IMG/VR virus record: IMGVR_UViG_3300005518_000005 | Length of the DNA: 53,650 bases | Direction: 5' to 3' (one strand) | Origin: a virus | Part shown: piece after piece, positions 1 to 53,650 of the stretch | How positions within the stretch are numbered: the stretch's first letter is position 1 | Layout of the letters: every line of letters starts with the position of its first letter | Made by a program: the position numbers and the translations under genes | Notes under the pieces: model-generated | What the model was told of the DNA's origin: nothing | The model's database searches: none | What the model saw: the letters and a program-made list of their open reading frames with translations, nothing else

Positions 1-60
1 CGCTCGGCAAGGTCAAGGACGAGGAACGGGCTCAGTTCGAGGAGCGTTTGAAGCTGCGCC
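1..60. repeat. Terminal direct repeat, left copy (identical to 53591-53650); signature of a circular assembly / complete genome
   Basis: Bases 1-60 match 53591-53650 letter for letter. The scaffold ORF reads through the junction in frame. Confidence 0.97.
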
Positions 61-74
61 ACCCCGGCGGTTGA
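1..74 (+). CDS. Scaffolding protein, C-terminal tail (continuation of 52669..53650 across the junction; first full codon at 3, stop TGA 72-74)
   Basis: The frame is continuous with the open ORF at the window end (..KDYYKRLALGKVKDEERAQFEERLKLRHPGG*). Confidence 0.7.
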   Translation, partial: LGKVKDEERAQFEERLKLRHPGG

Positions 75-127
75 GCCTCGCTCGCCGCCTTGGGGTGCCC
101 CAACGCGCAACCTCAAGGAGAGCTACC

Positions 128-1180
128 GTGAAGAAGTTCCAGTTCACTGCCATCAGTGCAGCCCTCGGCGCGTTCGTACGCGACGCATTCACCCGCGCGC
201 ACGACGCGTTCATGGCCGGCCCGGCGCATCGCTTGGGCCTCGTGGCCTACGCCGGCGTGCCGCGCGCCTCCGGCGTGCCCGACTACGGGCCGGCGGGCAC
301 GATCAACTTCGACCCCGAGGTCTACTCGGGCAAGCTGGTCGAGAAGTTCTACAAGGCCACCGTGTTCGGCGAGATCGCCTCGACCGACTACGAGGGCGAC
401 ATCGCGGGCTTCGGCGCCCAGGTGAAGATCCGCACGATCCCGGACGTGACGGTCTCGGACTACGTGATCGGCGCGGGCCTGACCGCGCAGTACCCGACGA
501 ACCCCTCGGTCACGCTCGCGATCGACCAAGCCAAGTCGTTCAACGTGGCTCTGTCCACGGTCGACAGCCGGCAATCGGACCTCGACCTCGCGGACGTGTT
601 CGCGAACGACGGCTCGATCCAGCTCAAGATCGCGGCCGACGCCGACATGCTCGAGACGATCCCCGCCGAGGTGTCCGCCGACAACAGTGGCACGACGGCC
701 GGCGCCGACTCGAACAACATCAACCTGGGCGACTCGACCACGCCGGTCGCGGTGGACAAGACCACCGTGGTCGACTTCATGGTCGCGTGCGGTCAGGTGC
801 TGGACGAGCAGAACGTCAGCGACGAGGGCCGCTGGTTCGTGGCCTCGCCCGCGTTCATCGCGGCGATCAAGAAGTCGGACTTGCGCATCGCGTCGCTGGC
901 TGGTGACGGCGTGTCGATCGCGCGCAACGGCAAGGTGGGCGAGATCGACCGGTTCACGGTCTACCAGTCGCGCAACCTGCTCAAGCAGACCTCGCCCGGC
1001 CCGGCCGAGTACATCATGTTCGGCCACAGCGCCGGCCTGACGTTCGCGAGCCAGATCGTGGAATGTCAAATGATTGATAATCCAAATGACTTTGGCTACA
1101 TCATCCGCGGCCTGATGGTCTTCGGCTACCAGGTCATCGGCGCGAACTACGTCGGCACCGCGGTGGTCAAGGTGACCTGA
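128..1180 (+). CDS. Major capsid protein (GTG start at 128; alternative TTG at 71)
   Basis: AAGGAG at 115-120 lies 7 nt before the in-frame GTG. The product is 350 aa with high GC3. It sits directly after the scaffold gene and before a terminator-bounded small gene. Size and composition are typical of coat proteins. Confidence 0.85.
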   Translation: MKKFQFTAISAALGAFVRDAFTRAHDAFMAGPAHRLGLVAYAGVPRASGVPDYGPAGTINFDPEVYSGKLVEKFYKATVFGEIASTDYEGDIAGFGAQVKIRTIPDVTVSDYVIGAGLTAQYPTNPSVTLAIDQAKSFNVALSTVDSRQSDLDLADVFANDGSIQLKIAADADMLETIPAEVSADNSGTTAGADSNNINLGDSTTPVAVDKTTVVDFMVACGQVLDEQNVSDEGRWFVASPAFIAAIKKSDLRIASLAGDGVSIARNGKVGEIDRFTVYQSRNLLKQTSPGPAEYIMFGHSAGLTFASQIVECQMIDNPNDFGYIIRGLMVFGYQVIGANYVGTAVVKVT

Positions 1181-1246
1181 TCCCGGTAGGATGGGGCCTT
1201 CCCCGGCCCCGTCTTCCCGCGCATCCTCAACGCAACAGGAGTTCCC

Positions 1247-1447
1247 ATGAAGACCAGCAACCCCTACGGGATGTCGATCCCGGTCAAGGTTCCGCCCGAG
1301 ACGATCCAAAAGGAGATGTCCCAGGCATCGGGCAAGGCCAAAGCCCGCTACCCGGACACCCCGATCCCCGCCAAGCAGGACAATCCCGCGCAAGGCAAGA
1401 TGGGCCGTCGTGCCTACACCCCCGGCACCACGCCGAGCGGTTCCTGA
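1247..1447 (+). CDS. Small hypothetical protein downstream of capsid gene (possible head accessory)
   Basis: AGGAG upstream of the ATG. 66 aa, Pro/Lys-rich, good GC3. A strong terminator follows it. Confidence 0.6.
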   Translation: MKTSNPYGMSIPVKVPPETIQKEMSQASGKAKARYPDTPIPAKQDNPAQGKMGRRAYTPGTTPSGS

Positions 1448-1472
1448 TTTTTCCCTGAGCAGAAGCCATTTT

Positions 1473-1498
1473 CCGGCGCCCTCGCGGCGCCGGTTTTT
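1473..1498 (+). terminator. Rho-independent terminator after the capsid / small-gene unit
   Basis: 8-bp GC stem CCGGCGCC / GGCGCCGG with a 5-nt loop, followed by TTTTT (1494-1498). Confidence 0.75.
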
Positions 1499-1513
1499 CA
1501 GCAGGAGCCCGCT

Positions 1514-1699
1514 ATGGCGAAGATGCCGATGAAACCCCCGATGAAGCCTCCGATGAAGATGTCGATGAAGACCTTCGAGAGCTCGAAGTTCGACAAGGAG
1601 GCCAAGGGCGAACCCGAGGGCTCCAAGGCCGACAAGGCGCGCGACAAGAAGCAGCTCGCCGCGATCAACAAGAAGCGCATGGCGAAGGCCAAGCACTGA
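1514..1699 (+). CDS. Small highly basic protein with PMKP repeats (hypothetical)
   Basis: AGGAG upstream of the ATG. 61 aa: MAKMPMKPPMKPPMKMSMK.. followed by a Lys-rich tail. Codon usage fits the genome. Confidence 0.6.
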   Translation: MAKMPMKPPMKPPMKMSMKTFESSKFDKEAKGEPEGSKADKARDKKQLAAINKKRMAKAKH

Positions 1700-1726
1700 T
1701 CCCCGACCCGTTCACCCGGAGCCTCC

Positions 1727-2164
1727 ATGAACAACGCCCAAGAGTCGAACCTCTCGCAAGCCCTGCGCAATCGGAAGAAGCAGGACAAGCGCTACCCGCA
1801 CATCGTCAACGTCGACAACGGCCGGCTGCTGCCGAACACGGAGAAGCTGCGCGCGCACCCGAAGTACCGCGTGTACGCCGGCCCGACCGGTCCCGAGGTG
1901 ACGAACGAGCAGCGGCTCGCCTGGGTGCAGGGCCTCATGGAGCGCAACCCGATCAAGGTCGTCAACACGACCGCCGAGATCTTCGACATCGCGAAGGCGT
2001 CGAGCGAGGATCTCGTCGCGTTCGCGCTCGACCAGTACGGCGCCGCGCTGGACGCGACCAAGCCCGCGGCCGCGCTGCGCCGCGAGGTCGCGGCGCTCGC
2101 CGGCCTGCCGGCGCAGGAGATGCCGGTCGCGAGCGGCACCGGCCTGCTCGAGCCGCTGGTCTGA
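1727..2164 (+). CDS. Hypothetical protein (head module)
   Basis: GGAG 5 nt upstream of the ATG. 145 aa, high GC3. Confidence 0.7.
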   Translation: MNNAQESNLSQALRNRKKQDKRYPHIVNVDNGRLLPNTEKLRAHPKYRVYAGPTGPEVTNEQRLAWVQGLMERNPIKVVNTTAEIFDIAKASSEDLVAFALDQYGAALDATKPAAALRREVAALAGLPAQEMPVASGTGLLEPLV

Positions 2165-2176
2165 TCGGCACCCGCC

Positions 2177-2824
2177 GTGCTCGCCTCCGACATCCTCGAC
2201 GAAGCGGCGACCCTGCTGCTCGACACCGCGCACCGCACGTGGAGCGCGGACGAGCTGCTCGGCTACCTCAACGAGGCGATGCGCGCGACGGCGGGCGCGA
2301 AGGCGGACTTCTACACGGTGCAGAACGAGAGCTTCGCGCTCGCCGCCGGCCTCCTGCAGACGCTGCCCGCGGACGGCATCGTGCTAATGAACGTGATGCG
2401 CAACAGCGACGCCACGGGCGGCCGCATCATCTCCCAGGTGGACTCGTCGCTGCTCGACGAGTCGGCGCGGTTCTGGCCGGCGTCCACGCAGGAGCTCCAA
2501 GTCGAGCACTTCACGGCCGACCCGCGCAACCCGCGGCGCTTCAAGGTGTTTCCGCCGGCTGCGCTCGGCGCGACGGTCGAGATCCTCTACAGCGCGGTGC
2601 CGCCGCAGATCATGTACGCCGCCGAGGAGCTGTCGGTGTCGGACGCCTATCAGGCGCCGCTGCTCGAGTTCGTGCTCGGGCGTGCGTACGCGAAGAACTC
2701 GAAGCGGCAGGACTTGGCGAAGGCCAGTGGCTTCACGGCCTCTTGGGGCCAGCGACTCGGCCTCAAGGCCAGCGCGCAGGCCGCCGTGGCGCCGAAGGTT
2801 GCCGTCTCACCGGGAGTCGCGTGA
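2177..2824 (+). CDS. Virion structural protein, head-tail adaptor-like (putative)
   Basis: GTG start. 215 aa. Its stop overlaps the next start (ATGA at 2822-2826). Position is downstream of the capsid gene. The function is a positional guess. Confidence 0.7.
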   Translation: MLASDILDEAATLLLDTAHRTWSADELLGYLNEAMRATAGAKADFYTVQNESFALAAGLLQTLPADGIVLMNVMRNSDATGGRIISQVDSSLLDESARFWPASTQELQVEHFTADPRNPRRFKVFPPAALGATVEILYSAVPPQIMYAAEELSVSDAYQAPLLEFVLGRAYAKNSKRQDLAKASGFTASWGQRLGLKASAQAAVAPKVAVSPGVA

Positions 2825-3501
2825 TGGAGTTCGTCGACGTCTTCAACCAGCTCGAGAACGTCGCGCAGATCGTCCGGCGCTGCCCGACCAATACGCTGCG
2901 CCGGGCCTACGTGCGTGCGCTGCGCGAGTGGTGCTCCGAGACGCTGTGGCTGCGCGAGAACCTCACCGGGCAGACCGAGGCCAACGTGCAGGCGTACGCG
3001 CTCGGCGACGACCCGTACATGGAGATCGTCAACATCGTGGCGATGCAGGGCGTGCTGACGACCGGCGTGCCGGCGCCGCAGTACTGGCCGATCGGCCCGA
3101 GCGACAGCGAGGGATGGGACCCGAACGTGCCGGCAGGCGTGTCCGGTACGTATCAGTATCTGCCGCAGGCGCAGTTCGCGCTGTTCCCGATCCCGAATCA
3201 GGTCTTCGGCCTGACGATCACGATCGCGCTGCAGCCCAAGGAGGGCGCGCAGCAGATCCCCGCGCCGCCGCTGGTCAAGTGGAGCAACGACATCGAGGCC
3301 GGCGCACTCGCCTACCTGCTGTCGATCCCCGGCCAGCCGTGGAGCAATCCGCAGGAGGCCGCGCGCAACAACGCCGTGTTTCGTGCGGCCATCGCCAACG
3401 GCAAGGCGGACGTGCAGCGCGGCTTCAACGTCGGTTCGCAGCGCGCTCGCCCGCGTCCTTTCGTTCAATCCAGGGGCTTCGGCTGGAGCCTCCGTTGGTG
3501 A
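2824..3501 (+). CDS. Hypothetical virion protein
   Basis: ATG 2824 overlaps the upstream TGA. The protein-like part of track ORF 2239..3501 begins here (MEFVDVFNQLENVAQIV..). Confidence 0.75.
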   Translation: MEFVDVFNQLENVAQIVRRCPTNTLRRAYVRALREWCSETLWLRENLTGQTEANVQAYALGDDPYMEIVNIVAMQGVLTTGVPAPQYWPIGPSDSEGWDPNVPAGVSGTYQYLPQAQFALFPIPNQVFGLTITIALQPKEGAQQIPAPPLVKWSNDIEAGALAYLLSIPGQPWSNPQEAARNNAVFRAAIANGKADVQRGFNVGSQRARPRPFVQSRGFGWSLRW

Positions 3502-3510
3502 GGTGACCCC

Positions 3511-4152
3511 ATGCCCTTCGGTATCACGCCGCTCGCCGGCTTCGCGCAACAAGCCCCGACCGAGTTTCCGCAGTTCCTGCAGTGGCAGCAGGATGGCGTG
3601 GATCTCGGGGACAACGCCGTTCAGGTCGTCGACCTCACTGGGGGTCTCATAGGTACGCGCGGGACCGGCGAGAACATCAACACCCTTTCGATCGCGGCAC
3701 CGGATCAGGCGATCCAGTTTCAAAACGCAGGCGTCGACCTGGGGACACCTACGGTCGACACGCTCAACTTCACGGGGCTGGTGACCGCGACCCGCGTCGG
3801 CAACACGGTTACCGCTACCGGGTTGGCGGTCCCGACGTTTACGTGGAATGCACAAGCCGGTGACTATCGTCTGCAGGCTTCGGACGCCGACAACGGGATA
3901 GCAACGACAGGCACCACCGGAATGCAGGCGATCACGATCCCCGATGACACGGAACTCAACGTGCCGGTCGGCACCTCGATTCTGTTCGAACAAGACGGTG
4001 CCGCGCCGATGACCTTCAACCCGGTCTCCGGCGTCACCTTGCATGTGCGTAGCGCCTTCGTTGCCGTCTCGGCGGGCGAGTACTCGATCCTGACGTTGAT
4101 CAAGCGTGCTGCGAATACGTGGGTTCTCTGCGGAGACATGGAGCAGGCATGA
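3511..4152 (+). CDS. Hypothetical virion/tail protein
   Basis: 213 aa, Gly/Thr-rich and beta-looking. ATGA overlap with the next gene. Confidence 0.75.
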   Translation: MPFGITPLAGFAQQAPTEFPQFLQWQQDGVDLGDNAVQVVDLTGGLIGTRGTGENINTLSIAAPDQAIQFQNAGVDLGTPTVDTLNFTGLVTATRVGNTVTATGLAVPTFTWNAQAGDYRLQASDADNGIATTGTTGMQAITIPDDTELNVPVGTSILFEQDGAAPMTFNPVSGVTLHVRSAFVAVSAGEYSILTLIKRAANTWVLCGDMEQA

Positions 4153-4814
4153 TCCCGCGCCGCTCGCTGATCGGGGCGCGCATCCCACACATCATTCCGC
4201 CCCCCGGTGCGATTTTCTATGCGCCGCTGACGCCGCCCACGAACGAAGCAGACATCATCCCGGTTCTGGCCACGCCATCGAACATCGGGCTGCCTGTTTC
4301 GTACAGTGCGGCCGGCGCTTCAATGACGACCGACATCGCATTGCAATGCGAACTTCGGTGGGACGCGGCAAAGTTTGACCTCGGGTTGGCGGCTTATGTT
4401 GGGAAGACCATCACTTTTTCCGTGAATGTCACTGGGGGCACGACCACGGGTTCGGGAACAGGTATAGAGGAGCGAATCGTTCGCTTCGTCGCCGGCAATA
4501 TCAACTACGAGTGCGGCTACTCGTATCAGATGATCGCGGGTGCCCTTCACTTATTCGCGCACACAAATTCCAACGGTGTTGTAGCAGTCACTGACCTGGG
4601 CGCCTTCCCCGGCGCGAACGCTCTGCTGCAGATGGTGATCAACGCGGCGGGCAATCAAGTCGACTACTTCGTGAACGGCGCCTTGGTGGATACTCGGCCG
4701 TTCAACAAGAGCACCGGCGCGGGCAGCAACTTCATCATCGAGACGCCGAATTTGCCCTCGGTGAACGGCTTTCTTGAGATCACGTACAAAAAAGCTTTGA
4801 TTCAGGCGCTTTGA
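4149..4814 (+). CDS. Hypothetical protein, possibly lectin/LamG-like, in a lower-GC patch
   Basis: ATG 4149 overlaps TGA 4150-4152. C-terminal ..QVDYFVNGALVDTRPF.. resembles ConA/LamG-type strands (weak). Visibly AT-richer codons. Confidence 0.65.
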   Translation: MIPRRSLIGARIPHIIPPPGAIFYAPLTPPTNEADIIPVLATPSNIGLPVSYSAAGASMTTDIALQCELRWDAAKFDLGLAAYVGKTITFSVNVTGGTTTGSGTGIEERIVRFVAGNINYECGYSYQMIAGALHLFAHTNSNGVVAVTDLGAFPGANALLQMVINAAGNQVDYFVNGALVDTRPFNKSTGAGSNFIIETPNLPSVNGFLEITYKKALIQAL

Positions 4815-4826
4815 AAGGATCGCTCT

Positions 4827-7211
4827 GTGACCTTGCGCATCGTCAACGCATTCCGCGGCGAAGTGCCGCTCTTGCCGCCGCGTGCGCTCCCTGACAGCGC
4901 AGCGCAGGAGGCGGTCAACGCGCGGCTCTATACGGGCGATCTGACCGCGTTCAAACAGTTCTCGACGACGCACGGCCTCGCCAACCCCGGCACGGTGCGC
5001 ACGATCGCGCTGCTCAAGGACTGGTGGATGTCGTGGGAGTCCGATGTCGACGTGGCGCGCGGCATCGTGCCGGGTGACACGACCTACCGCACGTTCTTGA
5101 CGGGTCTGGACAAACCACGCTTCACGAACCTCGACCTCGCGACCGGCACGCCGAACGGCAGTGCGCCGGAGCCGTATCCCTTCGAGACGCGGCTGCTCGG
5201 CGTACCGCCGCCGGACTCGCCGCCGACTACCGCGGTCGGTGTGGACTCGAACCCCACCTCGTTCTCGATCGACGTGACCGATGACGGCAGCGTATTTGCC
5301 AGCAACTGGGTCGCGTCAGCAGGCCAAGTCGACGTCAGCAACTACACGTCGATTGCTCGTCAGAACAACAGCACGGGCAACCCCGCGCCCTCTTATGAGT
5401 CTGGTGCGGAGAACAACCGGGGCAATCCGGCTTACGGTACACGCGACTTCGGCATTGGAAACACGACGGTCGCGACGATGTCTGTCGACATCATGATGGG
5501 CGACTCGGGCGGCAACGACGGCGGCGAAGTTGTCACGCTGTTCAACGTGGATGCTACGGGAGGCGGAGCACGCATTGGCATGAGCGGCCACTTTGGGAGT
5601 GGAGACTTCGTCGTCTACATCGGTAATGGCGCCGACTTCGGCTCGGGGCTTGGTGCACAAATTGCCAGTGGACCTTGCACTGGCAGCTTGACGCAGTTTG
5701 CTTGGTACACGCTCGAAGTATCGAAAAAGCTCAACAGCGACGGCACGACAACCATCACGGCGAGTCTCAAAAGCGGTGCCACCGTGCTCGGCACGGTGAC
5801 GACCACAAACAACTTCGCCAACGGTGCGCTTTGTGGTTTCATCGCCGCACGCGATGATGACCGCTTCCAGGGCTTTTACGACAACTGGCATGTTCAGGCC
5901 AGCGGCTCGACAAGCTACAACCCGGTCAACATCGCGACAAACTACGTCTACACGTTCGTCAACGATTTCAGCGAAGAGAGTGCGCCGTCGCTTCCGTCGC
6001 CCACAATCCTGCGCCCTGATGGCGTCAGCGTGACCATCACGACGCCGACTGGCGAGCCGACCGGCATCGATGGCGACTACCACATCACGACCAAACGCAT
6101 CTACCGTGCGGCCACCGGCAGCGCCGGTACTGCGTATCGGTTCGTGGCCGAGATCCCGATCTCCCAAGCGGACTACGTCGACACGCTGACTGACGCCGAG
6201 CTCGGCGAAGTGCTGCAGTCGGACATCTGGGCGTTGCCGCCGGATGACCTCGAGGGCATCCTCGCGCTACCCAATGGCGTGATGGTGGGCTTTCGGCGCA
6301 ACCAACTCTGTTTCAGCGTGCAGAACCAGCCGCATGCGTGGCCGGTCGAGTACCGGCTCAACACCGACACGGACATCGTCGGCATCGGCAACGTCGACAC
6401 GACGGTGGTGATCGGCACCAAGAGCTTTCTCTACACCGCGAGCGGCAATGACCCAGCGGCGTACAGCATGAGCAAGTTCGAGGTGCCCTACGCGGCATCG
6501 AGCAAGCGCAGCTTCGCCTATGTGACGGGGCTCGGTGTCGTGTTCAGCGGCCCGGACGGCTTGATGGCGTCGACCGGGCCGGGGCAACCGCGCAACCTCA
6601 CACAGTCGGTGTTCACGCGCCGACAGTGGCAGGCGCTCGACCCGACCAGCATCCGCAGTGTCTCGCACAACGACATCTATTTCATGTTCTGGGAGAGCGC
6701 GAGCGCCCGCGGCTGCTACGCAGTGGATCTACGCAACGAAGGTTTCGGGATCGTGCAGATGGCGTTCCACGCGAGTGCGGCGTATGTCGACCCGATCGAG
6801 GACAAGATGTACCTCGTGCTCGACTACGACAACGAGCCGGACGACGAGGCGCTGCCCGAGCCGGCGTCTCCCCCGCCCTATGTCGATGGGCGCACGATCT
6901 ACGAGTTTGAAGGCTCGCCCACCGCGTACATGAATTACCGGTGGCGCTCCAAGCTGTACCTGATGGAGTACCCCGGGTTCTATCCAATCGCCCAGGTGCG
7001 CCGCGCAAGCGATGCGGACGGCACGCAGGGTAATCTCGTGGCGCGGTTCTATGGTGACGGCGTGTTGCTCGACGAGATCGTGATCGACGGAGACATCGAG
7101 TTCACGCTCACGTCGCCAGATGCGGCGTACAGCAAGTTCTTCATGGAGCTGACAGGCACTGACCCGATCAACGTGCTCCAAGCCGCCGATGACGTGACGG
7201 AGCTGCGCTGA
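4827..7211 (+). CDS. Large tail (nozzle/tubular-type) virion protein, 794 aa
   Basis: GTG start with AAAGGA 7 nt upstream. Long, high-GC3 ORF in the tail module. TGATG overlap with the next gene. Confidence 0.8.
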   Translation: MTLRIVNAFRGEVPLLPPRALPDSAAQEAVNARLYTGDLTAFKQFSTTHGLANPGTVRTIALLKDWWMSWESDVDVARGIVPGDTTYRTFLTGLDKPRFTNLDLATGTPNGSAPEPYPFETRLLGVPPPDSPPTTAVGVDSNPTSFSIDVTDDGSVFASNWVASAGQVDVSNYTSIARQNNSTGNPAPSYESGAENNRGNPAYGTRDFGIGNTTVATMSVDIMMGDSGGNDGGEVVTLFNVDATGGGARIGMSGHFGSGDFVVYIGNGADFGSGLGAQIASGPCTGSLTQFAWYTLEVSKKLNSDGTTTITASLKSGATVLGTVTTTNNFANGALCGFIAARDDDRFQGFYDNWHVQASGSTSYNPVNIATNYVYTFVNDFSEESAPSLPSPTILRPDGVSVTITTPTGEPTGIDGDYHITTKRIYRAATGSAGTAYRFVAEIPISQADYVDTLTDAELGEVLQSDIWALPPDDLEGILALPNGVMVGFRRNQLCFSVQNQPHAWPVEYRLNTDTDIVGIGNVDTTVVIGTKSFLYTASGNDPAAYSMSKFEVPYAASSKRSFAYVTGLGVVFSGPDGLMASTGPGQPRNLTQSVFTRRQWQALDPTSIRSVSHNDIYFMFWESASARGCYAVDLRNEGFGIVQMAFHASAAYVDPIEDKMYLVLDYDNEPDDEALPEPASPPPYVDGRTIYEFEGSPTAYMNYRWRSKLYLMEYPGFYPIAQVRRASDADGTQGNLVARFYGDGVLLDEIVIDGDIEFTLTSPDAAYSKFFMELTGTDPINVLQAADDVTELR

Positions 7212-8362
7212 TGGCACTTGGTCGTCCTGCGATCAGCGAGGGCTCGGCCCGCGATCTGCGTTCGACGATCGCGGTGCTCGGTGCCATTCGTGCGCGCATT
7301 CAGGCGATCGAGAACTCGCTTGGCACAGTCAGCGACACCGCAGCGGCATCCTCGAGCGCGAACAGCACGCAGCTCAGCGCGCTACGCCAGCAGCTTCAAG
7401 CGCTGCAGTCCAAGGTCGATCAGATCCTCGCGACGATCGGGAACACCAACGACGATGTTGTCTATACCGCCGCGGAAGTAATCAGTCTTGGCCAGGGGGT
7501 GGTTGCGCTGTCCGAGACGACGGCGGGCGCGGCCGACCCGAGCGATCCGACGCGTCTGTTCACGGCTATCGGCGTGGCGATCAATTCGGCCAGCGCGGGG
7601 CATTCCGTCACCGTGCGCCGCCGAGGCGTGCTCACGATCCCCGGCGCTTCGTTCACCGTGCAACGTGCGGTGTATGCCTCCGTGACCGGCCTGACGCAGA
7701 CCCCAGACTACGACGCAACGGCGCTGCCGCTTGGCGTCGCGCTTGGAGCGACACAAATCTATGTCGATCCGGGCTGGCCGGCGCTGATGCTCCCCTTCGC
7801 CTCATCCTCGGGGATCGAGGAGTTGTACGAGTCCTATCTACCGGTCACATATCGGCTGCTACTGGCGACTCTTGACCTCGGCGCGCAGATCGCCGCGCTG
7901 CCGTACTCCAGTGGCATCCCGGTTGGCGCCATGGTGCCTGTTGAGATCGGCGGCGTTGCGCTTCGCGTATCTGCGAGTGACTTCGGAGGCGGCGGAGACC
8001 TCACAGCGCAGATTTTGGCGTTGCCTTTCTCTAGCGGGTTGCCAAACAACGGTGTTGTTCCTGTCGAAGCCGGCGGCGTGACGTACCGCGTAGCGACTAC
8101 GGATTTGACTGATCTCGGCGCGCTGATCGCGGCACTCCCCTTCAGTAGCGGTGCGGATGACTCCGCAATGGTTCCGATCGAGATCGCCGGCATCGGCCTA
8201 CGTGTCGCTGCGAACGATATTGGCAATCGAAGCGGTACCTTCACGTTGGCATCACTCGCCCCCGCTCCAGTAGCCTATGGGCACCGCTGGTTCGATTTGA
8301 GCGCCGGAATCGAGTACACGTGGATGAGCGATGGTAATTCTGGTCAGTGGGTAGAGATGTGA
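7211..8362 (+). CDS. Tail fibre protein with three internal ~39-aa repeats
   Basis: N-terminal coiled-coil-like region. Three repeats of the form ..AALP(Y/F)SSG..VP(V/I)E..G...RV... The C-terminal end is ..GIEYTWMSDGNSGQWVEM. Confidence 0.8.
   Translation: MALGRPAISEGSARDLRSTIAVLGAIRARIQAIENSLGTVSDTAAASSSANSTQLSALRQQLQALQSKVDQILATIGNTNDDVVYTAAEVISLGQGVVALSETTAGAADPSDPTRLFTAIGVAINSASAGHSVTVRRRGVLTIPGASFTVQRAVYASVTGLTQTPDYDATALPLGVALGATQIYVDPGWPALMLPFASSSGIEELYESYLPVTYRLLLATLDLGAQIAALPYSSGIPVGAMVPVEIGGVALRVSASDFGGGGDLTAQILALPFSSGLPNNGVVPVEAGGVTYRVATTDLTDLGALIAALPFSSGADDSAMVPIEIAGIGLRVAANDIGNRSGTFTLASLAPAPVAYGHRWFDLSAGIEYTWMSDGNSGQWVEM
7874..8224 (+). repeat. Three tandem ~117-bp coding repeats inside the tail fibre gene
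   Basis: DLGAQIAALPYSSGIPVGAMVPVEIGGVALRVSASD / DLTAQILALPFSSGLPNNGVVPVEAGGVTYRVATTD / DLGALIAALPFSSGADDSAMVPIEIAGIGLRVAAND. Confidence 0.85.
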
Positions 8363-8457
8363 TCGACTTTCCAACTTCACCGACCGTTGGGCAAACCTAT
8401 ACCTACGCCGGGCGCACATGGCAATGGACGGGTAGCGGCTGGACGCGCACAGCATGA
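8359..8457 (+). CDS. 32-aa orphan tail-fibre N-terminal motif ORF (possible relic)
   Basis: GTG overlaps the upstream TGA (GTGA). The product is VIDFPTSPTVGQTYTYAGRTWQWTGSGWTRTA*. Its stop overlaps the next ATG. Not in the ORF track because it is under 60 aa. Confidence 0.4.
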   Translation: MIDFPTSPTVGQTYTYAGRTWQWTGSGWTRTA

Positions 8458-8663
8458 TTGACTTTCCTTCATCGCCGACGGTGGGGCAAACCTATGTGTT
8501 TGGTGCTCGCACTTGGCAATGGAACGGCTCGGGCTGGGCGCGTCTCGTCAATGCCGGGCAGATCGTTTCCGTGTTCGTATTGCTCTCGCCGATCAATCTA
8601 GACTCGGCTATCGCACTGCCGATCCCGATCACAACCACTTGGACACAACTCAACTATGTCTAG
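8454..8663 (+). CDS. Small tail-fibre-motif protein (69 aa)
   Basis: MIDFPSSPTVGQTYVFGARTWQWNGSGWARL.. repeats the motif of the preceding micro-ORF. It overlaps the next gene by 8 nt. Confidence 0.5.
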   Translation: MIDFPSSPTVGQTYVFGARTWQWNGSGWARLVNAGQIVSVFVLLSPINLDSAIALPIPITTTWTQLNYV

Positions 8664-9636
8664 TACCATTACGTGGGCCAGCAGCGGCAACGGGACAAAG
8701 ACGGGCACCGCCGCGGCCAATTTTTTCGACGATCTCGATACGCTGATCACCTCGAAGGCTGGCGATTCGACTTTCAAGTGGCAGAAGGCCGGCAAGAACT
8801 CTGCGGCCACGCCCTTCTGGCTCCTGCTGAGTCGCAAGGATGCCAGCGTAGGTCGTCTCCTGATTGTTTGCTGGACGAGCGCACCGGCCGGCAACAACGC
8901 TGCGATCTTGGACGCTGCTCCGACAACGAACCAGATCCTGATTGCTTGGTTTCCGCAAGGGAATGCGAACACCGCGAGCAATCTGACGGCATCGAGCGGC
9001 ACGATTGCCGGCGATGACACCAACGCCGTCAAATGTGCGCCATTCGCATCGGTCGCGACGGGCTATGCTGCGAACTTAGTACCCTTCTACTTCGACAGCA
9101 CCGAAGGCATGGTGTTCGGCACTGGAAACCCCGCGGCTGCATCTTCTTCCTACATGATGGGCGCCGGGGCCCTTCTCGTTGATGCGAGCGACAACGCCTA
9201 CGATTGCACTTTTGGTCTCGCATCCAGCGCGAGCACCAATCTCGGCTCCGCTGCTTCTTCTCCAATGCCGTGGTCAGCAACGACGCCAAACGCGGGGTCG
9301 GCGACTGCGGTAGTTCGCACGAATTACGGCGCAACGAATCGGGCCTACTTCATGTCTTGGTTGCCTTCGGGGGTCTGGGCAAACCAAGCCATCGGCTCCG
9401 CCGACATCCTCACGGATACCTCGGTAAGCCGCGCGTGGTTCGTGCCCGTGCAATTGCTCGGGCAAGTGAAGGGTGAGGGCTTCGTACTGAAGTGGCGTCA
9501 GATCGGCTTCGGGCCCGGCACCACAGGGCCTTACTCGGTCTACAACACGACGGGACCTGTTGTCGCGGCTCGGCAATTCTGCAATGCGACCGCGGGGACC
9601 ACGGGGGCCCCCTGGATGGTGAATTTCAAGATCTGA
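8656..9636 (+). CDS. Putative distal tail fibre / receptor-binding protein
   Basis: 326 aa, Ser/Thr/Ala/Gly-rich, in a lower-GC segment. It sits directly after the fibre N-terminal motifs. Confidence 0.7.
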   Translation: MSSTITWASSGNGTKTGTAAANFFDDLDTLITSKAGDSTFKWQKAGKNSAATPFWLLLSRKDASVGRLLIVCWTSAPAGNNAAILDAAPTTNQILIAWFPQGNANTASNLTASSGTIAGDDTNAVKCAPFASVATGYAANLVPFYFDSTEGMVFGTGNPAAASSSYMMGAGALLVDASDNAYDCTFGLASSASTNLGSAASSPMPWSATTPNAGSATAVVRTNYGATNRAYFMSWLPSGVWANQAIGSADILTDTSVSRAWFVPVQLLGQVKGEGFVLKWRQIGFGPGTTGPYSVYNTTGPVVAARQFCNATAGTTGAPWMVNFKI

Positions 9637-9638
9637 CT

Positions 9639-10043
9639 ATGATCTCCGGCACGCCGTTCCAGCTTGCGGACATCGAGGCCGAGTGGCCTCGAATCCGTCC
9701 GCTGGTCAGCGGCGTCGACCCCGGTGATAATGAGGGCGAGGTACTGCGCCGGGAATGCCGAGAAGGCCGGGCGTTGTGCCTGATCTCCGGTGACGGGGTG
9801 CTGGTCGTGAACCTGCAGCCCGACAACTACGGACGCGGCGAGCTCGAACTCTTCGTGTGGCTGGCAGCCTCGTGGAGCGCGCAGGGAGCCATCCAGCGAA
9901 ACGAGGCGCACATTGATGCCATCGCGAAAGAGCTGGGAGCCGTCCGCATCGTCTTCCAGAGTGTTCGCCCCGGCATGCGCAAGGCGCTCGGTCCGCAGTG
10001 GACCGTGCGGCACACCACGTACGAGCGAGCGGTGAATGGGTAG
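9639..10043 (+). CDS. Hypothetical protein (134 aa)
   Basis: ATG 9639 lies 2 nt after the upstream stop. The protein-like part of track ORF 9492..10043 starts here (MISGTPFQLADIEAEW..). Confidence 0.7.
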   Translation: MISGTPFQLADIEAEWPRIRPLVSGVDPGDNEGEVLRRECREGRALCLISGDGVLVVNLQPDNYGRGELELFVWLAASWSAQGAIQRNEAHIDAIAKELGAVRIVFQSVRPGMRKALGPQWTVRHTTYERAVNG

Positions 10044-10716
10044 CAAGAACTCAGGCAAGGTGCAAGAGACCGCGGCGCAGCGGGCGCAGGCCGAGCACGC
10101 CATGAATCAGTTGCAGGACTACCGTCAGCGTTGGCTACCGGTACAACAGCACCTCGCCTCGACGATCCTCGAGCAGGGCGCTGAGGGCTCGGAAGCGCGC
10201 ACGATGGCGGCCGGTAAAGCGTCGACCGACACCGCCATGAGTTTCGACAAAGCGAACTCGGCGCTTGAGAAAAGCCTGACGAACAGCGGGGCCGCACCGG
10301 GCAGCGCCCGGGCAAACCTCGCAACGACGGGGCTAGGCACTGACGAGGCGTCGGCCGGTGGTCTCGGGCATCTCATGAGCGAGCAGCAGATGACCGACGC
10401 CTACACGCAGAACCTCGGAGCGTTGATGTCGCTGGGCCGCGGCGAGCGCGCGACGGTCGGCTCATCGATGACGAACATGGCCCGGGACAGCGCCGCGCAG
10501 GCCCAGGCCGATGCGCAGGCCGCACTCATGCAGCGGGAAAGCAATGCGCAGCTCGTAGGACAGGTCGCCGGCTTTGGCGTCCAGCAAGGCTTGAGCAAGC
10601 AGGGTTCCGACAAGATTCAGTCGATGTTCTCGCAGACGAGCCTTGGCGGCTCCGGCTTCGGCACGGGGCTCGCCTACGGCAACCAAGACTTGGCCTCTGC
10701 GGCCGGGATGGTGTGA
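10036..10716 (+). CDS. Internal virion protein (putative)
   Basis: 226 aa, Ala/Gln/Gly/Ser-rich. First of a run of four such genes that precede the giant ORF. Confidence 0.7.
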   Translation: MGSKNSGKVQETAAQRAQAEHAMNQLQDYRQRWLPVQQHLASTILEQGAEGSEARTMAAGKASTDTAMSFDKANSALEKSLTNSGAAPGSARANLATTGLGTDEASAGGLGHLMSEQQMTDAYTQNLGALMSLGRGERATVGSSMTNMARDSAAQAQADAQAALMQRESNAQLVGQVAGFGVQQGLSKQGSDKIQSMFSQTSLGGSGFGTGLAYGNQDLASAAGMV

Positions 10717-10717
10717 C

Positions 10718-11149
10718 ATGCCCATCAGCCCGGTCATGAGTGGCGCCACTTCCGGCAGTCTCTACGGGATCAACCCGAACTCGGACAACTATGCAAGCGA
10801 CACGCTTGCCGCGGTGACGCGTCAGCAGTGGGCGGATTACACCGCCAACTACATACCGATCGAGAACAAGCTGATCCAGTACGCTACCGATCCGACCGTG
10901 GTCAGCAAGGCGATGGCGGACGCGAGCACGGACGTGCATCAAGCGTTCGCATCACAGTCAGGACAGACCGCGCGGCGACTCCAGGGGCTCGGCGTGCAAC
11001 TCTCACCCGAAGAGCAGGCTGCGAAAACCCGCGCCTCGGGGCTGCAGGAGGGTCTCACGGACGTGCAGGCACAGAATACGGCCCGCGACCTCACAGTGCA
11101 GCGTCAGCAGAGCATCCTGGGCTCTCCAGCGCCACAAGGGAGCATCTAA
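10718..11149 (+). CDS. Internal virion protein (putative)
   Basis: ATG 10718 lies 1 nt after the upstream TGA. 143 aa. Confidence 0.7.
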   Translation: MPISPVMSGATSGSLYGINPNSDNYASDTLAAVTRQQWADYTANYIPIENKLIQYATDPTVVSKAMADASTDVHQAFASQSGQTARRLQGLGVQLSPEEQAAKTRASGLQEGLTDVQAQNTARDLTVQRQQSILGSPAPQGSI

Positions 11150-11150
11150 C

Positions 11151-11642
11151 GTGGCAGCTTTCGGCATTGGTGCAAACCTCTCGAACTACGGCGGCCGCGG
11201 CCGCTCGGGCACGCTCTCGGCCTATGGCGAGGACGTGCAGAAAGAAGCCACCCAAGAGCTGCAGGTTGCCGCAGATCAGGAGACCCAGCGCAACGCGAAG
11301 AACACCCAGATCGAAGCGCAGAACAAGCAGGGTAATCAAGCGCTCGGCGCCGCGGTCGGCGCCGTAGGCGGATTCGCAGCCGGAGCAGCTTACGGCGCGG
11401 CTGCGGGGCCCTACGGGGCGCTGATCGGCGGCGTGGTCGGGGCAATCGCAGGAGGTTTATTTGCTGCTTTGTGGGCGGTAGCCTTGGTGGTATCCCTGTC
11501 GCTTCCCTCAACTGCGGAAGCTGCCATGATGCACTTCGGACAGCAAAAAGTACTGGGCTGCTTCGACGACATAGAGCAGGCGAAGGCTGCGAGGCTCAAA
11601 GCCGAGCAGGAGCTTTTCACCCATTCAACGCGGGTTACCTAA
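11151..11642 (+). CDS. Glycine-zipper membrane-type internal virion protein with an AP2-like relic tail
   Basis: GTG start with AAGGGAG upstream. Contains GAAVGAVGGFAAGAAYGAAAGPYGALIGGVVGAIAGGLF. The last ~38 aa (HFGQQKVLGCFDDIEQAKAARLKAEQELFTHS) resemble the AP2 end of the HNH-AP2 gene at 29397..29969. Confidence 0.7.
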   Translation: MAAFGIGANLSNYGGRGRSGTLSAYGEDVQKEATQELQVAADQETQRNAKNTQIEAQNKQGNQALGAAVGAVGGFAAGAAYGAAAGPYGALIGGVVGAIAGGLFAALWAVALVVSLSLPSTAEAAMMHFGQQKVLGCFDDIEQAKAARLKAEQELFTHSTRVT

Positions 11643-13970
11643 ATGGCGCTCGGTATCGGTGGAGCAGCGGCGGCCGGGCTGGAGTCCGGCTTCAACATGG
11701 GCCTGCGCGCCGACGAGGCGGCAGAGACCCGGCGGCGCAACGCCGCGACCGAAGCGCGGCAGTCGCGGCTCGACCAGCAGCAATCCGACCTACTTGCGCG
11801 GCAGACCTCGCAGCAGGACCAAGACCGCGCGCTCGCGGCCACGCAGCAGGAGATGAGCGACCACGCGGTCGCGGGCGCCGGGCTCGCGGCGCAGTACGGT
11901 GGCGCGGCCAACATCCCCGGCGACGTCGGCCAAGCCTACGCGGTCAAGGCCCAGGAGATCAGCACGCGCCGCGCGGCACTGCTGCGCCAGCGCTATCAGC
12001 CGATGGTCGACAGCGAGCAGCAGTGGGCCAAGGACACGGCATCGCGCATCTCGGCCGGCCAGATGAGCATGGACGACCTGAGCCCGGCCGACACGGTGCG
12101 CCTGATCCAGGCGACCTCGCGCCGGCCCGTGGCCGACTTCCTCGCGCCGCAGGACGGCAAGTCGCGCGTGCGCCAGTCGGTCGACGACGCCACGGCGGGG
12201 CTGGAGACGAAAAACCCCGGGCTGATGTTGCAGGGCGCCGGCAGCCTGATGGCACCGGAGCTGCAGACAGGCCTCGGCCACGTCACGAGCGACGGCAGCC
12301 AGATCGTCAAGAAGGATCTCTACGCGCTGCTGCCCGCGCCCGCGCAACAGGGCGGCATCCGCCCGGCGCCCGTGCAGGGCCTCGCCGCGGCGCTTGACGC
12401 GGCCACCGCGCCTTCGGTGAACGGCCGCCCGCAGCCCCAGCCGCTGCAGCCCGGCACCGACCCGGACAAGGTCATGCCGGTGCTGCAGGTGACTGCGCAG
12501 CACCCGGACGGCACCGAGGTGACCTACCACGCCCCGGTGACGCTGGGCCGTGGCACGGGTGCGGACGACAACGTCGCGCCGCCGCTGTCCATCAAGGACA
12601 TGATGAACCGCATGGGGCAACTCGGCACGCTGGAGCAGTGGGCGAACACGCCCAAGGCGCGCGCCAAGATCGAGCAAGGCCTCAAGGATCTCGGCAGCGA
12701 TGCAAACTCGTTCCTGGGCGCGTACTACGCGATGCGCGGTGACGCGAAGGCGCTGCTGCCGCCGGGCAGCACCGACCCGACATCGCAGCGGATCGCCGCG
12801 ATCAAGAAGCTTGCGGATTCCGACTTCGGCGGGGACTTCCAGGCGGCAGCGCAGGCGTTTGCTGGGAAGATCCCAGGCGGGATTCAAGCCAAGCTCGACG
12901 CGATCGACGCTGATACGGACTTGACGCCTGAGCAGAAGCTCCAGGCGAAGCGTGTGACCTACGGCATCGAGAAGGTCGCGGCGCCGAAGGCTCCGGGTAC
13001 CGTCGACATGACCCCCGAGGCGATCGAGCAAACAGCGCGCGCCGCGCTCAAGGACCGTAATGCCCTGATCGGCATCGGACGCGATCCGAACAAGGTCACC
13101 ACGGTGCTCAACAAGATGGCCGAGATTTCGCCGGGTGGCGACATCGCCGGTAGCCGCGCGCTGTTCGGCGCCGACAAGAAGTCCCTCGACAAGATGATCC
13201 CGCAGTACGACGCGGTGACCTCGTTCGAGAACAACACGCTGCAGCAAGGCAAGGTGCTGGTCGGCCTCGCGAAGAAGGTCGACACGACAGGTATCCCGGT
13301 GGCCGAGCGCTGGATTCGTGTAGGTCGACAGGCCGTGGCGGGTGACCCGGACGTGACCGAATTCAACACGCAGATCCAGCTCTTCGGCAACGAGGCGGCG
13401 AAGATCCTCACGAACCCGAACCTCACGGGCGTACTCAGCGACTCGGCTCGCCACGAGGTGGCCGGATTCCTGCCGCGCAGCGCGAGTGCGGCGCAAGTCG
13501 AGCGTGTCGTCAACCGGCTTGAGAACGACTTCGAGATCCGGCGCAAGTCGATCGAGGATCAGGTCGGCACGATCACGAAGCGCATGGCCGATCGCATGCC
13601 GGCCACGAGCAGCGCGAGCGGCCTGACCGGTGGCGGCGGCGGAAGCGAGACGAAAGTCAGCCCAGCCGATCAAGCGTCGCGCGACACGGATCGGCTCGGC
13701 ATTCTGCAGCAGGAACTCGACGGCGCGCAGCAGCGGCTCGCCAAGGGTGATGCACGGGCACAAGGCGATATCGACGCGCTCAACCGCGAGATCGCGGCGA
13801 CCCGCAAGACGACGCCGGCCGCCCGCGCTCCTTCCGCAGCGCCGGCTGCGGCGCCGGCTGCGGCGCCGGCCGGCGCCCCGAAGCGCATCGCCACGGATGC
13901 CGACTACAACGCGCTGCCGTCCGGCGCCACGTTCGTCGGCCCTGATGGCAAGACCCGGCGGAAGCCCTGA
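11643..13970 (+). CDS. Large internal virion / ejection protein (775 aa)
   Basis: ATG directly after TAA. Long high-GC3 ORF with an Ala/Pro-rich C-terminus. TGATG overlap with the giant ORF. Confidence 0.8.
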   Translation: MALGIGGAAAAGLESGFNMGLRADEAAETRRRNAATEARQSRLDQQQSDLLARQTSQQDQDRALAATQQEMSDHAVAGAGLAAQYGGAANIPGDVGQAYAVKAQEISTRRAALLRQRYQPMVDSEQQWAKDTASRISAGQMSMDDLSPADTVRLIQATSRRPVADFLAPQDGKSRVRQSVDDATAGLETKNPGLMLQGAGSLMAPELQTGLGHVTSDGSQIVKKDLYALLPAPAQQGGIRPAPVQGLAAALDAATAPSVNGRPQPQPLQPGTDPDKVMPVLQVTAQHPDGTEVTYHAPVTLGRGTGADDNVAPPLSIKDMMNRMGQLGTLEQWANTPKARAKIEQGLKDLGSDANSFLGAYYAMRGDAKALLPPGSTDPTSQRIAAIKKLADSDFGGDFQAAAQAFAGKIPGGIQAKLDAIDADTDLTPEQKLQAKRVTYGIEKVAAPKAPGTVDMTPEAIEQTARAALKDRNALIGIGRDPNKVTTVLNKMAEISPGGDIAGSRALFGADKKSLDKMIPQYDAVTSFENNTLQQGKVLVGLAKKVDTTGIPVAERWIRVGRQAVAGDPDVTEFNTQIQLFGNEAAKILTNPNLTGVLSDSARHEVAGFLPRSASAAQVERVVNRLENDFEIRRKSIEDQVGTITKRMADRMPATSSASGLTGGGGGSETKVSPADQASRDTDRLGILQQELDGAQQRLAKGDARAQGDIDALNREIAATRKTTPAARAPSAAPAAAPAAAPAGAPKRIATDADYNALPSGATFVGPDGKTRRKP

Positions 13971-16900
13971 TGGGTTGGCAGGACGCCCCCGTCGTCGAGG
14001 ACACCCCGCCGGCCGCCAAGCGCCCGGCGTGGATGGACGCGCCCGAGGTGAGCAGCGCCTCTGGCTTGAACGAGCCGCAGGACACGGGCGCCGCGGCGAT
14101 CCCGGTCAGCGCGACGCAGACCTATGGGCAGGCGCAGCGTGCGCGCGCCGCGACGGCTGCGCCCCCGCCGCCCCCGGCGACGTTCGGCGACAAGATCGTC
14201 GGCGCGATTGATGCGGGTCTCAACATCGTGCGCCAGATGTCCCCGGTCAACGTCGTCCGAGGTGTCGTGACCGGCAAGATGACGCCGTCAGAAGAGGTGG
14301 TGGCGCACACTGGCACCGCGCTCACGACCGGCGCGCTCGGCATGGCCGGTGGTTTCCTGGGCGGCGTGGCCGGCAATGTCGCGGCGCGAGCCGGCGGTGC
14401 ACCGACGCCGGCCCCGGGCGCTGACATCGGCATCGAGCAGGCTGCGACCGAGGGCGCCGAGAAGCTGACTTACGCGCCGCGCAGCCCGGAGGCCCAGCGC
14501 ACGGTCGAGCAGTACGTGACGCCGGTCATGCAGGCCGCGGCGCCGCTGATGGGCCACATGGGCGAGGTGGGCGCCATCCACACGATGACGGGCGCCGCGA
14601 AGACCAAGGCCGGTGGCACGGTGCCGATGCTGCGCGACACGGCGGCCGAGATCGTGCCCGGCGTGCGCGACACCGCCCAGGTGGCGGCCGACTTGGCGCG
14701 TGAGCGCAAGATGAACGCGCCCGAGAACCAGGGCATCGTCAACGCGATCGACGCCGGTTACAAGGTCACCCAGAAAGCGGGCCGTGGCGCGAAGCCGGCG
14801 CAGATCGTCGAGACGATGGCGGGCCGCGCCCGGACGGCGCAGGAGATGGCGGCGCACAACGCCGAGAACACCGCCAAGCTCGCGCGGCAGGACATCGGCG
14901 TGCCCGACGACACGGCGCTGACGCCTGAGGTCACGAACGAGGTCCGCGAGGAGGCCGGCAAGGCGTACAACGTGCTCGATCAAGTCGGACGCGTCGACCT
15001 CGACGACCAGTTCCGCGCCGACGTGCAACGCGTGGCCGAGCCGTTCATCAAGGGCGGCGAGGACTTCAAGACGCTTGCGGAAAATCCGATCATCCAAGAG
15101 GCGCAAAACCTTGCGGTCGATTCGGCGGATACAAAATCGATAACCGCTGTCGTCAGGAACTTGCGCAACGAGGCGAACAAAGCCTTCCGGGCCGATGACA
15201 AGCAACTCGCTACCAGCTACCGCGCGCTCGCCGAGGCAACCGACAACGCGATGAGCCGCGCGCTCGACCGCGTGGAGCAGGCCGACCCCGGCCGGCTCCC
15301 CGAGGGCGCGATGGACGCGTACCGCGCGGCGCGCGTGCGCATCGCCAAGAGCTACCTGCTCGACGACGCGATGAACGGCAAGCCGGGCGAGGTCGATGCC
15401 AAGGTCTACGGTCGCGCGCTGCGGAAGAATGTCCCGTTGAGCGGGCCGGGGCGCCAGATCGGCGAGTTCGCCAACCAGTTCGGTGAGGAGGGTCTCGCCA
15501 AGAAGAAAGGTCGCTCCGGCGAGGTCGGCCCGACGTACCACGACATCGTGCTGGCCGCGCTGCACGCGGCGCGCGGCGGGCTCGAGGCGGTGGCGACGGC
15601 CGGCGCGCGCCCGGTGGCTCGCGCGATCCTCGGCAGCGAGCTCGTGCAGCGCCGCCTGCGCGCCCGCGCTGCCGGCGAGCTGCCGGCGCGCGAGCCCGTG
15701 GCGCCGCCGGCCGTGCCACCCGAGCCGACCACGTCGCCCGGCGCCGCCCCGGAGCCGCCCGAGGGCGGCGGGGGCGGCGGCACGCCGCCGAGCCCGCTGG
15801 GCGACCTGACGCCCGACTGGGAGACGACCGGGCTGGTACGCCCGCTCGACGAGGCGCCACCCACGACCGGCAGCCGCCGCGCGCCGCTGGAGATCCCGGC
15901 CGTGCCGGGCCGGCCCGACTTGCCCGACACGATGGTGGTCGGGCGGCCGGGCGAGGTGGCGGCGAGCGAGGCGGCCAACGCGGCGATGGGCGAGCCGGGC
16001 GCCGTCGCAGCGCGCCGCGCGCAGGAGGCACCGCCGCCTAACCCGAAGCTCGCCGAGGTTGAGCGGCTGAAGGCGTCGACGCAGTCGCCCGCGGTGCGCA
16101 AGGCGCTCGACGAGCACGCCGCGGCGCTCAAGGCCGAGGACGCCCAGCGCGAGGCCGCACGGCAGCGCGTGGCCGACGCGGCCGAGCTCGACCGCACCGC
16201 GAGCAACACGCTGGACCCCGAGCTGCGCAAGCGGCTGCGCGCGCAGGCCGACAAGCTGCGCGGCGAGAAGCCCGAGGCCGGCGGCAAGGCGACCGAGGGC
16301 CAGCCCGAGATCAAGACCGAGAAGCCCGGCAAGATCCCGGTCGGCAAGGCCACCGAGCTGGCGGTCGAGCGGATCGAGCCGGAGGGCGACTTGCCGGTGG
16401 GCGAGGCGACCGAGCTGCCGGTGGAGTACGTCGAGCCCAAGGGCTGGCGCGAGTCGTTCAAGCTCGGCGAGGGCGACGCGCAGCGCGCGCACCGCGTCGC
16501 GGCGGCGCTCGCCAAGGACGCCGACGCGGTCGAGGCCGCGGCTCGCCAGCACGAGAACAGCCCGCGCGCCTTCGACCGCGCGATCGACCAGATTCTGGAG
16601 AAGACCGATGAGAATGCGAGCGGGCGCGCTGCTCAAGGCGGCGAAGGCGCTGGTGCCGGGCGGCCCGGCGCAGAAGCAGGCGCCGAACACCAGCGCGGTG
16701 CAGCAGCTCCAGCCGCTGGCGAACGCGCCGGGGCCGAACGCGCTGCAGCGCCCAGAGCCGAACGCGGTGCAACCGAGCCTGCCGGCGGACAAGCGGCAGG
16801 TGGCGCGAAAGCCGATGCTGGGGTAGACCATCGGGCGCACATGGGCGCGCAGCTTCGAGCATCCAACAAGCTCAGGGCAATGGCCGAGGAGGCGCGTGCT

Positions 16901-18871
16901 CGCGGTGATGAAGGAGAACGCACCCGCCTGATGACCGAGAGCCGCAAGCGGTTTGATCTGGCGATGCAGCATCAGGAGGCGCTGCTCACCGAGCAGAAGA
17001 AAGCCGCTGCCGCGGCCAAGCGTGCGGCTACGCGCGAGGCCAAGAAAACTGAGGGTCTGCCCGGCTTCGAGCCGGGGGACACCCTCGAAAAGTTCGGACC
17101 TCGGGGGATGAAAGGCAACGCTTGGGTGCTTCGCGAGAAGGCGACCGGCAAAGCCGTGATGGAGACGAGCGACCCTGCGAAGGTGCGCGCACTCAACACC
17201 GAGAAGTACGAGGCCGTGCCGATCGGGCAGCACCTTGCCGAAACCAACGCCGCGGCAGGCCGCGGCGGCGTCGAGATCCGCGAGGTGCCCGGCGGCTTCG
17301 ACGCCTACAAGGACGGCAAGAAGGTCGGCTACCTGCGCGACAACCTCGAGCGCGGGCAGGCCGAGCAGCTCGGCGAGAACGCGAGCGTCGACATCGTCAA
17401 GGTCGACAAGGACGTGCAGGGGACCGGCGTCGGTCGCGCGCTATACGAGGCGTTCAACGAGAAACACGGCGGCCGGATCATGCCCAGCGGCAAGACCGAG
17501 CCGCCCGCGTGGAAGCTGTGGAAGCGCAACTACCCGGAGAAGGTCGACATCTTCGTGAAGCAGGAGGCGCAGCGCATCCGCGCCGGCGCTGATCGTCAGC
17601 TCGTGCTCGGGAACATCAAGGATCCCGAGATCGCTCAACGCGTAGCCCAGGAGGCCGCAGATGGCACAAGTCAACGACAACGCAGTCAGCCCGGTGATGT
17701 ACGGCAAGGCGGTCAAGCCCAAGAAGGGGCGCAGCCCCGCCGTATCCTCGAAGCTCGTCAAGGCGAAGAAGGCGGCCAAGCGAAAAACGCCCCCGGCAGC
17801 GCAGCAGCTCGCGCTGCGGACCTAAACGACGAGGTTTTCAAGAAGGGCGACGCAGACTTTGAAGCTGCGGGCCCTGTCGTTGACGGTCTTCGTGTTCGTG
17901 ACTCGATCCCGAACACGGGCTCGATTCGATCTTCTTTCGAGAACTACGAAGTGCTGCCCGGCGTGCGCAAGGTTCCGCGTTCGGCTTTCAGCGCACCGCC
18001 TGCAAAGCCTTCGGCGCGCGTGCTCAAGCTCGCAGAGGAGATCCAGAGCAACGGGGAACTGAACCCTCTCATTGTCGTCGACGACGGGCACCCCGATGGG
18101 CTCTATGTTCTGGAAGGCGCGCATCGTTTCGACGCGCTCGACGCGCTCGGCAAGAAGGAATTCCCGGCCATTGTTGTGCGAGACCTCGACACTTTGTTGG
18201 AGCGCAAGGGCGGCGAGGCGTTCAAGCCGGTCGGCAGCGCCGAGGCGATGGAAGGCGTGCTGCGCGCGAAGTTCGGCGACAAGCTGATCCAGGGGCTGCT
18301 CGACCAAGGGCTGCTCAACATGATCGCCAAGGCCGACGACGTGCGCGAGGCGCCACCCACCGCGAAGGCGGTCTTCCGAGAAGGCCCGCGGCCCGGCGCG
18401 ACGATGTTCTTCGACAAGCTCACCGCCGAGGAGGCGCCCGGCGTGCTGATGCACGAGCTCGGCGAGCACTTCGGCATCCGCCGGCTGCTCGGCGACGACC
18501 GCTACCGCGTGATGTTGGGCGAGCTGCGCGACATCCGCAACGAGCCCGCGGTGCGCGAGGCATGGGATACGGTCAAGCGCAATTACAAGCTCGACGAAGA
18601 AGACCCGAATTTCCTGCGCGAGGTCGCGGCGCATCTTGTCGAGACGCAGCCGGATCTGCCGTTCGTGCGCCGGCTCGTCAACGAGATCCGCGCGTACTTC
18701 TACCAGCACTTCGGCACGACGATGGGCAACCGCGTGGATGCGAGCCTGATCCGCGGTCTCGCCGCCTCGGCGCTGCGCAGCGCGGCCAAGGGCGAGCTCA
18801 CGCGGCGGCCGATGCGCTTCGACCGAACCCCGATCCCTCAACGACCCGGCCCCCGGCCGATGCTGCAATGA
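13970..18871 (+). CDS. Giant virion-associated polyvalent ORF (1633 aa) with a GNAT-like segment and a ParB/Srx-like domain
   Basis: The frame is uninterrupted. VDIVKVDKDVQGTGVGRALYEAF resembles GNAT motif A (QxxGxG). NPLIVVDDGHPDGLYVLEGAHRFDAL resembles a ParB N-terminal domain. Two linker stretches have poor GC3 in this frame (see the nested ORFs). Confidence 0.7.
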   Translation: MGWQDAPVVEDTPPAAKRPAWMDAPEVSSASGLNEPQDTGAAAIPVSATQTYGQAQRARAATAAPPPPPATFGDKIVGAIDAGLNIVRQMSPVNVVRGVVTGKMTPSEEVVAHTGTALTTGALGMAGGFLGGVAGNVAARAGGAPTPAPGADIGIEQAATEGAEKLTYAPRSPEAQRTVEQYVTPVMQAAAPLMGHMGEVGAIHTMTGAAKTKAGGTVPMLRDTAAEIVPGVRDTAQVAADLARERKMNAPENQGIVNAIDAGYKVTQKAGRGAKPAQIVETMAGRARTAQEMAAHNAENTAKLARQDIGVPDDTALTPEVTNEVREEAGKAYNVLDQVGRVDLDDQFRADVQRVAEPFIKGGEDFKTLAENPIIQEAQNLAVDSADTKSITAVVRNLRNEANKAFRADDKQLATSYRALAEATDNAMSRALDRVEQADPGRLPEGAMDAYRAARVRIAKSYLLDDAMNGKPGEVDAKVYGRALRKNVPLSGPGRQIGEFANQFGEEGLAKKKGRSGEVGPTYHDIVLAALHAARGGLEAVATAGARPVARAILGSELVQRRLRARAAGELPAREPVAPPAVPPEPTTSPGAAPEPPEGGGGGGTPPSPLGDLTPDWETTGLVRPLDEAPPTTGSRRAPLEIPAVPGRPDLPDTMVVGRPGEVAASEAANAAMGEPGAVAARRAQEAPPPNPKLAEVERLKASTQSPAVRKALDEHAAALKAEDAQREAARQRVADAAELDRTASNTLDPELRKRLRAQADKLRGEKPEAGGKATEGQPEIKTEKPGKIPVGKATELAVERIEPEGDLPVGEATELPVEYVEPKGWRESFKLGEGDAQRAHRVAAALAKDADAVEAAARQHENSPRAFDRAIDQILEKTDENASGRAAQGGEGAGAGRPGAEAGAEHQRGAAAPAAGERAGAERAAAPRAERGATEPAGGQAAGGAKADAGVDHRAHMGAQLRASNKLRAMAEEARARGDEGERTRLMTESRKRFDLAMQHQEALLTEQKKAAAAAKRAATREAKKTEGLPGFEPGDTLEKFGPRGMKGNAWVLREKATGKAVMETSDPAKVRALNTEKYEAVPIGQHLAETNAAAGRGGVEIREVPGGFDAYKDGKKVGYLRDNLERGQAEQLGENASVDIVKVDKDVQGTGVGRALYEAFNEKHGGRIMPSGKTEPPAWKLWKRNYPEKVDIFVKQEAQRIRAGADRQLVLGNIKDPEIAQRVAQEAADGTSQRQRSQPGDVRQGGQAQEGAQPRRILEARQGEEGGQAKNAPGSAAARAADLNDEVFKKGDADFEAAGPVVDGLRVRDSIPNTGSIRSSFENYEVLPGVRKVPRSAFSAPPAKPSARVLKLAEEIQSNGELNPLIVVDDGHPDGLYVLEGAHRFDALDALGKKEFPAIVVRDLDTLLERKGGEAFKPVGSAEAMEGVLRAKFGDKLIQGLLDQGLLNMIAKADDVREAPPTAKAVFREGPRPGATMFFDKLTAEEAPGVLMHELGEHFGIRRLLGDDRYRVMLGELRDIRNEPAVREAWDTVKRNYKLDEEDPNFLREVAAHLVETQPDLPFVRRLVNEIRAYFYQHFGTTMGNRVDASLIRGLAASALRSAAKGELTRRPMRFDRTPIPQRPGPRPMLQ
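16608..16826 (+). CDS. Nested +1-frame ORF (72 aa) inside a linker of the giant ORF
   Basis: GGAG at 16597-16600 lies 7 nt before the ATG. GC3 is clearly better than in the host frame over the same bases. Ends with TAG, 14 nt before an in-frame ATG (16841) of the host frame. Confidence 0.45.
   Translation: MRMRAGALLKAAKALVPGGPAQKQAPNTSAVQQLQPLANAPGPNALQRPEPNAVQPSLPADKRQVARKPMLG
17661..17825 (+). CDS. Nested +1-frame ORF (54 aa, very basic, KAKKAAKRK) inside a linker of the giant ORF
   Basis: AGGAGG lies 6 nt before the ATG. The product is MAQVNDNAVSPVMYGKAVKPKKGRSPAVSSKLVKAKKAAKRKTPPAAQQLALRT*. High GC3, while the host frame here is AT3-rich. Not in the track because it is under 60 aa. Confidence 0.45.
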   Translation: MAQVNDNAVSPVMYGKAVKPKKGRSPAVSSKLVKAKKAAKRKTPPAAQQLALRT

Positions 18872-19230
18872 GCCGTGGAGACTCTGAAATGGAAGACTCG
18901 GGGCCGATGCCCCTTTCTCGCCGAGCGTCCGATCATCGCGGAGTCCACAAGTGGTTTCGCTTTGATCCGACGCTATCGACCGGTGCATTGCTGCAGACGG
19001 CGACGATTCTCGTCAGCGTGGGCACCTTCTACGGCGCGTACGTGCGCGACCAAACACAAGTGCGCGCCGACGTCACGCAGATCCAAGAAATCCAGAAGCG
19101 CGACCGCGCCGACGTGGAGAAGGTCGCCGAGCGACTCGGTGGGGATCTGAAAGAAATCAAGAACGACGTCAAGGAGGTGGGGCTCAAACTCGCCGAGATC
19201 CGCGGCCAACAGCAAGGTAGCAAGAAATGA
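18868..19230 (+). CDS. Membrane-anchored coiled-coil protein (i-spanin- or holin-associated type, hypothetical)
   Basis: ATGA overlap with the giant ORF stop. One TM segment (ALLQTATILVSVGTFYGAYV) is followed by a charged coiled-coil-like tail. Confidence 0.65.
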   Translation: MSRGDSEMEDSGPMPLSRRASDHRGVHKWFRFDPTLSTGALLQTATILVSVGTFYGAYVRDQTQVRADVTQIQEIQKRDRADVEKVAERLGGDLKEIKNDVKEVGLKLAEIRGQQQGSKK

Positions 19231-20645
19231 AACGCATCATCGCTTTCGCCGTCATGTGCCTGCTCGCGGGCGCGGCTCAGGCCGACACGACCTCGACGCC
19301 GATCAAGCTCGGCACCTACACGCTGATCCGCAGCGCGACCACCGTACAGACCGGGTTTGCGACGATCGATCTGTGCTACGCCGCCGGGGCCGTGGATGCC
19401 GAGGCGCGCAAGGCCAGCGCCAACTACCGCTGCCGGCAGGACTCGCAGTTCTCGGTGACCTACACCGCCCCGGTGCCGATCCCGCCGAACCCGTTCCCGA
19501 ACGGCGAGACGCAAACGGTACAGTGTGTCTCGCCCCAGACCGGAAGCTGGACGCAGACGCGGACCTACACTTGGAACGGCACCGCCTGGGTGGCGGGTGC
19601 GTGGACACCGACATCGGCCCCGGCCGGCGCCTGCACGACGCCGCCTCCGCCCACGGCCTGCGGCCCGACCAATCTGGCGGTCAAGATCGATTGCGCGAAG
19701 ATGCCGACCGCGACGTGGCAAGGCTGGGACAAGCCGATGTTCACGACGAACACGGTGTATCCCTCGGCGGGCGATGGCTCCGGCGCGTTCCGCACGACAT
19801 GCAAGTGGTCGCACATGGCGTTCGATGACCCTCTCGTTTACCCGAATCAGCCCGGCGCCTCGCACTTGCATACGTTCTTCGGCAACACGTTGACCAACGC
19901 CGCGTCGACCACCGCGTCGATCAGCGCCACCGGCAACAGCACGTGCAACGGCGGCACGATCAATCGCACGGGCTACTGGGTCCCGACGATGATCGACACG
20001 TTGGACGGTCGGCCGATCGGCGCGAACAACGATCAGTACGTCGGATCGCAGTTCTACTACAAGACCGGCTACACGCTGCCCGTGGCGCTGATCAAGCCGG
20101 CCCCGGCGGGGCTGCGCATGATCACGGGGGACTCGAAGGGCAATCCGACGAACCCGAGCCGGGTCGCCTCGTACCGCTGCATCAAGAACGGCGGCGCGAC
20201 GCAGGCCGACATCGGCAACGCGCAGAGCACGATCCCCTACTGCCAAGTGTCGGGCTACACCGTGATGCGTATGTCGATCACGTTCCCGCAGTGCTGGGAC
20301 GGTGTGAACCTCGACAGCCCGGATCACAAGAGCCACATGGCGAGCGCGGTCTACACGACCGGCAACCAACTCGGCTACTGCCCGACGACGCATCCGGTCG
20401 CGATCCCCGAGATCAGCTTCGAGGTCGAGTATCCCGTGCGCTCGACCGACGACACGCGGCGCTGGCGGTTGGCGAGCGACAACTACGACGTGACTCAGCC
20501 GGCGGGCTATTCGAGTCACGGGGATTGGATGATGGGGTGGGACGCTACGATCATGCAGACCTTCGTGTCAAAATGTCTCAACACCGCGAAAAACTGTGGA
20601 TCGACGCTGATTGGCGACGGTCGCGAGATGGTCGTGGTGCCCTGA
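19227..20645 (+). CDS. Secreted protein with a DUF1996-like core
   Basis: Sec-type signal peptide MKRIIAFAVMCLLAGAAQA/D. Motifs DDPLVYPNQPGASHLHTFFGN and STCNGGTINRTGYWVP match my recollection of DUF1996. Confidence 0.7.
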   Translation: MKRIIAFAVMCLLAGAAQADTTSTPIKLGTYTLIRSATTVQTGFATIDLCYAAGAVDAEARKASANYRCRQDSQFSVTYTAPVPIPPNPFPNGETQTVQCVSPQTGSWTQTRTYTWNGTAWVAGAWTPTSAPAGACTTPPPPTACGPTNLAVKIDCAKMPTATWQGWDKPMFTTNTVYPSAGDGSGAFRTTCKWSHMAFDDPLVYPNQPGASHLHTFFGNTLTNAASTTASISATGNSTCNGGTINRTGYWVPTMIDTLDGRPIGANNDQYVGSQFYYKTGYTLPVALIKPAPAGLRMITGDSKGNPTNPSRVASYRCIKNGGATQADIGNAQSTIPYCQVSGYTVMRMSITFPQCWDGVNLDSPDHKSHMASAVYTTGNQLGYCPTTHPVAIPEISFEVEYPVRSTDDTRRWRLASDNYDVTQPAGYSSHGDWMMGWDATIMQTFVSKCLNTAKNCGSTLIGDGREMVVVP

Positions 20646-20670
20646 CGTTCCAACTTTGAAAGGCCGCCTG

Positions 20671-20811
20671 ATGCACCCGAATCCCCACCCCGAAGCGCCG
20701 GAAGTCCCCGAGACTCCCGTGCCGGAAACTCCCGCACCAGAGACCCCGGCCCCGCCTCCCGCAGTCGATCCGAACCTCGCGGGCGGTCCCGGTGAAGAAG
20801 GCGGCGGCTGA
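20671..20811 (+). CDS. Small Pro/Glu-rich ORF (46 aa), uncertain
   Basis: GAAAGG upstream of the ATG. PEAPEVPETPVPETPAPETPAPPP repeats. It overlaps the next gene start. Confidence 0.35.
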   Translation: MHPNPHPEAPEVPETPVPETPAPETPAPPPAVDPNLAGGPGEEGGG

Positions 20812-21205
20812 CTTTTTCCTGCCGTCGCTCCTGCTGCTGATCGTCGTCCTGGCACATGCGTCCTACGACGTGATCGGCAGCTTCTACCCCGATCCGGTTG
20901 CGGCCGGGAAGGCATGGGCCTACGTGCTCCGAGGGTTCGAGTCGACGCTGCTCTACCTGATCGTGTGGCTTCTGCTCCCGTGGGAGCCGATCAGCGTGCG
21001 CATCGCCGGCAGTGTCGTGTGCGCCTGGGGCGCGCTGGAGTCGTTTCAAATTTCCGCGTGTCGGTTACAGTTCCCGATGGGGCAACCGCCACCGAGCGTG
21101 AAGCCCTTCACCGGCCTGTGCGATGCGGTGACGGGGCTGCCGGTCTACATGATGACGATCACGATCGTGCTGCTGATCTCCTTCTTGCGTCAGCCACGGG
21201 ATTGA
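20792..21205 (+). CDS. Multi-pass membrane protein (holin candidate)
   Basis: GTG start. 137 aa with about 4 hydrophobic segments. Lies upstream of the endolysin. Confidence 0.6.
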   Translation: MKKAAADFFLPSLLLLIVVLAHASYDVIGSFYPDPVAAGKAWAYVLRGFESTLLYLIVWLLLPWEPISVRIAGSVVCAWGALESFQISACRLQFPMGQPPPSVKPFTGLCDAVTGLPVYMMTITIVLLISFLRQPRD

Positions 21206-21210
21206 GCCTC

Positions 21211-21486
21211 ATGAGCGACATGCTGTACTTTAAGAACCGGCGCATGGTCGCGAAAATTGGAGACATCACCTTCGAGATGTCGACTTTGCCGCCGCTTGAC
21301 CCTGTGCCGAGCAACACGACCGAGGTCTATTTCTACCCTCACCTGAGCGAGTACCAATTGCGCGAGAACGCCCATCAGCCGCGCGAGATGCGCGCACCGG
21401 AGATCGACGCCGTGTTCAAGTTCCTCGGCTCGATCGCCGCCTTCGGCCGCGGTCTGTTCAACCGGGAGGCAAGCCGTGACGCCTGA
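21211..21486 (+). CDS. Hypothetical protein (91 aa)
   Basis: ATG 21211 lies after the upstream stop at 21203-21205. This is the protein-like portion of track ORF 20914..21486. Confidence 0.6.
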   Translation: MSDMLYFKNRRMVAKIGDITFEMSTLPPLDPVPSNTTEVYFYPHLSEYQLRENAHQPREMRAPEIDAVFKFLGSIAAFGRGLFNREASRDA

Positions 21487-21964
21487 CGACGCTCTCACCC
21501 TGGCGATCGAGCCGGCGCTCGTGCTGTTGCCGAAGGCCATGGATTCGGTCCCGGCGCGCGCATTGCTGCTCGCGATCGGCTTGCAGGAATCGCGGCTCGA
21601 GTTCCGACGCCAGCACGGCGACGGGCCGGCGCGCGGCCTGTGGCAGTTCGAGCAGGGTGGCGGCGTCAAGGGCGTCTACGAGCACGACGCCAGCGCACTC
21701 TGGACACGAGCGCTCTGCAACGCGCGCAATACCTCCTGGGAGATCTCGTCGATCTGGGCTGCGCTCGAATACGACGATGTGCTCGCCGCCGGCTGCGCGC
21801 GGCTGCTGCTGTTCACCGACCCCAAGCCTCTGCCGACGCTCGACGACCCGGGCGGCGCCTGGGACTACTACGTGCGCAATTGGAGACCGGGCAAGCCCCA
21901 CCCCGCCACCTGGGCGGCCAACCATGCCGCGGCGGTTTCCGCGGCGATAGGAGAGCAACTGTGA
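21476..21964 (+). CDS. Endolysin, lytic transglycosylase (SLT-like)
   Basis: GTG with GGGAGG 7 nt upstream. Contains ..AIGLQESRLEFRRQHGDGPARGLWQFEQ.. (catalytic E-S followed by GLWQ). Confidence 0.75.
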   Translation: MTPDDALTLAIEPALVLLPKAMDSVPARALLLAIGLQESRLEFRRQHGDGPARGLWQFEQGGGVKGVYEHDASALWTRALCNARNTSWEISSIWAALEYDDVLAAGCARLLLFTDPKPLPTLDDPGGAWDYYVRNWRPGKPHPATWAANHAAAVSAAIGEQL

Positions 21965-22152
21965 ACAGCGCGATCCCCACCAACAAGGTCCAGGCCGGCA
22001 TACTCGCCGGAGCGCTGGCCGCGATAGCCGCCTGGGCGTTGAAGACCTGGGGGCATACGGAGATGCCCGCCGAGGTCGGCGTGGCCCTCTCAACAGCCAT
22101 CACGTTCGTCGTGCAGTACTTCGTCCCCGACTCCAAAGGAGATGCAGCATGA
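21961..22152 (+). CDS. Small two-TM membrane protein (holin/antiholin candidate)
   Basis: GTGA overlap with the endolysin stop. 63 aa with two hydrophobic helices. Confidence 0.6.
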   Translation: MNSAIPTNKVQAGILAGALAAIAAWALKTWGHTEMPAEVGVALSTAITFVVQYFVPDSKGDAA

Positions 22153-22529
22153 AGCGCTTCGGTCATCTGGTTTTCGTGGCGGTGCTGGCCGCGTGCGCGC
22201 AGCTCGGCACGCCGCCCGTCGACACGTTCAACAAGCGTGTGGCCGTGGCCTACGCCACCGTGCAGACGGTCGCCGAGGGCGCGACGGCGGCGTACACCGC
22301 CGGCAAGCTCAGTGATTCCGACCGCACGAACGTGGTGACGACCGGCCGCGCCGCGGTGCAGGGGATCATGGTGGCGCAGACCTTGCATCTGCAAGCGTGC
22401 CCGCTGCGCCCCCAGATCGAGACGCCTGACCCGGCGTGCACGGCCCCGGCGGCCGACGCCAAGCTCACCGCCACGCTCGCCGTGCTCTCGGCGCTGCAGG
22501 CGTATCTCGCCACCCAAGGAGTGAAGTGA
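22149..22529 (+). CDS. Lipoprotein (spanin-type candidate)
   Basis: ATGA overlap. Lipobox VLAAC at residues 12-16. 126 aa. Confidence 0.65.
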   Translation: MKRFGHLVFVAVLAACAQLGTPPVDTFNKRVAVAYATVQTVAEGATAAYTAGKLSDSDRTNVVTTGRAAVQGIMVAQTLHLQACPLRPQIETPDPACTAPAADAKLTATLAVLSALQAYLATQGVK

Positions 22530-22723
22530 TGGGACCGAATGCTGCTCTTGTTCTCGAACTCATGATCACAGCGCTGCAGCACGTGACCGAGTTGAATCAG
22601 CTTCTGAACGTCGCCCAGGCTCAGGGCCGCGACGTGTCGGACGACGAGCTCGTGCTCGCACAATCGAAGGCAACCTCGGCACTCGACGCGCTGGCCGCTG
22701 CGCAGCGCCCGCCGGCGGTCTGA
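22529..22723 (+). CDS. Small helical hypothetical protein (64 aa)
   Basis: TGATG overlap with the upstream stop. Last gene before the terminator. Confidence 0.55.
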   Translation: MGPNAALVLELMITALQHVTELNQLLNVAQAQGRDVSDDELVLAQSKATSALDALAAAQRPPAV

Positions 22724-22742
22724 GTCGTGCCACCAAGAGAAG

Positions 22743-22764
22743 GCCGCCCTCGGGGCGGCTTTTT
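22743..22764 (+). terminator. Rho-independent terminator at the convergence of the plus-strand late block and the minus-strand block
   Basis: GCCGCCC tcg GGGCGGC followed by TTTTT. The T-run abuts the stop of the minus-strand gene 22764..22943. Confidence 0.75.
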
Positions 22765-22943
22765 CATTTCTTCCGCAGGCCCTTGAGGGTCTGGGCGAGA
22801 CGCGCACGTTGACCTAGTTTTCCCGGTGCTTTCGCTGCTGCAGCAAGCTTCTGTTGTGGTATCTTCTTGCCTGCCGGAACGTCAAGTTCGGCTCTCAAGG
22901 CTCCGGGCTTTTTTATGGCGCCTTTAATCCAATTACCAGCCAT
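22764..22943 (-). CDS. Small basic protein (IKKPGALR.. type), hypothetical
   Basis: ATG 22943 with AGGAG upstream. The product is MAGNWIKGAIKKPGALRAELDVPAGKKIPQQKLAAAAKAPGKLGQRARLAQTLKGLRKK. Family assignment not verified. Confidence 0.6.
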   Translation of the reverse strand: MAGNWIKGAIKKPGALRAELDVPAGKKIPQQKLAAAAKAPGKLGQRARLAQTLKGLRKK

Positions 22944-23538
22944 GATGAAGCTCCTGTGCAAGTGCGGTTGCGGCGAATCTCCGAGATACCCCGGAGCGGC
23001 CTTTGTTCACGGGCATCATCTTAGGCTACCGGAGTACCAACGTAAACCGGGGCCGATAGCTTCCAAGACATGTCCTCGGTGCGCTGTTGAATTCAAACCG
23101 CCTCGAGAGAGGCCGCGCACGATGTTTTGCTCAGACGTGTGTGCCCGAAAGAACCAGACCGACCAAGGGACGGTGCTTCTAAACTGCGGCTTCTGCGCTG
23201 CGGCCTTTCGCATCTCCAAGCACCGAGCCAAAGATCGCCAAATACACCATTGCTCTGACGAGTGCCGGCGCGCTTCGGACATAGCGCGATACCGTGAAGG
23301 CATCGGCGCGTGGAACAACATCGCCGAGCAGCTAAAGCAGGACCGAGGCAACCGGTGCGAAGACTGCGGCTACGCAAAGCACGCTGCCATCCTCATTGCT
23401 CATCACTTGGACGGTGTGCACGGCATCAACAATCATCCGTCCAACTTACGTGTACTCTGCCCGACGTGTCACGCGGAACATCACTTAGCCCTAGGGAATC
23501 TGCGCCTCGGGCCTACAGCGCGTGCGCGCCGCATTTAA
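22942..23538 (+). CDS. HNH homing-type endonuclease with Cys-rich N-terminal region
   Basis: C-terminal CEDCGYAKHAAILIAHHLDGVHGINNHPSNLRVLCPTCHAEHH matches an HNH motif. Lower-GC island. Lone plus-strand gene among minus-strand genes. Confidence 0.75.
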   Translation: MMKLLCKCGCGESPRYPGAAFVHGHHLRLPEYQRKPGPIASKTCPRCAVEFKPPRERPRTMFCSDVCARKNQTDQGTVLLNCGFCAAAFRISKHRAKDRQIHHCSDECRRASDIARYREGIGAWNNIAEQLKQDRGNRCEDCGYAKHAAILIAHHLDGVHGINNHPSNLRVLCPTCHAEHHLALGNLRLGPTARARRI

Positions 23539-24239
23539 CCAGCGCGCACCGCCCGCCACTCAGCGTCGAACGAGCCGCCCTGCCAGCCGGGCAGCCACGG
23601 GCCACCGAGCGTCATGTGGGCGATGTGCATGGGCTGCGGCCGGGGCTGCACGTCCACGAGCCAGTTCCAACCCGGCTCAAGCGAGCCGATCTCGTCGTCA
23701 TGCAGCCAGTAGAAGCTTTGCAGCTCCCAAGCCGTGCGCTCGTTCACGTCGCGCAGGCTCAGGCGCCGATTCGCCGGGTGGTCGCAGTTGAACAGCATGA
23801 CGCTGCTCCAGTTCTTGCGCGGGTACGAGGTCTGCTGCTGGTCGACCATCTTCCGGCTCTCGACCGGCGTGTACGAGTGCTGCACGACCGACACCGCGGG
23901 GGCCGCCGTCAGAAAATCGGGGCCGATGAGCTCGCGCGGGTCGGAGTAGAACAGCATGTCCGCATCGACGAACATCGCCGGTCCCTCCTGCGCGAGCAGC
24001 GGCGTGAGGAATCGCGTGTACTTGAATGCGGTGCTGAACGTCTCGTTGCCGGTGAGGTCGTAGCCCTGACTGCTGCGCTTGTCCTGCGTGCGCCAGAAGA
24101 GGCCAGCGGCGCGCAGCCGCTCCTCGACGAGCAGCGTCGGCTCGAGGTCCGGTGCAACACGACGCAGCGACTTGATCGCGGCCACGACCGCGTCATAGTC
24201 CTTGGCGTCATAGCCGATGAAAATGCGGAAGGCGCTCAC
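23535..24239 (-). CDS. Glycosyltransferase, GT8-like (DxD)
   Basis: GTG 24239 overlaps the upstream TGA (GTGA). Contains ..AMFVDADMLFYSD.. (DxD). 234 aa. Confidence 0.6.
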   Translation of the reverse strand: MSAFRIFIGYDAKDYDAVVAAIKSLRRVAPDLEPTLLVEERLRAAGLFWRTQDKRSSQGYDLTGNETFSTAFKYTRFLTPLLAQEGPAMFVDADMLFYSDPRELIGPDFLTAAPAVSVVQHSYTPVESRKMVDQQQTSYPRKNWSSVMLFNCDHPANRRLSLRDVNERTAWELQSFYWLHDDEIGSLEPGWNWLVDVQPRPQPMHIAHMTLGGPWLPGWQGGSFDAEWRAVRAG

Positions 24240-24910
24240 GTCGCCACCATGATGTAGTCGCCTGAAATCTCCCCGACCGCCTTGTAGCCGAGGCCGATGA
24301 GGTACTTGACCGCCCCCAGCGGTTGCAAACCGAACTTCACTGGAAAATCGCGTTTCTGCTCGACGATGATCGATGGGCGCCACGTGACGATCGTCTCCTC
24401 GGCGCCGCGCAGCACGAACTCCTCGTAGCCTTCGCAGTCGATCTTCATCGCGTCGACTTCCGTGAACGCGAAGCTGTCGAGCGTACGCATCTCGACATCG
24501 CCCTTGCCCTGCACGAAGCTACCGCCTGTGCTGTACGGGTCGACCTTGATCGCGACCTTGCCGGCGCGATCGCCGAGTGCGTAGGGGTGCAGGTTCACCC
24601 CGCACGTGAAGTCACGATTCGGCGCTTCGATCACGTTCTTCACGAAGCACTCGCGATGGTCCGGCACCGGCTCGAACGCTTCCACGTGTTTGAAGTAGTG
24701 CGCGAAGTTGAAGGACCATGTCCCGACGTGCCCGCCGATGTCGATCACTGTGCGGCGGCGATCGAGGGGGCAATGGTCGAGAAAGCGCATCTGCTTTTTC
24801 CCTTGGTATGCCGCACGTCCGTTGAGCACCATGCGGTTCTTGGGGTCGACCATCCAGTCGATCAGATGTCGCTCGTGATCGGGCCACCACCAGCCATCGG
24901 CTTGTCGCAT
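24236..24910 (-). CDS. FkbM-family methyltransferase
   Basis: Motifs VIDIGGHVGTWS, AFEPVP, YALGDRAGKV, KIDCEGYEEFVLRGA and PSIIVE are typical of Methyltransf_21/FkbM. Confidence 0.75.
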   Translation of the reverse strand: MRQADGWWWPDHERHLIDWMVDPKNRMVLNGRAAYQGKKQMRFLDHCPLDRRRTVIDIGGHVGTWSFNFAHYFKHVEAFEPVPDHRECFVKNVIEAPNRDFTCGVNLHPYALGDRAGKVAIKVDPYSTGGSFVQGKGDVEMRTLDSFAFTEVDAMKIDCEGYEEFVLRGAEETIVTWRPSIIVEQKRDFPVKFGLQPLGAVKYLIGLGYKAVGEISGDYIMVAT

Positions 24911-25294
24911 TCAAAGCTCCTTGAGGTAATCGGCTTGCATCTTCATGATGCCCTCGAGCGAATGGTCTCCATCTGTGTGGAAGAAGTCGATCGACTCGTC
25001 CGGGAACAGCGCCGCGCCGTCGAGCGAGCGTGTGCGGTAGACCGTGACGTGCGGCTTGGTTTTCGCCCAGTCGATCACACCCTGCGCGATGCCGTCCATG
25101 TGCTTCTGGCCGAAGTTGCTGTAGTTGCCTTCCCACGAGTCGACAATGTATTGCGCTTGGATCGACGGGATCGTGGCGAACAGCTTCGATAGGTCTCCGG
25201 CGTACACGCCGACCTCGACGAGCACCTTCGGGTTGACGGAGGCGGCGAGCTTGCGCGTGGCTTCGCGGTAGGTGGCGGCGTTGCAGGGTTTCAA
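24911..25294 (-). CDS. Class I SAM methyltransferase fragment-like (Methyltransf_24/CmcI-like), start uncertain
   Basis: VLVEVGVYAGDLS and IDFFHTDGDHSLEG are present. The only coupled start is TTG 25294 (TTGA overlap). The product is short (127 aa) and seems C-terminally truncated. Confidence 0.5.
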   Translation of the reverse strand: MKPCNAATYREATRKLAASVNPKVLVEVGVYAGDLSKLFATIPSIQAQYIVDSWEGNYSNFGQKHMDGIAQGVIDWAKTKPHVTVYRTRSLDGAALFPDESIDFFHTDGDHSLEGIMKMQADYLKEL

Positions 25295-26031
25295 AGCAGT
25301 TTCTCCAAGGCTTCGTGGACTTCGGTGACGGTGATCGCTTCCATCGACGCGCGGCAGCCGGGACAGTTGATGCGACTGCCGCAAGGCTTGCCGGCGTGAC
25401 GGATGTTGACCATCGAGTCGTACCCGGTGATCTCGGGCGAGATGAACTCCGACCACAGCACAACAGCCGGCGTGCCGACCGCCGCGGCGCCGTGGTGCAG
25501 ACCTCCCTCGGTGCCGACGAACGCGCGCGCGACGCTGAGCACCGCGAGCGCGTGGCGGAAGGTGGGGGTGTGGACCTTGAGCACGTGCGCCGGCAGGCTC
25601 TGCTCCGGGCTGCTGACGCACTGCACGAAGTCGTCACGCGTCTTGCTCAACTCCAGCCAGCGCGTCGGCAGCCACGCCTTGTTGGCGTGGCCGTTGGCCT
25701 TGACGTTCGGCTCGATCATGACCTTGCCGCGGAACGGCTCGGCGAATGCGAGCTCCTCGGGCGTGAAGGCGATCTCCGCCGGGGATGGTCGGTAGGGGTT
25801 CCACGTCCACTTGTGCGACGTCTTGGCCCTGATGTAGGGCCGCGCGTGCGGTCCGTTGACCATGCGCAGCACCGGGCGGCCGGCGGCGCGGTGTACGATG
25901 TACGGCAAACCCTCCCACAGCGGCGACCAGCGGGGTCGCCCGTCGATGCCGACGATCAGCACCGGCAGACCGCTGTGTTTGTGCAGCTTGCGCGCGGCGC
26001 CGGAGGCAATCAGCTCGTCGCCCATTCCCAT
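25291..26031 (-). CDS. Glycosyltransferase family 9 (heptosyltransferase-like)
   Basis: Start is ATG 26031 (TGATG overlap). N-terminal MGMGDELIASGAARKL and C-terminal FVGTEGGLHHGAAAVGTPAVVLW match GT9 hallmarks. Confidence 0.7.
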   Translation of the reverse strand: MGMGDELIASGAARKLHKHSGLPVLIVGIDGRPRWSPLWEGLPYIVHRAAGRPVLRMVNGPHARPYIRAKTSHKWTWNPYRPSPAEIAFTPEELAFAEPFRGKVMIEPNVKANGHANKAWLPTRWLELSKTRDDFVQCVSSPEQSLPAHVLKVHTPTFRHALAVLSVARAFVGTEGGLHHGAAAVGTPAVVLWSEFISPEITGYDSMVNIRHAGKPCGSRINCPGCRASMEAITVTEVHEALEKLL

Positions 26032-26549
26032 CAGGGCGTCTCCACGAGATAGATGGTGACTCCCGTGACGGCGTGCCTGTCGAACGTATCGAGCCACCAT
26101 TGCATCGGCTGGATCGTGACGTGCAGGTTCGTGTCAGTGCCAGGGAACGTCTTCTTGGCCGGCCGGCAGCACACGCTCGCCCAGAGGAACCCGCCGGGCT
26201 TGACGTGGCTGTAAAGAGTCTTCACGAACTCGTCGACCGCGTCCTCGGGGATGTGCTCGAGCACATCGCTGCACAGCACCGCGTCGAACTTGCCGTGCGG
26301 CTTTTCGTCGTGCGCGCTGAACGCGGGGTCGTACAGTGTCACGTCGAACCAACGCAAGCCCCAGTCACGGTGGATCTTGTGCTGGTTCCGGTAGGCGTCA
26401 CCCGCGCCGCAGCCATAGTCGAGCACACGCTTGACGCTGTACTGGCGCATCAGCTTCTTGAGCTGGTCGCGGTGCTGGAGCAAAGAGAGACCGCGGAACT
26501 GATCTCCGCCTGCGGCCATCTCTCGATAGAGCGGCGTGAGGTCGGTCAC
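26031..26549 (-). CDS. Class I SAM-dependent methyltransferase
   Basis: GTG 26549 in a GTGA overlap. VLDYGCGAGD (motif I), VLCSDVLEHIP and VKPGGFLW are present. Confidence 0.8.
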   Translation of the reverse strand: MTDLTPLYREMAAGGDQFRGLSLLQHRDQLKKLMRQYSVKRVLDYGCGAGDAYRNQHKIHRDWGLRWFDVTLYDPAFSAHDEKPHGKFDAVLCSDVLEHIPEDAVDEFVKTLYSHVKPGGFLWASVCCRPAKKTFPGTDTNLHVTIQPMQWWLDTFDRHAVTGVTIYLVETP

Positions 26550-27112
26550 GGCTTGACCCTTTCCCAGTACCCCACCCACTCATCGAAGTGCCCGGTCGTC
26601 ACGCGGCCGAGCACGAAGCCGAGGCTCTCCATCACGCGGTCGATGTGGTGCGGTACGTTGAGCGAGCGCTCGTCGATGATCGTCGGGGCGAACTTCGGCG
26701 GCAGGCGCAGCACGACGAGCTCACGCGCCGCGGCAGCCAGCCGGCGGCATGCTGCGCTCGGGTCGCGCAGCTTGTGCAGCAGCGCCAACGCGATCACGAT
26801 GTCGTACTCGCGCACCGGCTTGTAGACGTTCGCGTCCGCGACCTCCAGCGTCACGGCGCGCGGGCCGCGCAGCTTGTTGCCCACCGCCACGTGCTCGATC
26901 ACGATCTCCAGGCCGTGCACAGCCTTGGCGCCCGCGTCGAACAGGTGCATGCCGATCAGGCCCTCGGCCGCGCCGACGTCGAGCACCGTCTTGCCGGGCA
27001 CGCGCTCGATCAGGTGGTCGAGGCCCTTGAGCTGGTCCTCGAGCCGCCGATCCCCGGGGCGCCCCGGGGTCGAGAACCATCCGCGTCTTACTTGCTGTTG
27101 AGTGCTGCCCAC
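26546..27112 (-). CDS. Class I SAM-dependent methyltransferase
   Basis: VLDVGAAEGLIG (motif I) and YDIVIALALLHKL are present. GTG 27112 overlaps the upstream gene by 25 nt, so the start is uncertain. Confidence 0.65.
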   Translation of the reverse strand: MGSTQQQVRRGWFSTPGRPGDRRLEDQLKGLDHLIERVPGKTVLDVGAAEGLIGMHLFDAGAKAVHGLEIVIEHVAVGNKLRGPRAVTLEVADANVYKPVREYDIVIALALLHKLRDPSAACRRLAAAARELVVLRLPPKFAPTIIDERSLNVPHHIDRVMESLGFVLGRVTTGHFDEWVGYWERVKP

Positions 27113-27831
27113 GCTTTGCCGCTCCTGAATTCCTCGAGGGTGAATTGGTGGTCCGCCAAGACCTCCGCGAATTGTCGCCGCTCGGCGATGCTCGCGATCT
27201 GCGGGTCGAGCACATTTCCTTGATGGAACTCGCCGCCGATCCAGTGCGCCGCCGCCGTGTCGCTGACGCTGATCGCCGGGACACCTTCGAGCAGCGCCGT
27301 GATCGCCGCAGCCGAGGAGTACGTCACGACCAGCCGGGCGCGCGAGAGCAGCGCCGCGAAGGCCTCGCCGCGGGCAATCTTGTCACGCTGCCACGGGTGC
27401 ACGTGGACGTACGGGCAGCCCATGCCTTCGAGCCGGCGCGCGGTGACGGCGGCCCAGTCACCGACGTAGCCGGTCGACTTCATGAATTGGTCGGACTGAG
27501 GCACGACGATCGTCAGGCTGCCGGGCACCATGCGCTCACGCACGGGAATGCCGAGCTTCGCGAAGCGCTTGCCGTCGCTGGCCTTGTCGCGCGGATCGGC
27601 CTGCAGCGCGTTCTTTGTGACGCGGAAGTAGAGACCGCGGTGCTTGTCGAAGTAGCTGTTGTCGCAAAAGTACCAAGGTTCGCCGCTGAGTTTTGCTTTG
27701 CGGAAAGCTTCCATCTGACCTTCCACCCCGAAAAACACTGCACCTTTGGCGTCGGGATGGGCGCCCGCTGCGAATGCGCGACATATCAGGTCGCTTTTCG
27801 CTTTGGCGGGAATCGGATAGCACTTCAGCAT
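27088..27831 (-). CDS. GT-B-type glycosyltransferase, capsule KpsS/KpsC-like (putative)
   Basis: Start is ATG 27831 (MLKCYPIP..). LTIVVPQSDQ, VHVHPWQRD and TYSSAAAITALLEGVPAI resemble Capsule_synth-type signatures (from memory). Confidence 0.5.
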   Translation of the reverse strand: MLKCYPIPAKAKSDLICRAFAAGAHPDAKGAVFFGVEGQMEAFRKAKLSGEPWYFCDNSYFDKHRGLYFRVTKNALQADPRDKASDGKRFAKLGIPVRERMVPGSLTIVVPQSDQFMKSTGYVGDWAAVTARRLEGMGCPYVHVHPWQRDKIARGEAFAALLSRARLVVTYSSAAAITALLEGVPAISVSDTAAAHWIGGEFHQGNVLDPQIASIAERRQFAEVLADHQFTLEEFRSGKAWAALNSK

Positions 27832-28022
27832 TGCGTGGCCTTTCGTGCTTTCGCGCCTTTCATGCGCTCGCGCATCTCGGCTGCGAGTTTCGGGTCTGAC
27901 CAAATCCGCGTCATGCGCGCCGAGGCAGCTGCGCGAGCTTGTGGGCTGCGAGCGGCGTTGAGCATCAACTCTCGTCGAGCCGCCATCTGCGCGGGGTCGC
28001 TTGCGTAACGCTTCAGCGCCAT
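27825..28022 (-). CDS. Small Arg/Ala-rich helical protein (65 aa)
   Basis: ATG 28022. It overlaps both neighbours (10 nt upstream, 7 nt downstream), which suggests translational coupling. Confidence 0.5.
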   Translation of the reverse strand: MALKRYASDPAQMAARRELMLNAARSPQARAAASARMTRIWSDPKLAAEMRERMKGAKARKATQC

Positions 28023-28819
28023 GTCGGCATCTCCAAGCGGTGCGTGAGGAGCCGGGCGAAGGGCTCGCCGCTGGCAATTTCCTCGTGGTGCCACTGCCCA
28101 TGCGCCATGTGCTGCAGCGCTACCAGCCGGGCTGCGTCGTCACGCTTGGCGACGGTGAACTTACTGAATAACGCCGCACCCTCGGCGCAAATCCAATGCG
28201 GCGCGGCGTACCAGACCGGCACGCCCTCGACGAGCGCGCGCACGCCGATCGCGCTTGACCAGATCACGCACGCGTCGGCATTCTTGAGCGCCGCGGCGTC
28301 CAGCGTGAACTTGTTCTTGTCGCCGGGGTGGGGGATGAGTCGCACGGGCTTGTTGCCGACCCAGCCCCGAATCTGCGCCGCGGCTTTGCGCCCCCATGCC
28401 GGCGGGCTTGCCATCAGCTTCGAGCCGATGCCGCGCTGCTCGCGGATCACGATCTCGCGACCGTGCTCGCCGACCGGGCGCCACGGCTTGACCTCGAAGC
28501 CCAGCCTCGCGAAGCGGTCCTCGTCGCCGACCGGAAAATAGCCCGACCCGTTGTGGCCGTGCACGCTGATCGCGTAATAGGTCTTGTCGGTCTTCGCGAG
28601 GTACCCGTTCTCCGCGATCACGACCGTCCCGCCGGCACGTTCCCAGGCGTCGGCGCGGTTCTCGTCGCTGCCGGCTTTCTTGTTCCAGAGGACCAAGAAG
28701 TCGCCGGGGCTTTGCGGCCGAGCGTCTTGCGTGAGCGTGAACCCGACGCGCTTCAAGCCCTGCTCGAACGCAGCGCGGCGGTAGACCGGCTCCTTGCGAA
28801 TCTCGAGGACGGCTCTCAC
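28013..28819 (-). CDS. GT-B-type glycosyltransferase, capsule KpsS/KpsC-like (putative)
   Basis: GTG 28819 in a GTGA overlap. KPVRLIPHPGDKN and IWSSAIGVRALVEGVPV are present. It looks like a paralogue of 27088..27831. Confidence 0.5.
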   Translation of the reverse strand: MRAVLEIRKEPVYRRAAFEQGLKRVGFTLTQDARPQSPGDFLVLWNKKAGSDENRADAWERAGGTVVIAENGYLAKTDKTYYAISVHGHNGSGYFPVGDEDRFARLGFEVKPWRPVGEHGREIVIREQRGIGSKLMASPPAWGRKAAAQIRGWVGNKPVRLIPHPGDKNKFTLDAAALKNADACVIWSSAIGVRALVEGVPVWYAAPHWICAEGAALFSKFTVAKRDDAARLVALQHMAHGQWHHEEIASGEPFARLLTHRLEMPTWR

Positions 28820-29400
28820 AACACGTCCTCCAGCTTGACCCGCGGCCAGCAGTGCAGCGCCGTGGTCGTTGTTGCGTTGAGCACCTCACACCCGGCATTC
28901 GCGAGATCGGTCGCAAACCGCGTGCTCTTGTGCAGCCACTCGTCGAAGGTCTGCGCCTGCACCATCGGTTTCGGATGATCGGGGTGGTGATGCCGCTCGC
29001 CGTTCGGGCCCAGACCCATGTCGAATCCGAGGAGCACGATCCGGCGGTAGCCGAAGAAGAACGCGAGGTTGATCGCCTGCATGCCGCTGTTGCCGTTCAG
29101 ATGAATCTTGCCGTCGCGGCCGAGGCCTTCGCGGTTCGCCCCGCGCACACGCTTGAGCTTCGGCCAGCGCGCGCAGCTCGTCGCGTCCTGCGTCCAGACC
29201 TCGCCCTTGAACGTGCGCACGATGTCGGCCATGTAGGTCTTCCCAAAAAGGTAGTCCCCGAAATACAAAATATCGGCTGTAGGCGCCTTCTGGTAGGTCG
29301 CGTTCACGACGATCGTCTTGTGCTTGCTTGCCAAAGCCTTATCGATCTGGTCTTGCGTGAGGCTCGGACCGCTTGCAAGGATGATGGCGGTCGGCTTCAT
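28816..29400 (-). CDS. DUF115 / MAF_flag10-like (MptE-like) putative glycosyltransferase
   Basis: MKPTAIILASGPSL.., IVVNATY.., LNGNSGMQAINLAFFFGYRRIVLLGFDM. ATGA overlap with the upstream HEG stop. Confidence 0.55.
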   Translation of the reverse strand: MKPTAIILASGPSLTQDQIDKALASKHKTIVVNATYQKAPTADILYFGDYLFGKTYMADIVRTFKGEVWTQDATSCARWPKLKRVRGANREGLGRDGKIHLNGNSGMQAINLAFFFGYRRIVLLGFDMGLGPNGERHHHPDHPKPMVQAQTFDEWLHKSTRFATDLANAGCEVLNATTTTALHCWPRVKLEDVL

Positions 29401-29969
29401 GCGTGCGTGAAGAACTTAGTTTCGCCCGCTTTCCGGGCCTTGATGGCTGCGGTTAATGTTGCGTGGCGCCCGAGGTGCCGTCGCTTGCCTTCGTGGTTCA
29501 GGTAGGCTTGCCAAAGCCCGCGCGTAGCGTCGAAGTGAACACCCTTCACGCCGCTTTTGCTGTGCTTACGTACGGCTACGTTCTCCGCGTTCTGCTTGTG
29601 CGTAGCGGGGCGCAGATTAAGCCATCTGTTGTTCGTTTTGTCGCGGTCTTCGTGGTCAACCTCGTCTTTCGGCCACTTCCCTGTCATGTAGAACCAAGCA
29701 AGACGATGCGCTAATTGAGGCTTCGCGTCGACGTTGATTTGCCAGTAACCCTTGTTATGACGGCTACCGGCAGGCTTATCGAGCCGACGCTTCTTGGCAC
29801 GTTCAAGCCACCAGAACAACCCCGTTTCAGGGTCGTACCGAAGCGCTTCCAGAAGTCGACGGTGCGTCAGCACATTGGTACCTTCTTTGTGACCGCTCGC
29901 GAGTGCAACGTCGATCTGTGCCTGCGTCAGGCTGGGGCCACTCGCGAGGACGACTGCCGTGGGTTTCAT
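29397..29969 (-). CDS. HNH-AP2 homing endonuclease fused to a diverged copy of the neighbour N-terminus (start ATG 29969; alternative TTG 30005)
   Basis: DHEDRDKTNNRWLNLRPATHKQNAEN matches HNH_3. GVHFDATRGLWQAYLNHEGKRRHLGRHATLTAAIKAR matches AP2. The first 28 aa, MKPTAVVLASGPSLTQAQIDVALASGHK, mirror the start of 28816..29400. Confidence 0.7.
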   Translation of the reverse strand: MKPTAVVLASGPSLTQAQIDVALASGHKEGTNVLTHRRLLEALRYDPETGLFWWLERAKKRRLDKPAGSRHNKGYWQINVDAKPQLAHRLAWFYMTGKWPKDEVDHEDRDKTNNRWLNLRPATHKQNAENVAVRKHSKSGVKGVHFDATRGLWQAYLNHEGKRRHLGRHATLTAAIKARKAGETKFFTHA

Positions 29970-29982
29970 CGCGGCGATGGTA

Positions 29983-30477
29983 TCAGTTGTTACCTCCGCC
30001 AGCAAGGTAGTCTTTGTGCGGGATCTTCTTGCCGCGCACGTTGAAGCCCCAGCCTTGGCGGTAGGGACCCGTGATGAACAGCGTCCAGCAGTCCTTGCCC
30101 GGCGGCAAGTCCAAGCGATGCCACGAGCCGGCCGGACGGTAGAGAACCGATCCGGGGCCGTGCCAGCGACGCGAGACGCACAGGCCCTCGGCGTCGTAGC
30201 GCTCCTCCCAGTACCCGCCGAACAGCACGACGGTCAGATACGGCCACGGGTGGTCGTGGGGATCGCGCCCGTGATCGCTGCGCAGGATCTGGTGGATGCG
30301 TGCGGCGATGCCGCAGAACTGGAGCAGCTTGGCGATCGGGCGCCTCCGCGGCATGGGGCCGCACCCAGCACCGAGCTGAGCATTCCGATACGGCACCAGC
30401 CAAAAGCGCTGCATGTATCCGTCCAAGTGAAAGTACGGTGTGCGCTGCGCGCGGCGGATCAGGTACTCGCGGATCAT
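29983..30477 (-). CDS. Hypothetical protein (164 aa, HDHPW motif)
   Basis: ATGA overlap with the helicase stop. YMQRFWLVP.. and RSDHGRDPHDHPWPYLTVVLFGGYWEE are present. A recurrent phage family of unknown function. Confidence 0.7.
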   Translation of the reverse strand: MIREYLIRRAQRTPYFHLDGYMQRFWLVPYRNAQLGAGCGPMPRRRPIAKLLQFCGIAARIHQILRSDHGRDPHDHPWPYLTVVLFGGYWEERYDAEGLCVSRRWHGPGSVLYRPAGSWHRLDLPPGKDCWTLFITGPYRQGWGFNVRGKKIPHKDYLAGGGNN

Positions 30478-31916
30478 GCCTCTACCCCTCGTTTCGTCGC
30501 CTCTATCAGAAGATCTTGCACACTGCGCTTGGTCTCGTGGCGCAACAGCACCAGCTCATCGATCGTGCCCTTAGCGACGATGTCGTACACCCACACCGGC
30601 CGCTCAAGCCCGGCCTGCATCTGGCGCGTCGGGCCGATGCGCTCGATCGCCTGCTGACGCAGCTCCAGATCCCAAGATGTGTTGAAGAACACCGCAATGT
30701 TCGTCACATGCTGGAAGCCGTCGATGCCGTGGCCCGCGCTCTTGGGGTGGGCCAAGAGCATGTCGATCTTGCCTGCCTTGAAATCGTCCTCATCCTGTTC
30801 GCTCTTGAGCACGCGCGCCTTGGGGAACAGTTTTTGGATGCGAGGTACGTCGCTCTTGAAGCTATAAAACACGAGCAGCGGCATACCCTCAGCCTCCTCG
30901 ACGATGCTCGCCAACGCCTCAAGCTTGGCGTCATGCACGACCTTGTAGGCGCGGGCGCGCGGGTCCTCGTCGTTGAGGACGTCAGGGTCTAGGTACGCCG
31001 CGCCGCCGGCAAGCTGCAAGAGCTTGGTCGACTTGGAGGCGGCGTTGAACGCCTCGATCTCGTGGTTCTCCAAGCGGATGAAGAAGTCACGCTCCATTTG
31101 CCGATAGAGCTTCATCGCCGGCTCAGGCAACTCGACCTCGATCACGCGCTTGATCGGGTCCTTGAGGTCGAACCAGTCCCGCGCGTCGATCGATAGGCAG
31201 AGATCCTTGACGAGGTCGTGGATCTCGGTATGCGCGTTCGGCAGAATGATCGGCTGGATGTGAGTCTTGTGCGCATTCACCGCGTCACGCACACGCTTGA
31301 ACGCGAACCAGCGGTTCTCGAACGACTCGTAGGTCAGTCCCAGCCGCTTGCCTCGGTCCAGGAAATAGAGCTGGCCCCAGAGTCCCTTGAGGCCGTTGGG
31401 CGACGGCGTGCCGGTAAGCTCGATGAAGTGCCGGATGCGGTCGTGCCACGCGAGCTCGTGCAGTGCGCGGGTCATTGCGCCGCCCTGCTTGACGCGGAAG
31501 GCGTGCAGCTTGCGTGACTCGTCGGAGATGACCGTGCGGAACGGCATGTACCCGGCGTGCTTCAGGTAGGTTATGAGCCAAGGCACAACGTCGTAGTTCA
31601 TGCTGTAGATGTGCGCCGGCCGCTTGAGCGCGGCCTCTCGCTCGGCCTGGGTGCCCACGACCCGGCTGATCTCCAGATGCGCCGTGTGGTGCCACTTGCG
31701 GGTTTCATCGCTCCAGACTTTGCGCGCCACGCGCAGTGGCCCGAGCGCGAGTGCCGGCCACGCGTCACCGCGGAGCATGTCGATCTGGTCGAGCGCCGTC
31801 AGAGTCATGGAGGTCTTCCCAAGCCCCATGCCAGCCCACAGCGCGCAGCGCCGATGCTCGACGATGTGGTCGATGCCGAGCGGCTGCCACGGCCTGGGGT
31901 GGTATGCCTGAGTCAT
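30474..31916 (-). CDS. SNF2-family DNA helicase
   Basis: LWAGMGLGKT (motif I), VISDESRKLHAF (motif II) and LLAHPKSAGHGIDGFQ (helicase C) are present. 480 aa. Confidence 0.85.
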   Translation of the reverse strand: MTQAYHPRPWQPLGIDHIVEHRRCALWAGMGLGKTSMTLTALDQIDMLRGDAWPALALGPLRVARKVWSDETRKWHHTAHLEISRVVGTQAEREAALKRPAHIYSMNYDVVPWLITYLKHAGYMPFRTVISDESRKLHAFRVKQGGAMTRALHELAWHDRIRHFIELTGTPSPNGLKGLWGQLYFLDRGKRLGLTYESFENRWFAFKRVRDAVNAHKTHIQPIILPNAHTEIHDLVKDLCLSIDARDWFDLKDPIKRVIEVELPEPAMKLYRQMERDFFIRLENHEIEAFNAASKSTKLLQLAGGAAYLDPDVLNDEDPRARAYKVVHDAKLEALASIVEEAEGMPLLVFYSFKSDVPRIQKLFPKARVLKSEQDEDDFKAGKIDMLLAHPKSAGHGIDGFQHVTNIAVFFNTSWDLELRQQAIERIGPTRQMQAGLERPVWVYDIVAKGTIDELVLLRHETKRSVQDLLIEATKRGVEA

Positions 31917-32128
31917 TCACGTCCCAAGCTCAATTCGATTTCACGCTGCAGCTCACGCTCGAGGGCTCGCTCAGCGTACTCCTGCCGCTCAGGGGTGTAG
32001 ATGACTGCGGCCTTCGCACGTCCGTCGCCGCAGATGCCGACCACACGATACGCATAGGCGTTGCCATTCGCGTCAGGTAACATCGCGACTCGCTCGAGCG
32101 GTCGGAATGTCACAACAGGGGCAGCCAT
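31913..32128 (-). CDS. Hypothetical protein (71 aa)
   Basis: ATGA-type overlap with the helicase start. Good GC3. Confidence 0.6.
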   Translation of the reverse strand: MAAPVVTFRPLERVAMLPDANGNAYAYRVVGICGDGRAKAAVIYTPERQEYAERALERELQREIELSLGRE

Positions 32129-32379
32129 GTGTCCAACTCCTCGATTGTGGTGATGACGAGCACGGTGCAGCCGGCGGCACGCATGCGCTCGTGCTCGGCG
32201 GCTTGCCGCGCAGTCGCGTCTTTCTTCGGTCGTTTGGTTTCCACGTAGACATGCTCACCGGGCAACATCACGAACACGTCGGGGCAGTGCTTGCGGCCGA
32301 GCCACGCCGCGGCGCGCGTCTCGCCGCCGTAGGCCTTGACCCGCGCGTCGAGCGCCTTGCGGATGTCGTGTTCTTTCAC
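32110..32379 (-). CDS. VRR-NUC domain nuclease
   Basis: GTG 32379 with GAGG 5 nt upstream. The product reads ..DVFVMLPGEHVYVETKRPKKDATARQAAEHERMRAAG... Confidence 0.7.
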   Translation of the reverse strand: MKEHDIRKALDARVKAYGGETRAAAWLGRKHCPDVFVMLPGEHVYVETKRPKKDATARQAAEHERMRAAGCTVLVITTIEELDTWLPLL

Positions 32380-32395
32380 GTTTGCCTCGAAGAGT

Positions 32396-32716
32396 TCAAG
32401 TTGCTCCCTCCTTGGTCTCCTTCGCCCGGCTGCGGATCTGGCGCACGCGGGCCTCGGTGATCTTGAGCTCGCGCGCCAGCTCGGAGGCCGTGAGCACCGA
32501 GGCGAGCACCACCCGGCGGATGTGCCACGCGTGCTTGCGCTGCGCGATGCCGCGGCGGGTGTTGGCGAGCGTGCGGCGATCGAGGTTGCCGGCGAAGACC
32601 TCATAGGTGTCGAACTTATGCTCGTTGAAGCACAGCCGTTGTCGGCGCAGCAACACGTCCTTGTACTTGCGCGTGGCATAGACATGGCTGTCGGCGCCGC
32701 AGCGAGGGCACTTCAC
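32396..32716 (-). CDS. Zinc-ribbon plus HTH putative transcriptional regulator (NrdR-like N-terminus)
   Basis: GTG 32716 in a GTGA overlap. VKCPRCGADSHVYATRKYKDVLLRRQRLCFNEHKFDTYE is followed by LTASELARELKITEARVRQIR. Confidence 0.55.
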   Translation of the reverse strand: MKCPRCGADSHVYATRKYKDVLLRRQRLCFNEHKFDTYEVFAGNLDRRTLANTRRGIAQRKHAWHIRRVVLASVLTASELARELKITEARVRQIRSRAKETKEGAT

Positions 32717-32895
32717 GGCCTGAGCCTCGCCGGCAGCGCGAGGCCGTAGGGCGCTATCAGCTTCTTGTGGCACTTGCGGCAGCGGCACGCGACGTAACCC
32801 TCGCGGTAGGCGTTGTCCGGTACGCGCACGATCTCGCGGATGCTGACCTCGTGCTTGCAGAAGAATTGCCGAAGGCGAAGGAGGAACGTCTTCAT
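32713..32895 (-). CDS. Small Cys-rich (zinc-finger-like) protein
   Basis: ATGA overlap with the upstream gene. 60 aa containing CKH..CRCRKCH. Confidence 0.6.
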   Translation of the reverse strand: MKTFLLRLRQFFCKHEVSIREIVRVPDNAYREGYVACRCRKCHKKLIAPYGLALPARLRP

Positions 32896-33131
32896 TCCGG
32901 CACCACGTCAAAAGCGTCAGGGTCGGGCTTGCTCAGGCAGTTGTGCACGACACCCGGCGCCGAATCAAACAGCACCCACTTGCCTGTCTGTTGGCGCCAG
33001 CGCACGTCGGTCGAGCCGCAGAACTTGCAGCGCGGTTCTTGGCGTGGACGATCAGCGAAAAACCCGTGGTCACCACCCCATCGATCGCCGCCCATTAGAC
33101 GATCGATAGCTTCGTCAGCGTATTCACCCAT
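32892..33131 (-). CDS. Small zinc-ribbon protein (79 aa)
   Basis: The ATG lies 3 nt after the polymerase stop. CKFCGS..HNC is present. Confidence 0.6.
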   Translation of the reverse strand: MGEYADEAIDRLMGGDRWGGDHGFFADRPRQEPRCKFCGSTDVRWRQQTGKWVLFDSAPGVVHNCLSKPDPDAFDVVPE

Positions 33132-33134
33132 GGC

Positions 33135-36100
33135 TCAGTCCTTCCGATACGGTCCGGTCGTCTCGTAGCCGGCGGCAGCGAGCGGCAGGCCGCGGTTCCA
33201 CAAAAGGTCGGCGCACATCATCGCGCCGAGCTTCTCGGCGTTCAAGTCGTCACGGTCGGCGTCGGCCTCGCTCACGATCTCATCGTGAATCGTCAAGGTG
33301 GTTTCAAAGCCTGCAGCTTCGATCGCCTCGATCGGTTCCAAGAGCTGGTCGCACGCCACGGCCTGGGTGCAGTTGTGCACGATCAGCGGTATCCCGTCGC
33401 TTCCCCGAACCACGAATCGACTCCGAGGTCCGCAGTCAATCAGGTCGAAGACAAGCCGAGGGCTTTCCTCAGCGGCCACCCGTGGTCGAGCCGGTAGAGC
33501 AGCGTGGTCCTCTTGACCCCGAAAGTGTCCGCCGCCTGCGCTGCCGTCATGCGCCCGCGCGGTGTTCCGAGCCATCGGTTTGCTCGCGTATTCGACGCTT
33601 GCGCTTTGCGCGTCACCCAAATGCAGTTGCTTGGGGTGTAACCTCGACTGTTGTTCGATCGCTCTATCGTCAAGCCGTGGACGTACGTCAGTCCCATGTC
33701 GGCCCAGAAGGCGTCGAACGACCGTTGCCACTTGGCGCAAACACGAATCCCACGGCCCCCGTAACGTGAGTACGCCGGGTGCTTGGGGTTGTGGCAGCGC
33801 GCCAGCAGCGACCGCCACACCGCATAAGCTGGATGAGCTGACATGCCGTGCTTCGTGTTCTTCTGCCCGATCGTCACGAAGCGCAAGCATCTGCAGGAGG
33901 CTTTGACGCTCTTGTTCTGCAGTTTCAGCAGCTCGCTCGCGGCCATCTCGATCGTTCGGCCACATTGGCATTTGACTTCCCACAAGGAGCGTCGCCCGTT
34001 GCTGCCGGTATACCGAATAGCTGAAAGGTAGCCGACACGGAGCCCGCTGATGTCTTTCGCACGATGATGCACGCTGCCAACCTTCTGTTGTGAGCACCCG
34101 ATGCTCGGGCGTCATCTCGACGTTGAAAGCTGACAGCGTATGTCTCTTACCCCTATAAACGCAACCTTTGTGCGTGACCCACTCCTCGCCATCCCACACA
34201 CGTAGCTGTGGAGAGATAGTTTCGATCGGGAACCAACCTCTTTCAGTCAGAACCTCGGTGCCTTCGGCGATGCAATTCTCAAATATCTTCCCACCGTAGG
34301 TGCTGATGCGCGACCACTTGCGGCTGTACTGGTTGTGGCCCTTGTAGCTGATCCCGGGATAGGTGCGCTTGCGGCCAGTTTCGGGATCTTCCTCGACCAC
34401 GTCGAGGCCGACGCCGGGGTAGCACAGCTCGCGCCCGCTGGGCAGCCCGATGCGCAGCCACCGGCCGCTGACCTTCATCTTGACCTTGCGCGCCGGGCAG
34501 ACCTCGCCGGGGTTCGCGATGCAGTAGCGGATGGTCTCCTCGAGCTCCTTCCAGTACGTGCTGATCTCGGGGTGAGCGTGACGCCACAGGCGCTTGATCG
34601 CGTCGCACGCGACGAACGTCTTCTCGGCGAGGCCGAGCCGGGCCTTGAGCTTGCGCCGCTCGCATGCCTCCTCGTCGATCTTGCCGAGCAGGAACGCCTC
34701 CTCGGCGTCCTCGTAGAGCCAGCCGAGGAACTTCTTGGCCTCGGTCAGCGCCCATTCGGGCAGCTTGTCGTAAACCTGCTCGGTCATCTGCGCGAGGTCG
34801 ATGCTGTAGGTCGCTGCACCCGTGATGAACGCGCCGACGCCACCACCGTACTGCAACATCAGCTCCTCGACCTTGCCGATCTGACGCTCGTTGCCTTTCT
34901 TCGGCACGTCCGCCGGCTCGACGCCGAACGAGCGTGCATAAGCGAGGATGTAGAGGTCGAAGCCCTCGCCGCTGTCGTAGTCGCGGAACGCCTGCAGCTT
35001 CCACTCCTCGCCGGCCAGCCACGCCGCGAAGCGGCCTTCGATATTCGCCAGATCGGCGACAACGAGCTTCTTGCCCGTCCCGGGGATCAGCGTGCCGCGG
35101 ATGCAGTTGGAGCACGCCTGCATGGTGTCGTCGAAGATCAGATCGACGTAGTCATGCTTGATCGCGTCGATCGCAATCAGGATCAACTCCTTGGACAGCG
35201 TCGGGCGCGGCATGTTGCCGGGCTGGAACAGCCGGTGGGCGACGCGGCCGGTGCGCGCGGCGCCGCGAAACTGCATCGTGCCGCGCAGCCGGCCGTCGGT
35301 GTTGACCGAGCGCAGCAGCGTCTTGAACTTGGACACGCTGCCGGTGGCGCTCTCCAGGCGCACGGCCAGCAGCTCGCGCAGCTCGTCGGGCAGCGCCTCG
35401 TCCTTGATGCGCCGCTCGAGCGTGGCCGAGGTCATGTCGGGCAGATCGATGCCGTAGGTCTCGAGGATGTGCGCGATGAGCTGGTCGCGCTGCGTGGCGC
35501 GCTCGACCTCGCCGTTCGTCAGCGCCTGAGTGCGCCGCGCGAGAGTGGCCTTGGCCTTCTCGCTGGCCTCCACGGCCGCTCGTGCAAGTTCGACGTCGAC
35601 GCAGATGCCGCGCCGGTTGATCTTCTGGTCGAGCGCCCACAGCGCCCACTGTTTCGGGGTGTTGTTCCACTTCGGCATGCGCCGATGGCACTCGCGCATC
35701 GCGATGATGTCCTTGCCGGCGTAGCGCTTGAACTCTTCCCAGTCCTCGGGGAAGCCTTCTGGCCGGTTGAAGCCACCGGCCTTGTTCGGCACGCAGAAGC
35801 GCTGGATCAGCGCGCGGCCGCGCTTGTCCTTGGCCTTCTCGTCCACGACCCCGAGCGCTGCGCACAGCGCCTCCAGCGCGCCCGGCAGGCCGTGCAGGTA
35901 TGCCTGCACCATCGTGTCGCGGCGACGCTCCAGCGGCACGATCTCGCAGATGTAGCGCATGCTCGGGTCCGGGTCGGTCTCGAGGACGTTCCAGTCGAAC
36001 CACGCGTTCTGGAACCAGACCAGGCAATCGGGGTTGTGCAGCGCGTCGCGCAAGCGTTTCGGCCAGTCCAGCGGGCCGAGGAGCCGATCGAGCACGTGCG

Positions 36101-36245
36101 GCTCCTCGTCATCGATCGCCCAAGCGAACAGGATGATCTCGGCGCGCTCGGCGTACTTCGCCACGCCGTTCTTGATCGGCTCGGGGCTCCGGGTCTCGGT
36201 GTCCAACCACAGGTTCACAGATTTCTCGCTTGCCACAAGTGCCAC
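33135..36245 (-). CDS. Family A DNA polymerase with 3'-5' exonuclease domain, interrupted by an intein (precursor 1036 aa)
   Basis: LDTET (Exo I), VVADLANIEGR (motif A), ERQIGKVEELMLQYGGG (motif B) and TLTIHDEIV (motif C) are present. The extein junction is FEN / CTQAVACD. Confidence 0.93.
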   Translation of the reverse strand: MALVASEKSVNLWLDTETRSPEPIKNGVAKYAERAEIILFAWAIDDEEPHVLDRLLGPLDWPKRLRDALHNPDCLVWFQNAWFDWNVLETDPDPSMRYICEIVPLERRRDTMVQAYLHGLPGALEALCAALGVVDEKAKDKRGRALIQRFCVPNKAGGFNRPEGFPEDWEEFKRYAGKDIIAMRECHRRMPKWNNTPKQWALWALDQKINRRGICVDVELARAAVEASEKAKATLARRTQALTNGEVERATQRDQLIAHILETYGIDLPDMTSATLERRIKDEALPDELRELLAVRLESATGSVSKFKTLLRSVNTDGRLRGTMQFRGAARTGRVAHRLFQPGNMPRPTLSKELILIAIDAIKHDYVDLIFDDTMQACSNCIRGTLIPGTGKKLVVADLANIEGRFAAWLAGEEWKLQAFRDYDSGEGFDLYILAYARSFGVEPADVPKKGNERQIGKVEELMLQYGGGVGAFITGAATYSIDLAQMTEQVYDKLPEWALTEAKKFLGWLYEDAEEAFLLGKIDEEACERRKLKARLGLAEKTFVACDAIKRLWRHAHPEISTYWKELEETIRYCIANPGEVCPARKVKMKVSGRWLRIGLPSGRELCYPGVGLDVVEEDPETGRKRTYPGISYKGHNQYSRKWSRISTYGGKIFENCIAEGTEVLTERGWFPIETISPQLRVWDGEEWVTHKGCVYRGKRHTLSAFNVEMTPEHRVLTTEGWQRASSCERHQRAPCRLPFSYSVYRQQRATLLVGSQMPMWPNDRDGRERAAETAEQERQSLLQMLALRDDRAEEHEARHVSSSSLCGVAVAAGALPQPQAPGVLTLRGPWDSCLRQVATVVRRLLGRHGTDVRPRLDDRAIEQQSRLHPKQLHLGDAQSASVEYASKPMARNTARAHDGSAGGGHFRGQEDHAALPARPRVAAEESPRLVFDLIDCGPRSRFVVRGSDGIPLIVHNCTQAVACDQLLEPIEAIEAAGFETTLTIHDEIVSEADADRDDLNAEKLGAMMCADLLWNRGLPLAAAGYETTGPYRKD
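33372..34274 (-). mobile_element. Intein (301 codons) in the DNA polymerase
   Basis: It starts CIAEGTEVLTERGW (block A), contains TPEHRVLT (block B) and ends GSDGIPLIVHN, followed by the +1 Cys. Length is an exact multiple of 3. Lower GC than the flanks. Confidence 0.85.
33440..34072 (-). CDS. Free-standing-type HNH homing endonuclease nested in the intein, in a different frame from the polymerase
   Basis: GTG start with GAAGG upstream. DISGLRVGYLSAIRY, CQCG, SCRC, YSRYGGRGIRVCAKW, GLTIERSNNSRGYTPSNCIWVTRKAQASNTR and a C-terminal HTH-like tail are present. Frame offset from the polymerase is 1. Confidence 0.8.
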   Translation of the reverse strand: MHHRAKDISGLRVGYLSAIRYTGSNGRRSLWEVKCQCGRTIEMAASELLKLQNKSVKASCRCLRFVTIGQKNTKHGMSAHPAYAVWRSLLARCHNPKHPAYSRYGGRGIRVCAKWQRSFDAFWADMGLTYVHGLTIERSNNSRGYTPSNCIWVTRKAQASNTRANRWLGTPRGRMTAAQAADTFGVKRTTLLYRLDHGWPLRKALGLSST

Positions 36246-36409
36246 TGGGCAACCGAATGCTGGGTTGTGCCGCGACGCGCCGGGAAGCCTACAAAAACGC
36301 CGCCGTCGTTGAGTAAACGTCGCGCATTGCGCCTGTGTGCTCGGCGGCGTTTGCGCTTGTCTTTGGCGTAGCCAAGGCTGATCGCTTGTGCTGTCGACAT
36401 GATTTTCAC
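36215..36409 (-). CDS. Small very basic protein (64 aa), overlaps the polymerase start
   Basis: GGAGGG lies 6 nt before GTG 36409 (ATG 36400 is the alternative). Contains KDKRKRRRAHRRNARR. Confidence 0.5.
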   Translation of the reverse strand: MKIMSTAQAISLGYAKDKRKRRRAHRRNARRLLNDGGVFVGFPARRGTTQHSVAQWHLWQARNL

Positions 36410-36420
36410 AGTATTCCCTC

Positions 36421-36557
36421 CTCTTTGATGGTGGCGGCGCGGTCTTCTCGACCCGGCGTGAAGCGGTTCCCGTCTCCGTTGATGCCGAGAGGCACAGAAG
36501 GCTCTGCCAATGTGCCGCGGGTGCGACCTTCGCGGCGTTGCCGCCACCATCAAAGAG
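36421..36557 (-). other. 18-bp perfect inverted repeat closing a ~100-nt multi-hairpin intergenic leader upstream of the small basic gene / polymerase
   Basis: CTCTTTGATGGTGGCGGC (36421-36438) is the reverse complement of GCCGCCACCATCAAAGAG (36540-36557). Inner hairpins include GGCAcAG aagg CTcTGCC and CCGCG..CGCGG. The 3' arm abuts the SD. Confidence 0.6.
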
Positions 36558-36579
36558 CCCTCTCGCGAGGGCCCGGGGA

Positions 36580-37185
36580 TCAGGTCAGGGAGTCGGTGTC
36601 TTCCGTGCCCTCGGTGATCTCCTCGAAGGCGTCGGCGTTCGGCGCCGAGCCGCCGGAGAACGCATCGCCGTCACGGTTGCGCTGCACGCCCAGCAGCGTC
36701 GCGCGGATCGCTTTGCCGTTGGCGTTGTCCTGCGCCCAGAGCTCGATCTGCAGGTTGATGTAGCAGCCCGAGTAGATGCGGCCGCCCTTGCCCTCGTACA
36801 GCGTGTTGTCGGGCTTGTAGATCGGGCTCTTGTCGGTGTCGAACACGAGCGGCCGGCCCTTCTCCTCGTTGCGGTGCGCGGTGAGCGCCCAGTGCCCGGC
36901 ATACCCGTCGTAGTCCTTGCGGCGTCCGTCGACCTTGAAGCAGGCTTTCGGATCGGAGAGGATGTTTTCCAAGATCGTCTTGTACTTTTTCTCCCAGCGC
37001 GCTTTTGCGACTTCTTCGATCATCGCGTCGACCGCCTTGACTTGGGGATCGTCGTAGGCGGCCAGGCCGGTCGCGGACCAGCGGGCCTTGTCGGTCGGCT
37101 TCTCCTTCTTGCCGCCGAAATACTCGGGCTCGCCGAGGGTGAGGAACGACGCGCGGACGTTCTTGAGGGTGATAACGGTTCCCAC
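36580..37185 (-). CDS. Single-stranded DNA-binding protein, DUF2815-like
   Basis: 201 aa with an acidic C-terminal tail ..FEEITEGTEDTDSLT. Its position between the DUF2800-like nuclease and the family A polymerase is the usual module order. Confidence 0.6.
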   Translation of the reverse strand: MGTVITLKNVRASFLTLGEPEYFGGKKEKPTDKARWSATGLAAYDDPQVKAVDAMIEEVAKARWEKKYKTILENILSDPKACFKVDGRRKDYDGYAGHWALTAHRNEEKGRPLVFDTDKSPIYKPDNTLYEGKGGRIYSGCYINLQIELWAQDNANGKAIRATLLGVQRNRDGDAFSGGSAPNADAFEEITEGTEDTDSLT

Positions 37186-37199
37186 TTCTGTATTTCCTT

Positions 37200-37364
37200 T
37201 CAGGTTGGTGTGAGAGACTGGGGCGGGACATCAGCGCATTGAGCGCAGATCTGAGGTTCGACTTCCGTGGTCGAAGAGTCTTCCGGTTGATTCAGGCGCC
37301 GGCCGCAGTGGTAGCAGTAGAGCAGCCGCTGAAACTCTTCCGGCCCGTCGTCATCCGGCTGCAT
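37200..37364 (-). CDS. Small zinc-ribbon protein (54 aa)
   Basis: ATG 37364 lies directly after the upstream stop. CYHCG..CAQC is present. Confidence 0.55.
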   Translation of the reverse strand: MQPDDDGPEEFQRLLYCYHCGRRLNQPEDSSTTEVEPQICAQCADVPPQSLTPT

Positions 37365-37366
37365 GG

Positions 37367-37642
37367 TCAAAACGTCGTCGGCTGCGCGATGCCGCGGATC
37401 ACGGCCATCCAACCCTGTTGCAGTTGGGTGGCGCCGATGCTGACCCAGCGTTGGTCGAGCGGGCTGCGATTGCCGGGAATGACGGTGGCGCCATCCGGCG
37501 GAACTGGGTTCGGGTACGAACGCAGCTTCTCGATGAACGCGCCGCACTGCTCCGCGAGCGCCTTGCCTTCGTTCATGAGCGCGACTTCGGCTTCGCTCAG
37601 TTGGCGGTAGCCGGTGATCTTCGGCTGGGTGAAAGTTTCCAT
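37367..37642 (-). CDS. Candidate Acb2-like cyclic-oligonucleotide sponge (91 aa; alternative coupled start ATG 37714)
   Basis: METFTQPKITGYRQLSEAEVALMNEGKALAEQ...DQRWVSIGATQLQQGWMAVIRGIAQPTTF. The motif pattern matches my recollection of the Acb2/Tad1-hairpin family. Not verified. Confidence 0.5.
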   Translation of the reverse strand: METFTQPKITGYRQLSEAEVALMNEGKALAEQCGAFIEKLRSYPNPVPPDGATVIPGNRSPLDQRWVSIGATQLQQGWMAVIRGIAQPTTF

Positions 37643-37713
37643 ACGCTTGCCTTTCGTGATGCGTTGCGTGGTCGGTGATCTGTCCTCACCGCGAAGGTAC
37701 TTGCCGACGTTCA

Positions 37714-38487
37714 TCAGAAGATAGGAGGCTGCTCGGGGTCCTCGAGCGTGATGGGCTTGGACTCGTCCACGACGTCGAACGCGTCCGCGTCGGGCATCGT
37801 CGGCGTGTAGGGGGTCTTGATACGACTCTTGTGTTTGACGCTCGGGACCGCGGCCGCGCGCACCACGTGGTCGCGCTGCAGCTCGGCCCAGCGCGCCTCA
37901 GGGATCACCGCGCCCTTGCCCTTCGCCATCTTCTCGAGCGTCGTCGGGCTCTTGAGCTTGCGGTCGTACACGAGGTCCATCTCGAGCTTGAACTTCTTGC
38001 GCATCAGCTCCTCGACGACCTTGGGGTCGCGCCAGTTGCGATTCCCCTCGCGACCGAGCTCCAGGCCCCAGCTCGGGAACTCCTGCCCGCCGAGCAGCCG
38101 CGCCTCGGTCTCGGCGCGCACGGCCTTGGCCCAGTCCTCGAGGAACCCGAGCACGGCCATCGTGCGATCGAGGTACGCGATCGGGTCTTCGGCCTTGAGC
38201 GTCTCGGCGAGCACATCGGCCGCCGGGGCGTTCTCGTCGATCACGTCGAAACCGGCGCCGACCTCGCGCTCCAGCTTCGCGCGGGCCGCCGGGCAGCGCG
38301 CCATGACCGGGCAGAACGCGCACTCCTCTTCGTTCGGGTTCTCATTCAAAAATTCTTTTTCCCAATTGTGTTTCGCAAGAGAACCTTCAACCCGGAGCAT
38401 GCCGAGAGTGATAGTTGCGCTATCGACACGTTTTGCCTTTTCACGTGCAATAGCGGCGAAATGTGCAAGAGATGCAAATTCGATCAT
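37714..38487 (-). CDS. DUF2800-like PD-(D/E)XK (Cas4-like) nuclease, C-terminal half
   Basis: Same frame as 38542..39174, separated from it by TGA plus 18 codons. Carries the Cys triad CAFCPVMARC. Confidence 0.65.
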   Translation of the reverse strand: MIEFASLAHFAAIAREKAKRVDSATITLGMLRVEGSLAKHNWEKEFLNENPNEEECAFCPVMARCPAARAKLEREVGAGFDVIDENAPAADVLAETLKAEDPIAYLDRTMAVLGFLEDWAKAVRAETEARLLGGQEFPSWGLELGREGNRNWRDPKVVEELMRKKFKLEMDLVYDRKLKSPTTLEKMAKGKGAVIPEARWAELQRDHVVRAAAVPSVKHKSRIKTPYTPTMPDADAFDVVDESKPITLEDPEQPPIF

Positions 38488-38540
38488 GCGCTGGCCTCCG
38501 GTGAGTACGGATGAAGTTCGGGCTTGTACACGGAACCCAT
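38484..38540 (-). CDS. 18-codon relay micro-ORF between the two nuclease halves (speculative)
   Basis: The ATG lies 1 nt after the nuclease-N TGA. The product is MGSVYKPELHPYSPEASA with good codon usage. Its TGA overlaps the ATG of the C-terminal half (ATGA). Confidence 0.3.
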   Translation of the reverse strand: MGSVYKPELHPYSPEASA

Positions 38541-38541
38541 T

Positions 38542-39174
38542 TCACAGATCCCCCACCGGCAGCACCCACTCGTGCATCCCGCCGTGCGCCGGCTGGTACA
38601 CCATCAGGCGGACGGTCTTGATGTCGCGCATCAGCGAGTGCTCGTCGTAGGCGCCCAGTGCGTAGAAAAGCTCCTGGGTGTTGTTCTCGACCTCGACATA
38701 CTTGAACCCGGTCTTCAGGTCGACGACGATCATCTCGTCGCCGCGGAAGGCGAGCAGATCGGCCGTGCCGAACTGGTGATCGGCCTCGTCCAGGCCCTCG
38801 AGCTCGTCCTCGGGCACGACGTAGCGCGTGAACTCGACGCGCTGCTCGATGAACCAGTCGACGCCAAGCTCCAGGCCGTCGACGATCTCGCGCACCGCGG
38901 CGACGTAGCCCTCGACGGTCGCGGCCATCTCCTCGGTGAACATGACCCCGCGCAGTGGCTCGCGCGGCAGGCTGACGGTGATCAGCTCGCCGACGTACGC
39001 GTGGGCATCGCCAAAGCCTTCGCCGAGCACATTGGCTGCGACCGTATGCGTCGCCGTGCCGGCGTCGCTGTACTCGGACGGGTCGGAGCCTTTGCCGTCG
39101 CTCAGGGGGATGGAGCCGGGGCACGGAAACCACCTTTTGCTTGAACTGGGGGATAGGCGGGCGTGGGCGCGCAT
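38542..39174 (-). CDS. DUF2800-like PD-(D/E)XK (Cas4-like) nuclease, N-terminal half
   Basis: MRAHARLSPSSSKRWFPCPGS.. and DLLAFRGDEMIVVDLKTG (D..D-x-K) are present. It ends at an in-frame TGA (38542-38544). Start is in a TGATG overlap. Confidence 0.7.
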   Translation of the reverse strand: MRAHARLSPSSSKRWFPCPGSIPLSDGKGSDPSEYSDAGTATHTVAANVLGEGFGDAHAYVGELITVSLPREPLRGVMFTEEMAATVEGYVAAVREIVDGLELGVDWFIEQRVEFTRYVVPEDELEGLDEADHQFGTADLLAFRGDEMIVVDLKTGFKYVEVENNTQELFYALGAYDEHSLMRDIKTVRLMVYQPAHGGMHEWVLPVGDL

Positions 39175-39377
39175 CAACGGTCCTTCAAAACGTCGACTGC
39201 TTCGGCATTGAAGAGTCGGAAGATGAGCAGGGCGTAGAGCAGTGCCATCAGCGTGTAGACGGTACCGAACATCCACAGGGGCGCGTCGAAGCGCTCGAGG
39301 ATCAGCCACCAGACGAACGGCGCTGACAGACTGATGCGCGGCGGCATGTTGGCGCCTTTGATGTATCGATCGCGCAT
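39174..39377 (-). CDS. Small membrane protein (67 aa)
   Basis: ATG 39377 in a TGATG overlap with GGAGG upstream. Two hydrophobic segments. Confidence 0.6.
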   Translation of the reverse strand: MRDRYIKGANMPPRISLSAPFVWWLILERFDAPLWMFGTVYTLMALLYALLIFRLFNAEAVDVLKDR

Positions 39378-39511
39378 CACTCCTCCGTGCCGTGCTGCTG
39401 ATCCCCGAGGTGGTCGGCGTGCTCCTGCTCGCGGACCTCGGCCCAGCGGCCGCTGCCGCGGGTGTGGATGTCTCCGGGCGGAGGCGCCAGGAGATCGATC
39501 GGATCTTCCAT
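39377..39511 (-). CDS. Small acidic ORF (44 aa), uncertain
   Basis: GAAGGAA lies 5 nt before ATG 39511. It directly follows the structured leader. Confidence 0.4.
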   Translation of the reverse strand: MEDPIDLLAPPPGDIHTRGSGRWAEVREQEHADHLGDQQHGTEE

Positions 39512-39523
39512 TTCCGTTCCTTC

Positions 39524-39620
39524 GTTGTTTGAGGTGCAGTCTCGTCCGTTACTGCGACGTGCCCTGCCTAGGAGTACGGGCACCGCTGGCCACGCCGAAC
39601 GTGGCTGCACCTCAAACAAC
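39524..39620 (-). other. 16-bp perfect inverted repeat closing a three-hairpin, cloverleaf-shaped intergenic structure
   Basis: GTTGTTTGAGGTGCAG (39524-39539) pairs with CTGCACCTCAAACAAC (39605-39620). Inner hairpins are CGTC/GACG (9-nt loop), GTGCCC/GGGCAC (13-nt loop) and GCCACG/CGTGGC (5-nt loop). Confidence 0.6.
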
Positions 39621-39644
39621 CCTCGTTGCCGAGGGTGGACCCTT

Positions 39645-40163
39645 TCAGGTCAGCTCTTGCGCCGAGTTGGGATCGGCCGCGATGCGCAGCTTGAGCGCGA
39701 ACTCCTCGTAATCCTTCGGCTGCAGCGCCTTCGCGTTTGTCACGACCTTGCCGTCGTCGGTCGCGTACTCGGCCAGCAGCGCGACGAGCTTGGGACGCAT
39801 CTGCGGGCCCTTGTCGAGCGCGGCCTTGATGCCGGCGCTGATCTCCTCGAGCGTGACGACCTTGTCCTCAAGCTCCGCGCCGTTCAATGCGGGCTTGGGG
39901 GTCTTGGGCGCAGCGGACGCCTTCGATGCAGAAGGCTTCTCGGCGGCAGCGGCCGTCGTCGGCGTGTCGGCAGACTTTCCCGGCTTCGCGGCGGGTTCCT
40001 CCTTCTTGAGGACCTCGACCGCCGGGGCTGCAGCGGCAACGCGCGAGCCGAGCGCGGAGAGTTCGGCGCTCTGGGCCACGAGGCCGTGGGCGCCGGCAAG
40101 GCGCGAGACGAACGCGTAGAGCTCGACATCGCTGTCGAACGTGAGCGTCAAGGTGGGCTTCAT
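39645..40163 (-). CDS. Hypothetical early protein with a central Ala/Pro/Lys linker (172 aa)
   Basis: ATG start, good GC3. Two folded-looking ends are joined by a low-complexity linker. Confidence 0.7.
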   Translation of the reverse strand: MKPTLTLTFDSDVELYAFVSRLAGAHGLVAQSAELSALGSRVAAAAPAVEVLKKEEPAAKPGKSADTPTTAAAAEKPSASKASAAPKTPKPALNGAELEDKVVTLEEISAGIKAALDKGPQMRPKLVALLAEYATDDGKVVTNAKALQPKDYEEFALKLRIAADPNSAQELT

Positions 40164-40193
40164 GAGGTCCTTTCTGGGGTTGTGAATTTTGAG

Positions 40194-40373
40194 TCAGTAG
40201 CCGTAGCCGTAGCCGGAGCCGTCGCCGTAGCCGTAGCCGGAGCCGGAGCCGTAGCCGGAGCCGTCGCCGTAGCCGGAGCCGTCGCCGTAGCCGGAGCCGT
40301 CGCCGTAGCCGGAGCCGGAGCCGGAGGAAACGGCGGTTACTTCCGGGTCGATCAGCGCACGTTCCTGCTTCAT
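40194..40373 (-). CDS. Gly/Ser/Tyr/Asp repeat peptide (59 aa), first gene of the leftward early operon
   Basis: AAGGAA upstream of the ATG. MKQERALIDPEVTAVSS is followed by (GSGYGD)n and ends GYGYGY*. The tandem repeat keeps the frame. Confidence 0.55.
   Translation of the reverse strand: MKQERALIDPEVTAVSSGSGSGYGDGSGYGDGSGYGDGSGYGSGSGYGYGDGSGYGYGY
40197..40326. repeat. Tandem 6/18-bp periodic repeat (GCCGTAGCCGGAGCCGTC-type units)
   Basis: About 130 bp of head-to-tail units are visible on lines 40201-40321. It coincides with the repeat-peptide ORF. Confidence 0.9.
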
Positions 40374-40456
40374 TTGTGGTTCCTTTTCCGGGTTGCGTGA
40401 GTCGAAAGATAACATTTGTTCCCTCACTCTGTCAACAGGGCATGCACCGATTGCGG

Positions 40457-40485
40457 AGAAAAAAGAGAGCCGCACAAGGCGGCTC
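40457..40485 (-). terminator. Rho-independent terminator oriented leftward, upstream of the first leftward gene (leader/attenuator)
   Basis: On the minus strand: GAGCCGC cttgt GCGGCTC followed by TCTTTTTTCTCC. Confidence 0.6.
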
Positions 40486-40538
40486 GGAAGGTCCGGGCCT
40501 AGGGAGGAGGGAGGACAGAGACATCCCGGACAGGGATC

Positions 40539-40567
40539 AATGTACCGGTGGCGCGTCGGGATAGCAA
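40539..40567 (-). promoter_or_regulatory. Candidate sigma70-type leftward early promoter TTGCTA-N17-TACATT
   Basis: Read on the minus strand: TTGCTA (complement of 40562-40567), a 17-nt spacer, then TACATT (complement of 40539-40544). The -35 lies inside the operator palindrome. Confidence 0.35.
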
Positions 40568-40576
40568 GTGTTATCC
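40559..40576. promoter_or_regulatory. Operator-like palindrome, copy 1 (GGATAGCAAGTGTTATCC)
   Basis: Half-sites GGATAGCA / GGATAACA. It ends 8 nt before ATG 40584. Confidence 0.55.
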
Positions 40577-40583
40577 TCACGCC

Positions 40584-40871
40584 ATGCCGACTTTTCGCAA
40601 ACGACCTCTCGCGCCGAACAAGCGCTTCTATGCTCTGTGGCTGTCGCTGACGCCGACGCAGCGCGTCGTGTTTGCCAAGCATGTCAAGTCGACCGTGGGC
40701 AGCCTCAAGCACACGGCGTACGGCCGGCGGCGCATCACGACCGAGATGGCTGCGTTGATCGAGAAGGCCACGGTGCGGATGTCGCTGGACCCCATCAACC
40801 GGGTGGAGCTCAGTCAGACTTGCGCGGACTGCAGCTACGCGAAGGCGTGCCTCGGCGCGAAGCTCACATGA
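40584..40871 (+). CDS. Cro/YdaS-like HTH DNA-binding regulator
   Basis: ATG 40584. ..VVFAKHVKSTVGSLKHTAYGRRRITTEMAALIEKATVRMSLDPINRVEL.. resembles Cro/YdaS-type HTH proteins. Confidence 0.6.
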   Translation: MPTFRKRPLAPNKRFYALWLSLTPTQRVVFAKHVKSTVGSLKHTAYGRRRITTEMAALIEKATVRMSLDPINRVELSQTCADCSYAKACLGAKLT

Positions 40872-41074
40872 TCTCGGTCACGATCGACAGCACCAAGCAC
40901 GACAACCCCGTGCACCAGGGCATGCACGTGCTCGCGCAGTTGCGCCAGCGCGGCGTGCCGGCGGTGGGTGTGCTCTGGCCGATCGGGGTCGAGCATGGCG
41001 AGTTGCGTGTGAGCGGCCCGGACATCCTGACTGGCGAGGTCGAGTATGTGTGGAAGCCCGACGCGGGAGCGTAA
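40868..41074 (+). CDS. Hypothetical protein (68 aa)
   Basis: ATGA overlap with the regulator stop. Confidence 0.6.
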   Translation: MISVTIDSTKHDNPVHQGMHVLAQLRQRGVPAVGVLWPIGVEHGELRVSGPDILTGEVEYVWKPDAGA

Positions 41075-41078
41075 GGGC

Positions 41079-41096
41079 GGGTAGCACTTGCTATCC
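41079..41096. promoter_or_regulatory. Operator-like palindrome, copy 2 (GGGTAGCACTTGCTATCC)
   Basis: Half-sites GGGTAGCA / GGATAGCA. It overlaps the -35 of the candidate promoter at 41088-41116. Confidence 0.55.
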
Positions 41097-41116
41097 GGGC
41101 GTGGGAGTCCTATCCT
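41088..41116 (+). promoter_or_regulatory. Candidate sigma70-type rightward promoter TTGCTA-N17-TATCCT
   Basis: TTGCTA at 41088-41093, a 17-nt spacer, then TATCCT at 41111-41116. It lies upstream of the gene at 41239. Confidence 0.35.
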
Positions 41117-41238
41117 ACGCCTCCCGCCAACACAATTCCATCGACCACGAGAGAGCGCGCACAACCCGTGATGGCGGGTGGTCTTGGCGGGCCGTGTGCG
41201 CGCTCCCTCGTGGTCTCTTTTTCCCCGAGGAAACCCCC

Positions 41239-41445
41239 ATGTCGAAAGAGACGATCGCCCGCGAGGCCTACGCGCAGCTCGGGGCCATGAGCCCCTACAC
41301 CTCGAACAGCGCCGACGAGCAGACCTTCGCGCTGCTGATGGTGGCCTCGGCCGTCGACCGCCTCACCGAGCTCCTGCGCCCGCTGGCCGAGCGAGCGCTC
41401 GCCGAGATCGCGAAAGAGGACGCGCAGCGGGCGGCTGGCCGGTGA
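41239..41445 (+). CDS. Hypothetical helical protein (68 aa)
   Basis: GAGGAA upstream of ATG 41239. Confidence 0.6.
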   Translation: MSKETIAREAYAQLGAMSPYTSNSADEQTFALLMVASAVDRLTELLRPLAERALAEIAKEDAQRAAGR

Positions 41446-41515
41446 TCGGCCCCGTCTGTCCGGCGCCGGCCCTGGCGCTGTCGCCCTGTCATCTTCCCAA
41501 CTGTGAGGTACGCCC

Positions 41516-41980
41516 ATGAAGGCTATTCAGACCCGGTACAAAGGTTATCGTTTTCGCAGCCGCCTCGAGGCCCGCTATGCGGTGCTGTTCGACGCGCTGG
41601 GCATCCGATGGGACTATGAACCAGAAGGCTTCGAGTTGCCCGGAGGTTTGCGCTACTTGCCTGACTTCTGGCTGCACATCCCGGGCAAACCCGGATGGGG
41701 CTACTGGATTGAGGTAAAGGCTCTGTCTCCGACTCCGAACGAAGTGCGCCGGCTCGAGATCTTGAGCAAACACACACGGCATCACGGGTGGTTCTTCATC
41801 GGAACACCGGGCAACGGCTTGACGCATGGTGTTTCGCCGAACGGCAAACACTGGCCTTTGTTCGACTCCGCGCCTATCGGTATGTGCGCCCCCAAGGCGT
41901 CGCCCGAAGACGTCGACCGCGCGATCAATGCGGCGCGCAGCGCTCGCTTCGAGTTCGGCGAGTCAGGGGCGCGCGCATGA
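41516..41980 (+). CDS. PD-(D/E)XK-type nuclease (resolvase/TnsA-N-like)
   Basis: YRFRSRLEARYAVLFDALGIRWDYEPEGF, YLPDFWL, WIEVK and C-terminal AINAARSARFEFGE are present. Confidence 0.6.
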   Translation: MKAIQTRYKGYRFRSRLEARYAVLFDALGIRWDYEPEGFELPGGLRYLPDFWLHIPGKPGWGYWIEVKALSPTPNEVRRLEILSKHTRHHGWFFIGTPGNGLTHGVSPNGKHWPLFDSAPIGMCAPKASPEDVDRAINAARSARFEFGESGARA

Positions 41981-44592
41981 GCGGCCCGGCGGAGAAAACC
42001 CTTGCCGCGGCCCTGCGGCCGCTCGTCGACCGGATGCGGACAGACGACACCGTCAGCAAGCGCCTGATCGACGGCGAGATGCGGGCTTACCGCACAGGGC
42101 AGTCGCTGACGGCGGAGCGCCTCGCCGAGCACTTGAACGGCGGCCCGGTGCGCGGCTGCTACGTCATGTCGCCGGGCACGACCACGATGGTCGGGGTGCT
42201 CGACCTCGACAGCCATCGGGGCGAGACGCCGTGGAGCGCGATGGCTGCGGCGGCCTGGGATCTGATGGAGTCCCTGAGGCTGCTCGGCGCCACGCCGATC
42301 GCGTTCCGCTCCGGCGGGGGCCGCGGCGTGCACCTGTATGTGCTCTGGGACGAGCCGCAGGACGCTTATGCCGTACGGCAGTGGTTTCTCGCTGCTCTCA
42401 GATCGTGTGGTTATGTCGAAGGTGCTGGGGGGATCGCCGCCGGTCAGGTCGAGATCTTCCCGAAGCGCGATCACGTCGGGGTCGGCAAGTACGGCGCTCA
42501 GGTGTTCCTGCCGCTCGGCGGCCAGAGCGTGCCGCTCGCCTGGGAGGATCTGCTCGGCGAGCTCGCGCCGATGCCACGCGAGTGGGTGCTCGAGTGGAGG
42601 GAGTGGCCGATCTCGCCGGGTGTGCCGCCCGCGGAGAAACCGGCACGGGCCGAGAGAACGGCGGGGACAGGCCTCGAGGGGCTGGAGATGGGCGAGGCGC
42701 TGCAGACGCTGCGCGCACCGCTGCAGGCGATCGCGGACGCGATCGCAGGAGGCAAGCGCGAGCCGATGCGGCACGACCCGTGGCGCGCGCTGGTGCAGGC
42801 GCTGCACCGGGTCAGCGGCGGAGGCGAGGACGGCCGGGCGCTCGCTCACTGGTTCAGTGCGCAGATCCCCGCGTACGACACGCAGAGGTTGGATCAGGTC
42901 TGGGACACGTCGGACGCGGCGCGCGAGGACGGCGTGGGTGCCGGCACGGTGCTGCGGATCGCCCGGGAATACGGGTGGATCGAGCCGCTCGATGAGAGCT
43001 GGGCCGAGGATGTGAGTGGCGGGGACAACCGGCCGCCTGTGCCGCGGGTGAGCGGCGGCGGAGGTGTCGGCGCGCCGCCGGCCGTACCCTTGCCGTCCGT
43101 GCGTCGGCGGGGTATTCCGGCGGCGCACTATCTCACCACGGATCAGGCGAACGCTAACCGGATCAAGGACGCCTACGGGTCGCTGGTGCTCGTCGCGGCG
43201 GGGCGTTGGTATGTGTGGGACGGAAAACGTTGGGCGGCCGACGAGGGGGACGTGTATCGCTACGCCTGCCGGCTCTCGGACATCGTGCGCACCGAGTCCA
43301 AGGAGTGGGCGGCGAAGGCCGCCCGGGCCGATGCAGACGGCGACGGTGCCAAGGCAAAAGAGCTCGGAGCGATCGCCAAGGCGCTCGGTGGTTGGGCGCT
43401 CAAGTGCGAGATGAAAGGCGCCATCGAGGCCGCCGTGGGGCTCTTGCGCAAGATGCTCACGATCGAGGAGGGTGCTCTCGACCGCGACCCGTGGCTGCTC
43501 AATGTCGAGAACGGGGTGGTGGACCTACGGACGGGGGTCTTGCATCGGCACGATCCCGCGCTGTACATCACCAAGCTCGTGCCGCTCGAGTATCGGGCGG
43601 ATGCGCGTGCGGACGAGTGGGCGCGAGCGCTCGCACAGATCACGCGCGAAGAAGAGGAGACGAGCGCGGACGGCGGTGTCGGGGGCGAGATCGCCTCGTT
43701 CCTGCAACGCTGGGCCGGGTATTGCCTGACAGGCTCCATGCGCGAGCAGGCGCTCGTGGTGCACTGGGGGCCGGGCTCGAACGGCAAGAGCGTGATTCTC
43801 GAGATGCTGGCCGAGACGATGGGAGACTACGCCGGCACCGCGGCGCCGGGCCTCCTGCTGGCGTCACGTGGAGAGCGCCACCCCACCGAGATCGCGGATC
43901 TGATGGGCCGGCGTATGGTGACGGCGCACGAGAGCGGCGAGGGGATGGTGCTGCGTGAAGACTTCATCAAGCAGGCCACGGGGGGCGATCGGCTGACGGC
44001 GCGCTTCATGCGGGGCGACTTCTTCGAGTTCGAGCCGACGCACAAGCTGCAGCTCGTGACGAACCACAAACCCCAGGTGAAGGGGCAGGATCTCGGGATC
44101 TGGCGGCGCATGCTCTTGCTTGAGTACGGGGCACTCTTCGGCACGGCGGCGCAGATCGAGGCGGGAACGCACACGCACGTGCGCGATGACGATCTGTTGG
44201 CGCGGCTGCGGGGCGAGCTTGAAGGGGTCTTGGCGTGGCGCGTGCGCGGGGCCGTCGAGTGGTTCGCTCGGGGGCTGGCGCCGCCGGCCCGGGTGCTCGC
44301 GGCCACGGCGGGTTACAGAAGCCAGCAGGACCGGGTGGGGCAGTTCGTTGAGGAGTGCTGCGAGGTCGGACGTGACTTCGAGGAGGCGCTAGCCGAGGGG
44401 ATGGGAGGCGGCCTCTACCCGGCCTACGTCGATTGGTGCAAGGAGGGCGGCGTGATGCCGCTGTCCAAAGTGCGGTTCAAGGATGACGTGTTGCGGGTGG
44501 TGCCGCGGGCGGTTGCGGTGCCTCGGAAATCAGCGGCGACGAAACGCAAAATCGTGATCATGATCGGCGGTTTGAAGCTCTTGCCCGAGTAA
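41977..44592 (+). CDS. Bifunctional primase-polymerase / P4(D5)-type replicative helicase
   Basis: ATGA overlap at the start. VLDLDSH and GGGRGVHLYVLW (prim-pol) are present. GPGSNGKSV (Walker A) and RMVTAHESGEG also occur. 871 aa. Confidence 0.85.
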   Translation: MSGPAEKTLAAALRPLVDRMRTDDTVSKRLIDGEMRAYRTGQSLTAERLAEHLNGGPVRGCYVMSPGTTTMVGVLDLDSHRGETPWSAMAAAAWDLMESLRLLGATPIAFRSGGGRGVHLYVLWDEPQDAYAVRQWFLAALRSCGYVEGAGGIAAGQVEIFPKRDHVGVGKYGAQVFLPLGGQSVPLAWEDLLGELAPMPREWVLEWREWPISPGVPPAEKPARAERTAGTGLEGLEMGEALQTLRAPLQAIADAIAGGKREPMRHDPWRALVQALHRVSGGGEDGRALAHWFSAQIPAYDTQRLDQVWDTSDAAREDGVGAGTVLRIAREYGWIEPLDESWAEDVSGGDNRPPVPRVSGGGGVGAPPAVPLPSVRRRGIPAAHYLTTDQANANRIKDAYGSLVLVAAGRWYVWDGKRWAADEGDVYRYACRLSDIVRTESKEWAAKAARADADGDGAKAKELGAIAKALGGWALKCEMKGAIEAAVGLLRKMLTIEEGALDRDPWLLNVENGVVDLRTGVLHRHDPALYITKLVPLEYRADARADEWARALAQITREEEETSADGGVGGEIASFLQRWAGYCLTGSMREQALVVHWGPGSNGKSVILEMLAETMGDYAGTAAPGLLLASRGERHPTEIADLMGRRMVTAHESGEGMVLREDFIKQATGGDRLTARFMRGDFFEFEPTHKLQLVTNHKPQVKGQDLGIWRRMLLLEYGALFGTAAQIEAGTHTHVRDDDLLARLRGELEGVLAWRVRGAVEWFARGLAPPARVLAATAGYRSQQDRVGQFVEECCEVGRDFEEALAEGMGGGLYPAYVDWCKEGGVMPLSKVRFKDDVLRVVPRAVAVPRKSAATKRKIVIMIGGLKLLPE

Positions 44593-44609
44593 ACCCGAAG
44601 GCGGGTTTT
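44591..44609 (+). terminator. Weak hairpin/terminator directly after the primase-helicase stop
   Basis: AAACCCG aagg CGGGTTT followed by TCCC. The T-run is partly inside the stem. Confidence 0.35.
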
Positions 44610-44623
44610 CCCTTAGGCGATAT

Positions 44624-44771
44624 TTCACGACATGAAACGCTGTCCGGTCTGTCCGGTACTTGCACCCTTTTTTCCCTTACCGTCCCTACGCGAGAGATAC
44701 TATTGAGTAAGTGCTATAAGGAAAACGGGGTACAGAGACCGGACAGACCGGACAGCGTTTCACATCGTGAA
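44624..44771. repeat. 34-bp inverted repeat (32/34) with doubled CTGTCCGGT units, flanking an 80-bp AT-richer spacer
   Basis: The left arm (44624-44657) pairs with the right arm (44738-44771). Each arm has two tandem CTGTCCGGT units and a TTCAC..GTGAA-type mini-palindrome. Confidence 0.85.
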
Positions 44772-44791
44772 TTTAAGGGTTTCTACTTAGC

Positions 44792-44974
44792 TCAGAGCCA
44801 CGCGAGCGCGGCCGTGGCGACGAGGAGCGCGCCCGAGGCGACCCAGCACAGCACGTCGACGAGCTGGACGCGGCGGCGATAGCGGACGATCGCGGCACCG
44901 ACATCGGCCCGGTCCCACACCCGCGAGTGCGTGCGGCCGGCGAGCATCTGGCGGTCAGGCGGGAGGGTTGTCAT
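44792..44974 (-). CDS. Small membrane protein (60 aa), hypothetical
   Basis: C-terminal hydrophobic helix VLCWVASGALLVATAALAWL. Confidence 0.5.
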   Translation of the reverse strand: MTTLPPDRQMLAGRTHSRVWDRADVGAAIVRYRRRVQLVDVLCWVASGALLVATAALAWL

Positions 44975-45113
44975 GGTCGAACTCCAGGGTGATGGGGCAG
45001 CCGCGCGAGCGCAGGCCGCAGAACATGCCCCAGGCGCGGGCGAAGCTGTAGGTCCAAGCGAGGAGCTCGCCTGTGCCCTCGGCGCAAAGGCGGTAGCGGG
45101 TCACGCGAACCAT
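44955..45113 (-). CDS. Small Cys-containing ORF (52 aa), hypothetical
   Basis: MVRVTRYRLCAEGTGELLAWTYSFARAWGMFCGLRSRGCPITLEFDHDNPPA*. Protein-like sequence with good GC3. Not in the track because it is under 60 aa. Confidence 0.4.
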   Translation of the reverse strand: MVRVTRYRLCAEGTGELLAWTYSFARAWGMFCGLRSRGCPITLEFDHDNPPA

Positions 45114-45232
45114 CGCAGCCAGAGACGACGGACGAGACTGGGGCGGTGGTGACCGTGCCCGGGAAGGGCCCAGGAGGGTGTGGGGCCGGCCTCGGCGAGG
45201 GCGGCGTGGGCGTTGATGTCGGAGTGATGCAT
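45101..45232 (-). CDS. Small ORF (43 aa), uncertain
   Basis: GGAG lies 7 nt upstream of ATG 45232. Its stop overlaps the next small ORF start region. Confidence 0.3.
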   Translation of the reverse strand: MHHSDINAHAALAEAGPTPSWALPGHGHHRPSLVRRLWLRWFA

Positions 45233-45277
45233 ATCGGGCTCCAGAGATGCCCGGGCGCTGCCCGGGTGGGTTGAGGG

Positions 45278-46267
45278 TCAGATGGCGAAGGCGAGATCCA
45301 GAGCGCGGGTCTTGAGGTCGTCGCCGGCACCGAAGAGAGCGGAGTCCAGGCGGTGATCAGCGGTCTTGCCACCCTTGACGTGGTCGACCCAAGCGGTGCA
45401 GGCATTCACGATGCCCCAGGCGGTACCGCGGACACCGGGCAGGCCTTGGCCCAGCGCGGAGCCGGCGAACAGGGCGAGGATGTCGGCCTCGCCCTTCGGG
45501 GCGCGCTGGCCTTCCTCGAGCACAGTCGGTTGCGGGATGCCGTTGACGATCTTGGTCGGGCGCAGCAGCTCGCGGACGAAGGCCTCCGCAGCAGCCTGGG
45601 TGATGCGCTTCTCGCTCAGTTGGCGGGCGTCCTCCATGAACCGGGCGAAGTGCTCGGAGTTCTGCTCCAGGCGAGCCTTGATCGCCATCGCGTCGAAGAC
45701 TTGGCGATGCGTCACACGGGCATCGGCCTTGGCGTAGCGGGCCATGCTCAGGGTGTTGTTGCACACGACGCGCACGCTGGTCTCGCGGGCCTCGGTGGCG
45801 CTGGAGCCATCGCAGCTCGTCGAGAGCAGCAGATACGAGCCGACCTCATCCTGAGCGGTGACGAAGGCGCGGGCGACCTTGGCGAGTGCCCAGAACTTGC
45901 GGCCACCGAAGAGCGTACCGGCGGTCTCGAGCTGGTAGCCGTTGCCCTCGATCAGGTCACGGAAGAACTCGAGGACGGTCTTCGGTTGCACGACCTTGTA
46001 CGAGGGACTGACGATGCCCAGCGGGGCCTTGGTGTCGCTGCGGAACAGCACGATCTGGTCAGGGAATTCGCGCTGATCGGTGCCCTGGGCGTCGCAGAAG
46101 TAGCGGGCCTTGGACTTCTGGATGCGCCAGTCCATGCCGGCCGAGACTTGCCAAGTCTCGAGATCGGCACCGACCTCGAGCTGCTGGCCGAGGCCGTGCC
46201 AGGGCTTTTCTCCGACATAAGCCATTTCGGCGGTGCTGTTGGCGCGGATGGTGAGTTCGTGGGACAT
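45278..46267 (-). CDS. DUF932-like (phage/plasmid-related) protein
   Basis: ATG 46267 with AAAGGAAA upstream. The N-terminal signature MAYVGEKPWHGLGQQL is present. 329 aa. Confidence 0.7.
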   Translation of the reverse strand: MSHELTIRANSTAEMAYVGEKPWHGLGQQLEVGADLETWQVSAGMDWRIQKSKARYFCDAQGTDQREFPDQIVLFRSDTKAPLGIVSPSYKVVQPKTVLEFFRDLIEGNGYQLETAGTLFGGRKFWALAKVARAFVTAQDEVGSYLLLSTSCDGSSATEARETSVRVVCNNTLSMARYAKADARVTHRQVFDAMAIKARLEQNSEHFARFMEDARQLSEKRITQAAAEAFVRELLRPTKIVNGIPQPTVLEEGQRAPKGEADILALFAGSALGQGLPGVRGTAWGIVNACTAWVDHVKGGKTADHRLDSALFGAGDDLKTRALDLAFAI

Positions 46268-46291
46268 GATGGTTTCCTTTGGCGGGTTGCG

Positions 46292-46309
46292 AGGTAGCAA
46301 TTGCTACCT
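46292..46309. promoter_or_regulatory. Operator-like palindrome, copy 3 (AGGTAGCAATTGCTACCT, perfect 18-bp)
   Basis: A perfect palindrome 25 nt upstream of ATG 46267, in the AT-richer divergent region 46268-46387. Confidence 0.6.
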
Positions 46310-46387
46310 CTGGGGCGGATCTTAGGCTAAGACTCAGGTGGAGCGCAAGAACTTTCGATAGATTAAAAAGTAATTGGAGAACTACGG

Positions 46388-46762
46388 TTGATTGCGAAGC
46401 TGGGCGTATGGACAGTTTTTGACCTATATTCGCGCTCTATGACGAAGCTGTGGAGAGCCCAAGCGCACGACGATGACCCGAGCATCGGGGGTGTGATCGT
46501 GCAATGGCCCAGCGGGCACACGAGCAGTGCTGCGTGGCGCAGCGGGGCGCCGATTCCGGACACGCTTGCTGCAGCGAAGGAGTACGCAACGGCGCTCGTA
46601 CAGCAGGCCCTCGATCAGCGGCGCATCGACGATGTCGAGCGCACGAACACCCCCTCGCTGGTCGCTGCGATTCAGAAGCACATCAGCGACTGGAACGACC
46701 AGCTCAAAGCGGCCATCTACGCACGAGGACCGCAACCGGACGATGCCAGTCCTCTCCAATGA
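46388..46762 (+). CDS. Hypothetical protein (TTG 46388 with GGAG upstream; alternative ATG 46439)
   Basis: GGAG at 46376-46379 lies 8 nt before the TTG. It overlaps the terS start by 20 nt. Confidence 0.55.
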   Translation: MIAKLGVWTVFDLYSRSMTKLWRAQAHDDDPSIGGVIVQWPSGHTSSAAWRSGAPIPDTLAAAKEYATALVQQALDQRRIDDVERTNTPSLVAAIQKHISDWNDQLKAAIYARGPQPDDASPLQ

Positions 46763-47378
46763 TCGCCATGAGCTGTTCTGCCGGCGAGTCGTGGAACATG
46801 GGAATGCCGCGCTCGCTTGCGAACAGGTTGGGTATCACCGGGACAATGCGCGGCATTTGGTCGTTAAGCCACACATAGCCGCGAGGATCGAAGAGTTGAC
46901 CTCCAACCTGCTCAAAGCATCCGACATCAACGCGAAGCGTGTGATGCTCGAGTTGGGGCGCGTGGCCTTCAGTGACGTGCGCAAGCTGTACCGCCCCGAT
47001 GGCAGCATGACGCCGATCCACGAGCTGGACGACGACACCGCGGCCGCGATTGCCGGCCTCGAGTTCGAGGAACGGCTCGAGAAGGAGACGCGGGAAGAGG
47101 TCGACCTCGTGACCGGCGAAGTGACCCAGGTCAAGGACTGGAAGCCGGTACGCACGGTCAAGGTGAAGCGGTTCGGCAAGGACGCAGCGCTGACGACGCT
47201 TGCGAAGCACTTCAAGATCATCGGCGACGAGGCGGACGGCGTAAACGCGCTCGCGAACGCGCTGGCCGGGCGACTGCAGGGCGCACGGTCGCGCGTGCCG
47301 CTGGTGGACGAGGTGCCGGCGGACGAGCAGCACCAGCGGGTAGGGGTAAACCCGCACGAGACGAATAGAGGCCCGTAG
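46743..47378 (+). CDS. terS: Terminase small subunit
   Basis: MPVLSNDRHELFCRRVVEHGNAALACEQVGYHRDNARHLVVKPHIAARIEEL resembles the Terminase_2/P27-type N-terminal HTH. Lies upstream of terL. Confidence 0.75.
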   Translation: MPVLSNDRHELFCRRVVEHGNAALACEQVGYHRDNARHLVVKPHIAARIEELTSNLLKASDINAKRVMLELGRVAFSDVRKLYRPDGSMTPIHELDDDTAAAIAGLEFEERLEKETREEVDLVTGEVTQVKDWKPVRTVKVKRFGKDAALTTLAKHFKIIGDEADGVNALANALAGRLQGARSRVPLVDEVPADEQHQRVGVNPHETNRGP

Positions 47379-47486
47379 AGGCGCGATCGGGGCCTGGAGC
47401 TATCCGACTACCTCCGAGCCCTCAAACGCGCCACGGCGGCCCCATTCCTGCGAAACTGACGCCATTCCTCAACCGGAGATCACCCG

Positions 47487-47798
47487 ATGAAAGCCGACCC
47501 GACCACAACCCGGCCCCTGAGCTTCTCGGACGACGCCAACGCGCGCCGCTACCGCAACCAAGCCACGGGCATCGGCCAGTGCCGCAGCGCCGCGGAGATG
47601 ACCGGCGCGTGCCGCAGCCAGTGCGTGATCGACGCGGCGCCGCCGGCACAGCTCGCGCTCGCCGATCGGAGCTATCCCTCGCCCGGGCCGAAGATGGTCG
47701 ACGGCATGCTCTGCGACGCCATCACAGGCCTGCCGTGGAAGCCCGCGCTCGGCGGCGCGAATCCCGCGGTGACGCAGCCGGGCACGTACCGGCGATGA
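47487..47798 (+). CDS. Hypothetical Cys-containing protein between terS and terL (103 aa)
   Basis: GGAGAT upstream of the ATG. High GC3. Confidence 0.6.
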   Translation: MKADPTTTRPLSFSDDANARRYRNQATGIGQCRSAAEMTGACRSQCVIDAAPPAQLALADRSYPSPGPKMVDGMLCDAITGLPWKPALGGANPAVTQPGTYRR

Positions 47799-47801
47799 AT
47801 C

Positions 47802-47880
47802 AGGGCCGTGCCCGCAGTTGGTTAGCGGGACTTCACGCGCAAGCGTGGGGCAGCCGCGGGTTCGATTCCCGCCGGCCCTG
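47802..47880 (+). ncRNA. tRNA-like element without a canonical anticodon loop (pseudo-tRNA / tRNA-derived structure)
   Basis: 7-bp acceptor stem AGGGCCG/CGGCCCT. D-arm CCCG-CAGTTGGTTAG-CGGG. T-arm GCGGG-TTCGATT-CCCGC. The central arm is TCACGC-GCAA-GCGTGG (tetraloop). No encoded CCA. It fills the gap between two ORFs exactly. Confidence 0.6.
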
Positions 47881-47884
47881 ACCC

Positions 47885-49516
47885 GTGGTCCATCAGACAC
47901 TGCCCTCGGTCGTGCGCTCGCCCACCGGGCAGCGCCACCGGATCGGCGCGGTCCCGGTCAAGCTGTCCGAGATCACGAACGAGGCGATCAAGGGCACGCC
48001 GCTGGACGAGCTGTTCGATGGGCTCGCGCGCTTCGCGTACGACCCGTACGGCTTCGTGATGTGGGCATTTCCCTGGGGCGAGGTCGGCACGCCGCTGGAG
48101 CATGAGAGCGGGCCGGAGCCGTGGCAGCGCGCGCACCTCGAGCGCGTCGGCGATGCCCTCCTCGCTGGCGCCCCGCTGCCGGTCGAGGAGGACACCGCAT
48201 CCGGCCACGGCGTCGGCAAGAGCTCGGCCGTGGCCTGGGTCATCCTCTGGGCCATCTCGACGCACGAGGACACGCGCGGCGTGGTCACGGCCAACACCGA
48301 CACGCAGCTTCGGACGAAGACGTGGGCCGAGCTCGCCAAGTGGTATCAACTGTTCATCGGCAAGAGCCTCTTCACGCTCACGGCGACGGCCATCTTCATC
48401 GCCAACGATCCGGTGCGCGAGAAGGCGTGGCGCATCGACGCTGTGCCCTGGTCGGAGAACAACACCGAGGCTTTCGCCGGCCTGCACAACAAGGGCAAGC
48501 GCATTCTCGTGCTGTTCGACGAGGCGTCGACGATCGCCGACCTCGTGTGGGAGGTGACGCGCGGCGCCCTGACCGACGCGGACACACAGATCATCTGGTG
48601 CCGCTACGGCAACCCCACGCGCACCAGCGGGGAGTTCCACAAGCAGTGCACGCGGCCCAGCCACAACCCGTACCACCACTTCACCGAGGTGGATGCGCGC
48701 GAGGTCCGCTTCACGAACAAGATCCAGATCGGCGCGTGGATCAAGGAGTACGGCGAGGACAGCGATTTCGTGCGGGTGCGCGTGCTCGGCAAGTTCCCGC
48801 GCGCCGGCTCGGCGAACTTCATCTCCCCGGGGCTGGTGACCGAGGCCCGCCGCCGCCGGCTGCCGATGAATTCCTACCTCGCCAGCCCCAAGATCCTCGC
48901 CTGTGACCCGGCCCGTTTCGGCGACGACGCCACCGTCATCACGCTGCGCCAGGGCATGATCGTCCACTGGCAAGAGAAGATGTCGGGGTACGACGGCCAC
49001 CAAGTCGCGGGCCGGCTGTTCGAGATGCTCACGGGGGACATCAACCGGCCGCGCCACGAGCGCCGTGACGCTCAGGGCTCGATCTGCATCGCCTACGATG
49101 CGAACGGCAACGGTGCCGATCTGGATACCGCGCTGCGCAACATGTCCCGCGCGGGCAAGCTCACCGTGCCGCTCGTGCCCGTCATGTGGGGCGTGCCGGC
49201 GAAGGACGACCGCCAGTACTTCAACCAGCGCAGCGAGGCCTGGGGCAAGATGCGCGACTTCCTCGAGCACGGCCAGATCCCGGACGACGACCAGCTCGCC
49301 GAGGAGCTCTCCTCGCTGGAGTACGGCTACGACGCGCTGTTCCGTATCCAGCTCGAAAGCAAGAAGGACGCGAAGAAGCGCGGTGTCTCGTCTCCCGACT
49401 GCGCCGACTCCATCGCGATTTCGTTCGTCCCCGAGCTGATCGACCGCAAGGTCGTGACGGCCCGCGTGCGTCCGGTCAACCAGCGCAAGGTCGTGTGGAC
49501 CGGAGTCCGGCAATGA
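47885..49516 (+). CDS. terL: Terminase large subunit
   Basis: TASGHGVGKSSAV (Walker A) and RILVLFDEAS (Walker B) are present. 543 aa. GTG start 3 nt after an in-frame TGA. Confidence 0.88.
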   Translation: MVHQTLPSVVRSPTGQRHRIGAVPVKLSEITNEAIKGTPLDELFDGLARFAYDPYGFVMWAFPWGEVGTPLEHESGPEPWQRAHLERVGDALLAGAPLPVEEDTASGHGVGKSSAVAWVILWAISTHEDTRGVVTANTDTQLRTKTWAELAKWYQLFIGKSLFTLTATAIFIANDPVREKAWRIDAVPWSENNTEAFAGLHNKGKRILVLFDEASTIADLVWEVTRGALTDADTQIIWCRYGNPTRTSGEFHKQCTRPSHNPYHHFTEVDAREVRFTNKIQIGAWIKEYGEDSDFVRVRVLGKFPRAGSANFISPGLVTEARRRRLPMNSYLASPKILACDPARFGDDATVITLRQGMIVHWQEKMSGYDGHQVAGRLFEMLTGDINRPRHERRDAQGSICIAYDANGNGADLDTALRNMSRAGKLTVPLVPVMWGVPAKDDRQYFNQRSEAWGKMRDFLEHGQIPDDDQLAEELSSLEYGYDALFRIQLESKKDAKKRGVSSPDCADSIAISFVPELIDRKVVTARVRPVNQRKVVWTGVRQ

Positions 49517-49728
49517 AGCAACTGCTCGAGATCGAAGTAAAAGGCAACAGCGGCAAAACCTTCGGGTTTTCGTTCCGCGGCGACCCGCGATACCTCGCGG
49601 AGTGGCGGGCCGAGGGCTTCGTAATCAACGAGATCGTGAACACGATCCCGGTGTGGGCGCAGCAGCTCGGTCTGACGTGCATCTGGCGCCGTGTGCAGGA
49701 CGCTTGGCAGTGGTTGCGGGTCTGGTGA
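49513..49728 (+). CDS. Hypothetical protein (71 aa) coupled to terL
   Basis: ATGA overlap with the terL stop. The product begins MKQLLEIEVKGNSGKTFGFSFRGDPRYLAEWRAEGF... Confidence 0.65.
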   Translation: MKQLLEIEVKGNSGKTFGFSFRGDPRYLAEWRAEGFVINEIVNTIPVWAQQLGLTCIWRRVQDAWQWLRVW

Positions 49729-49926
49729 CAGCCTGCGTGTGGACCGGAGTGCGCGCGCGACCGCATAATCCGGCCGTCATCTCGCGGACGAAGGCGGACC
49801 CGTACCCGCCGAAGGACACGGATAGCCCACCACGGGCGATGCTGGCGAGGGTTTCGTTGCCACGCGGCGGGATGACACTTTCGAGCACGCGGCCCGGACC
49901 ATGCTCGCCACCGAGGACTACCCCGC

Positions 49927-52290
49927 ATGGCGACAACCCCCGCTCTCTCGCAGACCGCGCAGCCCCAGCCGCAACAAGGCCGCGGCACCAACCCCCTTGT
50001 CCGCGTCACCGGCCTGCAGCAGCTTCTGCAGCGCGAGGCCGAGACGCCACCGAGCGCCACCTCGATCGACGCGTCCGGCCCGCTGTCCGCGCTCGCCGGC
50101 CACGTGCGCCACGCCTGGGGCAACAACAAGCTCGCCAAGCAGAAGGTCGAGCTCAAGCTCCTGATGTGCCTGCGCGAGCGCCGTGGCGTCTACTCGCCGG
50201 CGCAGATCGCGTCCATGCAGGCGTCGCGCGGCGGCCTCAACCTCGTGAAGGCCGATCTCACCGAGACCAAGTGTCGCGCGGCCTCGGCGTGGATACGCGA
50301 GATCGTGTTGCCGGTGGGCGAGCAGCCGTGGGGCGTGGACCCGACGCCTGTGCCCGACCTACCGGACGCGGTGAAGAAGGGGCTCGTGCAGAAGGCGATC
50401 AAGCAGGCCAACGACGCGATGAACCAGATCGCGCAGCAGGGTGGCGGCACGCTCTCGGCCGACGAGTACCGCGCGCTCATCACCCAGATCGGCACCAAGC
50501 TGCGCGACGACGCCGAGACCGCGCTCGTGCGCGCCGCCGAGCAGCGCGCCAAGCGCATGGAGAAGCAGATTGCCGACCGGCTGGACGAGGGCGGCTACGC
50601 GACGGCGATGGACCAGTTTGTCGAGGACTTCGTCACCTACCCGGCGGCGATCCTCAAGGGACCGATCTACCGGCGTCACAAGCAGCTCGAGTGGGCCACC
50701 GGCTGGAAGCCCAAGGTGTCGGACAACCCGCATCAGACGTGGGAGCGCGTCTCCCCGTTCGACGCCTATCCCGCTCCGTCCGCGCGGGACTGTCAGGTGG
50801 GCGACTTCATCGAGCGCATCCGCTTCCGGCGCGAGGAGCTGCACGGCCTCAAGGGGCTGCCCAACTACAAGGACGACCAGATCGATAAGGCCCTCCTCGA
50901 CTACTCGGCCGGGCACCTCGAGGGCTGGCTCTGGACCGAGGCCGAGCGCATTCGGCTCGAGCAGGAGTCGATGTACATGTGGCTCTCGCCGCCGGGCGTC
51001 ATCGACGCGCTCAACTACTGGGGCTCGATCCCTGGTTGGAAACTGATGTCGTGGGGCGTGACCGACCGCGACGGCCTGATCCTCGAGGAGACGCGCGACT
51101 ACGAGTGCAACGTGCTGCTGTGCGGTTCCTACGTCCTGTATGCCGCGGTGAACCCTGACCCGCTCGACCAGCGACCGTACCACCGCGCGTGCTACGACGA
51201 GATCCCGGGCGCGTTCTGGGGCCGCTCGATCCCCGACCTGTGCTCGACGTCGCAGCAGATGTGCGACGGCATCGCATGCGCGCTGGCCGACAACCTGTCG
51301 CAAGCCAGCGGGCCGATGGTCTGGGTGCACGCCGATCGGTTCGCGGACGGCGAGCAGACTCTCGACATCTTCCCGTGGAAGGTGTGGCAGCTCAAGAGCG
51401 ACCCGACGCAGGGCGTGAATCCGGGCATCGGCTTCTGGCAGGCCGACGACCGTGCGGCCAACCTGATGGCGACCTACGAGAAGTGGGAGCTGCGCGCCGA
51501 CGACGCCTCCGGCATCCCGCGCTACACCTACGGCAACGAGCGGGCCGGCGGCAGCGCCGACACCGCGACGGGCCTGTCCATGTTGATGAACAACGCGGCC
51601 AAGGGGCTGCGCCGCGCGATCTCGAACATCGACATCAACGTGACGTCGCGCACGATCGGGATGTGCTTCGTCAACGAGATGCTCTACAACCCGGACCCGT
51701 CGATCAAGGGCGACTGCGTGCCGGTGCCGCGCGGCGCCGCGGCGATCCTCATCAAGGAGAGCGCGCAGCAGCGGCGCACCACGTTCTTGACGATGGTCGC
51801 GGGTAACCCGCTGCTGGCCCAACTGATCGGGCCGAAGTACCTCATCAACCTCGTGCGCGAGGTCGCGACGTCGATGGAGCTCCCGGTGGACGAGGTCGTC
51901 CCGAGCGAGGAGGAGATCGACCAGCAGCAGGCACAACAAGCCTCGGCAGCGCAGGCCCAGGCCCAGGCGCAGGCGGCGCTCGAGCAGCAATCCCAGGCGG
52001 CGCAGGGCGAGCGCGAGCGGCAGAACATCAACGCGCAGACCGTCGCCGACATCATCAAGGAGGCCGTGGCGCATGCGCTGCAGACCGGCGCCGTGCTGCC
52101 GCCGATGGCGCAGGCCGCGATCGCGGCGCCGCAGATCCCGGGCGCTCCTGCACCCGCGGCCGCCCCGCAACCCGCCGGCCAGCAGCAACCCGCACCCGAG
52201 GAACAGCCCGGCCAACCCGAGGAACAGCCCGAGCAGGGCGGGGAACAAGCCGTACCTCCGGGCGCGTCACAACCGGAAGTTATGGGTTGA
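49927..52290 (+). CDS. Portal protein (787 aa) with a Gln/Ala/Pro-rich C-terminal tail
   Basis: Size and position (after terL, before scaffold and capsid). Long high-GC3 ORF. Confidence 0.75.
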   Translation: MATTPALSQTAQPQPQQGRGTNPLVRVTGLQQLLQREAETPPSATSIDASGPLSALAGHVRHAWGNNKLAKQKVELKLLMCLRERRGVYSPAQIASMQASRGGLNLVKADLTETKCRAASAWIREIVLPVGEQPWGVDPTPVPDLPDAVKKGLVQKAIKQANDAMNQIAQQGGGTLSADEYRALITQIGTKLRDDAETALVRAAEQRAKRMEKQIADRLDEGGYATAMDQFVEDFVTYPAAILKGPIYRRHKQLEWATGWKPKVSDNPHQTWERVSPFDAYPAPSARDCQVGDFIERIRFRREELHGLKGLPNYKDDQIDKALLDYSAGHLEGWLWTEAERIRLEQESMYMWLSPPGVIDALNYWGSIPGWKLMSWGVTDRDGLILEETRDYECNVLLCGSYVLYAAVNPDPLDQRPYHRACYDEIPGAFWGRSIPDLCSTSQQMCDGIACALADNLSQASGPMVWVHADRFADGEQTLDIFPWKVWQLKSDPTQGVNPGIGFWQADDRAANLMATYEKWELRADDASGIPRYTYGNERAGGSADTATGLSMLMNNAAKGLRRAISNIDINVTSRTIGMCFVNEMLYNPDPSIKGDCVPVPRGAAAILIKESAQQRRTTFLTMVAGNPLLAQLIGPKYLINLVREVATSMELPVDEVVPSEEEIDQQQAQQASAAQAQAQAQAALEQQSQAAQGERERQNINAQTVADIIKEAVAHALQTGAVLPPMAQAAIAAPQIPGAPAPAAAPQPAGQQQPAPEEQPGQPEEQPEQGGEQAVPPGASQPEVMG

Positions 52291-52326
52291 CGCCGGCTTA
52301 GAACGCCCTGCACAATCCGCGCCAAC

Positions 52327-52608
52327 ATGATCCGCTTGAACACCGAGCAACTTCGCGTTCTGGAGGCGATAGGCAAAGCCCCGGGCAACGCTCAGTTCAA
52401 GCAGATCCTCGACGAGGCGATTGCGGACGCCAACGCGAACCTGCGGAAGATGACCGGAGAAGCCCTCCTGCGCGAGCAGGGCAAGGCGCTTTTTCTGGAC
52501 GAGCTCGCAGGCAAGCTCTGGCCCCCGATCGTCCGTCGTCCTGTGACCGAATCAAGGCCCGCCGTCCACTGGATGGAAGCCACGGGCCTCACGAACGGCT
52601 CACCTTGA
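52327..52608 (+). CDS. Hypothetical protein (93 aa)
   Basis: ATG start between portal and scaffold. No clear SD. Confidence 0.5.
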   Translation: MIRLNTEQLRVLEAIGKAPGNAQFKQILDEAIADANANLRKMTGEALLREQGKALFLDELAGKLWPPIVRRPVTESRPAVHWMEATGLTNGSP

Positions 52609-52668
52609 CAGGGACCCGCGCACGCATCCCTCGCGACCCCCGGCAACTGACCGGATCGTGGAGTTTCC

Positions 52669-53650
52669 ATGCAGCCGAATACGGCCCGATCTGATACCCA
52701 ACTTCCCCGGGCGGTACGCCGCCAGATGGTTCGCGTGAACGCTCGAGTGGATGAGCGCGCCGCGGCCAACACGCCGGCTCCGACCGATCCCGCGGAAGAT
52801 CCTCCCGCAGACCCGACGCCCCCGGCGCCATCTGCCCCCGGCGCATCGCCGGCCGACGTCGACCCTCGACACAGCGACCCCAGCTACTGGCGGTCGCGCT
52901 TCGACAACACCGCGGGCGTGCTCGCGGCCGTGCGTCGGGAGCATGTGACCGAGGCGGCGCGGCTGAATGCCCGGATTGCCGAGCTGGAGCAAACCAAGGC
53001 GAACCTCGAAACCGCACTTGCCGCAGCCCCTGCCGCACCGGACCCCGATCCGCAGTTCGACGTGAAGGAATACTTCTCGCCGGCCGAGATCGACCAGTAC
53101 GGCGAGGAGCAGTGCAAGGTCATGATCCGATCCGCCATCAAGGCGTCTCTACGCGCGACGCGTCAGAGCCAGCCGCCGGCCGCGCAACCCGCGCCGCCCG
53201 CACCGGCTGCCGCTCCGACCGCGCCCCAGACGCCGCCGGCCGATCCCGCGAAGACCGCGCGGGCCGAGCTGATGGGCAAGCTCGACGAGCTGCTGCCCGA
53301 GTGGCGTGACTGGGATCTGGACCCGAGACTACATGCGTGGCTGGCGGAAGAGGAGAACGGCGTGCCGCGGCAAGCGGTGCTCAACGTTCACATCACCAAC
53401 GCGGACGCGAAGAAGATCGCCGCGCTGTACGAGCGCTGGGACCGTCAGGCCACCGTGGCTGCACCGCAGCCTCCGGTGCAGCCCAGCGGCTCCGGCGCCA
53501 ACAGCGGCGGCGACCCGCCTCCTGCTCCGAGCCGCAAGGCCATGACCGCGCCGTCTTCGGCTGAGGTCAAGGACTACTACAAGCGGCTCGCGCTCGGCAA
53601 GGTCAAGGACGAGGAACGGGCTCAGTTCGAGGAGCGTTTGAAGCTGCGCC
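52669..53650 (+). CDS. Scaffolding protein (open at the window end; continues to the stop at 72-74 through the terminal repeat)
   Basis: GGAG lies 5 nt before ATG 52669. Ala/Pro/Glu-rich and helical. Sits between portal and major capsid. Absent from the track because no stop falls inside the window. Confidence 0.7.
   Translation, partial: MQPNTARSDTQLPRAVRRQMVRVNARVDERAAANTPAPTDPAEDPPADPTPPAPSAPGASPADVDPRHSDPSYWRSRFDNTAGVLAAVRREHVTEAARLNARIAELEQTKANLETALAAAPAAPDPDPQFDVKEYFSPAEIDQYGEEQCKVMIRSAIKASLRATRQSQPPAAQPAPPAPAAAPTAPQTPPADPAKTARAELMGKLDELLPEWRDWDLDPRLHAWLAEEENGVPRQAVLNVHITNADAKKIAALYERWDRQATVAAPQPPVQPSGSGANSGGDPPPAPSRKAMTAPSSAEVKDYYKRLALGKVKDEERAQFEERLKLR
53591..53650. repeat. Terminal direct repeat, right copy (identical to 1-60)
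   Basis: Exact 60-bp identity with the window start. Confidence 0.97.

Follow-up and report, generated by a model that had tools for sequence, protein, structure and literature searches.

Two short reading frames, n1 and n2, which lie in the +1 frame within a giant, putatively structural gene of a phage, probably represent genuine overlapping genes that are embedded in it and initiated independently; in the giant protein their DNA would be read in another frame and give disordered linkers. Codon usage and the comparison with relatives point to this. The window, i.e. the whole stretch of DNA analysed here, comprises 53,650 nt and is the IMG/VR virus record IMGVR_UViG_3300005518_000005. An initial annotation had described in it a stop-free giant ORF, two ORFs nested in the +1 frame and a Shine-Dalgarno (SD) sequence before each, in the arrangements GGAG-N7-ATG and AGGAGG-N6-ATG; coordinates, lengths, stops and spacings all proved correct (Table 1). 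Of the four explanations that it left open (overlapping genes in the linkers, recent fusion with fossil termini, programmed frameshifting and assembly indels) the comparative evidence favours the first.

In the proposed mechanism the giant protein would be a series of modules joined by disordered linkers, two of which are the -1 reading of n1 and n2. Ribosomes coming from 13970 would read through and make an Ala/Gly/Glu/Arg-rich linker, and ribosomes at the internal SD sequences would start at the internal ATGs and make a Pro/Gln/Ala-rich protein of 72 aa and a Lys-rich protein of 54 aa, each of which would end precisely at the onset of the following module of the giant protein. Ribosome traffic along the giant ORF could limit the internal initiation.

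Table 1. Features of the giant gene and the frames embedded in it (positions in the window)
Feature	Position	Strand	Description
Giant host ORF	13970..18871	+	1633 aa without internal stop; modular protein, by its features of internal-virion/ejection type
N-terminal module	13970..16607	+	Host frame; ends in the conserved motif ...SPRAFDRAIDQILEKT
n1 SD-like GGAG	16597..16600	+	7 nt 5' of the ATG; anti-SD duplex -6.4 kcal/mol
Linker 1	16601..16856	+	Host-frame (-1) reading of n1; Ala/Gly/Glu/Arg/Pro-rich, low complexity
n1	16608..16826	+	+1 frame of giant ORF; 72 aa, ATG start, TAG stop; MRMRAGALLKAAKAL...NAPGPNALQRPEP...LPADK...
Module X	16828..17266	+	In-frame, window-specific; starts straight after the n1 stop; 447-nt difference from relative L001
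GNAT-like module	17267..17660	+	Host frame; motifs VEIREVPGGFDAYKDGKKVGYLRDNL...DPEIAQRVAQEAA
Linker 2	17621..17816	+	Host-frame reading of n2; Gln/Gly/Arg/Glu/Ala-rich
n2 SD AGGAGG	17649..17654	+	6 nt 5' of the ATG; duplex -10.3 kcal/mol, in the top ~2% of giant-ORF positions
n2	17661..17825	+	+1 frame of giant ORF; 54 aa, ATG start, TAA stop; very basic, MAQVNDNAVSPVMYGKAVKPKKG...KAKKAAKRK...
ParB-like module	17828..18205	+	Host frame, lower GC3; core (~17866-18205) missing from the close relative L001 (indel)
C-terminal module	18206..18871	+	Host frame, ..LMHELGEHFG..; 94-96% identical in L001

The giant gene and its two frame switches

The giant ORF sits after a 775-aa gene within the structural block. 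The N-terminal part of its product has a tblastn match (E 3e-18, 28% identical) in Xanthomonas phage PBR31, to a protein annotated as "putative internal protein C"; in the comparison with internal core proteins of the T7 gp16 type this was the only match. From it and the gene order we infer that the giant protein is located in the virion. Sixteen homologues of 976-1892 aa were found. Among 50,697 phage records, megablast with the giant gene gave zero matches and tblastn with the giant protein yielded short, distant module matches only; a PHROG search with the N-terminal module returned no family.

The modules that flank n1 and n2 (N-terminal, GNAT-like and ParB-like) are all in the host frame, as had been annotated. 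The N-terminal module has a host-frame GC3 of 0.8-1.0, carries 13 of its 19 substitutions relative to L001 at host position 3 and closes with a motif that is kept in P0003-P0013. Module X, which contains a host-frame ATG at 16841, is matched by the phrog_25603 profile over aa 1051-1094 of the giant protein; look-alike segments occur in proteins of F116-like Pseudomonas phages and in P0003. The GNAT-like module is 62-94% identical among relatives and shows a normal coding signature (differences at host positions 1/2/3 of 400/320/1033), and the C-terminal module is common to P0003, P0005 and L007. Module shuffling among the relatives is clear, the modules 3' of n1 varying by lineage. The labels GNAT-like and ParB-like given by the initial annotation are reasonable names for weak matches: with Pfam both stay under the gathering score (E 0.0045 for the former; E 0.0028 to ParB_N for the latter), and with PDB the E values are 0.05 to acetyltransferases and 4.7e-5 to ParB family proteins.

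The collapse of GC3 in the host frame, previously judged by eye, was confirmed by measuring GC3 and codon usage in each frame. A scan of all long high-GC3 ORFs on both strands of the window gave only two switches to a +1-frame signal, at 16601-16856 and 17621-17816; it also flagged one shadow ORF antisense to the portal gene. In the n1 region the GC content at codon positions 1/2/3 is 0.77/0.52/0.93 in the nested frame and 0.93/0.77/0.52 in the host frame; in the n2 region the values are 0.60/0.47/0.85 and 0.87/0.60/0.47, respectively. Codon-usage log-odds, computed per codon with the phage's own genes as reference, are +0.48 for n1 and +0.39 for n2 in the nested frames versus -0.33 and -0.18 in the host frame over the same regions. 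The ordinary modules of the giant gene reach +0.5 to +0.64; module X lies below them with 0.25, and the ParB-like module has 0.16. The low GC3 at 17830-18200 was considered as a further frame switch and rejected: it belongs to the lower-GC ParB-like module, where the signal is weak in all frames. Also rejected was the TGA at 16609-16611, which forms ATGA with the n1 start, as the old stop of an upstream gene in the +2 frame, a frame without coding signal at this place.

Conservation of the embedded frames in relatives

Seventeen homologues of n1 were found in independent metagenome assemblies (with the window the family has 18 members). All 17 are in the +1 frame within long homologous ORFs, right after the FDR.I motif. 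The family is characterized by the motifs M(R/K)(M/L)(K/R)xSxLLxAAKAMP ... SPLQQFAP ... NPGPTALQRPEP ... LPADK; a degenerate DNA pattern for PGPTALQRP had 43 matches, of which approximately 35 are due to chance and 8 are true n1 loci. All homologues with a clear N-terminus start with ATG or GTG at one aligned codon, with an SD-like motif 5-10 nt upstream. In the ten homologues tested this motif stands at the matching place with duplex energies of -4.3 to -8.0 kcal/mol, equal to or better than those of ordinary gene starts of the phage (-1.7 to -5.9 kcal/mol).

No Pfam or PHROG match was obtained for n1 (Pfam was also negative for its homologues), and tblastn with an n1 homologue against isolate phages gave zero matches; the n1 family is known from metagenomes only. 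AlphaFold2 predicted n1 from seven sequences to be mostly unstructured (pLDDT 66.7, pTM 0.18), with only a short N-terminal helix, and its function is therefore not readable from sequence. In one locus, L016, n1 at first seemed to stand free between two separate genes; this case was rejected because a run of N lies just 5' of it and no host-frame stop occurs across n1.

For n2, seven homologues of equivalent layout share the motif SPV(V/L/M)YGKK. They are found at the equivalent +1-frame place in L001/L006, L003, L007, L008, L009 and L063 and directly after n1 in L017. The six examined for their start have an AGGAG-type SD and ATG or GTG at one aligned codon; the duplex energies of the homologues tested are -5.8 to -10.3 kcal/mol. 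Pfam and PHROG searches with n2, and Pfam searches with its homologues, gave no match. Neither n1 nor n2 was found clearly free-standing among the loci recovered, so that an ancestral independent existence is deduced from codon usage alone.

That paired assembly or sequencing errors fake the two switches, the true genes being separate or single and in frame, has next to no chance of being correct. L007 does have a frame break elsewhere in the gene; beyond this, indels are a general possibility only. Against them stands the same frame architecture in approximately 20 independently assembled contigs of different samples (from ENA, JGI, Logan, IMG/VR and NCBI). The frames are kept in the 17 assemblies bearing n1, in the seven bearing n2 and in L001, a relative from a different sample, 89-97% identical to the window, in which both nested ORFs are intact without an indel at either boundary. 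The indel explanation is thereby refuted.

Programmed +1 frameshifting near 16600 and 17655 would yield truncated isoforms ending at 16826 or 17825, such as the N-terminal module with n1 as its tail, with no independent initiation of n1 and n2. The +1 frame is open 5' of n1 (from 16071 in the window, over 26-106 codons in other lineages), and therefore a shift site could exist; moreover, the alternation of M and V at the first codon of n1 could be read as a conservative residue change, and an SD-like element within an ORF can stimulate frameshifting, e.g. in prfB and dnaX. However, the 25 nt 5' of n1 differ among the homologues and have no slippery motif in common, and the site contains neither a host-frame stop nor a rare codon. 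Start codon and SD are kept instead: the codon aligned first is ATG or GTG without exception, whereas codon 3 varies among M, L, I and V, and the SD spacing of 5-10 nt found for n1 and n2 fits initiation, whereas prfB-type +1 shifts use 3 nt. Frameshifting is also at odds with a cassette found at the same position in relatives, whose family consists of free-standing genes, each with a start codon of its own (next paragraph). We regard it as very unlikely.

In L005 and L012 the n1 slot is occupied by an unrelated ORF, a full-length member of phrog_2423 (E 1.3e-20 for the ORF of L005), again in the +1 frame with SD and ATG. In isolate phages phrog_2423 is free-standing, whereas n1 and n2 are embedded; there it adjoins portal or head-morphogenesis genes and in Pbunavirus is annotated as "virion protein". 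Its proteins are small and basic, as is n2; neither n1 nor n2 matched the phrog_2423 profile at E<=1. The window and L005 have an identical 14-mer junction 5' of their unrelated nested ORFs. The low-GC relatives L010 and L011 contain the GNAT-like module and are devoid of both nested ORFs and of the Ala/Gly-rich linkers.

The position of the nested stops raises the question whether translation of n1 and n2 mainly brings terminating ribosomes to the next module, the peptides being secondary and free cargo modules being made by termination-reinitiation. This would be compatible with embedded genes. In all lineages the first residues of the next module coincide with the nested stop, which in L002 and L005 shares bases with a host-frame GTG (GTGA). 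In L001, L003, L007 and L008 a host-frame GTG follows the stop after 10-13 nt; in the window the stop lies 14 nt 5' of the ATG at 16841, a distance that had been noted correctly. As the main role, coupling is nevertheless unlikely: a pure coupling ORF does not need the conserved peptide sequence that n1 has, no strong SD is present 5' of 16841, and the first host-frame start after n2 is 125 nt downstream. The latter, a GTG at 17951, is already inside the ParB-like domain, which bears out the earlier statement that no host-frame start lies between 17826 and this domain. More tentatively, termination of the embedded genes at a module boundary may also re-initiate free copies of cargo modules.

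Selection on both frames

Among 35 codon columns of n1, 24, 16 and 32 are variable at nested positions 1, 2 and 3, respectively; for n2 the numbers are nearly flat, 29, 28 and 33 of 36. Synonymous codon changes amount to 565 in the nested versus 132 in the host frame for n1, and to 121 versus 42 for n2. The amino acid identity of n1 is 0.56 in the nested versus 0.38 in the host frame, the nested value being higher in 45 of 45 pairs; with a host-guided alignment it is still higher (0.50 versus 0.38). For n2 the identities are 0.39 and 0.30. The GNAT-like module, used as control, has a substitution pattern opposite to that of n1. These patterns indicate that purifying selection is acting on the nested frame of n1 and, in the same direction and more weakly, on that of n2.

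The alternative that at least three separate genes were fused through lost stops or changes of frame, so that n1 and n2 are dead remnants in which the former codon usage persists and the linker read in the host frame is all that matters now, has to be weighed against these data. An older frame is expected to be genome-typical in codon usage with the host reading looking off-frame, as observed; the indels by which the modules differ from those of L001 set in precisely at the nested stop; and the selection signal of n2 is modest, the substitutions between the window and L001 being split 3 to 3 between the frames. However, start, SD, stop and motifs of n1 are kept in 18 lineages, the host proteins of which are approximately 35-45% identical, and start, stop and motifs of n2 are kept in 8. 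A dead remnant is expected to lose its ATG and its stop in some lineages; in L001 the stop of n2 is TAG for TAA, i.e. it was swapped rather than lost. Furthermore, nested position 3 is the most variable and position 2 the least, whereas selection acting solely on the host frame would give the opposite order. We consider dead remnants highly improbable. The fusion proposed by the initial annotation would thus be neither recent nor a source of fossils, the distant relatives sharing the layout and the nested frames being still under purifying selection; an ancient fusion stays plausible because the nested frames carry genome-typical codon usage.

The host frame is open across the overlaps in all lineages. 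This is largely a by-product of the high GC3: shuffles of the codon order leave the host frame open in 26-100% of the trials. Since most shuffles stay open, openness is weak proof of selection, and depletion of T was used in its place. At nested third positions T occurs in 19 of 1236 codons (1.5%), compared with 9.1% in ordinary codons of the same genes; it is lower in 12 of 12 loci and absent from the window (0 of 126), and A is not depleted at these positions. The pooled Fisher P value of 6e-27 overstates the significance, since the loci are not phylogenetically independent. The depletion indicates that the host frame, too, is constrained across the overlaps: without T at nested third positions there is no host codon starting with T and hence no host-frame stop. 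The layout would be stable because the third positions of n1 and n2 are G, C or A and almost never T.

Precedents and proposed history

By the codon-usage criterion n1 and n2 appear to be the older frame and the linker reading the derived one. The long protein would then likely have grown by threading through small genes that were already there. A GC-rich small gene with T-free third positions is stop-free in the -1 frame and could be annexed as a ready-made disordered linker while still functional. As to what n1 and n2 do, our guess by analogy is that they are small virion-associated proteins or accessory proteins of assembly or ejection, made alongside the giant protein, because in some relatives the n1 slot holds phrog_2423, which is annotated as virion protein elsewhere. 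More tentatively, modular ejection proteins of high-GC phages may in general grow through small genes without displacing them, the linker slots being exchangeable cassette sites; grounds for the latter are the sharing of the slot by n1 and phrog_2423, the 14-mer junction common to the window and L005, and the L001 indels that start at the nested stop.

The closest architectural precedent in tailed phages are the embedded spanin genes, Rz/Rz1 of lambda and 18.5/18.7 of T7, in which a small Pro-rich gene with its own start lies wholly inside a larger one in the +1 frame and a single late mRNA yields both products (PMC5295617, PMC6139136). All n1 and n2 sequences are devoid of cysteine and thus of a lipobox, and they are therefore not o-spanins. 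In spanin pairs the host gene functions in lysis, whereas here it encodes a putative virion or ejection protein with the embedded genes in inter-module linkers; and in contrast to spanin pairs it is the long ORF that seems to be derived where the frames overlap, since n1 and n2 have genome-typical codon usage.

In hepatitis B virus the spacer of the polymerase, a disordered inter-domain tether, overlaps preS, so that the DNA is doubly coding (PMC9093120). There, as in the linkers of the giant protein, a tether tolerates what the other frame dictates. Hepatitis B virus, however, is an animal virus with a very small genome under extreme compression, whereas the phage has 54 kb of double-stranded DNA without obvious need for compression and, unlike in the preS overlap, contains two small embedded genes that are separate from each other and are each preceded by an SD.

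Lambda makes its tail assembly chaperones G and GT by programmed -1 frameshifting at a conserved slippery heptamer, the second frame having no start of its own. As with n1 and n2, two frames of one structural-module locus are conserved across phages; a slippery heptamer and a second frame without start are both lacking at n1 and n2. In phiX174, gene B lies within A and E within D. For such overprinted genes of small viruses the ancestral frame is identified by codon usage (PMC3744397, PMC8227390). Dual-coding DNA with one genome-like frame and one compositionally odd frame, whose product is disordered, is common to them and to n1 and n2; usually, however, a novel short ORF arises in an old long gene, whereas here the short ORFs look old and the linker of the long ORF new.

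Phage polyvalent proteins carry several effector-like modules, which are shuffled between relatives, on one polypeptide of the virion module (Iyer, Burroughs, Anand, de Souza and Aravind 2017, PMC5512222). The giant protein may be of this kind, with candidate ParB-like, GNAT-like and, in relatives, zincin-like modules on one chain. Genes embedded in linkers lie outside the concept as described, the terms "overlapping", "frameshift" and "linker" being absent from that paper, and literature searches brought up no specific report of genes embedded in polyvalent, ejection or internal virion proteins. If the threading is true, it would represent a general, so far undescribed way in which genes fuse and none is lost, and small virion proteins would form a hidden reservoir. 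Linkers that are disordered, as in modular virion proteins, are a permissive place for dual coding.

For phage engineering it matters that two conserved genes would be destroyed unnoticed if the giant gene were codon-optimised or recoded with synonymous codons, and for experiments that single-base changes can kill one frame while being silent in the other, which makes the contribution of each product directly testable. The n1 and n2 families are conserved across many environmental phages, and small proteins hidden in a similar manner may be frequent in phage genomes of high GC content. Both families are essentially missing from protein databases because gene callers forbid genes inside genes: profile searches among 5.8 billion proteins retrieved six called proteins for n1 and two for n2, and the copies that could be located were all on short contigs.

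Two reading frames in the linkers of the giant gene

The giant gene of the window encodes a modular protein, the N-terminal part of which is similar to an annotated internal protein of Xanthomonas phage PBR31, and in two of its inter-module linkers the +1 frame contains a small ORF (n1 and n2; the n2 protein is Lys-rich). The coordinates, lengths and Shine-Dalgarno (SD) spacings of the initial annotation all held on re-checking, as did its statements that a host-frame ATG (host frame being that of the giant ORF) closely follows the n1 stop and that no host-frame start lies between 17826 and the ParB-like domain, the first one being inside this domain.

Giant ORF, nested ORFs and associated start signals in the window
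Feature	Position	Strand	Remarks
Giant ORF	13970..18871	+	stop-free, 1633 aa
n1	16608..16826	+	72 aa, +1 frame of giant ORF
n2	17661..17825	+	54 aa, +1 frame of giant ORF
SD of n1	GGAG at 16597	+	7 nt ahead of n1 ATG
SD of n2	AGGAGG at 17649	+	6 nt ahead of n2 ATG
Host-frame ATG	16841	+	14 nt past n1 stop
Host-frame GTG	17951	+	first host-frame start codon after n2 stop; within ParB-like domain

The frame switch in GC3, formerly judged by eye, was borne out by per-frame GC and by codon log-odds, for which nine further genes of the window served as training set. In the nested frame of n1 the GC fractions at codon positions 1/2/3 are 0.77/0.52/0.93, versus 0.93/0.77/0.52 in the host frame; for n2 they are 0.60/0.47/0.85 versus 0.87/0.60/0.47. 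The log-odds per codon are +0.48 (n1) and +0.39 (n2) in the nested frame, −0.33 and −0.18 for the same regions in the host frame, and +0.5 to +0.64 in the ordinary modules of the giant gene. Screening of the long high-GC3 ORFs of either strand of the window flagged only 16601-16856, 17621-17816 and a single shadow ORF lying opposite the portal gene. An extension of the switch to about 18200 was rejected, the low GC3 there being that of a lower-GC module. By the codon-usage criterion for telling the older frame of overprinted genes (PMC3744397), n1 and n2 would be the older frame.

Assembly indels, one of the explanations considered initially, are excluded by L001, a related locus from another sample with 89–97% nucleotide identity to the window, in which the host frame is likewise open and both nested ORFs are intact (the n2 stop is TAG in L001 versus TAA in the window). 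The switch is directly visible in the substitutions between the two: of 19 upstream of 16600, 13 are at host position 3, and of 15 within n1, 8 are at host position 1 (equal to nested position 3). Of the n1 substitutions, 7 leave the nested-frame peptide unchanged and 1 the host-frame peptide.

Conservation and selection in the nested frames

A tblastn search with the n1 peptide matched two loci, L002 and L003, whose giant proteins are about 41–45% identical to that of the window; both matches lie in the +1 frame of the giant gene. The ORF there begins right after an FDR.I motif, and its stop falls where the first residues of the GNAT-like module are encoded. With loci found by scanning for this module, by a protein profile search and by searching metagenomes with a degenerate DNA pattern, the n1 family has 18 members, each of them embedded, in the +1 frame, in a long ORF with varying downstream modules. 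They share the motifs M(R/K)(M/L)(K/R)xSxLLxAAKAMP, SPLQQFAP, NPGPTALQRPEP and LPADK, start with ATG or GTG wherever the N-terminus is recognisable, and are preceded by an SD-like motif at least as strong as the SDs of the phage's ordinary genes. Homologues of n2, with the motif SPV(V/L/M)YGKK, are found downstream of the equivalent module, again in the +1 frame, in L001/L006, L003, L007, L008, L009 and L063; all those examined for starts have an AGGAG-type SD and ATG or GTG.

These conserved nested frames, starts and motifs make two genuine embedded overlapping genes the best-supported of the readings offered initially. Translation of each small gene is predicted to begin at an SD and start codon of its own, and the giant protein would use the −1 frame of the same DNA as inter-module linkers. 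A recent fusion, with the nested frames as remnants of formerly separate genes, does not account for the retention of start, stop and motifs in 18 lineages. Programmed frameshifting into the +1 frame would leave the conserved start codons unexplained, and the homologues have neither a conserved slippery site nor a host-frame stop.

Selection likewise points to the nested frames. Mean amino-acid identity for n1 is 0.56 nested versus 0.38 host in nested-guided alignments and 0.50 versus 0.38 in host-guided ones (n2: 0.39 versus 0.30 and 0.37 versus 0.33), nested identity being the higher in 45 of 45 n1 pairs. Synonymous-only codon changes number 565 nested versus 132 host for n1 and 121 versus 42 for n2. 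In the 35 gap-free codon columns of n1, nested positions 1/2/3 vary in 24/16/32, and therefore host position 3 is the least variable, the reverse of what selection on the host frame only would lead one to expect. For n2 the direction is the same, but the variability is almost flat (29/28/33). The GNAT-like module, taken as control, shows the pattern normal for host-frame coding, with identities of 0.78 versus 0.54 and 400/320/1033 differences at host positions 1/2/3.

Host-frame stops are rare because host position 1 is the GC-rich nested position 3; after shuffling of the codon order of the nested ORFs the host frame was still open in 26–100% of trials. The nested ORFs exceed this effect, and the host frame is under constraint as well: T occupies 19 of 1236 nested third positions (1.5%) versus 9.1% of third positions in the ordinary host-frame codons of these genes (pooled Fisher P 6e-27, the loci not being phylogenetically independent). 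It is lower in the nested ORFs at 12 of 12 loci, and in the window the count is 0 of 126. No such depletion is seen for A. The depletion of T, which would fit selection against T-initial host codons (stops and bulky residues), reads as a dual-coding signature.

Linkers and modules in related loci

In locus L017 homologues of n1 (159-476) and n2 (486-617) follow one another in a single +1 frame, without an intervening host module, and the two may therefore be an original gene pair, split later by insertion of the GNAT-like module. The low-GC loci L010 and L011 (0.46–0.48; region 1000-2400) keep this module within a long ORF and have neither nested ORFs nor Ala/Gly-rich linkers; the embedded arrangement seems to be restricted to high-GC lineages. 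In L007 the N-terminal module is split over two frames at about 990-1050 (ORFs 3..1049 and 784..2718), which may reflect either a genuine division or a frameshift introduced by sequencing.

Ahead of the GNAT-like module, the linker slot of L005 (8726-8896) and L012 (1334-1507) contains an unrelated ORF, likewise in the +1 frame and provided with an SD and ATG of its own. It is a full-length member (E 1.3e-20) of phrog_2423, a PHROG family that in isolate phages is a free-standing small gene adjoining portal or head-morphogenesis genes and in Pbunavirus is annotated as 'virion protein'. Since its host-frame reading (GVQQERVQGDEGR..AEAGGGDRVQR) recurs in the homologous giant proteins P0010, P0012 and P0015, the sequences suggest such a nested gene there too. 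An identical 14-mer, GGAGAAGACCGATG, comprising SD, spacer and ATG, heads the unrelated nested ORFs of the window (16597-16610) and of its distant relative L005 (8715-8728), which otherwise share no upstream similarity; the 14-mer may represent a common cassette junction or translation-initiation region.

Two in-frame blocks of the window are absent from L001: 447 nt right after the n1 stop (16828-17266 versus L001 12902-12909, at an imperfect 8-nt microhomology, GGGGTAGA versus GGCGTCGA) and the ParB-like module after n2 (about 17866-18205 versus L001 13475-13496, where FKKG(D/G) is repeated at the junction). GC3 and codon scores are reduced in both, which would suit recent import. The nested ORFs may be coupled to such cargo modules by termination-reinitiation: the nested stop and a host-frame GTG share bases, as GTGA, in L002 (about 8693-8696) and L005 (about 8893-8896), a host-frame GTG lies 10–13 nt past it in four lineages, and with the ATG 16841 of the window these spacings would permit reinitiation.

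Possible role and genome context

As far as sequence can tell, n1 and n2 are real, conserved genes overlooked by annotation. Neither matches a Pfam or PHROGs family, and n1 is predicted with low confidence (AlphaFold2, seven sequences) to have a short N-terminal helix and to be unstructured for the most part. By analogy with phrog_2423 our guess is that they are small virion or assembly/ejection accessory proteins. The closest architecture is that of the embedded spanins, Rz1 in Rz and 18.7 in 18.5 (PMC5295617, PMC6139136); unlike these, n1 and n2 have no lipobox Cys and are therefore not spanins. There is a conceptual likeness to hepatitis B virus, in which the polymerase spacer overlaps preS (PMC9093120). 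The words 'overlapping', 'frameshift' and 'linker' are all absent from the paper defining polyvalent proteins (PMC5512222), and we found nothing specific in the literature on embedded genes in internal virion, ejection or polyvalent proteins.

The window has the look of a complete phage genome, with genes for large terminase, portal/adaptor, primase and an internal virion protein family; a 775-aa gene precedes the giant gene in the structural block. The giant protein has 16 homologues of 976–1892 aa with a common N-terminal module of about 880 aa and differing C-terminal modules. The labels GNAT-like and ParB-like derive from sub-threshold Pfam matches together with modest PDB ones. Zincin-like motifs occur in the C-terminal modules, as the variant HELGEH (..LMHELGEHFG..) at 18350-18420 of the window and as canonical HExxH (HEI(M/L)HH) at the C-termini of P0007, P0009, P0011, P0013 and P0016; these may correspond to the processing peptidase module of polyvalent proteins.

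A mechanically called 222-aa ORF (18562-19230) begins within the 3′ part of the giant gene; the true start is probably ATG 18889 (MEDSGPMPLSRR...), which matches the 116-aa gene, with a hydrophobic stretch, after the giant gene in L001. Because lysozyme or endolysin-type genes come at this place in L002, L003 and L005, a lysis cassette probably begins just after the giant gene in the window.

Follow-up and report, generated by a model that had tools for sequence, protein, structure and literature searches.

The gene cassette

The window, by which we mean the whole 53.6-kb stretch of DNA analysed, comes from an uncultured phage of lytic type and carries a ten-gene operon on the minus strand (23535–29400), whose products are sugar- and methyl-transferring enzymes. 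The refined gene models, numbered in order of transcription (g1 to g10), are listed in Table 1 with the neighbouring features. The ten genes are connected by ATGA, GTGA, TTGA or TGATG junctions or by longer overlaps, the third-position GC of their frames is 0.75–0.92, and no convincing terminator was found within the cassette. Genes for an SNF2 helicase and a DNA polymerase precede it, and it lies with the replication genes of this phage, not with the structural genes; a strong terminator stands at the meeting point of two convergent operons, the structural and the replication/glycan one. An initial annotation, made from sequence alone, had described ten coupled minus-strand genes following the replication module: all are present where it had placed them, and nearly all of its enzyme assignments survive profile and structure searches.

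Table 1. Features of the cassette and its surroundings, in order of transcription of the minus strand. The junction is that with the preceding gene.
Feature	Coordinates	Strand	Junction	Description
DNA polymerase	33135-36245			replication gene
SNF2 helicase	30474-31916			replication gene
Cupin	29983-30477	-		164 aa, adjoins the cassette upstream
HNH homing endonuclease	29397-30005	-		between the cupin gene and g1; likely start ATG at 29969
g1	28816-29400	-	ATGA	194 aa, minimal DUF115 / MptE-like, first cassette gene
g2	28013-28819	-	GTGA	268 aa, folded like the retaining beta-Kdo transferases (KpsC, WbbB, KrkA)
g3	27825-28022	-	overlap 10 nt	65 aa, basic, helical ORF
g4	27088-27831	-	overlap 7 nt	247 aa, g2 paralogue, active-site motifs more divergent
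g5	26546-27112	-	overlap 25 nt	188 aa, class I SAM-dependent methyltransferase
g6	26031-26549	-	GTGA	172 aa, class I SAM-dependent methyltransferase
g7	25291-26031	-	TGATG	246 aa, GT9 heptosyltransferase-like
g8	24911-25294	-	TTGA	127 aa, Methyltransf_24 (CmcI/TylF-type) remnant
g9	24236-24910	-	TGA, then ATG immediately	224 aa, FkbM-family methyltransferase
g10	23535-24239	-	GTGA	234 aa, putative DxD nucleotide-sugar transferase, weak GT8/GT77 signals
Second HNH endonuclease	22867-23538	+		antisense to the operon, abuts the g10 end
Bidirectional intrinsic terminator	22737-22765			13-bp stem, 8 G-C pairs, T runs on both strands

Both HNH genes are missing from the closest relative, L016. The upstream one matches PHROG 99 (HNH endonuclease) at 2.9e-61, and alignment of the two copies reveals its 5' end to be a duplicate of the 5' end of g1; the second matches PHROG 1271 (4e-21). 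The product of the cupin gene matches PHROG 4786 ('cysteine dioxygenase') at 5.9e-40, with no match in Pfam and only a weak cupin match in the PDB. The gene lies 5' of g1 in four of 37 relatives and may be an accessory gene of the cassette.

Glycosyltransferase-like proteins

Five products resemble glycosyltransferases: g1 (DUF115), g2 and g4 (KpsC fold), g7 (GT9-like) and g10 (DxD). The DUF115/MAF-like assignment first given to g1 is borne out by a match to PHROG 4603 ('alpha-2,3-sialyltransferase') at 8e-40 and by PF01973, which is precomputed for many of its 282 homologues; g1 itself scores 22.7 bits against Pfam MptE-like, under the cut-off of 34.6. PF01973 is the central domain of Maf and has a sialyltransferase-like topology; Maf/DUF115 enzymes O-glycosylate Ser/Thr residues of flagellin and can use CMP-Kdo as donor (bioRxiv 10.1101/2020.06.03.131540). 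In Foldseek, the AF2 model of g1 (pLDDT 90.6) matches a thiamin pyrophosphokinase best (4e-4); two human sialyltransferases, ST8SiaIII and ST6GALNAC2, come next (probabilities 0.85–0.96). The top match, and the naming of the Pfam family after the archaeal pterin pyrophosphokinase MptE, suggest an alternative that concerns the role of g1 only: a pyrophosphokinase-type enzyme (MptE / thiamin pyrophosphokinase) that activates or phosphorylates a pathway intermediate, in which case a different enzyme would begin the chain. The sialyltransferase matches, the topology of PF01973 and the strict linkage of g1 to two CMP-sugar-type transferases make this quite unlikely. We regard g1, present in 36 of the 37 distinct well-covered relatives, as a candidate CMP-ulosonic-acid transferase.

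Sequence searches of Pfam, PHROG, NCBIfam and the PDB returned no match to g2. In contrast, the 27 highest-ranking PDB fold matches of its AF2 model (pLDDT 93.7) are without exception KpsC, WbbB or KrkA (E 5.6e-6 to 3.5e-4); further fold matches are Tetraselmis virus 1 proteins named 'capsule polysaccharide biosynthesis'. Invariant residues are Q128, G132, H164, P165, S189 and E70; the Gln and His-Pro (CMP/donor-binding) motifs, as defined for retaining Kdo transferases (PMC12887879, PMC9587256), have the same spacing as in E. coli KpsC and KpsS. Its paralogue g4 (BLASTP 2e-9) is thus another KpsC-like module; g4 weakly matches DUF6716 ('putative glycosyltransferase'), occurs in 35 of the 37 relatives, and has a CcrColossus orthologue (K4JVV7) that is itself a fold match of the g2 model. 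The g4 family keeps D57-N58 and Q112-S113; at the His position most relatives have Arg. The original KpsS/KpsC-like call therefore holds for the fold, but not for family membership: in retaining Kdo transferases the nucleophile is the Asp of QxxxD, whereas g2 has Gly at that position. We rejected g2 and g4 as members of the Kdo-transferase families, which they resemble; lacking the Asp nucleophile, their chemistry, and even their donor, is uncertain.

That g7 is GT9 heptosyltransferase-like, as proposed at the outset, is confirmed among solved structures: its family profile matches only WaaF (2.6e-6), WaaC (2.4e-4) and one 'Glycosyl transferase family 9' chain in the PDB. The protein itself scores 20.4 bits against Pfam Glyco_transf_9 (cut-off 22) and 2.3e-5 against TIGR02195 (heptosyltransferase II). 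Its chain is shorter than those of WaaC and WaaF, and three conserved Cys cluster close to the C-terminus (C217, C223 and C226, conserved along with G4-D5, E175-G176 and H180); g7 was found in 30 of the 37 relatives.

The last gene, g10, is present in 33 of these relatives, and its product matches PHROG 28018 at 2.5e-44. Its family is very large, with more than 7390 homologue clusters, none carrying a Pfam domain; weak matches to Nucleotid_trans are seen in 22 of 32 members and to Glyco_transf_8 in 11 of 32, and the CcrColossus counterpart bears the annotation nucleotide-diphospho-sugar transferase. Of the earlier description as a GT8-like DxD transferase, the DxD is invariant (D92 and D94, together with H208, G212 and G213), but the GT8 signal is weak.

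Methyltransferases and the small ORF

The profile matches agree with the two class I SAM methyltransferases, the FkbM enzyme and the truncated CmcI-like protein initially reported; g5, g6 and g9 are predicted to be working SAM methyltransferases. The match of g5 to Methyltransf_11 (23.7 bits, cut-off 21.2) is accompanied by several other methyltransferase families just under their cut-offs and by weak matches to UbiG and BchM. g6 matches Methyltransf_23 (57.4 bits, 1.9e-15) and PHROG 24759 (methyltransferase, 6e-24) and has orthologues in giant Caulobacter phages; g9 matches Methyltransf_21 (58 bits, cut-off 22.7) and TIGR01444 (84.7 bits, cut-off 37.7). Among the 37 relatives, g5 and g9 each occur in 31 and g6 in 27. 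g8 matches Methyltransf_24 (27.9 bits) and aligns to residues 3–129 of a 169-aa orthologue in relative L003; immediately downstream of it the window lacks 838 bp found in L016 and 1471 bp found in L017. A deletion has cut g8 down to a methyltransferase remnant.

The small protein g3 (15 Lys or Arg among 65 residues) has a weak TetR_C_31 profile match only and a BLAST counterpart in just one of the 37 relatives; it is probably not an enzyme or other component of the pathway. Its slot is often filled in relatives by unrelated small ORFs.

Conservation and missing functions

The cassette is no oddity of one phage. A core of eight genes (g1, g2, g4, g5, g6, g7, g9 and g10) occurs with unchanged gene order in about 40 well-covered contigs of phages (37 distinct well-covered loci were used for the presence counts). 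Giant Caulobacter phages have six cassette orthologues, placed directly behind the genes for distal tail proteins and ahead of that for the endolysin; the tail protein gene of CcrColossus shares its last base with the start of the g1 orthologue. The cassette is a mobile module, conserved among phages. Relatives carry genes for a DegT aminotransferase, an NDP-sugar C-methyltransferase, a UDP-galactopyranose mutase, a radical SAM enzyme, a sulfotransferase and TylF, and such sugar-tailoring genes mark the module as a diversifying glycan pathway. Within the cassette of other relatives sits a gene for a KdoO-like Fe/2OG Kdo hydroxylase: all three members match PF11004 (best 1.4e-6), the best PDB match is KdoO, and the HxD and distal His align. 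This gene is an independent pointer to Kdo and backs the ulosonic-acid donor originally guessed.

Searches of Pfam, PHROG and NCBIfam with most of the larger ORFs of the window and selected small ones returned no nucleotide-sugar synthesis gene, and no well-coding ORF has more than two hydrophobic segments, which means no flippase, polymerase or permease. The lack of sugar-activation and export genes noted before is thus real for the window; relatives do carry sugar-nucleotide tailoring genes. The suggestion that the sugars come from host donor pools fits the content of the window.

Proposed pathway and acceptor

The cassette is very probably a conserved phage-borne glycan-building module. Transcribed together with the replication genes, and with its own genes coupled in translation, it would supply soluble enzymes that use host activated sugars in the host cytoplasm. 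CMP-Kdo or a related CMP-ulosonic acid would be the likely donor for g1, g2 and g4, ADP-heptose for g7 and UDP-hexose for g10; to this donor set of Kdo, heptose and hexose we give an even chance. The product is probably a methylated, LPS-inner-core-like sugar chain, the oligosaccharide being assembled and then O-methylated.

Given that no exporter is encoded, the acceptor must be within cytoplasmic reach. If it were phage DNA, the glycan would shield the genome against nucleases of the host. In recently described phage clusters, 5-hydroxymethylcytosine (5hmC) carries hexose, HexNAc, heptose or Kdo, and LPS-related phage glycosyltransferases, including GT8-like ones, make mono- to trisaccharides on 5hmC with heptose and probably Kdo (bioRxiv 10.1101/2023.12.21.572611). 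The cassette ends the replication operon, and its diversifying accessory genes are also compatible with an arms race against restriction systems. The source of the acceptor hydroxyl is missing, however: scans of the window found no C5-cytosine methyltransferase, TET/5mYOX dioxygenase or dCMP/dUMP hydroxymethylase, and the upstream cupin, absent from most relatives, has an HxH cupin motif and not the TET-type HxD...H. The fold of g2 does not match T4 beta-GT, JGT or TarP, the cassette methyltransferases belong to types that O-methylate small molecules or sugars (FkbM, TylF/CmcI-like, Methyltransf_23), and the cassette of giant Caulobacter phages occupies the tail-lysis region. We consider DNA the least likely acceptor, and a highly improbable one.

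Alternatively, the acceptor may be a glycolipid of the host envelope, altered by the enzymes on the cytoplasmic side of the inner membrane and then exported by host transporters; candidates are the nascent LPS core (Kdo2-lipid A), the phosphatidylglycerol-Kdo capsule anchor and an undecaprenyl-linked O-antigen or capsule chain. Receptors would then be masked, superinfection blocked and progeny not lost on cell debris. Use of host MsbA/Lpt or ABC transporters would make a phage exporter unnecessary, and transfer of the cassette between unrelated phage types, with no common structural protein at BLAST level, suits an acceptor supplied by the host. In ABC-transporter-dependent O-antigens, moreover, beta-Kdo and methyl groups are chain-terminating caps (WbbB, WbdD), which favours a glycolipid. 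Yet it is typically temperate phages that convert the host surface and this phage looks strictly lytic (scans of the window found no integrase), the ten cassette proteins are devoid of hydrophobic segments and of any obvious membrane anchor, and the late tail-lysis location in giant phages leaves little time to export a modified envelope. Also against a glycolipid, g2 occurred only on phage-sized MAG contigs and in no isolate genome in one limited GTDB scan with three peptide patterns. A glycolipid acceptor is, on balance, somewhat unlikely.

Our tentative preference, ahead of both glycolipid and DNA, is a virion protein. It would be glycosylated before or during assembly, with g1 beginning the chain on Ser/Thr in the manner of Maf on flagellin, and the glycan would shield or change the particle surface. 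The position of the cassette beside tail genes in giant Caulobacter phages argues for a virion protein, as does the lack of a membrane protein or exporter in the window. Against it, the cassette of the window lies beside replication genes, and BLAST reveals no virion protein common to this phage and the CcrColossus structural region, so a common co-evolved protein acceptor is not evident. The best fold match of g1 is, in addition, a pyrophosphokinase and not a transferase.

Comparison with known systems bears on the same choice. Maf proteins have flanking domains that g1 lacks, which also counts against a virion protein. The nearest characterised relatives of g2 and g4 (KpsC, KpsS, WbbB and KrkA; PMC12887879, PMC9587256), of g7 (WaaC and WaaF) and of the KdoO-like enzyme (KdoO) all act on lipid-linked glycan substrates, not proteins, which favours a host glycolipid over a virion protein. 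We class the cassette as an uncharacterised form of virus-encoded glycosylation.

Genome context and organisation of the cassette

Two public contigs (53,493 and 53,731 bp) encode cassette proteins identical to those of the window; given the similar size, the window represents essentially a whole phage genome, with a GC-content of about 65%. Head, internal-virion, portal/adaptor and terminase genes lie on the plus strand, and the minus strand carries a replication block of primase-helicase, two exonuclease ORFs, a gp2.5-like SSB, DNA polymerase A and an SNF2 helicase; no integrase was seen among the scanned ORFs of the window. TerL and the DNA polymerase share at most 44–49% identity with those of any cultured phage, which marks the lineage as uncultured, and a nucleotide search of cultured phages returned no relative of the window except for a 64-bp patch in CcrPW.

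Gene-model refinement showed that all ten minus-strand genes of the cassette (g1 to g10, numbered in transcription order) are real. With start codons picked according to junctions and ribosome-site context, neighbouring genes all either overlap or abut directly: from the junction between the upstream HNH gene and g1 onward the series reads ATGA, GTGA, 10 nt, 7 nt, 25 nt, GTGA, TGATG, TTGA, TGA-ATG and GTGA. The reading frames have a high third-position GC-content, no convincing terminator was found within the cassette, and a strong bidirectional terminator ends both of the converging operons. The ten coupled genes described in the initial annotation are thereby borne out. Its statement that genes for sugar activation and export are lacking is correct for this genome: no sugar-activating enzyme was found among the scanned ORFs (most of the larger and selected small ORFs of the window), and hydrophobic segments number at most two in any protein of the window. 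Overall, what that annotation observed stands; what it made of the observation is supported in part only. The idea that g3, a 65-aa helical protein, is what remains of a DNA-binding repeat from a homing endonuclease found no support in any family match.

In the window the cassette is flanked by two mobile endonuclease genes, one upstream of g1 and one beyond g10. The first ~28 codons of the upstream HNH gene duplicate the 5' end of g1. This fused copy matches almost exactly the beginning of g1 in a relative that is free of the HNH gene, and the window's working g1 start differs from it mostly at third codon positions, together with a few amino-acid changes. The arrangement resembles that of a homing endonuclease equipped with a copy of its own target that resists cleavage. 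HNH genes also occur between g1 and g2 in three related loci (L017, L026 and L050).

Several features outside the cassette deserve mention. DNA polymerase A has a weak endonuclease match near residues 682–727, its counterpart in APSE-1 is annotated as polymerase plus HNH endonuclease, and the window gene possibly contains an inserted endonuclease or intein-like element. The two exonuclease ORFs match consecutive parts of one family, and the counterpart in locus L007 (DUF2800) is a single 467-aa gene, so that the window gene is split or frameshifted; in L003 it is similarly split (85 + 375 aa). The 1633-aa virion-module protein shows weak matches to ParB-like nuclease and GNAT acetyltransferase domains, resembling large polyvalent ejected proteins, and its L007 counterpart carries Pfam LPD38. 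The DUF1996 protein, whose gene in L003 comes before one for a GH108 endolysin, may belong to the tail or take part in receptor binding. A DUF932 gene also occurs in E. coli CFT073, where it neighbours an antirestriction protein gene near the kps locus (L074:8993-10351).

Features of the window discussed in the text. L003, L007 and L016 are compared loci, L016 being the closest relative.
Feature	Position	Strand	Remarks
1633-aa virion-module protein	13970-18871	+	Rich in Ala, Gly, Pro, Glu
Last large gene of structural operon	19227-20645	+	DUF1996 (2.6e-45)
Bidirectional terminator	22737-22765		Ends both converging operons
Second HNH endonuclease	22867-23538	+	Antisense to glycan operon; between g10 end and terminator; absent from L016
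Cassette, g1 to g10	23535-29400	-	
g8	24911-25294	-	Methyltransf_24 gene, 3' end removed
g8/g9 junction	24943-24944		Site of deletion relative to L016 and L017
5' end of g1, duplicated in HNH gene	29318-29404	-	Compared with L016:6548-6645
HNH endonuclease gene upstream of g1	29397-30005	-	Insertion relative to L016
DNA polymerase A	33135-36245	-	1036 aa vs ~745 aa in L003 and L007
Exonuclease-family ORF	37714-38487	-	PHROG 69 positions 297-482
Adjacent exonuclease-family ORF	38542-39309	-	PHROG 69 positions 84-283
DUF932 protein	45278-46300	-	9e-53; between primase and terminase genes

The cassette is a conserved and mobile phage module

Scans with a few peptide patterns recovered 58 loci from the viral collection and eight from the genome collection. 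All eight of the latter lie on MAG contigs in the size range of phages (up to about 50–58 kb); these few patterns matched no isolate genome. Relatives share the same-strand order g1-g2-g4-g5-g6-g7-g9-g10, usually directly after a ~480-aa SNF2 helicase gene. Across 37 distinct well-covered loci, g1 was present in 36, g4 in 35, g10 in 33, g5 and g9 in 31 each, g7 in 30 and g6 in 27; g8 was found in five, an upstream cupin in four and g3 in one. The cupin had been considered as a TET-like or sugar-modifying enzyme, an idea that was dropped: Pfam gave no match, and the similarity to cupins is weak and generic.

Among cultured phages, protein searches place g2 homologues in giant Caulobacter phages only (for example CcrColossus, CcrPW, CcrSC, CcrBL9 and BL47), and g10 homologues in these and a few others. 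In both of the giant genomes inspected, CcrColossus and CcrSC, the distal tail protein genes are followed by a block of six orthologues (g1, g2, g4, g10, g6 and g7), and the endolysin gene comes after it; in CcrColossus the g1 orthologue starts on the final base of the tail protein gene. The cassette is, then, a conserved, mobile phage module. No published study of it was found in the literature on CcrColossus, CcrSC or sialyltransferase.

g2 and g4 have a Kdo-transferase fold and lack the catalytic aspartate

For g1, g2, g4 and g10, sequence searches of the PDB with single sequences or profiles gave chance-level matches only, and fold comparison was the sole informative PDB approach. g2 has no match in Pfam (Capsule_synth included), PHROG, NCBIfam or, by sequence, the PDB, and its family profile recovered no Kdo transferase from the PDB at E-values up to 10. 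Its model (pLDDT 93.7) adopts the modified GT-B fold of the retaining beta-Kdo transferases KpsC (GT107), KpsS, WbbB (GT99) and KrkA (GT140): the first 27 PDB fold ranks are occupied by KpsC, WbbB and KrkA only (E 5.6e-6 to 3.5e-4; TM 0.37–0.55), at a sequence identity of 10–14%. Matches among viral models were 'capsule polysaccharide biosynthesis' proteins of Tetraselmis virus 1 and the CcrColossus g4 orthologue. g4 is a paralogue of g2 (BLASTP 2e-9) and shares the fold through that relationship. The occurrence of g2 and g4 as separate paralogous modules is reminiscent of KpsC, which has two GT107 modules; unlike KpsC, KpsS, WbbB and KrkA, however, they are single modules of 250–270 aa and are encoded by phages. 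The family comprises 578 clusters.

Kdo transferases are defined by a QxxxD motif, in which the Asp is the covalent nucleophile and absolutely conserved, and by a CMP-binding (K/R)xHP motif (PMC12887879; PMC9587256). In KpsC and KpsS of E. coli CFT073 the former reads Q156xxxD160, Q484xxxD488 and Q233xxxD237, each in the strand-Gln setting also seen in g2, with HP 38, 38 and 42 residues on. Neither g2 nor g4 has the Asp nucleophile: the g2 region reads Q128-R-G-I-G132-S133, with Gly taking the Asp position across the family (at least 90% of 51 members), and in g4 (Q112-S-D-Q-F116) the position is taken by Phe116, with a semi-conserved Asp at +2; across the g4 family Gln-Ser is conserved and the Asp position is non-acidic. 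As in the retaining beta-Kdo transferases, g2 has a carboxylate-binding Gln just behind the opening strand of the C-terminal domain, the His-Pro pair of the CMP-binding motif and a Ser-rich phosphate-binding turn. The HP lies 36 residues after the Gln (37–42 in WbbB, KrkA, KpsC and KpsS); H164-P165 is invariant and aligns with KpsC H194-P195, with Ile in place of Lys/Arg two residues before. The g4 of the window has H145-P146, the His position being mostly Arg in g4 relatives. hhalign pairs the HP and Ser-Ser turn of g2 with those of KpsC, at a probability (2.9% for KpsC-N, 14% for KpsS) that lends no statistical support.

We conclude that g2 and g4 share the fold and, in part, the donor-binding elements of the Kdo-transferase class but fail its defining catalytic feature, and because the catalytic Asp is missing we treat them as a separate family. 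Of the earlier description of both as KpsS/KpsC-like, the fold therefore survives and the family membership does not. An (E/D)-N-x-Y motif contains the invariant Glu70 of g2 (Asp57 in g4), a residue that may serve as catalytic base.

The remaining enzymes

g1 matches PHROG 4603 at 8e-40. Its own score for Pfam MptE-like/DUF115 (PF01973) is 22.7 bits, under the cut-off of 34.6, but among its 282 homologue clusters many, at 45–65% identity, carry precomputed PF01973 assignments, which fits the DUF115/MAF-like call of the initial annotation. The best Foldseek match of the g1 model (pLDDT 90.6) is thiamin pyrophosphokinase (4e-4), followed by the human sialyltransferases ST8SiaIII (3.9e-3, probability 0.96) and ST6GALNAC2 (probability 0.85); the Maf structure 5MU5 is absent from the best 50 matches. 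Maf flagellin nonulosonic-acid transferases use CMP-linked ulosonic acids, including CMP-Kdo, as donors and modify Ser/Thr in the cytoplasm (bioRxiv 10.1101/2020.06.03.131540). Like these, g1 probably belongs to the PF01973/DUF115 superfamily, and its model resembles sialyltransferases at second rank. Unlike Maf, it is a bare single DUF115 domain of 194 aa that lacks the flanking N- and C-terminal domains; it scores under the Pfam cut-off, has a pyrophosphokinase as its best fold match, and neither the window nor related loci yielded a flagellin gene.

The GT9 heptosyltransferase-like character of g7 is supported by its family profile, which matches only GT9 structures in the PDB: WaaF 1psw (2.6e-6), WaaC (2.4e-4) and the GT9 chain 3tov. 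g7 matches TIGR02195 at 2.3e-5, reaches 20.4 bits against a Pfam cut-off of 22, and has an orthologue in L003 that carries PF01075. The similarity lies in the C-terminal donor-binding domain, which aligns with that of WaaC/WaaF including the K-x-W-P and (D/E)-x-G-x-x-H-x-A-A-A-x-G-x-P regions. Near the N-terminus, where GT9 enzymes carry a catalytic Asp, at least 90% of a 39-member family set conserve G4-D5; the pair is not flagged in a 24-sequence alignment (A4) and aligns with a GD of WaaF at a non-significant level. Unlike WaaC/WaaF, of about 320–350 aa, g7 is 246 aa long, and the family's conserved cluster C217/C223/C226 near the C-terminus has no aligned Cys in WaaF. The three Cys may form a metal site. 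They had also suggested TibC/Aah-type protein heptosyltransferases as relatives; these are absent from the profile-search matches.

g10 belongs to a very large, unannotated family (more than 7390 clusters). The DxD motif ascribed to it, of the kind that binds metal and nucleotide sugar, is real, D92 and D94 being invariant in 32 sequences; GT77/GT8 signals are weak, with Nucleotid_trans matched by 22 of the 32 relatives (best 0.002) and Glyco_transf_8 by 11 (best 0.011). g10 itself has no Pfam match, and its family profile has none in the PDB.

Among the methyltransferases, g9 is an FkbM enzyme as proposed, with scores above both curated cut-offs (PF05050 58 bits against 22.7; TIGR01444 84.7 bits against 37.7). 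Of the two genes proposed to encode class I methyltransferases, g6 is clear and g5 a marginal match. g8, annotated as a truncated CmcI-like methyltransferase, is indeed a fragment. At the g8/g9 junction the window is shorter than L016 by 838 bp and shorter than L017 by 1471 bp, and this deletion truncated g8 by removing the 3' end of a Methyltransf_24 gene. The leftover ORF still abuts g9 exactly (TGA then ATG).

Accessory genes and the case for Kdo

The segment missing from the window includes, as present in L017, a gene for a KdoO-like hydroxylase. This family occurs between g8 and g9 in four relatives (L003, L017, L060 and L061), a slot that is the exact site of the window's deletion. All three distinct members match Pfam Kdo_hydroxy (best 1.4e-6); the best PDB match of the family profile is KdoO, with the HxD and distal His aligned and invariant. 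Further ORFs within the cassettes of relatives encode a DegT-type sugar aminotransferase (6e-81), an NDP-sugar C-methyltransferase, a UDP-galactopyranose mutase (9e-24), a radical SAM/SPASM enzyme, a sulfotransferase and a TylF O-methyltransferase. These accessory genes lead us to view the module as a glycan pathway that diversifies in the way that surface-polysaccharide loci do. Through the KdoO-like gene they also offer independent, if indirect, support for Kdo as a constituent of the glycan.

A proposed pathway and its acceptor

In the pathway that we propose, g1 would open the chain by adding an ulosonic acid; g2 and g4, distinct modules like the halves of KpsC, would attach further Kdo-type residues in two linkages; g7 would add heptose and g10 hexose; and g5, g6 and g9 would O-methylate the product. 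All donors would come from host pools such as any LPS-making Gram-negative host holds.

The acceptor is possibly a virion protein, a reading that we favor while placing it somewhat short of an even chance. We count in its favor the position of the cassette in the giant phages and its coupling there to tail genes, the precedent of protein O-glycosylation and CMP-Kdo acceptance among DUF115/Maf proteins, the absence of exporters, and the virion glycosylation shown experimentally in mycobacteriophages and giant algal viruses. No shared acceptor emerged: the 1633-aa virion protein of the window is unrelated to the 1665-aa tail protein that adjoins the CcrColossus cassette, and in the examined CcrColossus and CcrSC regions no window ORF found a match besides the cassette genes and one antisense artefact.

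The placement among late tail and lysis genes in the giant phages speaks against a second reading, in which the glycan is added to a host envelope glycolipid, as do the lytic lifestyle and the lack of membrane-association features. The characterised relatives of g2/g4, g7 and KdoO nonetheless all act on lipid-linked glycans, and the phage types among which the module moves have no structural protein in common; we regard a glycolipid acceptor as rather unlikely. Phage DNA as acceptor is very improbable. Phage DNA glycan clusters are defined by a cytosine C5-methyltransferase and a TET-like dioxygenase (Pyle et al., bioRxiv 2023.12.21.572611); neither of these, nor a pyrimidine hydroxymethylase, was found among the scanned ORFs of the window, and g2 is unlike DNA glycosyltransferases.

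Returning to the virion protein, the fullest form of our proposal is that widespread lytic phages decorate their own virion proteins with a methylated, Kdo-containing, LPS-core-like glycan, built by a previously unrecognised Asp-less KpsC-fold family; the loss of the Asp nucleophile would imply a different mechanism, probably inverting and forming alpha-Kdo linkages. Taken as a whole this is a speculative proposition, and one that we consider quite unlikely to hold in every part. We know of no phage for which Kdo-based protein glycosylation has been established.

Significance and comparison with known systems

Glycosylation by viruses has to date been demonstrated on mycobacteriophage virions, in giant algal viruses and on phage DNA. 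If a Kdo/heptose-type glycan is made in the cytoplasm of the infected cell, virus-encoded glycosylation would extend to uncultured environmental podophages and giant Caulobacter phages. Glycans on the phage-particle surface influence recognition and stability, and remodelling of the host surface influences superinfection, both of relevance to ecology and therapy. At least two uncharacterised enzyme families are defined here, g2/g4 and g10, and the former bears on the link between the unusual double-displacement Kdo transferases and inverting sialyltransferase-like ancestors. The cassette is testable in cultured carriers: CcrColossus, CcrSC, CcrBL9 and CcrPW all grow on Caulobacter CB15.

The virion cassettes of mycobacteriophages and the PBCV-1-type machinery of algal viruses employ virus-encoded glycosyltransferases and methyltransferases in the host cytoplasm, drawing on host donor pools. 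The present cassette would work likewise, and it resembles them in being exporter-free and in the variability of its putative glycans, but its enzymes are from other families and resemble those of the LPS core and the capsule anchor. The DNA clusters of Pyle et al. (bioRxiv 2023.12.21.572611) are similar in that phage glycosyltransferases related to LPS enzymes use host sugar pools to build multi-step glycans, there including heptose and probably Kdo; their glycosyltransferases, unlike g2, resemble T4 beta-GT, JGT or TarP. As a kind of system, virus-encoded glycosylation using host donors is thus already known; what is new is the enzyme set, the nucleophile-less KpsC-fold family and the breadth of distribution.

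Follow-up and report, generated by a model that had tools for sequence, protein, structure and literature searches.

The best explanation for an insertion in the family-A DNA polymerase gene of this phage is, with high probability, a mini-intein that splices in cis and carries, in its loop, a homing endonuclease gene that is translated on its own. The window, which is the whole stretch of 53,650 nucleotides analysed (IMG/VR record IMGVR_UViG_3300005518_000005), would thus carry a two-part selfish element within an essential phage replication gene. The features are as follows.

33135..36245, minus strand: precursor ORF of a family-A phage DNA polymerase (BPP-1/BcepC6B/APSE type), 1036 aa, single unbroken frame
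34275..36245, minus strand: N-extein, 657 aa, with C-terminal end ...YGGKIFEN, from alignment with intein-free alleles
33372..34274, minus strand: class-1 intein, 903 nt or 301 codons (Cys1 ... His300-Asn301), from presence/absence and motifs
34029..34274, minus strand: N-terminal splicing lobe, residues 1-82, with block A Cys1 and block B T55-x-x-H58
33474..34019, minus strand: linker in the polymerase frame, intein residues 86-267, rich in Arg, Ala and Gln, predicted to be disordered and free of stops
33372..33473, minus strand: C-terminal splicing lobe, residues 268-301, with block F V-F-D277 and block G H300-N301
33369..33371, minus strand: +1 Cys codon, residue 1 of the C-extein, Val or Ile in intein-free alleles
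33138..33371, minus strand: C-extein, 78 aa, CTQAVACD...IHDE..., followed by the stop at 33135-33137
33440..34072, minus strand: HNH-like homing endonuclease gene nested in the intein, +1 to the polymerase frame, with 210 codons from GTG 34072-34070 to TGA 33442-33440
34081..34085, minus strand: Shine-Dalgarno-like GAAGG, 8 nt 5' of the GTG, with putative function
34112..34114, minus strand: TGA within the block-B codons, which ends the +1 frame 5' of the nested gene

The polymerase ORF matches the phrog_17 DNA polymerase family in a PHROG profile search (E 5e-91) and gives weak, sub-threshold matches to the Pfam DNA_pol_A and exo1 models. The polymerases of BPP-1, BcepC6B and APSE are the closest ones from isolates, with 46-50% identity. 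Megablast with the polymerase gene as query gave no match in the phage collection, and its relatives were obtained by protein-level searches. In line with an essential role of the gene, the 53.65-kb window contains no other polymerase, nor does it contain a second intein or HNH copy. Both GC and GC3 are lower in the intein than in the exteins: GC is 0.525-0.56 in the N-terminal splicing lobe versus about 0.67 in the exteins, while GC3 is 0.91 in the N-extein and 0.75 in the nested gene, read in its own frame.

The interruption of the polymerase by 903 bp at 33372-34274, proposed from the sequence of the window, is confirmed by comparison. In the sister contig L084 exactly these 903 nt are missing, and five intein-free alleles (P0003, P0020, P0022, P0027 and P0028) are continuous, with GGKVFEN[V/I]TQA uninterrupted at the junction. 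Extein identity to such empty alleles is 71-94%. The intein begins with CIAEGTEVL, with the Cys1 codon at 34274-34272, carries the block B residues TPEH (T55 and H58) at 34112-34101 and ends with IPLIVHN, whose Asn codon (33374-33372) is followed by the Cys codon at 33371-33369. Motif C of the polymerase, IHDE, is located 27 aa beyond the intein C-terminus. The class-1 residues C1, T55, H58, D277, H300 and N301 are invariant in an alignment of 41 sequences, as are C281, G282 and P283 of the C lobe, and the +1 Cys is nearly so. The host is one unbroken ORF of 1036 codons, unlike the hosts of split inteins or fractured genes; a split intein is rejected by the absence of polymerase-frame stops in 20/20 relatives. 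A group I or group II intron is also rejected, as no intron model of Rfam matches positions 32500-36500 at E up to 1.

No Pfam or NCBIfam intein or HNH model matches either frame, and the intein call is based on motifs and on the predicted fold. In the AlphaFold (AF2) model the N lobe has pLDDT above 90 and the C lobe about 94, and both lobes match the DnaX, Ssp DnaB and Mtu RecA mini-inteins with Foldseek probability 1.0 and E of 4e-4 to 1e-2. Conserved catalytic residues and predicted lobes that resemble solved mini-inteins thus support the assignment to class-1 mini-inteins. The segment between the lobes had been described as looking off-frame; in the polymerase frame it has pLDDT below 50 and no family match in Pfam, PHROG or NCBIfam, which supports the view that this frame encodes no domain there. 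The same DNA forms the body of the nested gene. A disordered loop of about 185 aa may slow splicing.

The complete 210-aa ORF offset by 1 from the polymerase, running from GTG 34072 to TGA 33440, is present in the ORF table and, as an identical protein (P0121), in an independent gene call. Its frame opens after the TGA within block B, as had been noticed, and its stop overlaps the Leu278 and Ile279 codons of block F (VFDLI) in the C-terminal splicing segment. The protein matches phrog_374 (E 3.6e-51) and PHROG families named "HNH endonuclease" (E 1e-51 to 1e-17), and its matches in BFVD are named phage HNH/HTH homing endonucleases. A tblastn search with it matched 991 phage records. Its predicted structure has pLDDT 91 and pTM 0.58; Foldseek with the whole model against PDB gave only noise, mostly kinases, and nothing significant, probably because the model is an elongated chain of several modules. 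Among solved HNH enzymes only I-HmuI can be linked to the protein, by a weak profile match to its beta-beta-alpha-metal motif (E 0.059). The motif of the nested family is [D/E]-R138...N149...N161, in which both Asn are invariant and the Arg, also invariant, is aligned with the catalytic His of I-HmuI. The HNH identity given in the original prediction therefore stands in part: the PHROG families agree with it, but no Pfam or NCBIfam HNH model matches the protein and Arg takes the place of the catalytic His, so that it is called here HNH-like and not a proven HNH enzyme. The nuclease call is based on PHROGs, BFVD and the weak I-HmuI match, and the data support the +1 ORF as a real, conserved homing-endonuclease-like gene.

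The GAAGG upstream of the GTG is made by the Glu-Gly codons of the conserved intein residues T-E-G-W. Purine-rich motifs and start codons occur at equivalent positions in relatives, whose start codon lies at -1 or -5/-6 relative to the conserved N-terminus, after GAAGG- or GAGG-like motifs. The upstream in-frame stop is mostly about 7 codons before the conserved N-terminus in relatives and 13 codons in the window, and its proximity argues against a long upstream fusion. No sigma-70-like promoter was detected within the polymerase gene.

Two frames of the same DNA are under different kinds of selection. Over the nested ORF the polymerase frame has 0 stops versus 8 in the third frame. With permutation of synonymous codons in the nested ORF the probability of a stop-free polymerase frame is 0.002, and with shuffling of codon order it is 0.005; for this one sequence it rises to 0.10 when the GC3-rich codon usage of the exteins is imposed. 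The stop statistic of a single sequence is thus suggestive of selection, and because of this last value the case rests on comparative data. In four lineages with GC of 46-62% the corresponding P values are 0.002, 5e-5, 7.5e-4 and 0.012. The polymerase frame is stop-free in 20/20 nested copies, which come from three lineages of isolates and from 17 viral contigs of metagenomes (L004-L017, L019, L025 and L027), while the third frame has a mean of 10.7 stops. Among free-standing relatives, the equivalent frame is stop-free in 1/63, with a mean of 16.7 stops, and in 0/12 of those with GC of at least 0.55. These comparisons are decisive, and they support the original proposal that selection keeps the polymerase frame open.

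The substitutions point to the +1 frame as the one kept as a protein. Nested genes have 0.44, 0.39 and 0.61 substitutions per site at codon positions 1, 2 and 3, and the closest pair, L007 and L009, has 0.16, 0.13 and 0.47; this pair shares 78% amino acid identity in the HNH frame versus 49% in the polymerase frame. Among relatives, identity over the overlap is 46% in the +1 frame versus 25% in the polymerase frame. The polymerase frame over the same DNA is kept free of stops and nothing more.

Relatives at the same position and in the same +1 frame, with 47-58% identity, are found in APSE-1, Caulobacter phages, Shewanella phage SFCi1 and 17 IMG/VR contigs. Among the 120 closest polymerase homologues the intein site is empty in at least 41 and occupied in at least 43; none of the 120 has an in-frame version of this HNH. 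The exteins of L084 are 92% identical to those of the window at the nucleotide level, and this contig carries, at a different polymerase motif, a related intein whose HNH-like gene is likewise out of frame. Right beside each insertion site, extein identity between window and sister falls from about 0.92 to 0.69-0.71. These mosaic flanks and the exact presence or absence of the insertion point to mobility and are indirect evidence for cleavage of the empty allele. Across the family, the element is found at no fewer than three sites in family-A polymerases of phages, as well as in a helicase, and the nested gene occurs in either alternative frame.

In the proposed mechanism, the ribosome would stay in the polymerase frame through the N-extein, the N-terminal HINT lobe of about 82 aa, the Arg-rich loop of about 185 aa, the C-terminal HINT lobe (about 34 aa) and finally the C-extein. 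After association of the lobes the intein would excise itself together with the loop, ligating ...FEN to CTQA... to give an active polymerase. The gene in the loop, which is of a free-standing HNH-like type, would be translated separately from GTG 34072, with its ribosome-binding signal embedded in the codons for block B and T-E-G-W. In co-infected cells its product would be expected to cleave polymerase alleles that lack the intein, and repair of the break would copy intein and endonuclease gene together.

An unlikely alternative is that the nested ORF survives as a relic, inactive or domesticated, for example only a DNA-binding protein, in a mini-intein that has a long junk loop and has lost homing. 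The Arg at the I-HmuI catalytic-His position in all family members, the lack of a Pfam HNH match and the lack of a significant PDB fold match would fit such a relic. Against it, all 20 nested copies have the ORF intact, its substitutions are biased to third positions with far higher identity in its own frame, its model is confident, and presence and absence are precise and recent, with mosaic flanks. Free-standing relatives with the same Arg variant are moreover very common in phages (the 991 records), in keeping with an active family that has a variant site. Production of the endonuclease by programmed ribosomal frameshifting, either as a fusion to the N-extein and N lobe or by a double shift that would give a canonical in-frame HNH intein, is very unlikely. 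Both frames are on one strand, the ORF begins right after the N lobe, and A-rich runs (GGAAAAG/GGAAAAATG) lie near the start in some relatives, but the upstream stop is too close to the conserved N-terminus for a fusion, start codons with Shine-Dalgarno-like motifs are conserved, and RNA around the nested start is no more stable than shuffled sequences (z = 0.39). A double shift also needs no open polymerase frame, yet this frame is open in every nested copy.

It is likewise very unlikely that the insertion stays unspliced, as a tolerated surface loop of the polymerase similar to the ShiLan methylase insertion, or that the polymerase is dispensable. Out-of-frame HNH insertions without splicing domains are indeed known (PMC11855218), but here both HINT lobes are present with invariant class-1 catalytic residues and a confident intein fold, a conserved polymerase motif about 27 aa upstream of motif C is split, the +1 residue is a Cys that is nearly invariant in occupied alleles, and the window has no other polymerase. 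Two compensating indels from sequencing or assembly, masking an ordinary in-frame HNH intein, are an a priori possibility only. This artefact is excluded, as the Sanger-era APSE-1 sequence, four Caulobacter phages, SFCi1 and the 17 IMG/VR contigs share the +1 offset, the start region and the position of the stop, and HNH motifs are in frame in 0/120 polymerase homologues.

The suggestion that the window offers a snapshot of how composite inteins originate does not hold, as the architecture is old, with nested proteins only about 46% identical to each other, widespread and not fleeting. It is conceivable, though doubtful, that mini-inteins with a nested, out-of-frame and separately translated HNH-like gene form a large, long-lived family that represents a stable end state and not an intermediate. 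The occurrence at three or more polymerase sites and in a helicase, the use of both alternative frames and the lack of an in-frame version support this idea. If it is true, there should be an advantage in keeping the nuclease outside the precursor, such as separate timing or dosage or the avoidance of a polymerase-tethered nuclease, and the active site should be functional with Arg replacing the canonical His. More generally, the element supports the view of intein evolution in which splicing came first and the endonuclease later, and shows that a gene out of frame with its intein can last and become widespread and need not be a brief intermediate. It is also an unusually clean case of dual coding, in which one frame is selected as a protein and the other only against stop codons, with the free-standing relatives as a natural control. 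On full contigs gene callers give only the long polymerase ORF, so nested nuclease genes are systematically missed, and the "intein endonuclease domain" of such polymerases would really be an unstructured read-through peptide.

The layout is not new in kind, since P45/P46 of APSE-1 is homologous and alternate-frame intein endonuclease genes have been described since 1998; it is of a known but rare kind, yet the family turns out to be large. The same layout is found in the P45 intein with nested P46 of APSE-1, a Hamiltonella phage, in the Caulobacter phages GB2A, RW, RLK and KcrB and in Shewanella phage SFCi1. The window shares with this type 46% identity in the N-extein, 50% and 70% in the N and C intein lobes and 48-54% in the nested protein, besides the +1 frame of the nested gene, a V/M-HHRA.D start region, a stop in block F and an open polymerase frame. 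The window phage is unrelated to these phages and has a high-GC genome. In APSE-1 and GB2A the intein lies three codons upstream (GGKx|C-EN...) of the site in the window (GGKxFEN|C-TQA), which is also that of SFCi1. Intein loss and gain have been reported among APSE variants (PMC7313666), and RefSeq places the "HNH endonuclease" NP_051007.1 within the "DNA polymerase" NP_051006.1 of APSE-1. A search of the available literature gave no account in which the overlap of P45 and P46 is recognised as an endonuclease gene out of frame within an intein, although an earlier description is possible.

Other non-canonical inteins have a similar organization. A cyanobacterial dnaX intein has a LAGLIDADG endonuclease in the +2 frame (Gorbalenya 1998, as cited in bioRxiv 10.64898/2026.09.14.751524), and actinobacteriophage inteins have EndoVII-like endonucleases in frame 3 and LAGLIDADG or VSR ones in antisense (bioRxiv 10.1101/2025.01.02.630785). 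In these inteins, as in the window, the region between the mini-intein lobes is disordered when read in the extein frame, a folded endonuclease is encoded in another frame, selection is frame-dependent, and the shared reading is that a free-standing endonuclease gene invaded a mini-intein. The window has an endonuclease ORF between the lobes with the extein frame open, pLDDT below 50 versus 91 in the two frames, and purifying selection in the +1 frame. It differs in its HNH-like endonuclease with AP2-like and HTH modules in the +1 frame, and elements of its type differ in their family-A polymerase (also helicase) host and in their several sites. An out-of-frame HNH within a true intein appears in neither of these two preprints.

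The ShiLan-type insertions in mycobacteriophage DNA methylases contain out-of-frame HNH genes that, as in the window, start with GTG a few codons into the insertion and stop at its end, in a stop-free host frame. ShiLan has no detectable splicing domains and no Shine-Dalgarno motif, and its insertion is thought to be retained, whereas the window has a complete intein and Shine-Dalgarno-like motifs. Fractured genes, in which a free-standing endonuclease gene lies between the halves of a split intein (Dassa et al. 2009, PMC2677866), share with the window the position of this gene at the endonuclease-insertion point of the intein and the overlap of its 3' end with the C-terminal intein part. Their host is broken into two genes with trans splicing and the endonuclease is GIY-YIG or Vsr-like, while the window has a continuous host frame that selection keeps continuous. 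Canonical in-frame HNH inteins and HNH nickases encoded in introns, among them I-HmuI (PDB 1u3e), have in common with the window a beta-beta-alpha-metal-like motif, DNA-binding modules and phage replication genes as targets; the window is distinguished from them by a gene out of frame with its intein, by the weakness of its I-HmuI match and by the Arg in place of the catalytic His.

The polymerase gene of the window is a single open reading frame on the minus strand, and its N-terminal 657 and C-terminal 78 residues match phage family-A DNA polymerases. The exteins, the polymerase parts that flank the insertion, match phrog_17 (E 5e-91), with Pfam DNA_pol_A and exonuclease models below threshold, and the nearest isolate polymerases, those of Bordetella BPP-1, Burkholderia BcepC6B and Hamiltonella APSE phages, are 46-50% identical. 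The features are:

33135-36245, minus strand: polymerase ORF, 1036 aa in a single frame (ORF table)
33372-34274, minus strand: intein insertion of exactly 903 nt (301 codons), between ...YGGKIFEN and CTQAVACD...
GTG 34072 to TGA 33442-33440, minus strand: nested ORF of 210 codons in the +1 frame relative to the polymerase

The insertion starts with CIAEGTEVL, contains TPEH and ends with IPLIVHN followed by Cys, exactly where the original prediction had placed it, and L084, a sister-phage contig with 91.6% extein nucleotide identity to the window, has a gap of the same 903 nt at this point. Intein-free homologues read an uninterrupted GGKVFEN[V/I]TQA in the alignment, which bears out the junction. 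The complete 210-aa ORF was also found as described; the preceding +1 stop, a TGA at 34114-34112, lies within the block-B codons, and the ORF ends on a stop that overlaps block F. The same strand carries, beyond the 3' end of the polymerase gene (30474-33131), small ORFs, one of them encoding an NrdR-like zinc ribbon, and an SNF2-type helicase, in a gene order that matches L084. At 53,650 nt, against 53,731 nt for the contig that encodes P0001, the window probably represents a phage genome that is close to complete.

The insertion is an intein, as judged from its motifs, its predicted fold and its clean in-frame presence or absence, on which the assignment rests because the insertion matches no Pfam intein model. 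Six residues are the same in all 41 aligned polymerases that carry an intein: Cys1, Thr55 and His58 of block B, Asp277 of block F, His300 and Asn301. The +1 Cys that follows is nearly invariant. The AlphaFold2 model of the 301 residues in the polymerase frame has pLDDT above 90 for residues 1-80 and 270-301 and below 50 for residues 86-267. The confident lobes, which are the two splicing halves, match the solved mini-inteins Spirulina DnaX, Ssp DnaB and Mtu RecA with Foldseek probability 1.0, in agreement with the class-1 intein that had been proposed.

The nested ORF matches PHROG families annotated as HNH endonucleases (best E 3.6e-51), while the polymerase-frame translation over the same DNA has no match in Pfam, PHROG or NCBIfam. 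GC3 of the nested gene reaches 0.75 when it is read in the +1 frame, and in the polymerase frame codon position 1 is the GC-rich one, which marks +1 as the coding frame of this DNA. Comparison of the window's nested gene with 18 relatives (19 copies in all) gives 0.44, 0.39 and 0.61 differences per site at +1-frame codon positions 1, 2 and 3. The closest pair, loci L007 and L009, shows 0.16, 0.13 and 0.47, with 78% amino acid identity in the +1 frame vs 49% in the polymerase frame. Purifying selection as protein therefore acts on the +1 frame and not on the polymerase frame. AlphaFold2 predicts the +1 product with a mean pLDDT of 91, and the viral proteins nearest to it in structure carry annotations as phage HNH/HTH homing endonucleases and AP2-domain proteins (E down to 1e-22). 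The HNH label is to be used with caution: no Pfam or NCBIfam HNH model matches the nested protein, and Foldseek finds no significant PDB match for its model. Among solved enzymes only I-HmuI is linked to it, through a weak profile match (E 0.059) with the ββα-metal motif; where I-HmuI has its catalytic His, the nested protein has Arg138 (33659-33661), invariant in all 45 aligned family members. For these reasons the protein is called HNH-like. The family, which shares the motif [D/E]-R-x2-N-x3-Y-x3-N-x2-W-x8-N, may use a variant active site with Arg.

Across the nested gene, the window has no stops in the polymerase frame vs eight in the third frame. When synonymous codons of the nested gene are permuted, the polymerase frame is stop-free in 0.2% of trials, and when extein codon usage is imposed the chance is 10%. 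By tblastn, homologous nested proteins (48-54% identity) occur inside the DNA polymerases of APSE-1, four Caulobacter phages and Shewanella SFCi1, all in the +1 frame, with zero polymerase-frame and 11-16 third-frame stops (permutation P = 5e-5, 7.5e-4 and 0.012; GC contents 46 to 62%). A scan of IMG/VR with a four-protein alignment gave 80 loci, 17 of them nested between homologous intein lobes and the remaining 63 free-standing genes. With three isolate loci added, all 20 nested copies have zero polymerase-frame stops (third-frame mean 10.7), whereas the equivalent frame is stop-free in only 1/63 free-standing relatives (mean 16.7 stops), and in 0/12 of those with GC of at least 0.55. By this natural control, stops are avoided only where the gene is nested. 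The comparative data settle that the open frame is more than chance, and the proposal that selection keeps the polymerase frame open is upheld. At three loci scored as free-standing, L021 (3563-4546), L081 (2969-3985) and L035 (2951-3994), stops are unusually rare in the -1 frame, which in L021 encodes an SSB-like protein (phrog_44) overlapping the HNH-like gene.

The nested gene is probably translated from GTG 34072. GAAGG at 34085-34081, 8 nt upstream, is built from intein Glu-Gly codons in the conserved T-E-G-W. Relatives have a start codon directly before the conserved HHRAxD N-terminus (GTG or ATG), or 5-6 codons earlier, where an ATG arises from the Asn/Asp codons of T-N-D-G-W. GAAGG, AAGGG or GAGG precedes these starts at SD-like spacing, GAGG being derived from block-B His-Glu-Val codons. 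An independent gene caller picked the identical 210-aa ORF (P0121) on a short contig. No internal sigma-70-like promoter was found for the gene, nor any unusual RNA structure at its start.

Among the 120 closest polymerase homologues, the intein site is empty in at least 41, occupied at the window's position (GGKxFEN/C-TQA, the slash marking the insertion) in at least 30 and occupied three codons upstream (GGKx/C-EN-xx-QA) in at least 13; at least three have a related intein in motif B (GKV/C-ELM). One polymerase motif (window 33369-33392 and 34272-34295) thus holds two insertion points for homologous inteins, as compared between L001, L002, L006, L007, L009, L017 and L025 and L003, L004, L010, L011 and L014. 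L084, the contig of the homologous protein P0002, lacks the window's intein and has one in motif B (RQIGKV/C...HN/CELM; L084 4380-5244, 864 nt, 288 codons), whose lobes are 41-49% identical to the window's. The +2 frame of this L084 intein is open over the whole length and contains a distant HNH-like homologue of the window's nested gene (26% identity, E 1e-11). The same lobes with a nested +1 HNH-like gene occur in a DNA helicase (phrog_62) at L015 2330-4762 and L027 586-3888. Extein nucleotide identity between the window and L084, about 0.92 overall, drops to 0.69 in the 90-nt stretch immediately before the site of L084's intein (34869-34958) and to 0.71 in the one immediately after the window's intein (33246-33335). 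These drops look like co-conversion tracts, as expected from homing. A 28-nt indel lies near the drop at 34869-34958. GC is 0.525-0.56 over the N-terminal lobe (34000-34300) vs about 0.66-0.69 in the flanking extein (exteins about 0.67), and GC3 is 0.60 in the intein vs 0.91, which suggests acquisition from a lower-GC donor. The polymerase gene of L004 (643-7286), the contig with the nested protein closest to the window's (58%), is split into several fragments. Two of them flank a DNA methylase ORF (1713-2432), and the reading frame changes past the intein; close by are an HNH/AP2 ORF (4517-5200) and a free-standing gene (6600-7286) paralogous to the nested one.

Two components make up the model that fits the evidence best. 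The first is a mini-intein, contiguous and splicing in cis, that would tolerate a disordered loop of about 185 read-through residues where inteins usually hold an endonuclease, and would excise itself together with that loop. The second is an endonuclease gene of free-standing type inside the loop, which would be translated separately and supply mobility. The selection against polymerase-frame stops then follows from the need to read the polymerase across the nested gene, and the purifying selection on the +1 frame from the need for a working nested protein. Since the window encodes no second polymerase, replication of the phage very likely depends on splicing.

Other explanations are disfavoured. 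A relic ORF is set against the purifying selection on the +1 frame. Endonuclease production by programmed frameshifting would meet an in-frame stop, which in most nested copies lies only about 7 codons upstream and argues against a long upstream fusion. A group I intron is disfavoured by the lack of any Rfam intron match in 32500-36500 (E up to 1). An unspliced, tolerated loop of the ShiLan kind and a split intein are likewise disfavoured relative to the contiguous, splicing mini-intein. A sequencing artefact could in principle create the out-of-frame layout; nested copies all keep the polymerase frame free of stops, nuclease motifs are in frame with the polymerase in 0/120 homologues, and the recurrence of the +1 layout excludes compensating errors. 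The analysis confirms the original observation in every element and supports its interpretation, and selection acts on what is a real feature.

The window's intein is of a known but rare kind, since APSE-1 and other alternate-frame cases precede it. The APSE-1 annotation has the same layout, with HNH endonuclease NP_051007.1 inside DNA polymerase NP_051006.1 (overlapping P45/P46), and intein gain and loss among APSE polymerases have been noted (PMC7313666). The idea of alternate-frame or antisense endonuclease genes in inteins goes back to Gorbalenya (1998, cited in bioRxiv 10.64898/2026.09.14.751524). One such case analysed recently is the cyanobacterial dnaX intein, with a LAGLIDADG gene in a +2 ORF. 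Actinobacteriophage inteins have a frame-3 EndoVII-like gene or antisense LAGLIDADG/VSR genes (bioRxiv 10.1101/2025.01.02.630785), and ShiLan methylases have an out-of-frame HNH gene in a non-intein insertion (PMC11855218). In the split-intein "fractured genes" the corresponding point of the intein is also occupied by a free-standing endonuclease gene, but the host frame is broken (PMC2677866). To the published accounts found, this analysis adds the HNH-like endonuclease type, the family size, the multiple sites and host genes, the use of both alternative frames, the absence of in-frame versions and a free-standing control for stop avoidance. A specialist would know the architecture; its commonness and stability are probably the surprise.
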